A model generated the notes under the pieces. The model ran no database searches, was not told the DNA's origin, and saw nothing but the letters and a program-made list of their open reading frames with translations. Position numbers and translations under genes: made by a program. Below are positions 1 through 47,834 of a stretch of DNA of 47,834 nt, piece by piece. The stretch's first letter is position 1. Every line of letters begins with the position of its first letter. The DNA is taken from assembly GCA_041690235.1 (NCBI GenBank), contig JAWLHS010000003.1, positions 1 to 47,834 on the forward strand, given 5' to 3'. Source of the DNA: Bacteroidales bacterium. Its GTDB lineage: Bacteria; Bacteroidota; Bacteroidia; Bacteroidales; UBA7960.

Positions 1-555
1 GATCTTTCGCACGGAGATGGACGGAAATCGCCGGGCTTGATCCTGCACGGCCTTGTCCGCCGGAACAATTGGGTGTAGCGGTCCGGTATCCGCCAGCTTC
101 CCATCTTGATCATTGTAATCACCGGTCCGGTCAGAGGCCAGGGCCTGCAATAAGAATTCGTAATTGAACAGGCTGTCGGGCTCCAGCCGGGTGAGCTGGA
201 TGGTGGCGGTTTCGAGCGTCAGGGCATTTACTTGGATCTTATTGTTCAGCAAGGCCAGCATGCGGAGATTCAGCCGGATCTTCCCGGCATAAACAAGGGT
301 GTCTCCCCTGGCATCTTCCAGAAAGACCCCATCCAGGCTGATGGTCTTCGGAAAACGGATGCCGATCCTTTCAATACTTATCCGGGTACCCGTGCGGTCG
401 GATAAATTGTCAACCATCAGGGAAGTCAGGCGGTTCTGAACCGGGGGAAGCTGGACCAGAACTGTCAGCAGCACCAACAATGCCAATAAGACAAGGAGCA
501 GCCGAAGCCCCCAACGAGCGATTATTTTTCCATAATCCTTGATCCGCTTAAGCAT
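1..555 (-). CDS. TamB/AsmA-like translocation and assembly module protein, N-terminal part (runs off window start)
   Basis: Not in ORF track; manual translation from ATG at 555: MLKRIKDYGKIIARWGLRLLLVLLALLVLLTVLVQLPPVQNRLTSLMVDNLSDRTGTRISIERIGIRFPKTISLDGVFLEDARGDTLVYAG..., an N-terminal TM anchor plus the start typical of Bacteroidota TamB/AsmA proteins. Confidence 0.75.
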   Translation of the reverse strand, partial: MLKRIKDYGKIIARWGLRLLLVLLALLVLLTVLVQLPPVQNRLTSLMVDNLSDRTGTRISIERIGIRFPKTISLDGVFLEDARGDTLVYAGKIRLNLRMLALLNNKIQVNALTLETATIQLTRLEPDSLFNYEFLLQALASDRTGDYNDQDGKLADTGPLHPIVPADKAVQDQARRFPSISVRKI

Positions 556-739
556 AAAAAACCATTTCGTATCCAAGGTACGAAAATATCCCCAATGGCA
601 CCAGTGGCCGGGCCGGTTATTGGATTTTTTTATGCTTTTAATCCCATCAATCACGGAGGTTTATCCATGAAAATGCGACCGGGGGATTTTCCGATATTGA
701 ATAAACTTTCAGATCTTTGCATCACCAAGATTTCAATCC

Positions 740-1084
740 ATGGCAAGAAAAGAAAAAAAAACGCTTCACAACATTGTATACAGTACCAACCCGGACCTCC
801 GGTTCGATGTTCCGGAAAAAAAAACGCCAACCCTGCCCCCGGCTCAGCAGCAGCTGAGGGTTGAGATCAGCAGGAAAGGGCGGGGAGGAAAAACGGTGAG
901 CCTGGTTACCGGGTTTTCCGGGCAAACGGAAGACCTGGAGGCCCTGGGCAAGGAGCTGAAAACAAAATGTGGCGTGGGTGGTTCCGTGAAGGACGGAGAG
1001 GTATTGCTGCAGGGAGATGTGCGTGACAAGGCATTGGAATACCTTCTCCGCAAAGGATATAAAGCAAAGAAGGCGGGTGGTTGA
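740..1084 (+). CDS. yciH: SUI1-family translation initiation factor
   Basis: VYSTNPD, RKGRGGKTVSLVTGF, LKTKCGVGGSVKDGEVLLQGD motifs. Confidence 0.93.
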   Translation: MARKEKKTLHNIVYSTNPDLRFDVPEKKTPTLPPAQQQLRVEISRKGRGGKTVSLVTGFSGQTEDLEALGKELKTKCGVGGSVKDGEVLLQGDVRDKALEYLLRKGYKAKKAGG

Positions 1085-1096
1085 CCCCCGCCTTCT
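1068..1096. terminator. GC-rich hairpin between convergent yciH and hndA, probable (bidirectional) terminator
   Basis: AGAAGGCGGG(1068-1077)-N9-CCCGCCTTCT(1087-1096), a perfect 10-bp stem; no clear U-tract. Confidence 0.5.
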
Positions 1097-1117
1097 GCCC
1101 CTTGACATGGGTGCGAA

Positions 1118-1606
1118 TTAATCTTCTTCGTATTCCTTCAGGATGCCCTTCACCCCATCGGTGGTTACACGGCCGTATGTTTTGTCTCCCACCATCACCA
1201 CGGGGGCCAGTCCGCAAGCACCAACGCACCTGAGACAAGTGATGGAGAACTTTCCGTCGGGGGTCGTCTCCCCCACGGGAACCTTCAGAATGCGTTTAAA
1301 TTCCTCGAGCACTTTTTCCGCCCCCCTCACATAACAAGCCGTGCCTGTGCAAATGGAGATCGGATAGCGCCCCTTGGGCAGCATCGTAAAGAAGGAATAA
1401 AACGTCACCACCCCATATACTTTGGCGACCGAAACATTCAATTCCTGGGCGACGATCTCCTGCACCTCGGCGGGCAGATAGCCGAAGATTTCCTGGGCTT
1501 TATGCAACACATTGATCAGCTCACCGGGTTTGTTCCCAAACGATTTGGCCACCTCTTTCAGCCGCTGCACATCGCCTTCCTTGAGTTTAACTTTTATGGA
1601 TGTCAT
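1118..1606 (-). CDS. hndA: NuoE-like [2Fe-2S] subunit of multimeric [FeFe]-hydrogenase (HndA/HydC)
   Basis: VYGVVTFYSFF, CTGTAC...CVGAC thioredoxin-like 2Fe-2S motif; last gene of the hydrogenase operon. Confidence 0.9.
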   Translation of the reverse strand: MTSIKVKLKEGDVQRLKEVAKSFGNKPGELINVLHKAQEIFGYLPAEVQEIVAQELNVSVAKVYGVVTFYSFFTMLPKGRYPISICTGTACYVRGAEKVLEEFKRILKVPVGETTPDGKFSITCLRCVGACGLAPVVMVGDKTYGRVTTDGVKGILKEYEED

Positions 1607-1656
1607 TGTTGTGAATTTTATTGTTAAAAATCGGTTTTCAATAAAGGCTCAGTCCC

Positions 1657-3429
1657 CTAATCGAGTAACACATCTTTGTGTTTCTTGTCGAAATAATGGG
1701 TATGCAGGAGGTGATGTGCCTTTTCGCTCATCGGTTTGCCGAGGAATTCCTCATACAGCTTTATGATGTCGGGGTTCTCATGCGACTTCCGGATGGCTTT
1801 TCCGGCGTCTTCCCGATAAATGGCCTTCTGCCGGGCTTTCAGGATTTCCGGATTGCCATGGTGCAGTGGTTGTCCGCCTCCACCTATACATCCACTCGGG
1901 CAGGCCATGATCTCAATCGCATGATACTGGCTTTTACCCGCCTTGATCTCTTCGAGCAGTTTTCGTGCATTACCCAGTCCATGGGCAATACCGATCCTAA
2001 TTTCGACGCCGTCAAAATCAACCGTGGCCGAACGGATCCCTTCCAGACCACGCAGCTGTTCAAAGTCGACCTTTGCCAGCGATTTCCCGGTATGAAGCTC
2101 GTAAGCTGTGCGGGCAGCGGCCTCTATAACCCCGCCTGTGGTACCGAAGATCACGCCGGCACCGGACGACTCACCCATGGGTTTGTCAAAATCCTCCTGG
2201 GGAAGATCGTTCAGGTTCAAATTGGATCTCTTGATCAGGGCGGCCAGCTCGCGGGTAGAGATGGAAAAGTCCACATCAGGATTGCCGTCAACCTGGAACT
2301 CCTCACGGGTACACTCATACTTCTTAGCCACACAAGGCATGACGGAAACCACCACCATGTTTTTGCGATCGACATTTACTTTTTCAGCAAAATAGGACTT
2401 TGCGATGGATCCAAACATCTGTTGGGGCGAACGTGCCGTGGAGGGGATGTCGAGCATGTCCGGAAAGTGGTACTCAAAGAAATTAACCCAACCCGGACAG
2501 CAGGATGTCAACATGGGCAGCTTAACGGACTGATCCCCGTTCAGGTGGCGCGTCAGGCGGTCCAGCAACTCAGTCCCTTCTTCCATAATGGTCAGGTCGG
2601 CGGCAAAGTCCGTATCAAACACGTAGTCAAATCCAAGGTGCCTGAGGGCGGAGACCATTTTCCCGGTGACCAGGGTTCCGGCTTCCATCCCGAATTCTTC
2701 GCCCAGGGCGGCCCGCACCGCTGGAGCGGTCTGCACAACGACTGTTTTTGTCGGGTCAGCCAAAGCACGAACGACCTGGTTGGTGTGGTCAACTTCTGTA
2801 AGGGCTCCGGTGGGACAAACGGCCACGCATTGACCGCAATAGGTGCATTCGCTATGATCAAGGTCCCGCTCAAAGGCAGGTGCTACAACGGCTTCGAAGC
2901 CACGATTAATGCCTGAAAGTACACCAACGGTCTGAAAGTCGTTGCACATGGTTTCACAACGGCGGCACATGATGCATTTGTCCATCTCCCTTATGATGGC
3001 CGGTGAAAAGTCTGGCTTATAGGTGGATTTCTCTCCCTGGTAGGGAATATCCCGCACACCCATTTTGATGGCCATGTTTTGCAGATCACAATGACCGCTT
3101 TTCGCACAAATCAGGCAATCGAAGGGATGGTCCGACAGTATCAGTTCCAGAACGGTTTTGCGGGCGTTCAGCACCCTCATGCTGTGGGTTTGTATATCCA
3201 TCCCATCTGCGCATTCCGTTGCACAGGAAGGGGCCAGGTTTCGGCGTCCTTCGACCTCCACCACACAAACGCGGCACCCCCCTGGTTTATGTTCTATATT
3301 CAGGTCCCCCAGGTTCATATAGCAAAGGGTTGGGATTTCAATTCCCAGTTTTTTCGCGGCGTGGAATATGGTTGTCCCTTTTTCAACCTGGACAGGCCTT
3401 TTATCTATTGTGATATTTATCAGTTCCAT
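1657..3429 (-). CDS. hndD: Group A3 [FeFe]-hydrogenase catalytic subunit (HndD/HydA)
   Basis: H-cluster motifs TSCCPGW, MPCVAKKYE, EIMACPSGCIGGG; N-terminal 2Fe-2S, His-ligated 4Fe-4S (HPFDCLICAKSGHC) and two 4Fe-4S motifs. Confidence 0.95.
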   Translation of the reverse strand: MELINITIDKRPVQVEKGTTIFHAAKKLGIEIPTLCYMNLGDLNIEHKPGGCRVCVVEVEGRRNLAPSCATECADGMDIQTHSMRVLNARKTVLELILSDHPFDCLICAKSGHCDLQNMAIKMGVRDIPYQGEKSTYKPDFSPAIIREMDKCIMCRRCETMCNDFQTVGVLSGINRGFEAVVAPAFERDLDHSECTYCGQCVAVCPTGALTEVDHTNQVVRALADPTKTVVVQTAPAVRAALGEEFGMEAGTLVTGKMVSALRHLGFDYVFDTDFAADLTIMEEGTELLDRLTRHLNGDQSVKLPMLTSCCPGWVNFFEYHFPDMLDIPSTARSPQQMFGSIAKSYFAEKVNVDRKNMVVVSVMPCVAKKYECTREEFQVDGNPDVDFSISTRELAALIKRSNLNLNDLPQEDFDKPMGESSGAGVIFGTTGGVIEAAARTAYELHTGKSLAKVDFEQLRGLEGIRSATVDFDGVEIRIGIAHGLGNARKLLEEIKAGKSQYHAIEIMACPSGCIGGGGQPLHHGNPEILKARQKAIYREDAGKAIRKSHENPDIIKLYEEFLGKPMSEKAHHLLHTHYFDKKHKDVLLD

Positions 3430-3451
3430 TATTATCGTTCCTTATTGGTTT

Positions 3452-5245
3452 CTAAATGACTGTTACGGCGTTAAACTTACATTTCTCCATACAGGCACCG
3501 CATTTGATACAGAGTGACTGGTCAATGGTATGCAGTTGTTTTCTTTCTCCGGCAATGCAGTTTACCGGGCAATTACGCGCACAGGCAGTGCACCCAACGC
3601 AGTTTTCCGGGATGATCTCGAAGCGGATCAGGTCTTTACAGACACCTGACGGGCAACGCCCATCCTCAATATGGGCAAGATATTCCCCATGGAAGTTATC
3701 CATGGTCGACAGTACCGGATTTGGAGAGGTTTGTCCGAGACCGCAGAGAGAAGTGTCACGGATGACCATACTCAGATTCCTGAGGTGATCCAGGTCCTCC
3801 ATCTTTGCCTTGCCTTTGGTGATTTTGTCGAGCAGTTCATACAACCTTTTATTTCCTATCCGGCAGGGTGAACATTTCCCGCAGGACTCCTCCACGGTAA
3901 AGTCGAGGTAGAACTTGGCCACCGCAACCATGCAATCGTCTTCGTCCATTACGATCATTCCGCCGGATCCCATCATGGAGCCTGCGGCAATGAGGTTGTC
4001 GAAATCAATGGGGGTATCCAGGTGTTTTTCCGTCAGGCATCCGCCCGAGGGACCACCGGTCTGGACGGCTTTGAACTTCTTTCCATCCTTGATGCCGCCA
4101 CCGATCTCAAAAATCACCTCCCGGAGTGTGATCCCCATCGGCACCTCTATGAGACCAACGTTATTGATCTTTCCGGCCAGGGCAAATACCTTGGTTCCCT
4201 TTGACTTTTCGGTTCCAATACCGGCAAACCATTTGGCCCCTTTGTTGTATATAACCGGAATATTGGCAAAAGTCTCCACATTGTTCACATTTGTCGGGAG
4301 GCCGAGATAACCACTTTGCGCCGGGAAGGGGGGTTTAAAGGTGGGCTCTCCCCGTTCTCCTTCCATGGAGTGGATCAGGGCAGTTTCTTCACCGCAAACA
4401 AACGCACCGGCCCCATAGCGAATTTCCACATCGAAGTCGAAACCGCTACCCAGAATGTCGGTACCCAACAGCCCGTATTCCCTTGCCTGGTTGATGGCAA
4501 TCTTCAAACGATGGATGGCCAGGGGGTATTCTGCGCGGATATAGATCAGGCCTTTTGTTGCACCGATGCAATAGCCGTTGATGACCATGGCTTCCAGCAC
4601 ACTATGGGGGTCACCTTCCAGAATGGAACGATCCATGAATGCACCGGGGTCCCCTTCATCTGCATTGCAGACAACGAATTTCTGTACGGCCTGAACCTTG
4701 CTTGCTATCTGCCATTTGATTCCGGTTGGGAAACCGCCGCCACCGCGGCCGCGTAGTCCTGAATCGATCATTTCCTGGATGGCCTGCTCCGGGGTCATTT
4801 CAGACAGTACTTTTCCCAGGGCTTCATATCCATCGGCAGCAAGGTATTCATCGACATTTTCAGGATCAATCAGGCCGCAATTCCGCAATGCAATCCGGAT
4901 CTGCTTCTTGTAAAAACCCATATGTTTTGAATCCGGAATTTGTTCCTTTTTTACAGGATCCTTATACAACAACTTCTCCACCTTTCGTCCTTTGATGGCA
5001 TGCTCTTCCACGATCAATTTGGCATCTTCCGGCTTTACCGAAACGTAAAAGGTATTGTCCGGGATCATTTTAACAATGGGCCCTTTTTCGCAAAAGCCAA
5101 AACAGCCGGTGGTGATGACCTGAACCTCATCCTCCAGCCCGTTTTCTTTCACTTCTTTTCTTAGATTCTTATACAGCATGTCACTGGCCGAGGCCCTGCA
5201 ACCCGTGCCACCACAGACCAGCATATGCATTTTGAATTTTGCCAT
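3452..5245 (-). CDS. hndC: NuoF-like flavoprotein subunit, long bifurcating type (HndC/HydB)
   Basis: GLRGRGGGGFPTG, NADEGDPGAFMDR, GAFVCGEET, GGPSGG, CGKCSPCRIG; N-terminal 2Fe-2S and C-terminal 2x[4Fe-4S] domains. Confidence 0.95.
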   Translation of the reverse strand: MAKFKMHMLVCGGTGCRASASDMLYKNLRKEVKENGLEDEVQVITTGCFGFCEKGPIVKMIPDNTFYVSVKPEDAKLIVEEHAIKGRKVEKLLYKDPVKKEQIPDSKHMGFYKKQIRIALRNCGLIDPENVDEYLAADGYEALGKVLSEMTPEQAIQEMIDSGLRGRGGGGFPTGIKWQIASKVQAVQKFVVCNADEGDPGAFMDRSILEGDPHSVLEAMVINGYCIGATKGLIYIRAEYPLAIHRLKIAINQAREYGLLGTDILGSGFDFDVEIRYGAGAFVCGEETALIHSMEGERGEPTFKPPFPAQSGYLGLPTNVNNVETFANIPVIYNKGAKWFAGIGTEKSKGTKVFALAGKINNVGLIEVPMGITLREVIFEIGGGIKDGKKFKAVQTGGPSGGCLTEKHLDTPIDFDNLIAAGSMMGSGGMIVMDEDDCMVAVAKFYLDFTVEESCGKCSPCRIGNKRLYELLDKITKGKAKMEDLDHLRNLSMVIRDTSLCGLGQTSPNPVLSTMDNFHGEYLAHIEDGRCPSGVCKDLIRFEIIPENCVGCTACARNCPVNCIAGERKQLHTIDQSLCIKCGACMEKCKFNAVTVI

Positions 5246-5269
5246 TCTATACGTCCTCCTGTTTAAAAA

Positions 5270-5662
5270 TTAGTCAATGGTTTCGTAATTGATGGGAATG
5301 ATCCCTTCGAGGAGTTCCCCGGTTTTGATGTATTTCTCGATGATCCCGTCAGCCTTCGCGGCATCCACATACCCAAATACAACAGGCTCTTTCCCTGGCA
5401 ATGTCACCTCGACAGTTGGTTCGGCGTAGCAATAGCCCATGCAGCCCGTTTGGGAAACAATGGCATCGATGCCGCGCTTGTCCAGTTCGTCCACCAGAAA
5501 CTCCATTACTTCTTTGGCACCGGAGGCAATACCACAGGTCGCCATGGCCACTTTGATCATCACCCTGCCTTCGGGATTGTCACTTTTCTCCCTTAAGGCG
5601 ATCTTTGACTGAAAGCTTTCTTTCATTTTCCTCAGATCGTCCAATGATTTGATTTTTGTCAT
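5270..5662 (-). CDS. hndB: Thioredoxin-like [2Fe-2S] ferredoxin subunit (HndB/HydD)
   Basis: MATCGIASGA...GCMGYCYAEP; start chosen at MTKIKSLDDL (5662) rather than 5698. Confidence 0.88.
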   Translation of the reverse strand: MTKIKSLDDLRKMKESFQSKIALREKSDNPEGRVMIKVAMATCGIASGAKEVMEFLVDELDKRGIDAIVSQTGCMGYCYAEPTVEVTLPGKEPVVFGYVDAAKADGIIEKYIKTGELLEGIIPINYETID

Positions 5663-5697
5663 TTTTGAATCTCCCATTTTATACATTGCTTGAATCA

Positions 5698-6237
5698 TTA
5701 TTGTATGTTAATCAGGTTTTCCTTAATCATTTCTCTGATAAGGCGAATCACCCCCGGTTCGCTTAAGGGAACACCATCCAGGGCCTCTTTGACCTCCCTG
5801 GTATCGAAGCGGTATACCCTGTCATCAATCCGGTGGCTATAAACAAATTCCAGCCCGGGATTAGCGCCACAAAGCATGGAAATCACGCCGGGTATATCTC
5901 CCAATGAGGGCCGGTCAATATGGTCATGCACAAACAGGGCCATAAGGCGTGTCCCTTTCCCGGGACTGGACTCTATGTGCAGCTTGCCTCCCGTTTGCTG
6001 GGCATTTTGTTTTAACAATGGGATCCCCAACCCGACCTTCCGCGTTTTTCTGGAAGTAAAATAGGGATCACTGACCTGATCCAGCACCTCAGCGGACATA
6101 CCCCGGCCATTGTCTGCAACCGCAATTTCAAGGGTGTTGGATGCCAAGGCCTCGTCTATGTCAACCTCTACCAGGCTGGCCCCGGCAGCGATTGAGTTTT
6201 GGACAATATCCAGTATATGCAATGACAAATCCTTCAC
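5698..6237 (-). CDS. Stand-alone HATPase_c (histidine-kinase-like ATP-binding) protein, hydrogenase-associated
   Basis: LDIVQNSIAAGA (N box), DNGRGM (G1), DPYFTS (F), GLGIP (G2); no sensor or His-phosphotransfer domain. Confidence 0.85.
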   Translation of the reverse strand: MKDLSLHILDIVQNSIAAGASLVEVDIDEALASNTLEIAVADNGRGMSAEVLDQVSDPYFTSRKTRKVGLGIPLLKQNAQQTGGKLHIESSPGKGTRLMALFVHDHIDRPSLGDIPGVISMLCGANPGLEFVYSHRIDDRVYRFDTREVKEALDGVPLSEPGVIRLIREMIKENLINIQ

Positions 6238-6255
6238 TCCTTGTCTAAATCCTTT

Positions 6256-7032
6256 CTAATTTCTGCTCACTTCATTTGAACGCCCATGCCCGGGTTCTAT
6301 CATCACCGTTCGCCCGCCTTCCCCTTTCAGGGCCAGGCGGATCTCTTCAAAGCCGGCTTCCTGAATCAGCATCAGCGTTTTTCTGCTTCCAATCTGTTCC
6401 GGCTGGTGCGCATCCGATCCCCCAATGAATGACCGCCCTTCCAGGTATGGAAACTTTTTAACCATATCAGCAGGGGTTGTCAGACGGGAAACTTCAAAGG
6501 CATCTGCCCTGAGGCCCGGGGGTACAAACCCGAGCTGACTGATCAGGCTGTAACTTGGGCGGTCTATATGGGCAGGAATAAACAAACCGCCCAGGCCATG
6601 AACCTTTTCTTCGAGCTGTTCAATGGTCTGATCCAGGGCCGAGATCAATAGTTTATCGATCTGCTCCAGAATCAGGCCGTTTTCATCAACCACGACCTGG
6701 TACCCGAAATAGCGTGGATTGTTGGCAATATCCGGGAGGTGATCCTCCAGGTATTGCTGAAAAATCCCTAATTTTTCCAAATCTTCAAAGAACGCCAGGC
6801 AGTGGGTCTCTTCTTTGGTGGTCACTTCGGCCCCACAAAGAACGAATATCCCCTTCTCGGCGGCCAGCCTTTTAATGAGGGGCCCGTGCAAGGTGCTGTT
6901 GTGGTCGGCAATTCCAAGGATATCGATTTTCTTCCTGGCAGCCTCTTCCACAATTCTCGCCGGACTCATCTCCAAGTCACCGCATGGGGAGAGAACGGAA
7001 TGCACATGCAAATCAGCCTTGAATATTCGCAT
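6256..7032 (-). CDS. PHP-domain metal-dependent phosphoesterase
   Basis: DLHVHS, ADHN, GAEV, PAHIDR, SDAH metal-binding motifs. Confidence 0.9.
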   Translation of the reverse strand: MRIFKADLHVHSVLSPCGDLEMSPARIVEEAARKKIDILGIADHNSTLHGPLIKRLAAEKGIFVLCGAEVTTKEETHCLAFFEDLEKLGIFQQYLEDHLPDIANNPRYFGYQVVVDENGLILEQIDKLLISALDQTIEQLEEKVHGLGGLFIPAHIDRPSYSLISQLGFVPPGLRADAFEVSRLTTPADMVKKFPYLEGRSFIGGSDAHQPEQIGSRKTLMLIQEAGFEEIRLALKGEGGRTVMIEPGHGRSNEVSRN

Positions 7033-7366
7033 CCCCTTTTATAAATTCGTATATCTTTCCGGTCATATCAAAAGCACCCAGGCTCGTTCCCAAGATGGGA
7101 ATACCTTCAGATTCGCTCTGCCGGGCCGTGTCCTCATCAGGCTGATTACCGGCAACCAGCAGAACGGCAGCCAGGTCTTTCAGCGAGGCAATGGCCATCA
7201 CGTTTTTATGCGTTTGCAAGGTCATCCAAATCTCTCCCGCCTCCGCATTTCCCATCACATCGCTCAGCAAATCTGACACATAACCACCTTCAACAATGCG
7301 ATGAAGGCCCTTCTCCCCGGAAAAGACCTTCAGCTTAAATTCCCTGACAACATCTGCAACAGTCAT
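7013..7366 (-). CDS. DRTGG-domain protein
   Basis: GGYVSDLLSDVMG, WMTLQTHKNVMAIASL; start moved to ATG at 7366. Confidence 0.85.
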   Translation of the reverse strand: MTVADVVREFKLKVFSGEKGLHRIVEGGYVSDLLSDVMGNAEAGEIWMTLQTHKNVMAIASLKDLAAVLLVAGNQPDEDTARQSESEGIPILGTSLGAFDMTGKIYEFIKGDANIQG

Positions 7367-7407
7367 ATACAATTCAATTTAAAATTTCCTGATGAATGCT
7401 CCATCCC

Positions 7408-7845
7408 CTATTCTTCATCGCCATTCAAAAACATGGTGATCACCACCCGGGTTCCCTTTCCAACTTCGCTGCTCACCTCAAGTTTGTCGGCATTCTTTTT
7501 CATATTGGGCAAACCCATTCCGGCTCCGAACCCCATTTCCCTGACACTGACACTGGCCGTGGAAAAGCCTTCCTCCATGGCTGCCTCAATATCCGGGATC
7601 CCGGGCCCTTCATCAACAATGGCGATACAAACCGCCCGGGAATCAATATCAACGTATACCGTGCCGCTTTGTGCGTGGGCAACCACATTGACTTCCCCTT
7701 CGTAGGATGCAACCACGGTCCGTTTGATCACTGCGAGATCCACCCCCATTTGTTTAAGCGCTTTCTTGATTTGACTGGAGGCGTATCCGGCCCGCGAAAA
7801 ATTGCCTCCTTCAATATTGAACTCCAGATGCATTGCCTCGCCCAT
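7408..7845 (-). CDS. Anti-sigma-factor-like Ser/Thr protein kinase (RsbT/RsbW-like HATPase)
   Basis: YEGEVNVVAHA, DEGPGI, GFSTAS, GFGAGMGLPNMKK; start moved to MGEAMHLEF (7845). Confidence 0.88.
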   Translation of the reverse strand: MGEAMHLEFNIEGGNFSRAGYASSQIKKALKQMGVDLAVIKRTVVASYEGEVNVVAHAQSGTVYVDIDSRAVCIAIVDEGPGIPDIEAAMEEGFSTASVSVREMGFGAGMGLPNMKKNADKLEVSSEVGKGTRVVITMFLNGDEE

Positions 7846-7850
7846 GTCCG

Positions 7851-8195
7851 TTAAAATACAGGTTTCACACCAGCACTGAATAACAACCCGCAAGTCCTGT
7901 AAACTGAATACCTGCATTGAAGAACAATGATCTCATTCTCCCTGGCCAACTCAAGCATTTCTTCAGTTACTTTTTTGTTTCTGGCAAAAATGATGCATTG
8001 GATGTCAGACATTTCAGCCGTCCGGATGGTCTGTGTATTTGCCAAACCGGTAATCAGCAGTACATGATCGTTCTTCAGTGTCAGCACATCACTCATCAGA
8101 TCCGAAGCAAACGCAACTTCAATGCCCACCTCCATTTTGTCATGGCCGCAAAGAATCTCGGCATCCAGTATCTCAATGATTTCCTGAATTTTCAT
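7851..8195 (-). CDS. DRTGG-domain protein, first gene of the operon
   Basis: AFASDLMSDVL, LLITGLANTQTIRTAEMSD. Confidence 0.85.
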   Translation of the reverse strand: MKIQEIIEILDAEILCGHDKMEVGIEVAFASDLMSDVLTLKNDHVLLITGLANTQTIRTAEMSDIQCIIFARNKKVTEEMLELARENEIIVLQCRYSVYRTCGLLFSAGVKPVF

Positions 8196-8291
8196 GCTTG
8201 GGTTCCTCTTTTAATCGGCCTGCCTGGGGTGGAAAAAATGGTGCGAATCCTTGTTATTCGCGGGACACACCCCCTGCCTTTGATTTTTGTG

Positions 8292-8299
8292 CAAAGATA
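8292..8299 (-). promoter_or_regulatory. Bacteroidota -7 promoter element for the DRTGG-hnd operon
   Basis: Reverse complement TATCTTTG matches TAnnTTTG, about 95 bp upstream of the 8195 start. Confidence 0.6.
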
Positions 8300-8328
8300 A
8301 AAGATTGGGAATCATAAACCAAGAAAAG

Positions 8329-8346
8329 TTGTTAATAATTTCACAT
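8329..8346. promoter_or_regulatory. Rex operator upstream of the hnd operon
   Basis: TTGTTAA-TAAT-TTCACAT vs Rex consensus TTGTGAA-N4-TTCACAA; lies just upstream of the -7 element and next to rex. Confidence 0.7.
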
Positions 8347-8472
8347 CTTGAACAACACTCCACCAATCCGGAATTAGACCTGGACCCGGAAACCATTCAG
8401 CAATGGGGTAATCAGGGGCATAGACCATCCAATTTAGAAAGGCTCTAATTATAAATACCCCCTGACAGGAAC

Positions 8473-9126
8473 CTATTTATTCAATTTGTTCAAAATGACT
8501 GCGAGATCAGAATAGATGGAGGTATTCTCCACAATGATGTTTTCGGGCACTTTGATGGATTGAGGGGTAAAATTCCAAATGGCCTTAATCCCCCAGGCAA
8601 CCATCAGATCCGCCGTCTCCTGGGCTTTGTTATCAGGGGTGGTAATGATACCGATACGGGCCGGAATCTTTCGTGACAAGTCCCTGAAATCATCGGCAGC
8701 GTAAATCTTCACCCCTTTGATGACTGTATTAATAACAAGAGGATCTACATCAAAACCGGCTGAAATCTTCAGGCCATATTGGTTCAGCCCCTCATAATTG
8801 ATGAGGGCCTTGCCCAGGTTCCCCACACCAAACAAAAAGGCATGTTCATGCGAATTAAAATCCAGAAAAACGATGATGGTTTCAATGAGGGTATCCACTT
8901 TATAACCAATCTTGGTCCGGCCCCTGATCCCGGTATAGGAGAGGTCTTTGGTCACCAGGGTGGCATCCATATTAAAGGTAGCAGCAATCTGACTGCTGGA
9001 CACAAACTCAATATTATTAATCTTCAGTGCCTTGAAATAACTAAGGTAACCCGGGAGCCTTCTGAGCGTCGGTTCAGGCACCTGGGGGCTTTCTCCTTTT
9101 ATATTGTTGTGGCTTTTAATTTTCAT
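8473..9126 (-). CDS. rex: Redox-sensing transcriptional repressor Rex
   Basis: PEPTLRRLPGY, KDLSY-G-G-GY winged helix, GVGNLGKAL Rossmann fold, GIKAIWNFTP. Confidence 0.93.
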   Translation of the reverse strand: MKIKSHNNIKGESPQVPEPTLRRLPGYLSYFKALKINNIEFVSSSQIAATFNMDATLVTKDLSYTGIRGRTKIGYKVDTLIETIIVFLDFNSHEHAFLFGVGNLGKALINYEGLNQYGLKISAGFDVDPLVINTVIKGVKIYAADDFRDLSRKIPARIGIITTPDNKAQETADLMVAWGIKAIWNFTPQSIKVPENIIVENTSIYSDLAVILNKLNK

Positions 9127-9244
9127 AAGGCTGGTCTTTATTGTTTCACTCCGACCCTGCGGCCTCGAATAGTAAAAATAAATATTTTTTTCTTTAATTA
9201 AAAAAATATTTTAATAACAATTAAAAATTTTAAATAAATTATTT

Positions 9245-9262
9245 TTGTTATTTAATTAACAA
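9245..9262. promoter_or_regulatory. Rex-like operator upstream of rex (autoregulation)
   Basis: TTGTTAT-TTAA-TTAACAA, an 18-bp near-palindrome in very AT-rich DNA. Confidence 0.5.
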
Positions 9263-9557
9263 CTTTAATTGCTTCAAACTTTAACATGTTGACTGCCAAC
9301 AATAATATGTGTAAATATAAAACAGATGTTTGATTTATTCACATAAAAACCGAAATATTTAATAGGGAATAAATTACTCATTGAATTCGAAAACACATCG
9401 AGTTAAAAGGAAATTATTCTTATATAATCCGACCCCCAAGCGCCCCAGAGAGGCGACACATGCATATTCTTCAAAAAAAGATTGGCCAAAGTCCCAACGA
9501 ATCCATATGGCTTCGCCAAACCCAGGCCAATCTTTACCGAATCCGGACCGCGAAAAC

Positions 9558-11348
9558 CTAGTAGCGCTTCCTGGCCTGGTAATGCGTGTGCAGCAAGTCG
9601 TGGGATTTATGCCCCAGGGGCTCGTGCAGGAAGGATTTGTAAATCTCGGTCACCTCAGGATTCTCATGGGATTTGCGGATCACCAGGCTTTCATCCTCCT
9701 CATAGATCCCGGCAGCCCGCTTTTTCCGGATTTCCATATTGGTCGGGATGGGTTGTCCGCCCCCGCCGATGCACCCACTCGGGCAGGCCATGATTTCAAT
9801 AAAGTGGAAGTTGGCTTCTCCGGCTTTGATTTTGTCCATCAAGATTTTGGCATTCGCCAAACCATGGGCGATGGCTACATTGAGCTCAACACCTTCAAGG
9901 AAACTCCATTCCGGCTTCACATCCTTGATCTTAACGGATGCTTCCTTCACGCCTTCCATACCTCGTACGGGCTTGATATTTAAATTTGTAAACGGAACCT
10001 CACGGCCGGTTACTATCTCATAAGCGGTCCGGAGAGCGGCTTCCATCACACCACCCGTGGTACCGAAAATGACGGCAGCCCCTGTGGATTCCCCAAGTAT
10101 ATTGTCGTATCGTTCGTCTTCCAGTTTTTCGAAGTCAATGCCTGCCTGGTGAATCATCATTCCCAATTCACGGGTGGTGATCACAAAGTCCACATCCTTA
10201 TAGCCGCTGCCGCGCATCTCGGGGCGCTCTGCCTCAAATTTCTTGGCCACACAGGGCATGACGGAAACCACAACCATATCGGCCGGGTTCTTGTTCACTT
10301 TCTCGGCATAATAGGTCTTGGCAAGGGGACCGAACATCTGTTGAGGCGACTTGCATGTAGACAAATTGGCAAGGAAGTCCGGGTACAAATGCTCCTGAAA
10401 CTTGATCCAGCCCGGGGAACAACTGGTCATCATCGGAAGGGCCACATCTTTGCCATCGACCAGGGCATCTTTCAGCCGGGTCAGCAACTCAGTGCCTTCT
10501 TCCATAATGGTCAAATCGGCGGTAAAATCGGTATCAAGCACTTTGTCAAATCCAAGACGACGCAGGGCGGCAACCAGTTTCCCGGTGACACGGCTACCCG
10601 GCTCCATCCCAAACTCTTCGCCAATGGCAACGCGGGTTGCCGGAGCCGTCTGGACCACCACGAATTTCTTGGGATCGTATATCGCATCAAATACCTCGTC
10701 GATATAGTTCCTTTCGGTGAGGGCTGCAGTGGGGCAACGGTTGATGCACTGTCCGCAGTTCGTGCATACCACATCGTTCATGGGTTTGTCCAGGAAGGTA
10801 GAGATCTTCATCTCATTTCCCTTATTGGTCACGGCAAGGGCTGTAACGGACTGCAAATCGGTACAGGTCCGAACGCAGCGCTGGCAGCGAATACATTTGC
10901 TGTCGTCCTTTTCGATCGAGGGACTGGAAATGTCGTGAACCTTCTCCTTGTCTTTGACCAAATCAAGAAACACGTGGTCACCAATCCGATAGTCGTTCGA
11001 CAAGCTCTGCAACTCGCAACTACCGCTTTTAAAGCACTTTGTGCAATCTGCATTGTGCTCTGAGAGCAGCAATTCAACAACGTGCTTCCTGGCCTGGCGA
11101 ACCTTCATGCTGTTGGTCTGGATCTCCATGCCTTCGCTTACCGGGGTGGCACAGGATGCCGGGAGCAATCTGGCCCCCTTCTGTTCCACAACACAAACCC
11201 GGCAATTCCCTGCAACACAAAGGTCATCATGATGGCACAGGGTGGGGATCTTGAAATTTAACTGGCGGGCAGCTTCCAGAATGGTGGTGCCCTCATCCAC
11301 TGAAATCGGGATGTTGTTAATCTTCAGGTTTACTTTATATTTACTCAT
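9558..11348 (-). CDS. hydA: Second group A [FeFe]-hydrogenase catalytic subunit
   Basis: TSCSPGW, MPCVAKKFE, EIMACPSGCIGGG; same N-terminal Fe-S domain set as the first copy. Confidence 0.93.
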   Translation of the reverse strand: MSKYKVNLKINNIPISVDEGTTILEAARQLNFKIPTLCHHDDLCVAGNCRVCVVEQKGARLLPASCATPVSEGMEIQTNSMKVRQARKHVVELLLSEHNADCTKCFKSGSCELQSLSNDYRIGDHVFLDLVKDKEKVHDISSPSIEKDDSKCIRCQRCVRTCTDLQSVTALAVTNKGNEMKISTFLDKPMNDVVCTNCGQCINRCPTAALTERNYIDEVFDAIYDPKKFVVVQTAPATRVAIGEEFGMEPGSRVTGKLVAALRRLGFDKVLDTDFTADLTIMEEGTELLTRLKDALVDGKDVALPMMTSCSPGWIKFQEHLYPDFLANLSTCKSPQQMFGPLAKTYYAEKVNKNPADMVVVSVMPCVAKKFEAERPEMRGSGYKDVDFVITTRELGMMIHQAGIDFEKLEDERYDNILGESTGAAVIFGTTGGVMEAALRTAYEIVTGREVPFTNLNIKPVRGMEGVKEASVKIKDVKPEWSFLEGVELNVAIAHGLANAKILMDKIKAGEANFHFIEIMACPSGCIGGGGQPIPTNMEIRKKRAAGIYEEDESLVIRKSHENPEVTEIYKSFLHEPLGHKSHDLLHTHYQARKRY

Positions 11349-11382
11349 GGTAATATCTCCTGTTTATCGTTATTGACCGGAT

Positions 11383-12540
11383 TTAGTAAATGACCTCTTC
11401 CCGGAAGTTATTAATAATTGAGTTGAACGGGTTGGGAACCGATTGACCGAGTCCGCATTTGGAGGCGAGCCGCATGGTTTCGGACAACTTCTGCAGTTCT
11501 TCAAGGTAGGATGGGGGCTTTATCCCTTTCTTCACAGCCTCAATGCCCTTTAAAAGTTGTTGACAACCGACCCTGCAAGGGGTGCATTGCCCGCAGGATT
11601 CTTCCTCGAAAAATTCCAGGTAATCGTGAAGAATGTTGTACATGGACCGGGAGCTGTTGAAGATCATCATCGATCCACCCGTGGGTATGCCTTCAAAGCC
11701 GATCAGGGTCTCTTTGAAATGCTTGCGGGAAACGCAGAATCCGGAAGCACCACCCACCTGCACGGCCTTGGTGTCTCCATCTCCAAACTCATTGACGAAT
11801 TGCTCAAGGGTCATTCCAAGTTCAAGCTCGTAGATGCCGGCATTGGGCGTATCTCCCGAAACAGAAAAAACCTTTGATCCCCTGGAGTCAAACGTACCCA
11901 TGTCCTTGAACTGCTGAGGACCATGATGGGCAATCATCAACGCAAAAACAAGGGTCTCCACGTTATTAATGGATGTGGGCTTGCCCAGGTATCCTTTGGA
12001 GGTAGGGAATGGTGGTTTGTTGCGTGGTTCTCCCCTTTTCCCTTCCATGGATTCCATCAGCGCCGTTTCCTCTCCACAAACATAAGCTCCGCTACCTGAG
12101 CGGATAAAAACGGCAAACTCCACGTTCCGCTCCTTCATTTGTTTATTAAAGGCCGCCACACGCTCATTCAACATGGGAAGCATGAAATTATACTCCGCAC
12201 GAAGGTATATGTACCCCTCACTGGCGCCAATGCAAAAGCCGCAAAGTGCCATCCCTGCGAGGACCTTTTCAGGAACCTGGGTCAGAATCTCCCGGTCCTT
12301 GAAGGTTCCGGGTTCCCCCTCGTCGGCATTGCAGATCACATATTTCTGTTCAGATTCTTCATTTTTGGCGAACTTCCACTTCAAGCCCGTCGGGAACCCT
12401 GCTCCTCCCCTGCCACGAAGTCCGGAGTCAATCACATCCAGGATAATTTCGTCCTCGGTGCGTTGAAAAGATTTGTCCAGAATGGCAAGGTGATCTACCT
12501 GATCAAAAATGAGATCAACTTTTTTTATCTTATTTTCCAT
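11383..12540 (-). CDS. hydB: Short NuoF-like NADH/FMN-binding subunit (non-bifurcating-type HydB)
   Basis: GLRGRGGAGFPTG, NADEGEPGTFKDR, GAYVCGEET, GGASG, CGQCTPCRVG; lacks N-terminal 2Fe-2S and C-terminal ferredoxin domains (385 aa). Confidence 0.88.
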   Translation of the reverse strand: MENKIKKVDLIFDQVDHLAILDKSFQRTEDEIILDVIDSGLRGRGGAGFPTGLKWKFAKNEESEQKYVICNADEGEPGTFKDREILTQVPEKVLAGMALCGFCIGASEGYIYLRAEYNFMLPMLNERVAAFNKQMKERNVEFAVFIRSGSGAYVCGEETALMESMEGKRGEPRNKPPFPTSKGYLGKPTSINNVETLVFALMIAHHGPQQFKDMGTFDSRGSKVFSVSGDTPNAGIYELELGMTLEQFVNEFGDGDTKAVQVGGASGFCVSRKHFKETLIGFEGIPTGGSMMIFNSSRSMYNILHDYLEFFEEESCGQCTPCRVGCQQLLKGIEAVKKGIKPPSYLEELQKLSETMRLASKCGLGQSVPNPFNSIINNFREEVIY

Positions 12541-12594
12541 AACGCTGTTGATTTACTTTTTCGTTTTAAAATTTTTTCCGGTTCAAATAATGGT

Positions 12595-13062
12595 TCAGCC
12601 TTTTTTCAGGTATCCGCCAATAATTTCGACCGCTTTTTCAGGGCTGATCTCCGGATAAACCTCATCGTTTACCAGCATAACGGGGCCCTTATGGCACCAG
12701 CCAAGGCAATTGGCCTGGAGCAAACTGAACATCCCGTCGGATGTGGTTTCACCGACCTTGATCTTCAGCATATCTTCGAGCACATCGACAATGGCATCCT
12801 TGCCTTTCATGTGGCAGGTGATGGTCTTGCAGATACGAATAATATGCTTGCCCCTGGGCTTTGTATCCATGAAGGTGTAAAAAGAGGCCGTACCATATAC
12901 ATCAGCGGCGCTCAGGTCGAGCTCCCTGGCAATGGCAATCATGGCTTCTTCCGAAAGAAACCGCTCCGATTGAACCACAGCCTGGAGAACAGGCATCAGA
13001 CTGTCGCGGCGACGGCCGTACTTATCGGCCTGCTCTTTTACGAACGCATCAATTTTAGTCAT
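12595..13062 (-). CDS. hydC: NuoE-like [2Fe-2S] subunit (HydC)
   Basis: VYGTASFYTF, CKTITC...CLGWC. Confidence 0.88.
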   Translation of the reverse strand: MTKIDAFVKEQADKYGRRRDSLMPVLQAVVQSERFLSEEAMIAIARELDLSAADVYGTASFYTFMDTKPRGKHIIRICKTITCHMKGKDAIVDVLEDMLKIKVGETTSDGMFSLLQANCLGWCHKGPVMLVNDEVYPEISPEKAVEIIGGYLKKG

Positions 13063-13124
13063 GTTTTTCCCTTTCCGATTTAATGTGACGTTAATTATTG
13101 TTGGAAATCAGTTATTTTTCGGCC

Positions 13125-13132
13125 CAAAATTA
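13125..13132 (-). promoter_or_regulatory. Bacteroidota -7 element for hydC-hydB-hydA
   Basis: Reverse complement TAATTTTG, about 60 bp upstream of the 13062 start, in AT-rich intergenic DNA. Confidence 0.5.
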
Positions 13133-13295
13133 ACAAGAGGTTTTGAATTAAATAATTTTTTCTTTAATAATTTTCCGTTCCGGTGGCAATTTAGAAGCAA
13201 ACTAAATAAATATTTCTTCAATAACCGCGCAAAACACGGGTTATCAGCTTATTAAAATAAATAAATAATCTGGAGTTAAACAAGAAGGGCAATCC

Positions 13296-13742
13296 CTAAG
13301 ACCGATTAATGATGGAAATGATTTCTTCGGCCGACCTTCGGACAGTCCCGGAAAGGCTTTCTCCAACCCGCATATCACCAGGCTGAACCCCGATCACCCA
13401 GGTTTCTGAATCAAAAAATGCCGACAGCCTCTGGAGGGATATATTGTGGCTGTGAAGGCTTGTTTCCACCACCTGCCCGATGGGGATGGGCTTCCAGAAT
13501 CCGGGGGGTTCCCAAAATTCTACGCAATCAAGAATAAGCAGCAGGTCTGGTTTCTCCCTGGTTATGGCAGAGATGTACCGCTCCAATCCGGATTCCGGAA
13601 TGAGGACCACCCAATTGTCGCGTGTTTTAATCCGGGCGGCAATAAAGGGCCCGACTCCGTCATCATTGCGAAGGACATTGCCAATGCCGGCAAATACGAT
13701 ACGAAGGTCCGGATCGGAAAGGCGGGGAAGAATTTTTTCCAT
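13296..13742 (-). CDS. hycI: Hydrogenase maturation endopeptidase (HycI-like)
   Basis: GIGNVLRNDDGVG, LILDC, HSHNISL, IGVQP. Confidence 0.85.
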   Translation of the reverse strand: MEKILPRLSDPDLRIVFAGIGNVLRNDDGVGPFIAARIKTRDNWVVLIPESGLERYISAITREKPDLLLILDCVEFWEPPGFWKPIPIGQVVETSLHSHNISLQRLSAFFDSETWVIGVQPGDMRVGESLSGTVRRSAEEIISIINRS

Positions 13743-13765
13743 CAATCATTTAGGCCTGAAGAAGA

Positions 13766-14377
13766 CTAAAGCAAATCCTTAACCAGAACCTGGCGGAGGC
13801 AGTTCGGGCAAACAATATTGAACATATCCTTCCTTTTCAAATGATCGATCACTTTGACCCGGGTGTCCTGCGGCGCAGCAAGTTTTAACCGCTCGTTCAA
13901 ATGATTCAGATTCATCATGGAAGAAAAGGCTTTGGGGCCAAGTGTTTCATGGATAAAGGAAAAATGCGCGCGGGTTGTAATAACGGCCTGGCAGGACTGA
14001 CAAAGGATCAATTCCCGTTCCTGGGTCTCAACCAGGCTGTTCCTGTCGAAGGTGGAAAGGTCGAACAAGGTTTCCGAAAGGGCCACCCCCTTGCCGGTAA
14101 TGCAATGCGCCTCACATTGTCCGCAAAAGATGCACCGGCCATAATCCCTTGTGATGGTTCTGATCCCACGAACAGGATCGTCAACGAACTGAATGGCCCC
14201 CGGCGGACAAACATTGGCGCAGGTTTCACATCCAACGCAATGGTCCTCATCAACCACGGGCTTTCCCCTGAATTTCTCAAAGGGGGTATGTGCCTCCTGG
14301 GGAAAACGCGAAGTGTAGGCCGGTGAAATGAGCGAAACAACGGCTTCCCTGATTTCTCTGATTTTAGGATACTTCAT
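13766..14377 (-). CDS. NuoI/HycF-like 2x[4Fe-4S] subunit with extra C-terminal CxxC...CxxC site
   Basis: FRGKP, CVGCETCANVCP, CIFCGQCEAHC, plus CQSC and CPNC. Confidence 0.85.
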   Translation of the reverse strand: MKYPKIREIREAVVSLISPAYTSRFPQEAHTPFEKFRGKPVVDEDHCVGCETCANVCPPGAIQFVDDPVRGIRTITRDYGRCIFCGQCEAHCITGKGVALSETLFDLSTFDRNSLVETQERELILCQSCQAVITTRAHFSFIHETLGPKAFSSMMNLNHLNERLKLAAPQDTRVKVIDHLKRKDMFNIVCPNCLRQVLVKDLL

Positions 14378-14378
14378 G

Positions 14379-14798
14379 TCAAAATTGATTTTCCCCGTTC
14401 ACCTGCTTTTTGGGTTTCTCCGGGGTGTCTCCTTCGGGCTTTTCCCCTGAGGCCACACCATCCGACTCCATGCTTAAAAGCTTTTTTTTATAATCGTCCG
14501 CCACACTTTTTTCCCATAGCCCGAATCCATAATGATAGGCCCCCCTTGCAAGGGAGTGCGCTGCAACCGTTGATGCCAGGAACAAAAGGGGGATGGAGAC
14601 CAGCGCTTTGATGCCGATCTCTGAGAACCCGAATTTGACAAAAACCCCGAGCAGAATGCACCAGGTTCCCAGGGTAACGCATTTGGTAGCAGACTGAAGC
14701 CGGTTATAGACATCAGGAAAACGTAGCAGGCCCAGGCATCCGAAAAAATCAAAAAGGATGCCGATACAGATCAATACGATGCTAATGGTTTCACTCAT
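14379..14798 (-). CDS. mnhG: MrpG/MnhG (MbhC-like) subunit
   Basis: GLLRFPDVYNRLQSATKCVTLG, AAHSLARGAY. Confidence 0.88.
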   Translation of the reverse strand: MSETISIVLICIGILFDFFGCLGLLRFPDVYNRLQSATKCVTLGTWCILLGVFVKFGFSEIGIKALVSIPLLFLASTVAAHSLARGAYHYGFGLWEKSVADDYKKKLLSMESDGVASGEKPEGDTPEKPKKQVNGENQF

Positions 14799-15057
14799 TG
14801 AGTTTATTCCTCCCTAAATATTTAGCCAATGTCAGTGTTCCGATAAAACTTAAAATAATCCAGGCAATGCCGATATCCAGAATAAACATTCTATCGGTCT
14901 TCATGGCAATGATGGCGGTAATGCCCACCACAAGGATGCCCAGGATATCGATGCCAACCATGCGATCGGCCATGGTGGGGCCTTTAATGACCCTGTAAAG
15001 GCAAAGAAAGCACATGCCAACCAGGGGGTAAAGAAAATAATGGTACATAGGGCTCAT
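14791..15057 (-). CDS. mnhF: MrpF/MnhF (MbhB-like) subunit
   Basis: RVIKGPTMADRMVGIDIL, LSFIGTLTLAKYL. Confidence 0.88.
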   Translation of the reverse strand: MSPMYHYFLYPLVGMCFLCLYRVIKGPTMADRMVGIDILGILVVGITAIIAMKTDRMFILDIGIAWIILSFIGTLTLAKYLGRNKLNE

Positions 15058-15539
15058 TCAAAAATCCTCCTGATATATTTTTCAAACCTGCCGCAGATTT
15101 TCCCGGAATACACCTCAGAGTCCATACTGCTCACATAAATCCAGTGTATGTAAATGTAATCGCCGATAATATCAATGGTGATGGTGCCCGGGGTCATGGT
15201 TATGGAGTTGGCAAGCATGGTTTTGGCCATATCCGTCTGCACATTCAGTCTGACTTTCACGATCCCGGGCCTGATCGGGAGGGCGGGGTGCAGCACCCTG
15301 TAAGCCACATCGAAGTTGGCTTTTATGCACTCCCAAAGAAAAACAAATAAAAAAGCGAGGGCCCATAAATACCTGCCGGGTTGCAGGACCTTCCGGCTTC
15401 CCCATGGAAAATACTTTCCGAAAACCACCACGGCCAGCAGAGAAGAAAGTCCGCCGACCAGGAGACTATCCGGCTTCAGGTTGAAGGTAAACAACAACCA
15501 GACAATCATGAGCAAAAGAAATATGGCCAAATACCTCAT
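15054..15539 (-). CDS. mnhE: MrpE/MnhE (MbhA-like) subunit
   Basis: KANFDVAYRVL, PGIV, LANSITMTPGT, IYIHW. Confidence 0.9.
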   Translation of the reverse strand: MRYLAIFLLLMIVWLLFTFNLKPDSLLVGGLSSLLAVVVFGKYFPWGSRKVLQPGRYLWALAFLFVFLWECIKANFDVAYRVLHPALPIRPGIVKVRLNVQTDMAKTMLANSITMTPGTITIDIIGDYIYIHWIYVSSMDSEVYSGKICGRFEKYIRRIFE

Positions 15540-17077
15540 AACGGAAGTCCTAAAATTGGTTTTGAATAGTCAAGGGTATTAATCAGGACATCCACGGCCG
15601 GTGTCAGAAAAATGTCCCTGAAAAACGGAATGATCAAAAGACTAAGTCCCAGGCAGAGCAGGGCAAGGATGACCATGGAGAAACCCATGCTGAAAGGGGC
15701 CTCTCCGAATACTTTTTTGTCTTTGAATCTTGGTATTCCTGAAAAGACATACCGATGAACCTTCATAAAGGAGGCCAGGGTCACTATGCTGACAATGACA
15801 GCCAGCACCGCCATTAAATAAAACCGGCCCTGAACAGCAGCAATGATAATCAGTAATTTACTAAAGAACCCATTGAAGGGGGGGATGCCTGATATGGCCA
15901 TTGAGGCACTGAAAGAGGTGGAGGCCGTTAATGGCATATTCCCGGAAAGTCCGCCGAGTTCCCGCAGCATCCGGGTTCCGGTTTTATATTCAACCGCCCC
16001 GGAATTCAGGAAAAGCAAGCCCTTAAATACGGCATGATTGACCATATGAAATAAACCGCCAAGGATGGCCAGCGCAGCGACTCCGGGGTTTCCGCCAACC
16101 GAAAGGATCACCATTCCCATCCCGAGCCCGAGCATCACATACCCCATCTGACTGATGCTGTGGTAAGCCAGTAACCGCTTAAAGTCCCATTGTCCAATCG
16201 CCAGCAGCACCCCACCAACCATTGAAACGGTACCGACAACGGCAATCAGCATAGCGGCCTGGTAATTCAACTCGAACACATTGAAGAACAAGCGCATGAT
16301 GCAGTATATACCGACAGCCTTGATCAATACGCCGGAAAGCATCGCAGAGATAGGGGCCGGCGCAGAAGAGTGGGCATCGGGAAGCCAGGCATGGAAAGGA
16401 ATCATTGCCGCCTTCAGCCCAAATCCGGCAATAAACAGGATCTGAACAAATTGAAGCGAAGCCATTTGCCCGTTTTCCTTTAACAGCATGGAAATATCCG
16501 CCATGTTAAGCGATCCTGTTTGCCAGTAAAGGATGGCCACCCCAAGCAAAATAAGCAAGGAGGCCAGGCCTCCCAGGACCTGGTATTTGAAGGAAGCTTC
16601 CAGCTCATCCTTTTCAATGCCAAAGGCAACCAGGGCATAACTGGAAATAACGGCGATCTCCAGGAAGATAAACAGATTGAACAAATCACCAGTAATCACC
16701 ACGCCATTCATGCCCGCAACCATCAGGCAAAACAGGGAATAGAAGTACCTGTTTCCGGTAAATTTCCGGATATATGACACGGAATAAAAGCAGGCGAGGA
16801 AACCGATCAGGTTGATGATGGAGAGCATCAACACACTGAGCCCGTCCACCACAAAATGAATGCCCACCGGAATGCCGTCGATCAATTCCCATCCCCCGAC
16901 ATGATATACAAGGACCCCTTCCTCCCTGAAGAAAAGAAGCAGGCTGAAGGCACTAAGGACAAACATCAGCAATGGGGAGACCACCTTGGGAAGGGGTTTC
17001 CAGAACCCGGTCAGGACCGGGATGATGAAAGCCCCTGTAAGCGGCAGGATCACAAACAAAGGGATTAAAAGCAACAT
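15536..17077 (-). CDS. mnhD: MrpD/MbhH antiporter-like subunit
   Basis: DLFNLFIFLEI (TM5 Glu), LKAAMIPFHAWLPDAH, SGVLIK, KRLLAYHSISQMGY, FFSK. Confidence 0.9.
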   Translation of the reverse strand: MLLLIPLFVILPLTGAFIIPVLTGFWKPLPKVVSPLLMFVLSAFSLLLFFREEGVLVYHVGGWELIDGIPVGIHFVVDGLSVLMLSIINLIGFLACFYSVSYIRKFTGNRYFYSLFCLMVAGMNGVVITGDLFNLFIFLEIAVISSYALVAFGIEKDELEASFKYQVLGGLASLLILLGVAILYWQTGSLNMADISMLLKENGQMASLQFVQILFIAGFGLKAAMIPFHAWLPDAHSSAPAPISAMLSGVLIKAVGIYCIMRLFFNVFELNYQAAMLIAVVGTVSMVGGVLLAIGQWDFKRLLAYHSISQMGYVMLGLGMGMVILSVGGNPGVAALAILGGLFHMVNHAVFKGLLFLNSGAVEYKTGTRMLRELGGLSGNMPLTASTSFSASMAISGIPPFNGFFSKLLIIIAAVQGRFYLMAVLAVIVSIVTLASFMKVHRYVFSGIPRFKDKKVFGEAPFSMGFSMVILALLCLGLSLLIIPFFRDIFLTPAVDVLINTLDYSKPILGLPL

Positions 17078-17081
17078 CTCA

Positions 17082-17420
17082 CTAACCTTTTAATTGTTTA
17101 ATTTCCCTGATATCAAACGTTCCGTGCTTTTTATACACCCTGATGGCGATGGCAAGCAACATCGCCGTAGTGGCCAGGCCAATCACAATGACCGTTAACA
17201 CCATGGCCTGTGGGAGCGGATCCACAAAGCTGGTCCCTTCATGCCCCCTGATCAGAATGGGGGCGTCACCACCTTCAATGTAACCGACCAAAACAAGGAG
17301 GAGATTCAGGCTGTATTCCATGATACATATGCCCAATACGATCTTGATCACATTTCGGCGGGTAATGACCCCGTAAAGGCCCACCAAAAAAAGCAAGAAA
17401 CACAAAATGTAAAGGGTCAT
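17082..17420 (-). CDS. mnhC: MrpC/MbhG (NuoK-like) subunit
   Basis: VDPLPQAMVLTVIVIG. Confidence 0.9.
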   Translation of the reverse strand: MTLYILCFLLFLVGLYGVITRRNVIKIVLGICIMEYSLNLLLVLVGYIEGGDAPILIRGHEGTSFVDPLPQAMVLTVIVIGLATTAMLLAIAIRVYKKHGTFDIREIKQLKG

Positions 17421-17860
17421 TTCTCCTCCTCTTTAAAGATTACAAATGCAAGAAAAACGGTAAAAAGAGCGGCGGCCACCTCCAGGCCAATCAATAGATT
17501 GAAAACAGGAATGATCCCGGCGCTGACCAACTCTCCGACAACGCCCCGGGCAAGGAAATTCGCAAAAAACACCTTGCTGCCCAGCACCATTCCCAGGACC
17601 CCGGCAAGCAAAAAGGCCAGAATGGCCATATTCTCAAGTGCAGAAGAGCCTTCCTTAACCCGGCGCAGATGCATCATGTCGTCTCCAAAAGCAAGAACAA
17701 GCAAAATAAAGGAGCCCGCGATCACGGTGCCCCCGGCAAATCCCCCTCCCGGAGTCAGGTGGCCATGGGTTACCAGGTAGATTCCAAAAACGAATACCAC
17801 CCCACTGATCAGGCGTGCTACTGTTTTAACGATGCCGGTCATTCCTTTCTCCATGGTCAT
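17417..17860 (-). CDS. mnhB: MrpB/MbhF subunit
   Basis: HGHLTPGGGFAGG, IGLEV. Confidence 0.9.
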   Translation of the reverse strand: MTMEKGMTGIVKTVARLISGVVFVFGIYLVTHGHLTPGGGFAGGTVIAGSFILLVLAFGDDMMHLRRVKEGSSALENMAILAFLLAGVLGMVLGSKVFFANFLARGVVGELVSAGIIPVFNLLIGLEVAAALFTVFLAFVIFKEEEK

Positions 17861-18414
17861 TTCCTCCCTTTAAGTCTCAAAACCGTGAGAATCCCCATTA
17901 CGGCGGTAATCAAAATGGTGGCTTCCCCAAGGGTGTCATACGCCCGGAAATCAAACAGGATGCCAGCCACCAGGTTGGCACTCCCGGTAAGCTCAGCGCC
18001 TTTCTCAATATAGGCGGAGGCCATTCTCAGTTGGTGAATTCCAAAAGGATTCAGTCCGGAAACCGCCAGGTTGAAAAAATACAGCAGGGCCGCAACAAAC
18101 ACCAGTCCGGTGATAAAATAAACCGCGGAACCAAGGTTCACATAACGAACGCCCTCCACACGAATGGTGGTTTTCTCGGAAAGGTCCTCCCGGGTACTGA
18201 TCCGGATAACCGCTATCATAATGATCAGGGTAACGATTTCAACCACAATCTGGGCAATGGCCAGATCAGGCGCTTTCAGAAGCAGAAAACAAATCACCAG
18301 TCCGAATCCGGTAACCCCGTAAGAGATGACTGCCGAAAGCAAATCGCCCGCATGCAGGGTATAGATCGAACCGGCGATCATCAGGATGATTATGACGGCA
18401 AGAAGCACTTCCAT
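17857..18414 (-). CDS. DUF4040 (MbhD)-MbhE fusion, equivalent to the MrpA C-terminal part
   Basis: LKAPDLAIAQIVVE (DUF4040) followed by NLVAGILFDFRAYDTLGE (MbhE/MrpA C-terminal motif). Confidence 0.85.
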   Translation of the reverse strand: MEVLLAVIIILMIAGSIYTLHAGDLLSAVISYGVTGFGLVICFLLLKAPDLAIAQIVVEIVTLIIMIAVIRISTREDLSEKTTIRVEGVRYVNLGSAVYFITGLVFVAALLYFFNLAVSGLNPFGIHQLRMASAYIEKGAELTGSANLVAGILFDFRAYDTLGEATILITAVMGILTVLRLKGRK

Positions 18415-18426
18415 AATAAAAGACGT

Positions 18427-20295
18427 TTACAGAAAGACGACTAACATAAGTATTAACCCGGCGATCATCCAGATCAGATAAACCGGCAGAATCCCCGAAT
18501 GAAGCCATGAGAGCCCCTTACTCAGACCCAAAACCGTTGTCCGGGCAATTTCATACAAATCAAAATATTTTTGCTCAGCCCCCCTGTACATGGCTTTCAG
18601 GGATTCGTTGGCCGTGATGGTTTTGTAAAATTCACCCGATTCAAAACCGGCTTTGCTCCCTGCCGGTTCCCCCAGGATGAAGGGCTCGTCCACCCTGATA
18701 TTGTTCCTGCCCATCACCCGGTAAATGATCAATCCAAGCACAATGCTGATCAGAACAAGCAGGGACACGGTGGGAGACTCCCACACCCCGATGTAAGAAA
18801 ATGATCCGCTCGCGGCCCCGATGATTTTTGGTATGACCCAGTTGTAGGAGAATACGCCAAAGACAATGCATATCACAGCCAGCACAGCCTGCGGCAGCCA
18901 AAGCAAGGGGTTTTTCTCCCTGATCGACTGGTAAACCGGCTTTATGGGACCCAGAAAAATTCCGGAAAGGAATTTCACAAAACTGGCGAGCGTCAGAGCC
19001 GAACCAAACATGGCAAATGCCAGCCATACGACCCATAACTGGTTTGCCAACCCCTCCCCTTCCCCAAACTGGATAATGCCCTGGTATATCAACCATTTTG
19101 AGGCAAACCCGTTCAGGGGAGGAATGCCGGCAATGGAGAGGGAAAAAACGACCACGGCAAAAAAGGTAAGCGGCATCACCCTGGACAGTCCGCCAAGATC
19201 GCCGATCAGGTGACGTCCTGTTTGCCGCTCTATGTGGCCGGCCGACAGGAACAATCCGCTTTTATACAAGGCATTGTTCACCATATGGAACAGTCCCCCT
19301 GCCAGTCCGATCGGTGAGCCAAGGGCAAGCCCCGTAATCATATAGCCAACCTGGGAAACGGCGTGATACCCCAGTAATCGCTTGTAATTGTGCTGGGCCA
19401 GGGCCATCATGACCCCGATCAGGATGGTGGCCACCCCGGCAATCAATACCGCAAGTGTAATCCAGCCGGCGACAACAAACATATGATTGAACAACCTGGC
19501 CAGAAAGTAGATGCCGAGCAATTTATCCAGTGAGGCGGGAAGGAAGGCCGATGAGCTGGCCGGAGCATGGGTTGAAAAGTCCGGCACCCATGTATGAAAA
19601 GGAAATGCGCCCGCCTTGGTGAAGGCACCAATAAGCAAACAAAAAAATGCAACAACCCCCAGCATATTGCTGGTTGGAACGTCCATTCCGGTGATGGAGA
19701 GCGGAAACCCCAAACGCAGGATGAGGGCCAGTCCGAGGATCATTATCCCATCGGATGCCCCGATCATGATCAGGGTTTTCTTGGCCGTGGAGGCGGTAAT
19801 GCTGTTATGCCCCTTAATGAGCTTATAAAGGGTCAGTCCGAGAATGCCCCAGAAAAACACAAACAGCAACAGATGGTCAGCCAGGACCGCCCCATTCGAA
19901 CAACCAGCGGTAATCAGAAAGTAGGAAAAGTAGTGCCTCGGCCTGGTTTTGGGCAAGAGGTACCCCAGGGAGTAGACCGAAATGACCAGCGTGATGAAGC
20001 CGGCCGACAGAACGATCAACTTGCTGAGGCCATCCACATTCAGCAAAGAAAACTGCTCGGCCTGGGAGAGAACGGATTGAAGAATTGACTGGTCACGAAA
20101 CAGGCCTTGTCCCAGTTCCAGGGTCGCAAGACCCGTCTGACGAAAATACACCAGAAATGAATAAACCAGGTTCACCAGGGCCACAAGGATCGAAAGCACA
20201 CCCACTACCCTGGAATGGCGCTCCGGGATCAGAAAAAAAAGCAGACCCGCAAGAACCGGCAAAAAGATGACAATATGCAATTCGTTGATGATCAT
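18427..20295 (-). CDS. NuoL/MrpA/HyfB-like antiporter-type membrane subunit
   Basis: TKAGAFPFHTWVPD, KRLLGYHAVSQVGY, GIPPLNGFASKW; many TM segments; TM5 Glu replaced by Gly. Confidence 0.88.
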   Translation of the reverse strand: MIINELHIVIFLPVLAGLLFFLIPERHSRVVGVLSILVALVNLVYSFLVYFRQTGLATLELGQGLFRDQSILQSVLSQAEQFSLLNVDGLSKLIVLSAGFITLVISVYSLGYLLPKTRPRHYFSYFLITAGCSNGAVLADHLLLFVFFWGILGLTLYKLIKGHNSITASTAKKTLIMIGASDGIMILGLALILRLGFPLSITGMDVPTSNMLGVVAFFCLLIGAFTKAGAFPFHTWVPDFSTHAPASSSAFLPASLDKLLGIYFLARLFNHMFVVAGWITLAVLIAGVATILIGVMMALAQHNYKRLLGYHAVSQVGYMITGLALGSPIGLAGGLFHMVNNALYKSGLFLSAGHIERQTGRHLIGDLGGLSRVMPLTFFAVVVFSLSIAGIPPLNGFASKWLIYQGIIQFGEGEGLANQLWVVWLAFAMFGSALTLASFVKFLSGIFLGPIKPVYQSIREKNPLLWLPQAVLAVICIVFGVFSYNWVIPKIIGAASGSFSYIGVWESPTVSLLVLISIVLGLIIYRVMGRNNIRVDEPFILGEPAGSKAGFESGEFYKTITANESLKAMYRGAEQKYFDLYEIARTTVLGLSKGLSWLHSGILPVYLIWMIAGLILMLVVFL

Positions 20296-20313
20296 GGATG
20301 TCTGGTTTTTTCC

Positions 20314-21507
20314 TTACATGTTTCGCCTGATTGCCTGTGTATGTTGTTGTGACAGTTGTATGAGCCCTTTTCCGTCCAGGATTTTTTCACGGGTTTTGGC
20401 GTTATAGACAGTGGCCATGCGCTCCGTGCAGCAATAACAGGGATCCACGGCAGCCAGGGCGAGGGTCGCATCACTGATGGTTTGTCCGACGCATGATTTT
20501 TTAAATGTGGCCACATTCACATAACTTGGGGCGCGGATCTTATGGCGGACGGGCGAATTGGAGCCGTCGGTTTTCACATAGTGAAACACCTCGCCCCGGG
20601 GCGCCTCAGCCCTGCCCGATCCGTCGCCCTCCGGGATATGCTTCACTTTCACCTCAATGGTTCCTGGTGTTTCCTTTCTTAATTTTTCAACGCATTGCTC
20701 AATGATGCTGATGGATTCGAAGACCTCCAGGAACCGGACCACGGCTTTGGCGTAAACATCGCCTTCATTGGCAGTGATTACCTTCCAGTTAACCAATGGA
20801 TAGGCGGCATAGGGATCGTCCCGCCGGATGTCCGCATCAAGGCCGGAAGCCCGGGCTGTCGGACCCACCGCACAATAGTCGGTTATATCCTGCCTGGTCA
20901 GTATGCCGATCCCCTTCGTCCGCATATGGATCACCGGATCGTCAATCACGGCCTTCATTAACATGTCCACCTTGGGCTTCAGTGCATCCAGGATCTTCAA
21001 AATCAGGGAGTAATCCTTGTCCGCGATATCCCTTCTGACACCGCCAATTTTAAACATGGCGTAGCTGTTGCGGTTGCCGGTGATGATCTCAAAAAGATCC
21101 AGAACGGGTTCCCGGTATTTCCATGCCCACATGAAGACCGTGTTGTAACCAATAAAATGCCCGGCCAGTCCCACCCACAGAAGATGACTGTGAATCCTTT
21201 CCAGCTCCCCGACTATGGTCCTTATGAATTTCGCACGGTCAGGCACCTTTACATGGGCAATTTCCTCCATGGCGTTTGCATAGGCAAATGGATGGGAGGT
21301 GGAGCAAATTCCACAAATACGCTCAACAACGAAAAAGACCTGTTCGAAGGTTTTCGATTCATTGATCTTCTCAATGCCCCTGTGATTGTATCCCGTTTCC
21401 CATTCAATGTCGGTCACAATTTCCCCATCACAATACAGCCTGAAGAGTTCAGGCTCTTCCTGCAGGGGATGATAGGGGCCAACGGGAATGATCGTTTTTT
21501 CGCTCAT
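20314..21507 (-). CDS. Group 4 energy-converting [NiFe]-hydrogenase large subunit
   Basis: GPYHP, HRGIEK, L1 ERICGICSTSH, EAPRGE, L2 DPCYCCTER followed by a 34-aa cleavable extension. Confidence 0.93.
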   Translation of the reverse strand: MSEKTIIPVGPYHPLQEEPELFRLYCDGEIVTDIEWETGYNHRGIEKINESKTFEQVFFVVERICGICSTSHPFAYANAMEEIAHVKVPDRAKFIRTIVGELERIHSHLLWVGLAGHFIGYNTVFMWAWKYREPVLDLFEIITGNRNSYAMFKIGGVRRDIADKDYSLILKILDALKPKVDMLMKAVIDDPVIHMRTKGIGILTRQDITDYCAVGPTARASGLDADIRRDDPYAAYPLVNWKVITANEGDVYAKAVVRFLEVFESISIIEQCVEKLRKETPGTIEVKVKHIPEGDGSGRAEAPRGEVFHYVKTDGSNSPVRHKIRAPSYVNVATFKKSCVGQTISDATLALAAVDPCYCCTERMATVYNAKTREKILDGKGLIQLSQQHTQAIRRNM

Positions 21508-21546
21508 GCAAAACTTGTGGTTAAATGGTTGTTATCCATGGGTCAT

Positions 21547-21993
21547 TTAACGGGGTTTCTGAATGGTTTTTTTCATGGGATATTCCCCCTCCTTCCAATT
21601 GCCATCCGACAACAGACTTCTCATATTGGGGTGGTTCAGAAAATTCACCCCCAGCAGTTCGTGCATTTCCCGCTCAATCCATTCTGCCGCAACAAAAAGC
21701 GGCGTAAGAGACTCGATTTCAGGATTTTGCTTTGGAACCTGCACCCTAAGGTTGGCGATCAGACCGGTTTTGTCGTTGCTGAAATGATACACCAGTTCGT
21801 ACGCCTGCCCGTTATCCAGACCCGTAGCTATGATGAAGCGGAAATGCAGTTCGTGATAAAGGAAACTGGCGGCCTTAAAAAGAACGTCCTTGTTCAGGTC
21901 CAGCAACGCCCTGTTCTTGTACCGGATAAATACCCGCAGGACATTCAGTTTGAACTTGAACTTCATTAATTCGATGAACTCTGTTGTTTCCAT
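21547..21993 (-). CDS. NuoC-like (MbhK/EchD) subunit
   Basis: ELVYHFS, AAEWIEREMHELLGVNFLNHPN; start moved to METTEFIE (21993). Confidence 0.88.
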   Translation of the reverse strand: METTEFIELMKFKFKLNVLRVFIRYKNRALLDLNKDVLFKAASFLYHELHFRFIIATGLDNGQAYELVYHFSNDKTGLIANLRVQVPKQNPEIESLTPLFVAAEWIEREMHELLGVNFLNHPNMRSLLSDGNWKEGEYPMKKTIQKPR

Positions 21994-22003
21994 AAGGGAA
22001 AAC

Positions 22004-22417
22004 CTAGGGTTTATTGAGAAATTTGACAATTCCTGCCAAAATGGCTTCCGGCTTGGGCGGGCAACCCGGAATATACACATCGACCGGAATCAGCCGATCG
22101 ACCGGACCGGCGAACGTATTGCCCTCCGCAAAGATTCCTCCTGTGCAGCCGCAGGCCCCGATGGCCACCACCACAACAGGCTTCGGGGCCTGTTTGTAGA
22201 TCTCGAGCAGTCGGGATTTGCTTTTCTGGTTGATGGACCCGGAGACCAGCAACACATCGGCATGCCGTACACTGCCGACCAGTAACATTCCAAAGCGCTC
22301 CACATCGAACCGCGGAGTCAGGCAGTCGAGCACCTCTATGTCGCAGTTGTTGCAGGACGCCCCTGCAAAGTGGAATAACCACAAAGATTTCTTAAAACAA
22401 TAACTTTTTATGCCCAC
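22004..22417 (-). CDS. Group 4 hydrogenase small subunit (NuoB/MbhJ/HycG-like)
   Basis: SCNNCDIE, RFDVERFG, RHADVLLVSG, GACGCTGG, IPGCPPKPE. Confidence 0.92.
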   Translation of the reverse strand: MGIKSYCFKKSLWLFHFAGASCNNCDIEVLDCLTPRFDVERFGMLLVGSVRHADVLLVSGSINQKSKSRLLEIYKQAPKPVVVVAIGACGCTGGIFAEGNTFAGPVDRLIPVDVYIPGCPPKPEAILAGIVKFLNKP

Positions 22418-22427
22418 AACTTCTGAT

Positions 22428-23363
22428 TTACAAACCTATATATGCCAAACCAATGGCAATCACCGCAATGACATTCATCCAGACAAAGAAGAACCTCAAT
22501 GCCTGCCCGGTGGTGAGTCTTGGATTGGTATTGCGGATCAGGGAAATCACAAGAACAACACCCAGCAGCTTCAGCAACGACCAGAGAATATGAAGACCCT
22601 CAAAGCGCAGTCCGCCCAAAAGGATTACTGCGACAAATGAAGGGAGGGCCAGAAGCATGATGTGCTTGGCAAGTTTTATCAGTGCGAGAACCAGCCCGGA
22701 ACATTCAATAAAAATCCCCCCGGCAACCTCCGTTTCAGCATCGGCAACATCAAAAGGCACCAGGGCCAGTTTGGCCTGGACGCACATCATCAGAGGGATA
22801 AAAAGCAGCACACCCGAAATGCTGCCGATAAATGCCCCCCCCTCCTGCTGGACCGCCATGATTTCTGACAGGCTGATTGAATTGCCCGCTTTTAGGATTA
22901 CAGCCCCAATTACAAGCAGCAAGCTTAACTCATAGCCAATCACCAATTTCATCTCACGGGATGCGCCAAGGTTTGCCAGGGGATTTCCGCTGCTCAAGGC
23001 ACCGATAATGTATGAAACCGAAGGAATCATCAAAAGGTAAAACACCACAATCAGGTCACCCCTGAAACCGGGCGTGATCCCAAAAGCCGGCAACAATATG
23101 AACATAATGGCCAAGGAGGCGCCGGCAACGGCGAACACCGGGGCCATAAAAAACAGGGGCCTTGACGCATTGACCGGAACGATCACTTCTTTGCCCAGCA
23201 ACTTAACGAAATCGTAAAACGGCTGTAACAAAGGCGGACCAACCCGGAATTGAAGCCTCGCAGTAATTTTCCGATCAAGCCAGGATAAGAAACCACCCCC
23301 GATGGAAGCGAACAAAAAGCCTGGAAAAATCAGGAAATAAAAAATGTGTCCAGCCAATTCCAT
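22428..23363 (-). CDS. NuoH-like membrane anchor (MbhM/HycD)
   Basis: DRKITARLQFRVGPPLLQPFYDFVKLLGKE, GASRE, PFDVADAETE, NPRL; start at MELAGH overlaps the upstream stop (TGATG). Confidence 0.9.
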   Translation of the reverse strand: MELAGHIFYFLIFPGFLFASIGGGFLSWLDRKITARLQFRVGPPLLQPFYDFVKLLGKEVIVPVNASRPLFFMAPVFAVAGASLAIMFILLPAFGITPGFRGDLIVVFYLLMIPSVSYIIGALSSGNPLANLGASREMKLVIGYELSLLLVIGAVILKAGNSISLSEIMAVQQEGGAFIGSISGVLLFIPLMMCVQAKLALVPFDVADAETEVAGGIFIECSGLVLALIKLAKHIMLLALPSFVAVILLGGLRFEGLHILWSLLKLLGVVLVISLIRNTNPRLTTGQALRFFFVWMNVIAVIAIGLAYIGL

Positions 23364-23866
23364 CAGGTCTCTTTTAAGGTTTCCCATGCAAATTCTTTCA
23401 CCATAACCCTGTCATTCAGCTCAAAGAGAAAAGATTCCTTGTCCGGCGTCACTTCTTCAAAAGACAGGGCCCCATTCGGACAGGTTTCCACACATCTCAG
23501 CTTGTTTGTCGATTCATCAAAGTGGCAATAATCACAAACCGATTTTCGAACTTCAAAGAATTGATTCATCAAAGTACCAAAGGGGCAAGCAGTCACGCAG
23601 GATTTGCAGGCAATGCAAAGATTGGCAGAGCGTTCAACCGTCCCGGATCCATCCCGCTCAAGCGCCTCGGCCGGACAAACGTCTATACAGGGGGCCTCTT
23701 CGCATTTCCTGCAGGTATACTGAAAAACAGCCATTTCCAGAAGTGACATCATCCCGTTATTATTGGGATGAAAAGGATAAACACATTCCACACTGCAGGT
23801 TTTACACTCCCTGCATTTGCTCAGGTCGATAACGATCTTTCTTGTTGTCATCTGTTTGGAATCCAT
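23363..23866 (-). CDS. 4x[4Fe-4S] electron-transfer protein (HycB/DmsB/CooF-like)
   Basis: CRECKTCSVEC, CRKCEEAPCIDVCP, CIACKSCVTACPFG, CDYC...CVETCP. Confidence 0.85.
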   Translation of the reverse strand: MDSKQMTTRKIVIDLSKCRECKTCSVECVYPFHPNNNGMMSLLEMAVFQYTCRKCEEAPCIDVCPAEALERDGSGTVERSANLCIACKSCVTACPFGTLMNQFFEVRKSVCDYCHFDESTNKLRCVETCPNGALSFEEVTPDKESFLFELNDRVMVKEFAWETLKET

Positions 23867-23884
23867 CCTTTTATTCCAGGCCGC

Positions 23885-24706
23885 TTACCAAATATGCGGC
23901 TGGTCTTTTATCTCGTCATACGTAAAAACGGGGCCATCCCGGCAAACAAAGTAGCCTCCCAGCATACAATGACCGCATTTCCCAAGGCCACAGGACATAT
24001 TCTTTTCCATCGAAAGATAAATCAGGTGATCCGGGAAGCCCATATCCAGTAATTTTTTGGTTCCGAATTTCATCATGACCGGGGGTCCGCAGACAACGGC
24101 GATGGCATTTTCAAGGTCTACCTCAACGTGGTCAAGAAGGACGGTAGCCACCCCGACGTGTTCCTCCCAATGCTTGTCGGCAAAATCAACCGTCCGCAAC
24201 GTCTGAAACTTATCGATCCTGTTCAACTGGCTGAACAAGGGCTTATAAATGCAATCCTGTGGTGTCTTCGACCCGTAGCAGAGCGTCACCTTCCTGAGTT
24301 TGTCCTTCATGTCAATCAGGGCGAACAATAATGAACGGATGGGAGCCAGTCCACATCCCCCGCTGAGAATAAGGACTTCCTTGTCAGCGAACTTCTCTAT
24401 CGGGTATCCCCGCCCGTAAGGTCCCCTTACCCCAAGAACCGACCCGGGCAGCAGCTGATGCATCTTATCCGTCACATACCCGGCCTTCATAATGGTGACC
24501 TCAAACCGATCATGAATCAGGGGAGAGGATGAGGGGGTAAACGGGGCCTCCCCGATCCCATCCACTGTCAACTCAACAAATTCACCGGTCTGAAAACGAA
24601 ACGCCTCTTCAGGAACCAGCACAAGGGTCCTGATCAAAGGTGATTCCTCAATGACCTTTTCAATGGTGGCCTTCAGTGGTTTGTAAATATTTGTTGGTTG
24701 ATTCAC
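23885..24706 (-). CDS. FAD/NAD(P)-binding [2Fe-2S] subunit, AsrB / sulfhydrogenase gamma / FlxA-like
   Basis: GIGEAPF, GVRGPYGRGYP, GGCGLAPIRS, CGPPVMMKF, SMEKNMSCGLGKCGHC...VCRDGPVF; GTG start. Confidence 0.88.
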   Translation of the reverse strand: MNQPTNIYKPLKATIEKVIEESPLIRTLVLVPEEAFRFQTGEFVELTVDGIGEAPFTPSSSPLIHDRFEVTIMKAGYVTDKMHQLLPGSVLGVRGPYGRGYPIEKFADKEVLILSGGCGLAPIRSLLFALIDMKDKLRKVTLCYGSKTPQDCIYKPLFSQLNRIDKFQTLRTVDFADKHWEEHVGVATVLLDHVEVDLENAIAVVCGPPVMMKFGTKKLLDMGFPDHLIYLSMEKNMSCGLGKCGHCMLGGYFVCRDGPVFTYDEIKDQPHIW

Positions 24707-24715
24707 CGTTTGGGT

Positions 24716-25717
24716 CTATTTGGTCAGTTCCACAAGCAATTCATTTTTATCGATCTTTCCAATGCAGGCTTCGATACACCTGCCGCATCCGGTACAGGCA
24801 ATGGCCTCAAACTTTTCAGGCCGGTACAGGTATTTGCAGAGGTAGCGATTCCTGAACCTGTTTTCCATTTTTTTCAATGGATCCTCTCCGCCGGCGGTTC
24901 GTTCAAAGCCCGGGTACTGGCACACATCCATTTGTCTTACCTTCTCAAATCCAGGACGATCGATCAGCAGAAAACAGGTGCAGGTCGGGCAAATCAGGGC
25001 ACAAGCCCCGCAAGACACACAGGTTTTGGCGTATTTGCGCCATATCTCCTCTTCCGCGTTCAGAATGGCATCGGCTGACTCCTGGTAATTTGGGAGTCGC
25101 CTGTTCATTCCTTCAAGTTCTTTTTTTACCTTCTGCCGGATTTGCTGCACATCATTGGGTTCATCTCCGTTAAGGCTCCTAAAAGGCACGGCCTCCAGCA
25201 TTTTGGACAGGAATTCGTCCCCCTTGTCAGTATAAACGGAAACAAAGACATGGCCGTTCAGCAAACTTACAGTGACATCCTGGTTTTTTTCCGGGTAAGG
25301 ATTCAACCCGTAACTGGTGCAATGGCAATGGGCATTGACCGAATGACAATCCGTTCCAATCAGGATGGTTCCATTGCGTCGCCGGGCATAATAGAGGTCC
25401 GGGAAATCCCCGTTAAGAAAAAATTTATCCAGCAAGTCCAGGGCAAACAAATCGCAGCCGGGTACACCCATTACGACGACCGGCAAGTCCTTTGCCGGCG
25501 GGAGAACCACATTCTCCTTGATGGGGAGGAAGAAGGCTTTAAGGGGAGTGACCGGCTTGGGGGTATTATACACTATTTCCGGAACCTCCTCTTTCCCAAT
25601 GATTGTATAATCAAGGGTCTTCTTTCGATAAACCGGAGCGTATACCCGGTAAACGGGAAGAAGACCCGTCAACGCCTCATCCCAGGCTGTTCGCTCAAGC
25701 TGGTAGTACCGGACCAT
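24716..25717 (-). CDS. 4Fe-4S protein, AsrA / sulfhydrogenase beta / FlxB-like
   Basis: PLKAFFLP, GVPGCDL, CHC, CVSCGACALICPTCTCF, RFRNRYLCK, CTGCGRCIEAC. Confidence 0.88.
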   Translation of the reverse strand: MVRYYQLERTAWDEALTGLLPVYRVYAPVYRKKTLDYTIIGKEEVPEIVYNTPKPVTPLKAFFLPIKENVVLPPAKDLPVVVMGVPGCDLFALDLLDKFFLNGDFPDLYYARRRNGTILIGTDCHSVNAHCHCTSYGLNPYPEKNQDVTVSLLNGHVFVSVYTDKGDEFLSKMLEAVPFRSLNGDEPNDVQQIRQKVKKELEGMNRRLPNYQESADAILNAEEEIWRKYAKTCVSCGACALICPTCTCFLLIDRPGFEKVRQMDVCQYPGFERTAGGEDPLKKMENRFRNRYLCKYLYRPEKFEAIACTGCGRCIEACIGKIDKNELLVELTK

Positions 25718-25788
25718 ACAAAGGCTTTATAGGCGGCGTTCCGCAAACGATCAAGGTACAATATTAAAATGCGGGGGATGAAACAACA

Positions 25789-25824
25789 ATGACAAGTGTC
25801 AGAAAAAAAACTGATTTAAATCAT
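25789..25824. promoter_or_regulatory. Tandem Crp/Fnr-type boxes upstream of the group 4 hydrogenase operon
   Basis: ATGACAAGTGTCAG (25789-25802) and CTGATTTAAATCAT (25811-25824), both TGA-N6-TCA, centres 22 bp apart; -7-like TAATATTG on the minus strand at 25759-25766. Confidence 0.6.
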
Positions 25825-26528
25825 GCCGGGAAGGCCTTCCCGATCTTAAGCAATGCCTTCTTATTCAGCACTTTTATCTTTCTGCCTCTGATTTCAATCA
25901 GTTGATCGTGCTTAAACTCCGAAAGCAGGCGAATGAGGGTCTCTGTGGCTGTTCCCACCAGGTTGGCAAGGTCTTCCCTCGATAAACTGATTACCGTGCC
26001 ATCGTTGCTATGATCCGGGCGGAAGGTTTCATCCAGGGCCAGCAGGGTTTCAGCCACCCTTTCGCGCACTGATTTTTGAGCAAGGGAAGTGATCTTGTTC
26101 TCCGCACCTTCAAGCAAAAAGCTGAGCGTTAACATAATACGCTGAGAAAGTTCAGGGTATTTTAAGGTCAGCTGAAAAAATTTCCTCTTATTGATAAAAC
26201 AACAAACCGAATCGTCCAAAGCAGTGGCGGAGGCGGCATAGGGCTTCCCCGAAATCATGGATCTCAGGCCAAGCAATTCTCCCGGAAGAGCAACCCTCAC
26301 GATTTGCTCCTTCCCCTCTGAACCCAGTTTAAAAACCTTGATTTTTCCCTGGTAAACGCAATAAATTCCCAGGGCCCCCTTCCCTTCATAATAAATCACC
26401 TGACCCCTGCGATAAAAAAAACAAGTCTTCTTGATGTTCAGATCCAGCATATCACTTTCGTCGATCCCCTTGAATATCGACTTCCGGTGAATGGGACAAT
26501 CATCGCAGCTGACATTGATTAATGCCAT
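25821..26528 (-). CDS. Crp/Fnr-family transcriptional regulator with N-terminal CxxC
   Basis: SCDDCP, cNMP domain (GKIKVFKLGSEGKEQI), HTH LSREDLANLVGTATETLIRLLSEF. Confidence 0.92.
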   Translation of the reverse strand: MALINVSCDDCPIHRKSIFKGIDESDMLDLNIKKTCFFYRRGQVIYYEGKGALGIYCVYQGKIKVFKLGSEGKEQIVRVALPGELLGLRSMISGKPYAASATALDDSVCCFINKRKFFQLTLKYPELSQRIMLTLSFLLEGAENKITSLAQKSVRERVAETLLALDETFRPDHSNDGTVISLSREDLANLVGTATETLIRLLSEFKHDQLIEIRGRKIKVLNKKALLKIGKAFPA

Positions 26529-26636
26529 CGTTCAAAAAATGAAAGGGGTGCTACAAATCAGCACCTGACCCCACGCAATTTAACAAACTTTCCATAGATA
26601 CAACCAAAATCCCCTGGAAAACGCCCGTTTAAATTC

Positions 26637-26680
26637 ATGATTTTTGTCATAATTTGCCGGAACACCAATATGTACCTTTG
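26637..26680 (+). promoter_or_regulatory. Crp/Fnr-type box plus Bacteroidota promoter of the hyp operon
   Basis: ATGATTTTTGTCAT (26637-26650), TTTG (26653-26656), TACCTTTG -7 element (26673-26680). Confidence 0.65.
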
Positions 26681-26722
26681 AAAGCGGCCCATCAAGCCGG
26701 TTTGTTAAATAGACCAACCGAC

Positions 26723-29017
26723 ATGGAATCTAAGGAGGATATTGCGGCAACAAGCGGGGAAGCGGTTCGGGTGCACATCACCGGACTGGTTCAGGGGGTC
26801 GGGTTCCGGCCGTTTATTTATCGCCTGGCCATAAAGAACAAAATCAGGGGTTGGGTGGAAAACACAACAGATGGCTTGCATATTAAGGCAGTGGGCGAAA
26901 AAGCGAAGATGGATGGTTTCCTCGGGGCCATTCAACATTCTGCCCCGCCGGCCGCTGAGATCAATCACATTTCGATCGTTCCTGTCCGGCCCAACGGTGA
27001 AAAGGAATTTGTGATCGCCCCAAGCCCTCCGGGAGGTGAAGCCTCTACTGAAATTTCTCCTGACATTGCCGTATGCCCTGACTGCCTGGCTGACATGGAA
27101 AACCAGGCCCATAGAAAGGCATATCCCCTCATTAACTGCACAAACTGCGGACCCCGGTTCAGCATCATCAAAGGCCTTCCGTATGACCGCAAAAAAACCA
27201 CCATGGCCCGTTTCCCCATGTGTGAAACCTGTTCGGGAGAATACAGCAACATCAATGACCGAAGGTTCCATGCACAACCGGTAGCCTGTAATCACTGCGG
27301 ACCGGTTTACGCAATATTCGACGGTTCCGGGAATCAAATCCACGAAAAAAATATGGCAAAGGAAGCCGCCAGGCTGCTGGAAGAAGGGAAAATCCTCGCG
27401 ATAAAAGGAGGCGGAGGTTTTCACCTGGTGTGCGATGCAATGAACCCCAGTGCCGTGCAGCGGCTCAGATCAGGCAAGAAGCGCGAGGGGAAACCCTTTG
27501 CCGTTATGTTTTCTTCCCTGGAGGCCGTCCGACGGTTTGCCTTCCTGGGTCCGGAGGAAGAAGAGGCCCTTACCTCCTGGAAACGACCCATTGTCCTTTT
27601 AAAAAGCAAGGAAAAATTGCCCCCGGAAGTGAATTCCGGACTGTCCGGACTGGGTGCCATGTTGCCCTATATGCCCTTCCACCACCTATTGTTTCAGAAC
27701 CTGGCAACCAACGCCCTGGTGATGACGAGCGGTAATGCTGCCGGAGCCCCGATAATTGCCACCAAACGCCTTGCATTCAAAGAACTGAAAGCCACGTTCG
27801 ACTACCTGGTCGATTACAACCGGGCCATCTGGAACCGGACGGATGATTCGGTGATCCAGTGCCTGGATGATCAAATACAGATCATCCGCCGATCAAGGGG
27901 ATATGTTCCCAGGTCCATTCCCCTCTCCATAGACGCCGGAAGCATCCTGGCCACTGGGAGTGAATTAAAGAATTGCTTTTGCCTTGGAAAAGATTTTTCG
28001 GCCATCATGAGCCCGCATATTGGCGACCTGAAAAACATGGAAACCTTTTCCTTTTTCGCCGAATCGGTCGACCGGTTCAGCCGGCTGTTCCAATTTAAGC
28101 CCGCAATCATTGCAACAGACCTCCACCCGGATTATCTTACGGGTTTATATAGCCAGGAGCAAGGGCTCCCGGTCGAACATATTCAGCATCATCATGCCCA
28201 TATCGCATCCTGCATGGCCGAGCACCGGATGAAGGAGACGGTGATCGGCATAGCACTGGACGGAACCGGATATGGAACGGACGGCCATATCTGGGGAGGA
28301 GAGATCATGCGGTGCGATCTGAAAGGGTTTCAGAGACTGGGTCATTTTGAGTACATGCCGGTACCGGGCGGAGACAAAGCCGTGGAACAGCCCTGGAGGA
28401 TGGCATTGGGCTGCCTGTTTAAAGTGTATGATGGCCGGATACCCGAAAGGGCCATGCGGACGCTGCAGGCCGTGGACGACAAACAAAAGGAGATGGTCAT
28501 CAGGGCGCTGGAAGAAAACATCAATATTACGCTTAGCTCCGGCTCGGGAAGGCTTTTCGATGCCGCAGCCTCCCTGGTCGGGTTGGTGCAACATGCGGGG
28601 TTTGAGGCCGAGGGGCCCATGAGACTTGAGGCTTGTGCTGACCGACAAACCAGGGACTTTTACCCAACCAGCATAAATGATGATGGCGTCATCCTGGTAG
28701 GGCCCATAATCACCGGAATCATCGAGGATATTACAAGGGGGGTTCGTCCGGAGGTTATTTCAGCCAGGTTCCACCATTCAGTCATTGCGGCCCTGCAGCA
28801 TGCCATTTCCCGTTTCCTGAACCCGAAAACCCCCGAAAAGGTCATCCTCTCGGGGGGGGTATTTCAAAACCGCCTCCTGTTATCCGGGCTTTCAGAGAAA
28901 CTGCGCAGTAAAGGCATCAAGGTATTAACCAATCAACAGGTCCCGGTCAACGACGGAGGCATAGCCCTGGGGCAGCTGGTCATTGCAGCAGAAAGGAGGA
29001 ATGCATCATGTGCCTGA
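26723..29017 (+). CDS. hypF: Carbamoyltransferase HypF
   Basis: GLVQGVGFRPF acylphosphatase domain, CPDC/CTNCGPR zinc fingers, RRFHAQPVAC, QHHHAH, PVNDGGIALGQ; start moved downstream of the promoter to ATG 26723. Confidence 0.95.
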   Translation: MESKEDIAATSGEAVRVHITGLVQGVGFRPFIYRLAIKNKIRGWVENTTDGLHIKAVGEKAKMDGFLGAIQHSAPPAAEINHISIVPVRPNGEKEFVIAPSPPGGEASTEISPDIAVCPDCLADMENQAHRKAYPLINCTNCGPRFSIIKGLPYDRKKTTMARFPMCETCSGEYSNINDRRFHAQPVACNHCGPVYAIFDGSGNQIHEKNMAKEAARLLEEGKILAIKGGGGFHLVCDAMNPSAVQRLRSGKKREGKPFAVMFSSLEAVRRFAFLGPEEEEALTSWKRPIVLLKSKEKLPPEVNSGLSGLGAMLPYMPFHHLLFQNLATNALVMTSGNAAGAPIIATKRLAFKELKATFDYLVDYNRAIWNRTDDSVIQCLDDQIQIIRRSRGYVPRSIPLSIDAGSILATGSELKNCFCLGKDFSAIMSPHIGDLKNMETFSFFAESVDRFSRLFQFKPAIIATDLHPDYLTGLYSQEQGLPVEHIQHHHAHIASCMAEHRMKETVIGIALDGTGYGTDGHIWGGEIMRCDLKGFQRLGHFEYMPVPGGDKAVEQPWRMALGCLFKVYDGRIPERAMRTLQAVDDKQKEMVIRALEENINITLSSGSGRLFDAAASLVGLVQHAGFEAEGPMRLEACADRQTRDFYPTSINDDGVILVGPIITGIIEDITRGVRPEVISARFHHSVIAALQHAISRFLNPKTPEKVILSGGVFQNRLLLSGLSEKLRSKGIKVLTNQQVPVNDGGIALGQLVIAAERRNASCA

Positions 29018-29241
29018 GTATACCCGCAAAAGTAATAAGCATCCGGGGCGAAGAGGCCCTGGTTTCCGTATTCGGAACGCAGGTATCCGTCTCCCTGGTG
29101 TTGCTCGAAGGCATCGAGCCGGGTGATTTCGTGCTGGTCCATTCGGGATTTGCAATACAAACCATCGATCAGGAAGAGGCGAAAAAGTCCCTGGAAGTGA
29201 TCCGGCATATGCAGGCCGAACAAAAAAACAGTCAGGCATGA
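29008..29241 (+). CDS. hypC: Hydrogenase chaperone HypC
   Basis: MCLSIPAKV, GDFVLVHSGFAI. Confidence 0.95.
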   Translation: MCLSIPAKVISIRGEEALVSVFGTQVSVSLVLLEGIEPGDFVLVHSGFAIQTIDQEEAKKSLEVIRHMQAEQKNSQA

Positions 29242-30323
29242 CCCCACTCCAGGATTATCGTTCAAAAACACTATGTGAGGTTCTGATCAGGGAGATTCAC
29301 AAACTGGCCATCGGGACATTCCGTTTCATGGAGGTTTGTGGGGGGCATACAATGGCCATCCGGAAATACGGGATTCCCTCCCTGCTGCCGGATAACATCA
29401 GCCTGCTTTCGGGCCCCGGCTGCCCGGTTTGTGTCACCAGTTCATTGTTTATTGACCAGGCAATTTTTCTTTCCCGGCTTCCTGGTATGGTCATTTGCAC
29501 TTACGGCGACCTGATGAGGGTAAGGGGTTCGGCTTACAGTCTGGAAGAAGCAAAGGCAACGGGAAGCGACATCAGGGTGGTTTTATCCAGCCTGCATGCA
29601 TTGAACATGGCACAAGGCAACCCGGGCCTTCAATTTGTCTTCCTGGGCATTGGATTTGAAACCACTGCCCCTGCTACAGCTGCCGCAGTATTAATGGCAA
29701 AGCAAAAGAAAATAAAAAACTTCCTGGTGTTGAGCGCTCATAAGCTGATGCCACCGGCCATGAATGCCATCATCACGGCAGGTACGCCCATTGACGGGTA
29801 CATCTGTCCGGGGCATGTCTGCACCATCACCGGCACACTGATGTATAAAGAAATTGTTGAGCAACATGGTGTCGGATGTGTGGTATCAGGTTTTGAGCCC
29901 CTTGATTTGCTTCAAACCGTGCTGATGCTTGTCCGGCAAATGGTTACAGGAAAACCCCAAATCGAGATCCAATACACCCGGGCGGTAAAACCAGGCGGGA
30001 ATCCAAAAGCCATGGCAACGCTTTTTGAGGTTTTTGAACCGGCAGATGACTGGTGGCGAGGCCTTGGCATCATAAAGGAAAGTGGTTTAACCCCCGGATC
30101 TGGTTTCCGGGATTTCGATGCTTCCAGGGTTTTTCGCCTGCCCTCCGCAGAGATTGAGGAACCCCCCGGCTGCATTTGCGGACATATCCTGAAGGGAACC
30201 AGGAATCCATCAGACTGTCCCCATTTTGGCAAAACCTGCACTCCTGAAACACCCGTTGGTGCCTGTATGGTCTCAGCTGAAGGCAGCTGTCAAACACATT
30301 ATCGCTATGGGGAAAAAGACTGA
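29238..30323 (+). CDS. hypD: Hydrogenase maturation protein HypD
   Basis: MEVCGGHT, GPGCPVCVT, GFETT, PGHV, GACMVSAEGSC. Confidence 0.95.
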   Translation: MTPLQDYRSKTLCEVLIREIHKLAIGTFRFMEVCGGHTMAIRKYGIPSLLPDNISLLSGPGCPVCVTSSLFIDQAIFLSRLPGMVICTYGDLMRVRGSAYSLEEAKATGSDIRVVLSSLHALNMAQGNPGLQFVFLGIGFETTAPATAAAVLMAKQKKIKNFLVLSAHKLMPPAMNAIITAGTPIDGYICPGHVCTITGTLMYKEIVEQHGVGCVVSGFEPLDLLQTVLMLVRQMVTGKPQIEIQYTRAVKPGGNPKAMATLFEVFEPADDWWRGLGIIKESGLTPGSGFRDFDASRVFRLPSAEIEEPPGCICGHILKGTRNPSDCPHFGKTCTPETPVGACMVSAEGSCQTHYRYGEKD

Positions 30324-31329
30324 ACAAATTTTACTGGGACACGGGAGTGGTGGCGGCCTGATGCATGACCTGGTCGAAGGCCTTTTTGTGAAGCATTTTT
30401 CCAATCCATACCTGGACCTTCAGTCGGACGCCGCCATCTTTCAGGCCTTACCGGGTAAGACCGCCTTTTCCACGGATTCCTTTGTGGTGAACCCCGTGTT
30501 TTTCCCCGGAGGGAATATTGGCAAGCTGGCCGTATGTGGTACCGTTAATGACCTGGTCGCTGCGGGTTCGACGCCCCGCTTTTTGAGTGCGGGGTTTATC
30601 ATTGAGGAGGGACTCCCGCTGGAAAAACTGGAAACCATCGTTTCCTCCATGTCTGACGAAGCCAACACAGCCGGGGTAATCATTGTTGCCGGTGATACCA
30701 AAGTGGTTGAAAAGGGAAAGTGCGATCATTTGTTCATCAACACTTCCGGCCTGGGTTTTATTCCCCATGAACAGGAATACCAGGGCAGCTGGGAATTGGT
30801 GCAGGCCGGTGATCAGGTGATCATTACCGGATGTATTGCCGAGCACGGCATGGCTGTAATGGCCGCAAGAAACAAGCTGGAAGAAGGCATCGGCTTTTTG
30901 TCGGATTGTGCTTCCCTTCATTGGATCATTCCACTGGTACTGAAAGACCCGGGCGGTGTCAGATTGATGAGGGACCCAACACGGGGGGGGATCGCCACCA
31001 TTCTTTGCGAACTGGCTGAATCCACTGGATTTGGGATCCGGGTGTTTGAAGACCGGATTCCGATCCGGCCCGATGTGGCCGGTTTTTGCGACCTGTTGGG
31101 GTTCGACCCCCTGTATGTGGCCAATGAGGGGAAAATGATCATCATTGCGGCCCCGGAGAAGGCGGCAGGTATTGTTCGGCGCCTGAGAAGCCACCCCCTT
31201 GGAAAAGAGGCGGCCACGATTGGAGAAGTAAGCCGGGATCATCCCGGGCGATTCAGGTTGAAGACCAGAATCGGTGGGACGAGGCTCGTACATATGCTCC
31301 GGGGAGACCAGCTGCCGAGAATTTGTTGA
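30307..31329 (+). CDS. hypE: Carbamoyl dehydratase HypE
   Basis: HGSGG, TDSFVV, GDTKVV, RDPTRGG, ANEGK, C-terminal QLPRIC; start moved to ATG 30307. Confidence 0.95.
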   Translation: MGKKTEQILLGHGSGGGLMHDLVEGLFVKHFSNPYLDLQSDAAIFQALPGKTAFSTDSFVVNPVFFPGGNIGKLAVCGTVNDLVAAGSTPRFLSAGFIIEEGLPLEKLETIVSSMSDEANTAGVIIVAGDTKVVEKGKCDHLFINTSGLGFIPHEQEYQGSWELVQAGDQVIITGCIAEHGMAVMAARNKLEEGIGFLSDCASLHWIIPLVLKDPGGVRLMRDPTRGGIATILCELAESTGFGIRVFEDRIPIRPDVAGFCDLLGFDPLYVANEGKMIIIAAPEKAAGIVRRLRSHPLGKEAATIGEVSRDHPGRFRLKTRIGGTRLVHMLRGDQLPRIC

Positions 31330-31355
31330 ACAACAAAGCACCAAATCATTGTCGG

Positions 31356-31721
31356 ATGCATGAGTTGGGAATCGCCATGCGGATTGTGGAAATTGCGGCC
31401 AAAGTGGCCCGGCAAAATGGGCTCGAAGGGGTCGACGAAATAAATATGGAGATTGGGGAATTGTCGGGTATCGTCCCGGAGACGCTTACATTCTCATTTG
31501 AAGTGGCATCAAAAAACACCATGCTGGAACATGCCAAATTAGGCATTGCCATCATTCACGCCAGGGCCAGCTGCAATGTTTGCGGCATGGAATTTACCCC
31601 GGATGGCTTTCTGACAATATGCCCCGAATGCGGTACATTTGAATGCGAAATCATTCAGGGCAGGGAAATTCACATTAGATCCATTTCCCCAGGTAAGGAC
31701 GGACAGGCCACAGGTTGCTGA
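31356..31721 (+). CDS. hypA: Ni metallochaperone HypA
   Basis: MHELGIA start, CNVC...CPEC. Confidence 0.93.
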   Translation: MHELGIAMRIVEIAAKVARQNGLEGVDEINMEIGELSGIVPETLTFSFEVASKNTMLEHAKLGIAIIHARASCNVCGMEFTPDGFLTICPECGTFECEIIQGREIHIRSISPGKDGQATGC

Positions 31722-31768
31722 CAAGGAGGGAATGACTTTGCAGGCTTAACCATCAAAAACGCTTTATT

Positions 31769-32593
31769 ATGTGTGAAACTTGTGGTTGCAATCATCAGCA
31801 AAGCCCGGTTATTACCGGTGGACCAAAGTACGGCGGAAATTTCAGGCCGGAAGACATCATTTTCACCGGAGGGGACACGGAAAACAATGGGGGCAAAAAG
31901 CGGGAGATCGAGGTCAAAGAAAATGTGCTGGGTAAAAACCAGGACCTGGCCCAATCCAACAGGGCGTTTTTCAATACCCACAAAATATTGGCCATCAATT
32001 TGATGGGTTCACCGGGCTCGGGCAAGACCACCCTGATCATCAAAACCATTGAAGCATTAAAGGGTGAAGCGGAAATTTTTGTTGTGGAAGGGGATCAGTT
32101 TGGATCGCTCGACGCTGATCGCATCAGGGAAACCGGGATCGATGTCTTACAGATCAATACGGGCAATGGATGCCATCTCGACGCTGATTCTGTTGGCCGT
32201 GCCATCAGGGAGCTTCCGTTAAAAGCAAACGCCCTGTTAATCATTGAAAATGTCGGCAACCTGGTTTGCCCTGCATTGTTCGATCTGGGAGAACATGAAA
32301 AAGTCGTTGTTTTCAGTGTAACGGAAGGAGATGACAAGCCCTTAAAATATGCACCCATGTTTCATGAGGCGTCCATCTGCATTATCAACAAAGTGGATTT
32401 AATGACTTATGTGGACTTTGATCAGGAAAAAGCGAGGGCCAACCTACGGCAGATCAACCACCATTTACTCGTGCATACCCTCTCCTCGGGCCAGGGAACG
32501 GGGATGCCTGAATGGATTGAAACCCTGAGGGAAAAGATGAAGTCATTACAGTCCGAGAAACGCAATGCTCACGCCACAAAGAAGGAGGGTTAA
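31769..32593 (+). CDS. hypB: Ni-insertion GTPase HypB
   Basis: MCETCGC, GSPGSGKTT, GCHLDA, ENVGNLVCP, NKVD. Confidence 0.95.
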   Translation: MCETCGCNHQQSPVITGGPKYGGNFRPEDIIFTGGDTENNGGKKREIEVKENVLGKNQDLAQSNRAFFNTHKILAINLMGSPGSGKTTLIIKTIEALKGEAEIFVVEGDQFGSLDADRIRETGIDVLQINTGNGCHLDADSVGRAIRELPLKANALLIIENVGNLVCPALFDLGEHEKVVVFSVTEGDDKPLKYAPMFHEASICIINKVDLMTYVDFDQEKARANLRQINHHLLVHTLSSGQGTGMPEWIETLREKMKSLQSEKRNAHATKKEG

Positions 32594-33310
32594 CCCCGCC
32601 AGGGCATGCATGTATTTCTCTGCCAGCCCCCATCTGAAGGAAGTAACCCCGGCATAGGCAAACGCCACGAGAAGGGTCATGGTCCCCACGGTGAATAACA
32701 GAAACACCCCGGAAACCGCCACGACCCCTGCCAGGCTCAGTTTGGCGGCAGGATACATCAACAGGGGGATCAATGGTTCGCATGGCCCGAAAATGAAAAT
32801 AACAAACAAAATCCAAACACTCATGCCCTTTTTCTGGAGGCCGGCTTTTCCTTGCGTTTTCAGATTCATGCCTTGAGGTGTCCCCTCCATGGGGTGAAGG
32901 TGAAGATGATTCCCTTCATGAATATGGGAATGTGAATGCGAAATGCCCGCGGGATGCGAGTGCGCATGGGTATGGGGTTTGCCCCGGATGGCTTTTTTCA
33001 GGCCCCAAACAAAATAAGCAAGTCCGAAGGCGATAAACAGCCAGGCTGCCAGGCTCCCCCTTGTTGATTCAACCACCTCAAGTTTGTGGACCCCGAACCC
33101 GACCGCAATGCCCGCCAAACCCAGAATAATGGAACCGGCAACATGTCCCATGCCACAAAAAGCCGTTACCAGGCAGGTTTTTCTGACAGACCAATTGCCT
33201 GCTTTCCCCATCATAACAAAGGGAATATAATGGTCGGGACCAAGAATGGTATGGATCAGTCCCAGGGAAGCTGCACTTCCCAGTAAAATAATTATCTCCT
33301 GGTCAGGCAA
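32546..33310 (-). CDS. His-rich membrane protein, NicO/RcnA/UreH-like Ni/Co transporter
   Basis: GLIHTILGPDHYIPF, GHVAGS, HTHAHSH...HSHSHIH loop, GPCEPLIP; TTG start; next to hyp genes. Confidence 0.75.
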   Translation of the reverse strand: MPDQEIIILLGSAASLGLIHTILGPDHYIPFVMMGKAGNWSVRKTCLVTAFCGMGHVAGSIILGLAGIAVGFGVHKLEVVESTRGSLAAWLFIAFGLAYFVWGLKKAIRGKPHTHAHSHPAGISHSHSHIHEGNHLHLHPMEGTPQGMNLKTQGKAGLQKKGMSVWILFVIFIFGPCEPLIPLLMYPAAKLSLAGVVAVSGVFLLFTVGTMTLLVAFAYAGVTSFRWGLAEKYMHALAGLTLLLCGVSIAFLGL

Positions 33311-33373
33311 ATCAGCGTTGAATGAAAGGTGAAATATTCCAGGGCAAGAAAAGGAGAAAATCCGGAATAAAAC

Positions 33374-33387
33374 ATGATTTTAATCAG
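33374..33387. promoter_or_regulatory. Crp/Fnr-type box upstream of the putative Ni transporter
   Basis: ATGATTTTAATCAG (TGA-N6-TCA), similar to the boxes at 25811 and 26637. Confidence 0.55.
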
Positions 33388-33430
33388 CAAATAAAAATGT
33401 TTACTTTTAAACCAAATTCCACCGTGAAGC

Positions 33431-34189
33431 ATGCTTTACAGATACTTTATCTCGTTAAGTTTTGACGGCACAGCCTACCGGGGTTGGCAGGTGCAACCCG
33501 GGGCTCCGACCATCCAGGGAGAAATTGAAAGGGCCATGGGCCTGCTCCTGGGTGAACCCACAAGGCTTACCGGTGCCGGACGGACCGATACGGGGGTGCA
33601 TGCCAGGGCCTTCTTTGCCCATTTCGATACCAACTACCCACCTGAAGAGCTCCCCGCCATGAATCTCGTCTACAAATTAAACCGCATTCTGCCTCCTGAC
33701 ATCGCCATTCAGGCGATCTATCCGGTTCATGAGAATGCCCATGCCAGGTTTGATGCCATGCGCCGCACCTACATATACCAGATCTGTACGAGGAAGGATC
33801 CGTTTTACCATGGAATGGCGTGGCTTATGGAGAGGGAAATAAACCTGGACGCCATGCAGCAGGCCGCCGACCTCTTGCCCGCCTTCAACGATTTCAGCAG
33901 TTTTTCCAAGTCCAACACCCAGGTAAGAACGAACCTGTGCACCATCACGCAAGCCCGATGGGAAAGGCAGGAACACATGATCCGTTTTACAATCACGGCC
34001 GACCGGTTTCTGAGGAATATGGTGCGGGCCATTGTCGGTACCCTGGTGGAAATTGGCCTTGAAAAGATCAGGCCTGGGGATCTGCCCGGCATTATTGAAG
34101 CCCGCGACAGGAAACAGGCGGGCTATTCCGCCCCGGGATGCGGGCTGTTTCTCAGCCGGATAGAATATCCGGCGTCTATTTTTTCTTGA
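33431..34189 (+). CDS. truA: tRNA pseudouridine(38-40) synthase
   Basis: FDGTAYRGWQVQP, GAGRTDTGVHA, HARFDA, ADRFLRNMVRAIVG. Confidence 0.96.
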   Translation: MLYRYFISLSFDGTAYRGWQVQPGAPTIQGEIERAMGLLLGEPTRLTGAGRTDTGVHARAFFAHFDTNYPPEELPAMNLVYKLNRILPPDIAIQAIYPVHENAHARFDAMRRTYIYQICTRKDPFYHGMAWLMEREINLDAMQQAADLLPAFNDFSSFSKSNTQVRTNLCTITQARWERQEHMIRFTITADRFLRNMVRAIVGTLVEIGLEKIRPGDLPGIIEARDRKQAGYSAPGCGLFLSRIEYPASIFS

Positions 34190-35294
34190 TTTTCTCCCGG
34201 ACCTTTTTGACTGCCTTTTTCAAATCCAGGGAGTTCCTCTTGCGCGCCCTGCCAGCATGTCCAAGCAAAAAGCCGTAGGCTTCCATGCCGGGAACCTCGT
34301 CAAAAACAACCTTAAGCATGGCCATGCCCGGAATGAACAGGATCATCCCGGCCAGTCCCCATATAAAATTCCCGACAAACAGGGCGATAATGGTCATCAG
34401 CGGGTTCATCGAAACCTTCCCCCCGACGATTTTTGGGGTAAAGAAGTTGCTCTCGGCCAGTTGTATGAAGTAAAAGCAGAGGAAAATCCCAAAAGGGTAC
34501 CAAAGGGAATCCCTGGAAAGCAAGGCATACAAAATGGGCAAGGTTGACCCGATAAACGGGCCAAGAAACGGGATCACGTTCAGCATGGCAGCAAAAACGG
34601 CAAACAACAGGGCATGTTTCAAGCCAAAGCTCAGCAGGGCAATGCTGTTTAGAACGGCCAGGATCAGAATAACGAGCAACATCCCGGTAATGTAATTCTG
34701 GACCACCCCCTTGACCTTGTAAATAACGTTTTTCACCCTGGGCTGTTGCGCATCCGGAAAGGCCCTCATGAGGAATTCGATCAAAAACCCACGGTAGTAA
34801 AGAAAAAGAAAAATATACACGGGAATGATGAACATGATGGTTACCGTGGTGGCCGTGGCAATGATGCCTTGTCCCAGGGATGCCATATTTTCGGACAGGT
34901 ATTTGAAGGCCGTATTCTGAATGCTGTCCATCGAGAGTGGCACCGCCCCTTCGATATGCCGGTCCATGAATGCATTGACTTCGGCAATCAGCTCAGACAT
35001 TCGCTCATTCAGCAAGCCCAGGTCACCCGAAAACCCAAGCAATTGGTTGTAGAAAAATATGGCCAGACCACTGAGCACGCCCAATAGGGCAATCAGGCTC
35101 AACAGGGTCGCCGGGATCCTGGGGATTTTGTGCTTTTCAAGAAGGGAGGCCAGGGGACTGATCAGGACGGCCAGCATGCCGGAAATCAGGAGTGGGACAA
35201 GGATGCTTTTGGCTGTGATCATCACGAACACAACCAGCACGATCCCAAAAAGGACCAACACCAGCCGGGCATAAACGGGCAACTTTCTTTCCAT
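34176..35294 (-). CDS. AI-2E (UPF0118) family transporter
   Basis: Polytopic; LNVIPFLGP, IQLAESNFFTPKIVG, IWGLAGMILFIP. Confidence 0.9.
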   Translation of the reverse strand: MERKLPVYARLVLVLFGIVLVVFVMITAKSILVPLLISGMLAVLISPLASLLEKHKIPRIPATLLSLIALLGVLSGLAIFFYNQLLGFSGDLGLLNERMSELIAEVNAFMDRHIEGAVPLSMDSIQNTAFKYLSENMASLGQGIIATATTVTIMFIIPVYIFLFLYYRGFLIEFLMRAFPDAQQPRVKNVIYKVKGVVQNYITGMLLVILILAVLNSIALLSFGLKHALLFAVFAAMLNVIPFLGPFIGSTLPILYALLSRDSLWYPFGIFLCFYFIQLAESNFFTPKIVGGKVSMNPLMTIIALFVGNFIWGLAGMILFIPGMAMLKVVFDEVPGMEAYGFLLGHAGRARKRNSLDLKKAVKKVREKIKKK

Positions 35295-35367
35295 ATTCGA
35301 GCGGGCATGTAAACCCTTGCTAAATTACACAAATATGGCCTAAGTATCAATCATTGAGGGATTTTTT

Positions 35368-37995
35368 TTACTGCACACCGATCCGGTAAGTCGCCTTGAT
35401 CAATAGGGTATGGTGGCCTTTCTCAGAAAACAATTCATCCAGGTCACGGAAGTAGTTGAGGCCCCCGTTCCCCTCAGCCCCTGACTTATTCTGGCTCCAA
35501 ACCAAATAGAGGGAAGAGCCCGGGCTGTATTCCCAGCGAATGACCAGGTTGGACAGCAATTCCTTCACCCGGAAATCCGGCTTTCCGAAGCCGTAATCAA
35601 CCGTTCCGTCCCGGTTTTCATCCACTCTATATATCAGATTTTCAAGGGCGATCTGGTCCGGGCCAAAGGCTTCAAAACGATCCACCAGACGCGACGCCTG
35701 CGGGTCGGTGATGTATTTAAACGCTGAGTAATTCCCCACCGCCACAAAGGGCTGGCCCCAGTATTGCAGTGTCAGGTCGGGCAACAAGGTAAAATTCAGT
35801 CTGAAAGAAAAACTGACCACCTGTTGGTGGATGCGCCCGAACAGATAACGGGGCTCACCCGAAAATTCAGTCTGTCTGATGTATTGAAGCTCCTCGGAAC
35901 GGGAAAGATAGGATGGATTCAATGAAAAGTTCAGGTTATCAATGGGCTTGTAGGTCATGCCAAGCGAAATCCTGAACAAATCGGAATAGTTCTCGGCCGA
36001 ACGGGCCAGATTGCCACCCATGGAAAAATGTAACTTGCGCCGGTTGTCGGTGCTTGCACCAAACCAGGAGTTTACGCGGGCCGGCAGACGAATGGCCGGT
36101 CCGCCCCTCAGGTGATTCGCCGCATTGATATTGTGATTGAATTCCACGCCCAGGTTGTTTGTCCAATAATTCTTGTAGCGGATCGAGCCGTTCAGATTCC
36201 AACCGGACACCTGCCTGTCTCCCGCAAAATTCCACATGGTATACTGGCTCATGTTGATATTGAAAGACCGGTAGAAGCCTTTGGGTTCCCAAACCTTGTA
36301 GCCGACCCACAGCAACTGAAATACCTGGTCGGCTTCCCGCATATAGCCCATGTCATTGATCTCGAACCCGGGCGATTTCCAGGTCATGGCCGCCATGAAA
36401 TTCCAGTGCCCGCCTCCGATCTTTCCCAGTTGCATCCGTCCACCGCTTCCGGTCAGGGAAGTCCGGCTGGAATCCAACGAGACATGCCCGGCGTCGGGTC
36501 GCTGAAAATACCTTGCGGATGAGCGCTGGGTGCGAAGCAGCGCCGCCTCGCTGCCCTCAACATGGCTCAAGCCTGCATTGACATTAAACATCCAGGACTT
36601 TTCCATGAAGTATTGTGTAAAATCAAGGCCACCGGAATAGGCAGCCCGGTGCATCTGACGCGAAAGTCGTTCATCCACCTTCCTGTGCACACTGGTTACC
36701 ATCCCCCCCAGAATGGTGTTGCCTTCACGGAAATCCTTCTGCACCCTTCCGACAAAAAAATTGGTCATGGGTTCAATGGTTTCGAAGGATCGCTGCCCCA
36801 ATAGGTCGATTTCGGCCTTTTCTTCGGCAGTGACCGACTCAATGAAAGCGACGGAAAGGCCGTTTTTGGTTTTGCCCGTCAGCTTGGCGGCGCCCAGAAT
36901 ATTTGTAAAGGAGGGGATGTCGGCATACGCCCCGCTGGGCAAACCAATCTGTCCGCCAGGCCGGCGTCCGATACGCCGCGAATAAAACAGGTTGTCATTG
37001 CCGATTCCCCCTTCGCCGATTCCCAGTCCAAAACTGCTTATATTCCTTCCCTCTATAAAGAAAGGGCGTTTTTCCTGGAAGAAAGTCTCATAGGCGGAAA
37101 GGTTCACTTCGGATGGGTCTGCCTCCACCTGACCAAAATCCGGATTAATGGTCAGATCCATCGTCAGGTTGTTGCTAATCCCTACTTTGGCATCCATTCC
37201 AAGTTTAAACCGCTGATCGCTGCCTGTAAGAAAGGGATGGTCCGGAACCCTGGGATAGATCGAGGCCGATGACACTGTATAGGGGGTGATGTCAAAAATG
37301 CGCCTTGGCTCAATGCCACCAAGGCCTTCCAGGGTGCCAAAAAGATGTACAACGCCCGGAGCGTCTTTCGGAATATGCGACCAGAAACTCATCTCCCCTT
37401 TTCTGTGGATTTGGCGAAATACCTGCAATCCCCATAAGTCGCCTCCATTGCGCTCAAACCTCAGCTGGCTCAGGGGGATGCGCATTTCAGCTACCCAGCC
37501 GCCGTCGTGAATACTGGTCTTCACCCACCAATTCGGATCCCAGGAATGGTCTTCATTTTGTCCGTTATCGGTCATCATGAAGTCGAATTTTATACCCCCG
37601 GCGGTCACCCCGAAGATAAATGCGGTGCGCTGGTCATAATAGCTGTCGAAGGCAATGCCAACCGCATCCCCGTCATTATGATCACGACGTGTCAGGCGGC
37701 TTACAATGCTGTCAGGGGCTGTATCCCAGGCACGTATCGCCACATATATATTGTCATCATCAAACAGGACCAGAAAGCCCGTTTCCTGGGAAGCTTCCCT
37801 TCCATTGTAGGGTTCATGCTGGATAAAGCCCGTGGTCCACGGGCCGGACTCCCAGGCTGGATCATCAAGTATTCCATCTATGTCGGGAGCCAGTCCGCTG
37901 AGCCGGATTGCCTTATAGTGCCTGGGCGAGAGATCCTCTGCCATGGCCCCTGCACACAACAAGCATAGAAAGGCAAATGCTGTCAGGGTTCTCAT
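35368..37995 (-). CDS. CBM9-like + DUF5916 secreted/outer-membrane protein
   Basis: Signal peptide MRTLTAFAFL..., IDGILDDPAW, WVAEMRIPLSQLRF, NPDFGQVEADP, FFQEKRPFFIEG, LFYSRRIG; beta-rich C-terminus. Confidence 0.8.
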   Translation of the reverse strand: MRTLTAFAFLCLLCAGAMAEDLSPRHYKAIRLSGLAPDIDGILDDPAWESGPWTTGFIQHEPYNGREASQETGFLVLFDDDNIYVAIRAWDTAPDSIVSRLTRRDHNDGDAVGIAFDSYYDQRTAFIFGVTAGGIKFDFMMTDNGQNEDHSWDPNWWVKTSIHDGGWVAEMRIPLSQLRFERNGGDLWGLQVFRQIHRKGEMSFWSHIPKDAPGVVHLFGTLEGLGGIEPRRIFDITPYTVSSASIYPRVPDHPFLTGSDQRFKLGMDAKVGISNNLTMDLTINPDFGQVEADPSEVNLSAYETFFQEKRPFFIEGRNISSFGLGIGEGGIGNDNLFYSRRIGRRPGGQIGLPSGAYADIPSFTNILGAAKLTGKTKNGLSVAFIESVTAEEKAEIDLLGQRSFETIEPMTNFFVGRVQKDFREGNTILGGMVTSVHRKVDERLSRQMHRAAYSGGLDFTQYFMEKSWMFNVNAGLSHVEGSEAALLRTQRSSARYFQRPDAGHVSLDSSRTSLTGSGGRMQLGKIGGGHWNFMAAMTWKSPGFEINDMGYMREADQVFQLLWVGYKVWEPKGFYRSFNINMSQYTMWNFAGDRQVSGWNLNGSIRYKNYWTNNLGVEFNHNINAANHLRGGPAIRLPARVNSWFGASTDNRRKLHFSMGGNLARSAENYSDLFRISLGMTYKPIDNLNFSLNPSYLSRSEELQYIRQTEFSGEPRYLFGRIHQQVVSFSFRLNFTLLPDLTLQYWGQPFVAVGNYSAFKYITDPQASRLVDRFEAFGPDQIALENLIYRVDENRDGTVDYGFGKPDFRVKELLSNLVIRWEYSPGSSLYLVWSQNKSGAEGNGGLNYFRDLDELFSEKGHHTLLIKATYRIGVQ

Positions 37996-38045
37996 AATAT
38001 GTTCAATGCTGGCGGGAATTTGCAAGTGGTTTTTTCAATATTTGA

Positions 38046-38162
38046 TCAAGCATTGGGCCAATGGTTATAAACCACTATATCACAATTAAATAAATAATTT
38101 GAATCGCATGCTTTGAACCAATGGATGTCCGCTGGCGGACATTCACTGTGCGATTCTGTACG
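38046..38162 (-). promoter_or_regulatory. Candidate sigma54 promoter with tandem TGT-N10-ACA activator sites
   Basis: -24/-12-like TGGCCC-N5-TTGA (minus strand, 38060-38046); TGTCCGCTGGCGGACA (38126-38141) and TGTGCGATTCTGTACG (38147-38162); AT-rich spacer between. Confidence 0.55.
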
Positions 38163-38195
38163 GGGAGCCGATCCGCCCATCCATTGCCTTTCCGA

Positions 38196-38249
38196 GGGCT
38201 GGGGAGGACCGGGTTCTCAGGCGGGCTGGGGAGAACCGGGTCCGCAGGC
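38196..38249. repeat. Two-copy 27-bp tandem repeat
   Basis: gggctggggaggaccgggttctcaggc / gggctggggagaaccgggtccgcaggc (24/27 identical). Confidence 0.75.
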
Positions 38250-38283
38250 GAACTGACATCCCGTGATGCGGGTGGGGCCTGCC

Positions 38284-38317
38284 AAAAAAAAAGGGACGCA
38301 TATGGTGCGCCCCTTTT
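38284..38317 (-). terminator. Rho-independent terminator of the M3 peptidase gene
   Basis: Minus strand AAAAGGGGCGCA-CCATA-TGCGTCCC-TTTTTTTTT, about 30 bp after the stop. Confidence 0.75.
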
Positions 38318-38344
38318 CTGGATCAAACCCAGGGTGTTCCTGGT

Positions 38345-40444
38345 TTATAACAGTCCTTTTTGCCTCAAAAACGGCTCAATGGTAGGTTCCTGGCCGCGGA
38401 ACCTTACATAAGCGTCCATGCCTTCGTAAATGGCATTGTTGGCCAAAATAAATTCGCGGAATTTGGCCGCCAGTTCCTGGTTGAACAAATCACCCGATTC
38501 CTTGAATGCATAAAAGGCATCTGCATCAAGAATGCCGGCCCAACGGTAAACGTAATAACCCGCTGCATACCCTGATCCAAAGATATGACCGAAGTTCGGT
38601 GTGCGGTAACGGGGAACGATCTCGTCAATCAGGCCGATTCGATTCAGCGTGGCCTCTTCAAAGGCATTAACGTCTATGTCTCCGCTATGATCCGCCGTAT
38701 GCCAGTCCATATCCAGAATGGCAGCTGCCAGGTATTCAACATTCAAAAAGCCCTGGTTAAAGTGCCCTGCGCGGCCCAGTTTTTCGACCAGCTCATCGGG
38801 AATGGGGTCACCTGTTTCATAATGCAGGGCATATTCCTTTAACAGCTCGGGTTCACCGGCCCAGTTTTCCATAATCTGGGAAGGGAGTTCCACAAAATCG
38901 CGGGGCACGCTGCGACTGGTGCGGCGATATTGTCCGTCCGAAAAGAAGTTATGCAGGGCATGCCCGAATTCATGAAAATAAGTGGTGGTTTCGTCCCAGC
39001 TCAGCATGGCCGGCTTGTCGCCTGTGGGACGGGTAAAGTTCATGACCATGGTCACAATGGGTGCAATTTTTTCGCCATTCTCATAGGCCCCGCTGCGGTA
39101 AGTACCGCACGAGGCTCCACTGCTCTTGCCGGGACGCGGATGGGGATCAATGAAAAGAAGGGCCAGGTGGCTGCCGTCCCTGTCAAACACCTCGAAGGCT
39201 TCGACTTCGGGATGATAAACCGGGACTTCCGGACGGGCCTCGAAGGTCAGGCCCCACAGCTTATTGGCTGCCAGAAAACTTCCTTCACGCACATTGTCGA
39301 TGGTAAAATAGGGTTTCACTTCTTCCTCATCCAGATCGTAGCGCTCCCCACGAATCTTCTCCGCATAATACCACCAATCCCACGACTCCAGATCAAAGTC
39401 GCCGCCATCCCTTTCGATCATGGCCTGCATATCATCCCGTTCTCTCTTGGCACGGGCAAGGGCAGGTTCCCAGACCTGATAAAGGAAGTTGTAAACATTT
39501 TCGGGTCTTTCTGCCATCTGGTCCTCAAGAAAAAACTCCGCATAATTGGGGTATCCCATCAGTTGTGCCCTGTCCTGGCGAAGTTTCATCAGTTCGGCGA
39601 ACAATTCCTTGTTGTCATTCTCATTGCCGTTATCACCCCGCATGAAATAAGCACGGTAAAGCTGTTCACGCAAATCACGGCGTTCTGAAAACTGCAGGAA
39701 TGGGGTCCAGCTGGGTTTGGCCAGCGTAAAAACCCATTTGCCTTCCTGTCCGACTCTGCTTGCTTCGGAAGCTGCAGCTTCGATCACATCCGGGGGAAGC
39801 CCTGCCAGATCGGCTTCATCTTCCAAAACGAGAGTAAACCCGTTGTTTTCGGCCAGCAGGTTTTCGCCCAACTGAAGGGAGACCATTGACATGCGCTCAT
39901 TGAGCTTTTTCAATTCCTCGCGCTTGTCTTCAGGAAGGGCTGCGCCTCCGCGTTCAAAATCGCGGTAGATCTTTTCCACAAGGCGCATCTGTTCCGTATC
40001 CAGATTGAGGCTCTCACGCTTCTCATAGACCGCCTGGATCCGTGCGAACAATTCCTGGTTCAGGCGAATTTCATTTCCGTGGGCAGTGAGCATGGGGGTG
40101 GTTTCCCTGGCAATTTCCTGCAGACGGGGACTGGTTTCCGCACGGCGCAAACCACCGAATACGGGACCCACCTTACGCATCAGCGCGCCGCTGTTGTCAT
40201 AGGCAACAATGGTGTTCTCGAAACTGGGGGGCTCCGGGTTGTTGATAATGGCGTCAATTTCCTGCTTCTCTTGTTGGATGGCCTCCTCATAAGCCGGAAG
40301 GAAATGGTCATCCTGGATCTTGTCGAAGGGTGGAGCGCCAAAAGGCGTATCCCACTCAACAAAGAAAGGGTTTTCTTCAACCGCCGGCGAGCACGCGGAC
40401 AGTATCATCATGGCTGGCAGAATAATAAACAATAGTTTTCTCAT
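38345..40444 (-). CDS. dcp: M3-family metallopeptidase (peptidyl-dipeptidase Dcp-like), lipoprotein
   Basis: Lipobox ILSAC after MRKLLF; HEFGHALH, RDFVELPSQIMEN, AGYYVYRWA. Confidence 0.88.
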   Translation of the reverse strand: MRKLLFIILPAMMILSACSPAVEENPFFVEWDTPFGAPPFDKIQDDHFLPAYEEAIQQEKQEIDAIINNPEPPSFENTIVAYDNSGALMRKVGPVFGGLRRAETSPRLQEIARETTPMLTAHGNEIRLNQELFARIQAVYEKRESLNLDTEQMRLVEKIYRDFERGGAALPEDKREELKKLNERMSMVSLQLGENLLAENNGFTLVLEDEADLAGLPPDVIEAAASEASRVGQEGKWVFTLAKPSWTPFLQFSERRDLREQLYRAYFMRGDNGNENDNKELFAELMKLRQDRAQLMGYPNYAEFFLEDQMAERPENVYNFLYQVWEPALARAKRERDDMQAMIERDGGDFDLESWDWWYYAEKIRGERYDLDEEEVKPYFTIDNVREGSFLAANKLWGLTFEARPEVPVYHPEVEAFEVFDRDGSHLALLFIDPHPRPGKSSGASCGTYRSGAYENGEKIAPIVTMVMNFTRPTGDKPAMLSWDETTTYFHEFGHALHNFFSDGQYRRTSRSVPRDFVELPSQIMENWAGEPELLKEYALHYETGDPIPDELVEKLGRAGHFNQGFLNVEYLAAAILDMDWHTADHSGDIDVNAFEEATLNRIGLIDEIVPRYRTPNFGHIFGSGYAAGYYVYRWAGILDADAFYAFKESGDLFNQELAAKFREFILANNAIYEGMDAYVRFRGQEPTIEPFLRQKGLL

Positions 40445-40671
40445 AAAACGTCTGGTTGTTAAGGGTTGATATAGGTTTGAAAGAACAATAGAATGAGCAG
40501 ACGCAAACACCACATTGCTGAAACGGGGTGCCTTTGTGGCCTGGCAGGGAATTACAGGCAGCAAATATAAGACATTTATCTGATTGCTTTTTAGTTGCAA
40601 GCAGAAAATGAACCCCGCCCCCCAAAAAAAAGTCCGCCGCCCGGCGCTTTATCCCGCGCAGAATACATCTG

Positions 40672-43600
40672 TTACTGCCGGGGGTCAGGCCTTCGGTAAC
40701 GAACCGGCGGATCCGGCTCTGCCTGCAGTTCCACTCCTTCGGTTTCCAGCAATCTCAAGGCCTCCTCCACAGCCCTTTCCAATTGTGGGTCCCGGCCACG
40801 GATCACCGCTTCAGGCCATTGTTCCACTTCTATGTCGGGGGCCACACCCTCAGCTTCCACGGCCCAATTTCCATGAATGTCGAAAAAGCCGCCCCTGGGG
40901 GCCATCATTCGTCCCCCATCAACAAAAACCGGGGTATCCCAGATACCCACCAGTCCGCCCCAGGTCCTCGTACCGATCAGGGGTCCCAGGCCTGCCTGCC
41001 GGAACATATAAGGAAGTAAATCCCCGCCCGATCCGGCCCTTTCATTGATGACCATCACCTTGGGACCCCAGATACCAGCCATCGGGGTGGTAAAGGGTTT
41101 ACGGTCGGCCGCTTTGGAATTAAAATACCCATGCAGTTCCCTGCCCATAATGTCTATCATATAATCGGCAGCAGAACCGCCCCCGTTGTTTCTCTGGTCA
41201 ATAACGGCCCCTTTTTTGTCCTGCTGGGCAAAGTAATACCGGTTAAAGAAGGTATAACCACCTCCCCCAGTATTTGGCAGATAAACGTAGGCCAACCGGC
41301 CGTCCGAAAGGGCATCCACCTTCCGCCGGTTGCCCTCGACCCAGTCCATCATGCGCAACTGGCTTTCATTGGCGACGGGAATGACTGTTAACAGTCTGGA
41401 TCCTTGCAGGGTCGGACTTTCGTTCACCCTGATTGAAGTCTGCCTGCCGGCGGTTGCTTCAAAATACTTGTACAGGTTTTGGGACGCATCAACTTGTACG
41501 CCGTTGACTTCCAGAAGAAAATCTCCTTCATTGACCGCGAGGCCGGGACGGGAAAGAGGGGCATCCAATCCCGGGTTCCAGTTTTCCCCATCGTAAATCC
41601 GGGCCAGGCGGAAATGACCCTCTTCCACCACAAAATCCGCACCAAGCAATCCGACAGGAATTTGTTCCACGCCGGGCATATCTCCCCCACTGACATAAGA
41701 ATGACCTATGGCAACCTCGCCGCCCATGATCTCAACCACGTAGTTCAGGTCGGAGCGGTGGCGCACATGATCCACCCACGGACGGTACCATTCGTAGACT
41801 TCGTTCCAAGGGGCACCATGCACATTGTCGACGTACAGAAAATCCCGCTGAAAGCGCCATCCCTCCTTGAATATTTGTTTCCACTCGGCCATGGGTTCGA
41901 TGCGCATGCGCAGCCCACCAACCGCTTCCAACCGGCCATCGCCCGGTTTCTTTGCCGGACCCCCGGCGTCAACAATGCCCCAGGAGGATCCACTGCGATA
42001 GAGGACGGATTTGCGGTCCTGAGAGGACACCGCTTCCTGGACCGGTGTGACGAAAGGCTCAGCCTCCCGCTTCGTGAAGTCATAACGATGCATGGTCAGT
42101 CCCCGCTGATTGGGAACGGACTCCAGGAAAAAGACAAAATGAGCGGGACCGGCAACCAGACCGGTGTAATTCCTCAGTGGCACATCCACCGCGACAACGC
42201 GTTTTAACAATCCCTCCTCATCTATGACTACGCTCGCTGCTTCACCGGGTTGATCATTGCCATTGCCGGATTCTCCTCCGTTCCGCGAGACGCCCTGCGC
42301 CTTTCCGATCTCCCCGGCACCACCGGGAGATTCTTCATCACTTCTGGGCAAAAACGGTGAGGTTCCTTCCTTCTCAAGAACGGCTGCATACAAACCCCGG
42401 GTTGTCGGACGATCGTAGGAACTCATGTCCAGCCACCCCGTGTTCAAACCGTAATCCGTGCTTGCCAGAAAATACAGGAACTTTCCGCCGGCATCCCAAA
42501 CCGGGCTAATGGCATCGGCCATTCCGTCGGTCACCTGAATCCGTTTCCCCGTGTCAACGTTGTAAACCACGATGGCCTTGAACATGTTCTCAAGGGTATG
42601 TGCGTAAGCAATCCATTTGCTGTCGGGCGACCATACAGGATTCATGGTTCGCTCGGGCCTGACATAGCGGTCTGTATCGACATGGGATGCCTCCCCGCTT
42701 TCAAGATTGAAGACCCAAAGATTCAGATGGGTGTCGGTATAGGCGATAAACCGTCCATCGGGCGACCAGGCAGGCCTGAAAAAGAAACTGGGTTCCGGAA
42801 GCACGTGACTCACGGGCGGGGTCATTCCATCCTGGCCGCCAACCATCAAACGGTATTCCCCGCTTTCATCAGAGAACCAGGCGATACGGTTCCCGTCGGG
42901 CGACCAGACAGGAAAACGGTCGGCCGCCCCGGGACTGCGGGTGATGTTCCGCCAGGGGCCGTGTTCTTTGGGGACGGTAAATATGTCACCGCGATACTCG
43001 AACAGGGCGCGCTTTCCGGTGGGAGAAAGGGAGGGGTTCTGAAGGGCCGTCGGACCGACATCTTCCCAGCGGTCGCGCGACCAGTGGAAATCTCCCCTGA
43101 CATGGATAACCAGTGGCTCCCTGGTTCCGTTTCCGGGATCCAGTACATGCAAACCCCCTCCCTGTTCGTACACAATCACATCCCCTCCGGAATTCAGGTT
43201 CTTTACATCAAAATCAACATGGAAGGTTTCCTGCTCCAATTCCCCGCTGGCAGGGTCGAATGACCAGATATTGGCCGCATAATCCCGCTCCGAGATGAAA
43301 AACACTTTGTCTCCGTGCCAGATGGGCTTCATATGACGTTCTCCATCCGCCTGAGAGGTGGCAACCAATGAATGGTCCTCCAGATCCAGGATCCAGATGG
43401 GCTTGGCCTGTCCGCCCCTGTAATTTCTCCATTCCGGATCCCAGAACCCGATTTCCTGGTAAGCCATATAACGGCCATCGGCCGACATTTGTCCGCCTTC
43501 CGCCCTTGGAACCGGCAAAGGCTCAGGAAAACCGCCTTCGCGGGGAACTTTGAAGAAGCGGGATTCGCGGGTGGGAACCCCCTCCCTGCCGGAAACAAAA

Positions 43601-43968
43601 ATAACATGCGTACCGTCGGGCGTCCATCCGCTTACCCGGTCTGCACCAGGATGCCAGGTGAGGCGCTCAGGCTGACCCCCCTGCACCGGCATCACATAGA
43701 CATCTGTATTGCCATCATACTGGGCGGTGAATGCAATCCACTGCCCGTCGGGCGAAAAATGGGGCAGGGTCTCGGCGCCCTCATTGCTGGTCAGTCGCCA
43801 GGCGTCGTCGCCGCCCCGCTCCACCGCCCATAAATCGTTGGCGTATACAAACACGATATGGGTATCGCTGATTGCAGGCTGCCGCAGCAGCCTGGTGCCC
43901 TGGGCGCTGGCGATAGAAAAAGAAAAAGCCAAAAAAAGAATGGACAGAATCGGGTTTCTGGGGTTCAT
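40672..43968 (-). CDS. Tricorn-type S41 protease
   Basis: Signal peptide, beta-propeller repeats (SPDG), PDZ region, IGHSY, DQRNNGGG, AGSGGD catalytic Ser, RTWGG. Confidence 0.92.
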   Translation of the reverse strand: MNPRNPILSILFLAFSFSIASAQGTRLLRQPAISDTHIVFVYANDLWAVERGGDDAWRLTSNEGAETLPHFSPDGQWIAFTAQYDGNTDVYVMPVQGGQPERLTWHPGADRVSGWTPDGTHVIFVSGREGVPTRESRFFKVPREGGFPEPLPVPRAEGGQMSADGRYMAYQEIGFWDPEWRNYRGGQAKPIWILDLEDHSLVATSQADGERHMKPIWHGDKVFFISERDYAANIWSFDPASGELEQETFHVDFDVKNLNSGGDVIVYEQGGGLHVLDPGNGTREPLVIHVRGDFHWSRDRWEDVGPTALQNPSLSPTGKRALFEYRGDIFTVPKEHGPWRNITRSPGAADRFPVWSPDGNRIAWFSDESGEYRLMVGGQDGMTPPVSHVLPEPSFFFRPAWSPDGRFIAYTDTHLNLWVFNLESGEASHVDTDRYVRPERTMNPVWSPDSKWIAYAHTLENMFKAIVVYNVDTGKRIQVTDGMADAISPVWDAGGKFLYFLASTDYGLNTGWLDMSSYDRPTTRGLYAAVLEKEGTSPFLPRSDEESPGGAGEIGKAQGVSRNGGESGNGNDQPGEAASVVIDEEGLLKRVVAVDVPLRNYTGLVAGPAHFVFFLESVPNQRGLTMHRYDFTKREAEPFVTPVQEAVSSQDRKSVLYRSGSSWGIVDAGGPAKKPGDGRLEAVGGLRMRIEPMAEWKQIFKEGWRFQRDFLYVDNVHGAPWNEVYEWYRPWVDHVRHRSDLNYVVEIMGGEVAIGHSYVSGGDMPGVEQIPVGLLGADFVVEEGHFRLARIYDGENWNPGLDAPLSRPGLAVNEGDFLLEVNGVQVDASQNLYKYFEATAGRQTSIRVNESPTLQGSRLLTVIPVANESQLRMMDWVEGNRRKVDALSDGRLAYVYLPNTGGGGYTFFNRYYFAQQDKKGAVIDQRNNGGGSAADYMIDIMGRELHGYFNSKAADRKPFTTPMAGIWGPKVMVINERAGSGGDLLPYMFRQAGLGPLIGTRTWGGLVGIWDTPVFVDGGRMMAPRGGFFDIHGNWAVEAEGVAPDIEVEQWPEAVIRGRDPQLERAVEEALRLLETEGVELQAEPDPPVRYRRPDPRQ

Positions 43969-44091
43969 AATGTTTTGGGTTTGGTTACAGCGGGCTAATG
44001 TAAAAAATTAAGCGGAAATCTACTGTCATTTTTTGTACTTTTGGGCGCAAATGTTCAATTATCGGATGTCTCACCCTTTCATTCATTCTTC

Positions 44092-45594
44092 ATGAAAACA
44101 TTCTTTCACCTGACCCTGGTTTTTTTCTTCAGCACCCTGCCTGGCTCCGCCCAGAACAATCCGCAGTACGGGCAAAACGACAAGGAGACCCTGATACATG
44201 CCTTGCATGCCGTGTCGGAAGACAATATCAGCAATTGGATGCACACCCTGATCGATCCCGGAATGAGGGGACGCCTTGCCGGGGACATCGGCTATGACCG
44301 CGCAGCCCAATGGGCCACTGAAAGGTTTACCGAATGGGGACTCCAACCCTTTTTCAGGGATCGGGGGTTTTATCAGGAATTTGATCAGCCCTACACATTG
44401 ATACTTGATAGGGGAAGCCTGAGCATGCATATTCCCTTTGGCGAGGGGAAGGAAATGCTGGACAAGACTTACAGCTATGCAGCGGATTACTGGCCCTGGG
44501 GCGTTTCAGGCAGTGGTGAGGTGACCGGGGAAGTGGTGTATGCCGGATATGGCATTACGGCCCCCGGGCTGGGATACGATGATTTTGCCGGGGTCGATGT
44601 CAACGGCCGCATTGTGATCTGCGAGCTGGGAATTCCATACACAGGAAGCAACACGGACACCCTGGAGCAATGGCAGCCATACAGGGAAGTACAATACAAG
44701 ATCAGTAATGCCATGGAAAACGGTGCGGTGGGGATGTTGTTTGCCTATCATGTTGCCGGCCCCAGGCCCACGGTGGATCCTTCTTTTGTTTTCCTGGCAC
44801 TGGCTGACCACGTGGTGGAAGACTTCTTCATGGGAACCGGCAAAGACTGGAAAAACCTGAGGCAGCAGATCAACACCACCCTCAGCCCGGCTTCGTTCAA
44901 TACGGGAAAACTGGCCAGCATGGCTTTGACGGTGGATTACCATCCCGAAGGAAGGACAGCCAATGTGGTGGGCATGATAGAAGGCAGCCATCCCGACTTA
45001 AAAAATGAATACCTGATTATCGGGGCCCACCTGGATCACCTCGGCATGATGCCCGTGCTGTTTCCGGGCGCCCTCGACAATGCATCCGGGGTTGCCATCG
45101 CCATGGGCGTGGCCCGTTCCCTGAGCCAGGCCGGCATCAAACTGGATCGCAGTCTTGTTATCCTGCTTTTCGGGGCCGAAGAAGTCGGGCTGGTGGGGTC
45201 CACTTATTTTGTGGAGCACTTCCCCCATCCGACGGAGAACATTAAAATGATGATCAACCTGGATATGGTGGGTCGGGGCGACTCTTTTTTTGCCGCCACT
45301 TCCGAGCCATGGGAAGACTTACTCCCGTTTTTTGAGCGGAACAATGACCAATGGGTGCACCGCCAGATGATGACGCGAAGCAGTGCGTGGTCCTACTCTT
45401 TTCGACCGCGGACGGACGGGGCGGTGTTTTCAAACTTCCGGATCCCCACCATCCATTTCGGAGCCCGGGGAGCCCCTTCCCGATCCCTGTACCATGTTCC
45501 GGAAGACGACATGAGACAGATCGACACCGAGATCATGCGCGATGTGGTTAAGCTGATCACCATGACCGTTATTGACATTGCCAACGAGCAGTAG
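44092..45594 (+). CDS. M28-family aminopeptidase with PA domain
   Basis: Signal peptide; GAHLDHLG, GALDNASG, AEEVGL, NLDMVG, YH Zn ligands; TACTTTTG -7 element at 44036-44043. Confidence 0.88.
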   Translation: MKTFFHLTLVFFFSTLPGSAQNNPQYGQNDKETLIHALHAVSEDNISNWMHTLIDPGMRGRLAGDIGYDRAAQWATERFTEWGLQPFFRDRGFYQEFDQPYTLILDRGSLSMHIPFGEGKEMLDKTYSYAADYWPWGVSGSGEVTGEVVYAGYGITAPGLGYDDFAGVDVNGRIVICELGIPYTGSNTDTLEQWQPYREVQYKISNAMENGAVGMLFAYHVAGPRPTVDPSFVFLALADHVVEDFFMGTGKDWKNLRQQINTTLSPASFNTGKLASMALTVDYHPEGRTANVVGMIEGSHPDLKNEYLIIGAHLDHLGMMPVLFPGALDNASGVAIAMGVARSLSQAGIKLDRSLVILLFGAEEVGLVGSTYFVEHFPHPTENIKMMINLDMVGRGDSFFAATSEPWEDLLPFFERNNDQWVHRQMMTRSSAWSYSFRPRTDGAVFSNFRIPTIHFGARGAPSRSLYHVPEDDMRQIDTEIMRDVVKLITMTVIDIANEQ

Positions 45595-45600
45595 GTTGCC

Positions 45601-47834
45601 ATGCAAGACCACCTGAACGACCATTTGCCGCCCGCACCCGACCCCGACACCCTCGGGATGGATCGCCGGTGTTTTATGAAGATGGGGGCCGTTTTTGCCG
45701 GCGGACTGGCTGCGTTGGGGGGTCTGCTGGGCTGCAGGGACGAAAAAGATTTGGTGGCCCTGATTTCGAACCGGGAAGCGGACGGTACCACCATCATGCG
45801 TGTGGGCTGCCCGGCGCACAACTGCGGCGGGCGATGCGTGCTGAAGCTTCACCTGAAAGAAGGTGTGATCACCCGCATTGAAACAGATGACAGGCCCACC
45901 GACGACATCAGCGACCCCCAACTCAGGGCATGTATCCGTGGCCGGGCTTACCGGCGCAGGCAGTACCATCCCGACCGGCTGAAATACCCCATGAAAAGGG
46001 TCGGAAAACGAGGGGAGGCAAAGTTTGAAAGGGTATCGTGGGACGAAGCCCTGGACATCATGGCGGCCCAACTGCAAAGGGTGAAAACCCGGTACGGGAA
46101 CGATGCCATACTTGTTCCTTACGGGACAGGTGGCTACAGCCAGACCAACGGACGACAGACAGCCTCAAGACTGATGAACCTCATCGGCGGGTCCCTGGGT
46201 TTTTACAACTCTTATTCCTGGGCCTGCATCAGTATGGCCACCCCTTATGTGTATGGCACCAATATAACGGGAAATCAACGGCAGGACTGGATCAACTCCA
46301 GGTACATCATCATGTGGGGCTGGAACCCGGCCGAAATGCGGGACGGCACCAACAGTGAGTATTTTATCAAGAAAGCCCGGGAGAAGGGGGCCAGGGTGAT
46401 CTGCATTGATCCCCGCATGAGCATGAGTGCCACCGCTTTGGCGGACGAATGGATTCCGATCCGGCCCGGCACCGATGTGGCCCTGATGAGCGCCATGGCC
46501 TACGTGATCATCTCTGAAGGCCTCCACGACCTGGACTTCATCAGCCGTTGCTGCATCGGGTTTGACGGGTCACAAATGCCTGAAGGACTGGAAGACCAGG
46601 AAAGCTATTCGGACTACATATTCGGGACATTCGACGGACAGCCCAAGACCCCTGAATGGGCCGAAGCCATCACCGGCATACCGGAATCGACCATTGAGCG
46701 AATCGCCAGGGAATACGGAAGCGTAAAACCCGCCATGCTGTACCAGGGGTATGGCATGCAACGCAGGGCCTACGGAGAACAGCCCGTATTGGGGGGCTGC
46801 GTGCTGGCAGCCATTACCGGCAATGTCGGCATCCCCGGTGGCTGGGCCAGTGGCATCGCCCTGCAGGCCGCCGACGGGGGCCCGTTTTGGAATGTATTTC
46901 CCGTCGGACGAAACCCGGTGAAGGCCACCATTCCGGTGTTTTTGTGGACCGAAGCCGTGTTGCGGGGAAAGGAAATGGGACCGGAAGAGGGCGTAAGGGG
47001 CGCAGACAAACTCTCCAACGATATTAAGATGATCTGGTGCGTGGCCTCCAATATTCTGATCAACCAGCATGCCGATGTGAATCGTTCGGCGGCGATTCTG
47101 GAAGACGAAAACAAGGTGGAGTTTATCGCGGTTCAGGACCAGTTTATGACCCCATCGGCACGATATGCCGACCTGGTATTGCCCGTTTGTACCCAATTTG
47201 AGGCCTGGGGCATTGAGGACGGGTGGAAATATGGTGATGAAGTGATCCTGATGCCGAAAGTGGCAGAACCCCCTCATGAAACGAAGAGCGACTACCAGAT
47301 CTGTGCAGACCTGGCAGAACGGCTGGGCGTATGGGAAGACTATACGCTGGGACGAACCGAGCGCGACTGGATTGAATGGGCCGTCAGGTATTACCGCTCT
47401 ACCCGTTTCCCGGACATTCCCAGCCTGGACAAGCTGCATGAAATGAATCGCGGCGTCTATTCAACCCCTGTGGAAGAACCGAAAATTGCCTTTTCCGACT
47501 TTCGCAAAGAACCCGAAAAGCACCCCCTCAATACCCCCTCCGGAAAAGTAGAATTGTTTTCCAGGCGACTGTTCGAAATGGGCAAGCCGGATACCATACC
47601 GGCCGTCCCAAAGTATATCCAGGAATGGGAGAGCCCCTTCGGAGAGGAGAGCAAGCGCTTTCCCCTGCAGGCCATCGGCCACCACTATATGCCCAGGGTT
47701 CATTCCACCCATGATGGCATCGACTGGCTGGAAGAAGCTTTTCCGCAAAGGGTGTTCATCAACCCCATTGATGCCGGGAAGAGGGGTATTAAGGACGGGG
47801 ACGAGGTGCTGATCTATAATGACAGGGGGAAGAT
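45601..47834 (+). CDS. DMSO-reductase-family (DmsA/YnfE-like) molybdopterin oxidoreductase catalytic subunit, Tat-exported, truncated at window end
   Basis: Not in ORF track; start and end read in the same frame: DRRCFMK Tat motif, LLGC, CPAHNCGGRC...CIRG, RLKYPMKRVGKRGE, YNSYSWA, WGWNPAE, IRPGTDVAL, YADLVLP, NPIDAGKRGIKDGDEV. Confidence 0.88.
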   Translation, partial: MQDHLNDHLPPAPDPDTLGMDRRCFMKMGAVFAGGLAALGGLLGCRDEKDLVALISNREADGTTIMRVGCPAHNCGGRCVLKLHLKEGVITRIETDDRPTDDISDPQLRACIRGRAYRRRQYHPDRLKYPMKRVGKRGEAKFERVSWDEALDIMAAQLQRVKTRYGNDAILVPYGTGGYSQTNGRQTASRLMNLIGGSLGFYNSYSWACISMATPYVYGTNITGNQRQDWINSRYIIMWGWNPAEMRDGTNSEYFIKKAREKGARVICIDPRMSMSATALADEWIPIRPGTDVALMSAMAYVIISEGLHDLDFISRCCIGFDGSQMPEGLEDQESYSDYIFGTFDGQPKTPEWAEAITGIPESTIERIAREYGSVKPAMLYQGYGMQRRAYGEQPVLGGCVLAAITGNVGIPGGWASGIALQAADGGPFWNVFPVGRNPVKATIPVFLWTEAVLRGKEMGPEEGVRGADKLSNDIKMIWCVASNILINQHADVNRSAAILEDENKVEFIAVQDQFMTPSARYADLVLPVCTQFEAWGIEDGWKYGDEVILMPKVAEPPHETKSDYQICADLAERLGVWEDYTLGRTERDWIEWAVRYYRSTRFPDIPSLDKLHEMNRGVYSTPVEEPKIAFSDFRKEPEKHPLNTPSGKVELFSRRLFEMGKPDTIPAVPKYIQEWESPFGEESKRFPLQAIGHHYMPRVHSTHDGIDWLEEAFPQRVFINPIDAGKRGIKDGDEVLIYNDRGK

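What the first reader, a model, noticed from the sequence alone, without database searches (positions are those of the whole stretch)
13296..25717. Putative ion-gradient-coupled 'NAD(P)H hydrogenlyase': an AsrAB/Flx-like module, group 4 [NiFe]-hydrogenase and Mrp arm in one operon
Seen: 17 co-oriented, tightly packed genes: asrA-like, asrB-like, hycB-like 4x[4Fe-4S], nuoH, nuoB, nuoC, NiFe large subunit, nuoL-like, mbhD/E, mrpB-C-D-E-F-G, hycF-like, protease. Known: in E. coli formate hydrogenlyase HycB/HycF wire FdhF to HycE, and Pyrococcus MBH takes electrons from ferredoxin; AsrAB/FlxAB/sulfhydrogenase beta-gamma pairs are NAD(P)H input modules. No asrC, hdrABC, fdh, CO dehydrogenase or group 3b large subunit is present to claim this pair. 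Inference: NAD(P)H is wired to an energy-converting hydrogenase. It could evolve H2 from NADH by Na+/H+-driven reverse electron transfer, or pump ions during H2-dependent NAD(P)+ reduction. I am not aware of a characterised example in Bacteroidota.
Basis: partly seen in the sequence, partly recalled or inferred. Interest (0 to 1): 0.88.

Follow-up and report, generated by a model that had tools for sequence, protein, structure and literature searches.

The report
NAD(P)H-linked membrane hydrogenase operon
A 17-gene operon in a sediment Bacteroidales genome joins an NAD(P)H-type flavoprotein pair to a membrane-bound, ion-translocating nickel-iron hydrogenase; the design is widely conserved but has never been purified, and it may let fermenters turn NADH into hydrogen gas.

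Summary
Window 25717-13296 (minus strand) holds 17 tightly packed genes: SHI-beta/AsrA-like, SHI-gamma/AsrB-like, HycB-like, NuoH/B/C, [NiFe] large subunit, a complete split Mrp set, HycF-like and a HycI-type protease.

The interpretation passes the test its author named. In 79 of 80 related loci from Bacteroidota, Cloacimonadota, Omnitrophota, Latescibacterota and others, the genes after asrA follow the window's order as far as the DNA reaches. All cofactor ligands of the AsrAB-like pair are invariant.

New here: 50 of 79 relatives carry a rex gene next to asrA, and 46 carry canonical Rex operators just upstream. This ties the operon to NADH/NAD+ sensing. The window's own clade has an FNR-like regulator there instead.

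Physical wiring, nucleotide specificity, ion coupling and direction remain inferred, because the complex prediction never ran.

Similar "Mbh-Mrp-oxidoreductase" clusters that also carry a molybdopterin subunit were noted in 2019, 2020 and 2026. Cloacimonadota relatives of the kind found here were published as ferredoxin-dependent group 4g.

Verdict: a real, uncharacterised new variant of a known kind. Interest 0.66.

The parts
25821..26528 (-). FNR/CRP-family regulator gene directly upstream of asrA. In most relatives a rex gene occupies this position.
   Evidence: Pfam cNMP_binding + HTH_Crp_2. Best NCBIfam match is Fnr, 102 bits, below its cut-off. Cys8, Cys11, Cys57 and Cys110 are conserved in the 8 sequences aligned. 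The same gene sits upstream of asrA in L001, L004, L046, L049, L051, L057, L069 and L107.
25790..25801 (-). Palindrome TGAC-N4-GTCA about 75-85 nt upstream of the asrA start; a candidate binding site for the FNR-like regulator
   Evidence: Read. TGAy-N4-rTCA recurs at the matching place in L001, L004 and L107. No statistical test was made.
24716..25717 (-). AsrA / sulfhydrogenase-beta-like iron-sulfur protein, 333 aa, first gene of the operon
   Evidence: Fer4_22. ShyB/HydB/AsrA-like, all below the equivalog cut-offs. PDB 9nez_B E 1e-27 over residues 3-322. All 16 Cys are invariant in 71 sequences.
23885..24706 (-). AsrB / sulfhydrogenase-gamma-like FAD/NAD(P)-binding [2Fe-2S] flavoprotein, 273 aa
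   Evidence: NAD_binding_1 + DHODB_Fe-S_bind. PDB 9nez_C E 2e-47. GGxGxxP and Cys239/244/247/255 are invariant in 40 sequences.
23363..23866 (-). HycB/CooF-type polyferredoxin, 167 aa, four complete [4Fe-4S] motifs
   Evidence: Cys motifs. PDB hits include HycB3/HycB4 of HDCR and E. coli HycB 7z0s_B. Motifs II and III are invariant in 70 sequences. Motifs I and IV are complete in only 12 of 75 relatives.
22428..23387 (-). NuoH/HycD/MbhM-like membrane subunit
   Evidence: Pfam NADHdh, E 1e-58
22004..22417 (-). NuoB-type hydrogenase small subunit, 137 aa
   Evidence: Oxidored_q6, E 1e-32. NuoB subfamily NF005012 over its cut-off. Cys22, 25, 89 and 119 are present.
21547..22080 (-). NuoC-like subunit; the true start is probably near 21993
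   Evidence: Complex1_30kDa. Met at residue 30.
20314..21507 (-). Group 4 [NiFe]-hydrogenase large subunit, 397 aa, with a C-terminal extension
   Evidence: Complex1_49kDa + NiFeSe_Hases. MbhL 6cfw_L E 3e-87 and HycE 7z0s_E E 8e-79. Both Ni-binding motifs and a 31-44 aa tail are kept in 61 of 61 complete orthologues.
18427..20295 (-). Antiporter-like subunit, NuoL / MrpA N-terminal type, 622 aa
   Evidence: Proton_antipo_M. PDB MbhH 6cfw_H, MrpA 7qru_A and HycC 7z0s_C.
17857..18414 (-). MbhD/MbhE, equivalent to the C-terminal part of MrpA
   Evidence: Pfam MbhD + MbhE. Aligns to residues ~605-785 of MrpA models.
14379..17860 (-). MrpB (17417-17860), MrpC (17082-17420), MrpD (15536-17077), MrpE (15054-15539), MrpF (14791-15057), MrpG (14379-14798)
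   Evidence: Pfam MnhB, Oxidored_q2, Proton_antipo_M, MNHE, MrpF_PhaF and PhaG_MnhG_YufB, all over their cut-offs
13766..14377 (-). HycF/NuoI-like 2x[4Fe-4S] subunit with a C-terminal CxxC...CPxC quartet
   Evidence: FHL iron-sulfur subunit family NF009053, E 5e-26, below its cut-off. HycF 7z0s_F E 9e-15. Cys126/129/190/193. The quartet is described as FHL-specific in PMC9474812 (passages).
13296..13745 (-). HycI-type hydrogenase maturation endopeptidase
   Evidence: TIGR00072 at 73 bits is over its cut-off. HycI TIGR00142 at 60 bits is below its cut-off.
26654..32593 (+). hypF-hypC-hypD-hypE-hypA-hypB maturation genes, divergent from the regulator and operon
   Evidence: Pfam. hypC at 29008-29241. 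The same hyp block flanks the regulator in many relatives.

Best explanation
The operon encodes one membrane complex. Its core is a group 4 [NiFe]-hydrogenase (large subunit, NuoB-, NuoC- and NuoH-like subunits) built on the formate-hydrogenlyase plan: a HycB-like polyferredoxin, HycF with its extra Cys4 site, a large-subunit tail and a HycI protease. It is fused to a complete Mrp antiporter module. The electron-input module is not formate dehydrogenase but a sulfhydrogenase-I beta/gamma-type pair.

Proposed electron path: NAD(P)H -> FAD and [2Fe-2S] in AsrB-like -> the [4Fe-4S] clusters of AsrA-like -> the two universally conserved clusters of HycB-like -> HycF -> NuoB -> [NiFe].

The NAD(P)H/H2 couple lies close to equilibrium, so the Mrp arm makes the enzyme a reversible, ion-gradient-coupled NAD(P)H:H+ oxidoreductase. 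I think its usual job is to dispose of NADH electrons as H2. At high H2 the Na+/H+ gradient would drive the reaction, and at very low H2 a little energy could be conserved.

Shown here: gene content, conserved synteny, co-occurrence, cofactor-ligand conservation, and rex genes and operators in relatives.

Inferred: that AsrAB docks on the complex, the order of the relay, NADH versus NADPH, ion translocation, and direction.
For: (1) Gene families and motifs.

(2) Synteny. In 79 of 80 loci found with the AsrA-like protein, the genes downstream follow the window's order until the DNA ends. asrB is present in 78, hycB in 77, the large subunit in 66 and mrpD in 53. All 17 genes are present in L105 and L106. 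The median asrA-asrB gap is 6 nt, and the asrB-hycB gap is 70 nt or less in 53 of 75 loci.

(3) Co-occurrence. The AsrA-like gene is in 3 of 60 relatives and 1 of 400 phylum genomes sampled. Close large-subunit orthologues (73-89% identity) are in exactly those four genomes. All other large-subunit hits are 33-38% identical.

(4) Conservation. All 16 Cys of AsrA-like are invariant in 71 sequences. The NAD(P)-binding GGxGxxP and the four [2Fe-2S] Cys of AsrB-like are invariant in 40. This holds even in lineages where HycB-like lost two clusters.

(5) No other [NiFe] large subunit and no AsrC in the genome could use the pair.

(6) Regulation. A rex gene lies within 1.5 kb of asrA in 50 of 79 loci, mostly divergent; 4 of 4 tested exceed the NCBIfam Rex cut-off. 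Of the 59 matches to TTGTGAANNNNTTCACAA with 2 or fewer mismatches in 1.29 Mb of loci, 49 fall in the 19 kb just upstream of asrA, in 46 loci. Rex represses NADH-oxidising functions when NADH/NAD+ is low; this statement and the consensus come from PMC5317091, citing Ravcheev 2012.

(7) AsrA-like and large-subunit pairwise distances co-vary, r = 0.90 over 61 taxa. This shows shared history, not binding.
Against: - No physical evidence that AsrAB binds the hydrogenase.
- The window's own operon has no Rex box within 3 mismatches upstream of asrA. It is preceded by an FNR-like regulator, so the NADH-sensing argument is borrowed from relatives.
- 30 of 75 relatives with enough upstream DNA also lack a box with 2 or fewer mismatches.
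- AsrA-like and AsrB-like score far below the NCBIfam equivalog cut-offs for ShyB/HydB/AsrA and ShyC/HydG/AsrB, so function is transferred from distant homologues.
- By analogy with FHL, an input module would dock at the HycB end formed by motifs I and IV. Those are exactly the clusters lost in 63 of 75 relatives, so AsrA-like must dock elsewhere or the relay differs from my scheme.
- The window keeps all four clusters, which leaves room for a second donor.
- The operon is patchy and dispensable: it was not found in 2 of 2 genomes of the same genus, 68% and 97% complete.
- Nucleotide specificity could not be read from the sequence.
Confidence: 0.6

Rival explanations
1. Three-way redox hub. 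The complex also takes electrons from reduced ferredoxin or another partner at the outer HycB-like clusters (motifs I and IV). It either passes them both to H+ and to NAD(P)+, acting as an Rnf/Mbx-like Fd:NAD(P)+ oxidoreductase with a hydrogenase outlet, or it combines Fd and NAD(P)H to make H2.
For: - The window's HycB-like protein keeps four full cluster motifs, although two suffice in most relatives.
- A 2026 paper (PMC13582414, section 16 read) reports AlphaFold models of group 4b clusters with SHI-beta/gamma homologues plus a Cys-less Fdh-like subunit. In these models the Fe-S network branches three ways, and the authors propose bifurcation or confurcation.
- Published annotation of Cloacimonadota hydrogenases of this kind assumes ferredoxin (PMC8542988).
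- The genome encodes RnfC.
Against: - No Fdh-like or other third-partner gene lies in the operon. None was found among the 10 upstream ORFs scanned in four distant loci.
- Motifs I and IV were lost at least twice while AsrAB stayed intact. The branch is therefore not needed for the conserved function.
- The AsrB-like flavoprotein is of the simple FNR/PyrK type. This remark is from general knowledge, not a test.
Confidence: 0.2
2. The same machine runs mainly in the uptake direction: H2 reduces NAD(P)+ while the Mrp arm pumps ions, an energy-conserving H2:NAD(P)+ oxidoreductase.
For: - The standard potentials favour H2 -> NAD+ by about 94 mV (textbook values, recalled).
- The homologous soluble enzyme SHI is described as a reversible NADPH-oxidising hydrogenase (title cited in PMC13582414).
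- The window also carries a DMSO/selenate-reductase-family gene, which hints at anaerobic respiration.
Against: - Rex control in most relatives implies induction when NADH is already in excess, which fits NADH disposal, not NADH production.
- The neighbours are H2-producing-type [FeFe] hydrogenases, including one scored as NADH-dependent group A6.
- Characterised group 4 enzymes are H2 evolvers, as described in HydDB (PMC5037454).
Confidence: 0.12
3. An ordinary ferredoxin-dependent Mbh-Mrp hydrogenase, as published for group 4g. The AsrAB-like pair would be a separate soluble NAD(P)H:acceptor oxidoreductase that is merely co-transcribed.
For: The published reading for Cloacimonadota MAGs, one of which supplies my syntenic locus L024 (PMC8542988). 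No binding evidence exists.
Against: - Position and order are fixed in 79 of 80 loci across several phyla.
- Co-occurrence is strict in the genomes sampled.
- An FHL-type HycB connector and the HycF Cys4 extension are present; the latter contacts the input module in E. coli FHL.
Confidence: 0.05
4. A sulfite- or sulfur-reducing system: AsrAB as part of anaerobic sulfite reductase, or an Mbs-like sulfane reductase.
For: Database names such as 'anaerobic sulfite reductase' and 'sulfhydrogenase (sulfur reductase)' are attached to homologues.
Against: - No AsrC over its cut-off anywhere in the genome.
- The large subunit keeps both Ni-binding motifs in 61 of 61 orthologues.
- A maturation protease and hypFCDEAB are adjacent.
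- MbsL (6u8y_L) scores 165 bits, well below MbhL at 296 and HycE at 269.
Confidence: 0.03

Closest known systems
E. coli formate hydrogenlyase-1 (FdhF-HycBCDEFG; HydDB group 4a; PDB 7z0s)
   Same: - A HycB-type four-cluster connector.
- HycF with a C-terminal CxxC...CPxC quartet.
- A NuoB-like small subunit.
- A large subunit with a cleavable tail and a HycI-type protease.
- NuoH-like and antiporter-like membrane subunits.

   Different: - The input module is an SHI beta/gamma-type flavoprotein pair, not a molybdenum formate dehydrogenase.
- NuoC is a separate gene.
- A complete Mrp set with two antiporter-like subunits is present, where FHL-1 has HycC alone.
Pyrococcus furiosus MBH (group 4d; PDB 6cfw)
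   Same: The best structural-database match of the large subunit (E 3e-87) and of the NuoL-like subunit. It also has Mrp-derived subunits, including MbhD/E.
   Different: - The MbhL chain in 6cfw ends at the second Ni motif (alignment), whereas this large subunit has a 34-aa tail and a protease.
- MBH takes ferredoxin directly at MbhN and has no HycB or AsrAB-like subunits (recalled knowledge).
P. furiosus soluble sulfhydrogenase I, beta and gamma subunits (group 3b; PDB 9nez)
   Same: Full-length homology of both proteins (E 1e-27 and 2e-47). Same domain set: Fer4_22 polyferredoxin, and an FAD/NAD(P) + [2Fe-2S] flavoprotein.
   Different: Here the pair is attached to a membrane-bound group 4 enzyme through a HycB-like protein instead of to a group 3b small subunit. 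Scores are far below the NCBIfam equivalog cut-offs.
'Mbh-Mrp-oxidoreductase type' clusters
   Same: Group 4 [NiFe] + Mrp + cooF/hycB-like + asrA + asrB, or SHI-beta/gamma homologues, in one cluster. The function is unknown, or is proposed to involve NADPH.

Where they were described:
- Saganbacteria: PMC6349859 (passages).
- Elusimicrobia: bioRxiv 10.1101/765248 (passages).
- Group 4b clusters with a Cys-less Fdh: PMC13582414 (section 16).
   Different: Those clusters include a molybdopterin or Fdh-like subunit. The window and all 80 related loci show none in the operon, as far as examined. Whether the large subunits are sister clades was not tested. The supplementary figures that draw those clusters could not be opened.
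Cloacimonadota/Omnitrophota 'group 4g Mbh linked to Mrp' (PMC8542988)
   Same: L024 comes from a Ca. Tenebribacter mawsonii MAG whose number matches one listed in that paper. It has the same asrA-asrB-hycB-...-mrpF order, and its large subunit is 70% identical.
   Different: The paper infers ferredoxin as donor. 'Anaerobic sulfite reductase' occurs nowhere in its text, and the 'sulfhydrogenase' passages shown concern group 3b enzymes.
SudA-linked MBX/MBH-type complex proposed in Desulfurococcaceae (PMC3035292)
   Same: A genome-based proposal that an NADPH dehydrogenase module feeds an Mbh/Mbx-type membrane complex (passages).
   Different: A different input protein (SudA/GltD type), archaeal, with an uncertain catalytic subunit.

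Membership tests
Group 4 (energy-converting) [NiFe]-hydrogenase | Large subunit of the NuoD/HycE type with both Ni-binding motifs (RxCGxCxxxH and DPCxxCxx[H/R]) | tested here: met
   RICGICSTSH and DPCYCCTER. Kept in 61 of 61 complete orthologues. Motif wording recalled.
Group 4 (energy-converting) [NiFe]-hydrogenase | NuoB-type small subunit, NuoC-, NuoH- and NuoI-like subunits and at least one antiporter-like membrane subunit | tested here: met
   Pfam. NuoB subfamily model over its cut-off.
Group 4 (energy-converting) [NiFe]-hydrogenase | Maturation machinery: hyp genes and an endopeptidase | tested here: met
   TIGR00072 over its cut-off. hypFCDEAB adjacent.
HydDB subgroup (4a-4i) | Placement of the large subunit by the HydDB classifier or by phylogeny with reference sequences | not testable with these tools
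   No HydDB and no named reference sequences were on hand. A paper classifies the hydrogenase of the MAG that supplies syntenic locus L024 as 4g. 4g is described as loose or polyphyletic.
Formate hydrogenlyase (4a/4b) architecture | HycB-type multi-cluster connector and HycF with a C-terminal Cys4 metal site | tested here: met
   Feature taken from PMC9474812.
Formate hydrogenlyase (4a/4b) architecture | Formate dehydrogenase (molybdopterin) subunit in the cluster | tested here: not met
   No molybdopterin domain in any of the 17 genes. The molybdopterin genes of the genome lie elsewhere.
Sulfhydrogenase beta/gamma (ShyBC/HydBG) and AsrAB | Score over the NCBIfam equivalog cut-off | tested here: not met
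   AsrA-like: 147 bits against a cut-off of 690 (ShyB) and 112 against 323 (AsrA). AsrB-like: 189 against 289 (AsrB) and 172 against 600 (ShyC). These are homologues, not equivalogs.
Sulfhydrogenase beta/gamma (ShyBC/HydBG) and AsrAB | Domain set and cofactor ligands: Fer4_22 polyferredoxin, and an FAD/NAD(P)-binding fold with a C-terminal [2Fe-2S] | tested here: met
   Ligands invariant.
Anaerobic sulfite reductase AsrABC | Sirohaem catalytic subunit AsrC | tested here: not met
   Best hit to TIGR02912 in the genome is 37 bits against a cut-off of 324. The genome is 89% complete.
Mrp antiporter module | All of MrpA (N and C parts), B, C, D, E, F and G | tested here: met
   Pfam and NCBIfam.
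Mrp antiporter module | Ion translocation and ion specificity | not testable with these tools
   Needs vesicle assays. The key-residue check was not made because the MBH structure paper is not held.
Rex regulon | Rex operator upstream of the first gene, with rex present | tested here: not met
   For the window itself: no site within 3 mismatches upstream of asrA. For relatives it is met: boxes in 46 of 79 loci and an adjacent rex in 50 of 79.

The most novel reading that the evidence does not exclude
This is the first ion-motive 'NADH hydrogenlyase': a respiratory-type complex, switched on by Rex when NADH piles up, that spends or gains Na+/H+ gradient to move electrons between NADH and H2 without ferredoxin or flavin-based confurcation. 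It would be a third solution to the old problem of how fermenters and syntrophs make H2 from NADH, beside confurcating HydABC and low-H2 NADH-dependent [FeFe] enzymes. It would also be a living intermediate between formate hydrogenlyase and NADH-oxidising complex I.
Probability: 0.4. Interest if true: 0.85.

Novelty: new variant of a known kind. Interest (0 to 1): 0.66.

Why it matters
H2 formation from NADH is uphill at all but very low H2 levels, and how anaerobes pay for it is a long-standing question in fermentation and syntrophy. A group 4 hydrogenase that takes NAD(P)H directly and carries a full Mrp arm would be a reversible coupling site between the pyridine-nucleotide pool, H2 and the membrane potential.

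The design is conserved from Bacteroidales to Cloacimonadota, Omnitrophota and Latescibacterota in sediments and similar anoxic habitats. Metabolic reconstructions currently label such hydrogenases 'ferredoxin-dependent Mbh', so models built from those genomes may misassign electron flow.

It also shows the modular way input modules were swapped on the ancestor of complex I. The dedicated rex gene and operators give a simple handle for experiments.

Tried and rejected
No result exists either way.
- Expression: no RNA holder was listed for window 15900-25800.
- Earlier-findings search was not open.
- The sigma-70 promoter and terminator scan of 12400-26800 gave counts at the level of shuffles (14 against 16.1, and 24 against 20.3). 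It is uninformative for a Bacteroidota operon.
- Rex box in the window: 4 matches with 3 or fewer mismatches, none upstream of asrA, and not more than chance (32 of 100 shuffles reach 4). The two nearest the window's rex gene (8329, 9245) were not followed up.
- I looked for an Fdh-like or other third partner upstream of asrA in distant loci L072, L074, L079 and L080 by scanning 10 ORFs. I found RACo, a CbiA/MinD-type ATPase, a nucleotidyltransferase, formate-THF ligase, Rex (twice), an antiporter-like subunit, FecCD, an ABC ATPase and a ROK protein. No molybdopterin protein was found.
- NADH versus NADPH could not be decided from the AsrB-like sequence (the conserved YGSKT stretch).
- HydDB-style classification could not be done, because no named reference large subunits could be brought in.
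- Papers not held: Xiao 2025 (SHI structure) and Yu 2018 (MBH structure).
- Supplementary figures of PMC6349859, 10.1101/765248 and PMC13582414 draw the related clusters and the AlphaFold models. They were closed, and they may bear on where the SHI-beta homologue docks.
- Searches for a described Bacteroidota example found none: 'Bacteroidales + NiFe + Mbh + Mrp + hydrogenase' gave 0 papers, and searches listed nothing on it.

Full report
**What is there.**
On the minus strand from 25717 to 13296 lie 17 ORFs, separated by gaps that run from a 77-nt overlap to a 39-nt gap. Pfam and NCBIfam scans give this order:
- an AsrA / sulfhydrogenase-beta-like Fer4_22 protein;
- an AsrB / sulfhydrogenase-gamma-like FAD/NAD(P)-binding [2Fe-2S] protein;
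- a HycB/CooF-type polyferredoxin;
- NuoH-, NuoB- and NuoC-like subunits;
- a [NiFe] large subunit;
- a NuoL/MrpA-N-like subunit;
- MbhD/E, which aligns to the C-terminal part of MrpA;
- MrpB, C, D, E, F and G;
- a HycF/NuoI-like subunit;
- a HycI-type endopeptidase.

Details of individual proteins:
- The large subunit has both Ni-binding motifs and a 34-residue tail after the second one.
- Its best solved relatives are MbhL of P. furiosus MBH (E 3e-87) and HycE of E. coli FHL (E 8e-79). Complex I subunits and MbsL score well below these.
- The AsrA-like and AsrB-like proteins match the beta and gamma chains of the solved P. furiosus sulfhydrogenase I over their full lengths (9nez_B, E 1e-27; 9nez_C, E 2e-47).
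- The HycB-like protein has 16 Cys in four cluster motifs.
- The HycF-like protein has, beyond its two ferredoxin motifs, a CxxC...CPxC quartet. The E. coli FHL structure paper describes such a quartet as a single-metal site conserved in FHL and HyfH but not in complex I, placed where HycF meets HycB and FdhF (PMC9474812, passages).

**Surroundings.**
- Upstream on the same strand is an FNR/CRP-family regulator (25821-26528).
- Beyond it, on the plus strand, lies hypF-C-D-E-A-B.
- Downstream on the minus strand is a NuoE/NuoF/HydA trio. Its HydA passes the NCBIfam model 'NADH-dependent [FeFe] hydrogenase, group A6' (889 bits, cut-off 765).
- Then come a rex gene and a second HydABC-type cluster.

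The window is therefore a hydrogen-metabolism island. The genome is 2.49 Mb in 271 contigs, 89% complete. It has no other [NiFe] large subunit, no other Fer4_22 protein over the cut-off and no AsrC. It does have RnfC.

**Is the AsrAB-like pair really part of the hydrogenase?**
I built an alignment of AsrA-like homologues and fetched the 80 best loci from one-genome-per-species contigs.
- In 79 of 80 loci the genes following asrA are a colinear prefix of the window's order up to the end of the DNA held. asrB is in 78, hycB in 77, the large subunit in 66 and mrpD in 53.
- The exception, L071, lacks a detectable nuoC at my threshold.
- L001 has about 5 kb inserted between nuoH and nuoB.
- The record titles name Bacteroidales, Lentimicrobiaceae, Marinilabiliaceae, Cyclobacteriaceae, Rikenellaceae, Cloacimonadota, Omnitrophota, Latescibacterota and an 'Actinomycetota' MAG.
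- Two further genomes (L105, L106) show all 17 genes through to the protease.

Among genomes sampled around the window, the AsrA-like gene was found in 3 of 60 relatives and 1 of 400 of the phylum. Large subunits of 73-89% identity were found in exactly those four genomes, while all other large-subunit hits were 33-38% identical. The module is thus a patchy accessory unit, but an indivisible one.

Conservation points the same way:
- All 16 Cys of AsrA-like are invariant in 71 sequences.
- GGxGxxP and the four [2Fe-2S] Cys of AsrB-like are invariant in 40.
- 61 of 61 complete large subunits keep both Ni motifs and a 31-44-residue tail.

**A regulatory link to NADH.**
Two distant loci have a rex gene just before asrA, and a third has one divergent from it. 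All three carry a near-perfect Rex operator within about 35 nt of the asrA start.

Scanning all 79 loci that had an asrA ORF call gave the following:
- 59 matches to TTGTGAANNNNTTCACAA with 2 or fewer mismatches in 1.29 Mb.
- 49 of them lie in the 19 kb formed by the 250 nt upstream of asrA, in 46 loci. That is 45 of the 75 loci with enough upstream DNA. Only 10 lie in the remaining 1.27 Mb.
- Many Bacteroidales loci have two sites, one near -205 and one abutting the start codon.
- A rex homologue lies within 1.5 kb of asrA in 50 of 79 loci, usually divergent and followed by the hyp genes.
- Four of four tested exceed the NCBIfam Rex cut-off.

The consensus, and the rule that Rex represses NADH-oxidising functions at low NADH/NAD+, are as stated in PMC5317091, citing Ravcheev 2012. 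This places the promoter in front of asrA. It also argues that the conserved job of the operon is tied to NADH excess.

The window's own clade differs. No Rex site lies upstream of asrA. The FNR-like regulator, with four conserved Cys, occupies the position of rex, and a TGAC-N4-GTCA palindrome lies about 80 nt upstream. The Rex argument therefore applies to the family, not directly to this copy.

**An unexpected variation.**
HycB motifs II and III are invariant in 70 sequences. Motifs I and IV are complete in only 12 of 75 relatives. On a quick AsrA tree, the four-cluster form is found in three places:
- all 8 rows of the 9-row non-Bacteroidota clade for which a HycB-like ORF was available;
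- the sub-clade formed by the window with L001 and L004;
- the sub-clade L051/L057/L069.

Both Bacteroidota sub-clades are FNR-regulated, and the tree needs at least three changes of the label.

In four-cluster proteins of this fold, motifs I and IV build the end where the catalytic subunit docks (recalled from formate dehydrogenase-N). The FHL paper notes that the loop between the B3 and B2 motifs contacts HycF and HycE. AsrAB keeps every ligand in the two-cluster lineages. I therefore infer that AsrA-like feeds the relay at or near clusters II/III or HycF. On this view, clusters I and IV are a side branch.

This fits a 2026 report on group 4b clusters that carry both a Cys-less Fdh-like subunit and SHI-beta/gamma homologues. 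There, AlphaFold models show a three-way branch (PMC13582414, section 16). The present operon may be such a system after loss of the Fdh-like arm. The window's copy still has the stub and could use it for another donor. All of this is inference, and I could not model it.

**Mechanism proposed.**
Electrons would pass from NAD(P)H to FAD and [2Fe-2S] in AsrB-like, then to the AsrA-like clusters, HycB II/III, HycF, NuoB and finally [NiFe]. The Mrp arm, with two antiporter-like subunits, would couple this to Na+/H+ movement.

With textbook potentials (-320 mV for NAD+/NADH, -414 mV for H+/H2 at 1 atm; recalled), the reaction is near equilibrium at the H2 levels of sediments. The membrane arm would set the direction. 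Rex control and the fermentative gene context favour NADH -> H2. The reverse direction, and a ferredoxin-assisted mode, are kept as rivals.

**What is known.**
- HydDB lists 4g as a loose class of unknown function.
- Williams et al. 2021 classed the Cloacimonadota enzymes as 4g Mbh-Mrp fed by ferredoxin. One of their MAGs supplies my syntenic locus L024.
- Matheus Carnevali et al. 2019 noted asrA, asrB, cooF and an unclassifiable molybdopterin protein beside a group 4 + Mrp hydrogenase in Saganbacteria.
- Meheust et al. 2020 named an 'Mbh-Mrp-oxidoreductase type' of unknown function.
- A SudA-linked variant was proposed for Desulfurococcaceae in 2010.
- None of these was characterised. I found no description of the molybdopterin-free form as NAD(P)H-linked, of its Rex control, or of any Bacteroidota example.

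**Verdict.**
- It is a new variant of a known kind.

Noticed in passing
window 9558-13062 (minus strand): A NuoE-like (12595-13062), a short NuoF-like of 385 aa without the extra ferredoxin domains (11383-12540) and a HydA (9558-11348) that passes the NCBIfam model 'NADH-dependent [FeFe] hydrogenase, group A6' (889 bits, cut-off 765). The same trio lies near the operon in many relatives, for example L025, L026, L031, L035 and L053.
   Followed up: partly
window 1118-9126 (minus strand): A second HydABC-type [FeFe] hydrogenase cluster: HydA 1657-3429, a 597-aa HydB 3452-5245 and a NuoE-like gene 1118-1606. With it are HATPase_c proteins, a PHP-domain protein and a rex gene (8473-9126). Weak Rex-like sites lie at 8329 (2 mismatches) and 9245 (3 mismatches).
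   Followed up: partly
L017 11841-12317, L009 5366-5845, and 18 other loci: In 20 of 75 relatives a stand-alone cyclic-nucleotide-binding-domain protein of about 158 aa, with no DNA-binding domain, is inserted between asrB and hycB. Its role is unknown. The two copies scanned match Pfam cNMP_binding; the other 18 are inferred from a gap of more than 400 nt.
   Followed up: partly
window 25821-26528 and 25790-25801: The FNR-like regulator that replaces rex in this clade has four conserved Cys (8, 11, 57, 110), which suggests a metal or Fe-S sensor. A TGAy-N4-rTCA palindrome is conserved upstream of asrA in the window, L001, L004 and L107.
   Followed up: partly
HycB-like genes of L001-L080: The four-cluster and two-cluster forms of the HycB-like protein alternate on the tree. 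The four-cluster form in Bacteroidota coincides with the FNR-like regulator. L046 and L049 are intermediate, with 12 Cys, and also have that regulator.
   Followed up: partly
L001 about 13300-18660: About 5 kb is inserted between nuoH and nuoB in the closest related locus. The content was not examined.
   Followed up: no
window 45601-47832 (plus strand, runs off the end): A DmsA/YnfE-family molybdoenzyme (TIGR02166, 820 bits, cut-off 777.7) with about 70 residues before its Fe4S4 domain. It is probably an exported anaerobic respiratory reductase.
   Followed up: partly
window 38345-45594: A run of large peptidase genes: M3 (38345-40600), tricorn-like S41 with PD40 repeats (40672-43968) and M28 (44041-45594). 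This fits a proteolytic lifestyle.
   Followed up: no
L074 2016-7714: In one distant carrier the operon follows Wood-Ljungdahl-associated genes: RACo (the corrinoid activator), a CbiA/MinD-type ATPase and formate-tetrahydrofolate ligase, and then rex.
   Followed up: no
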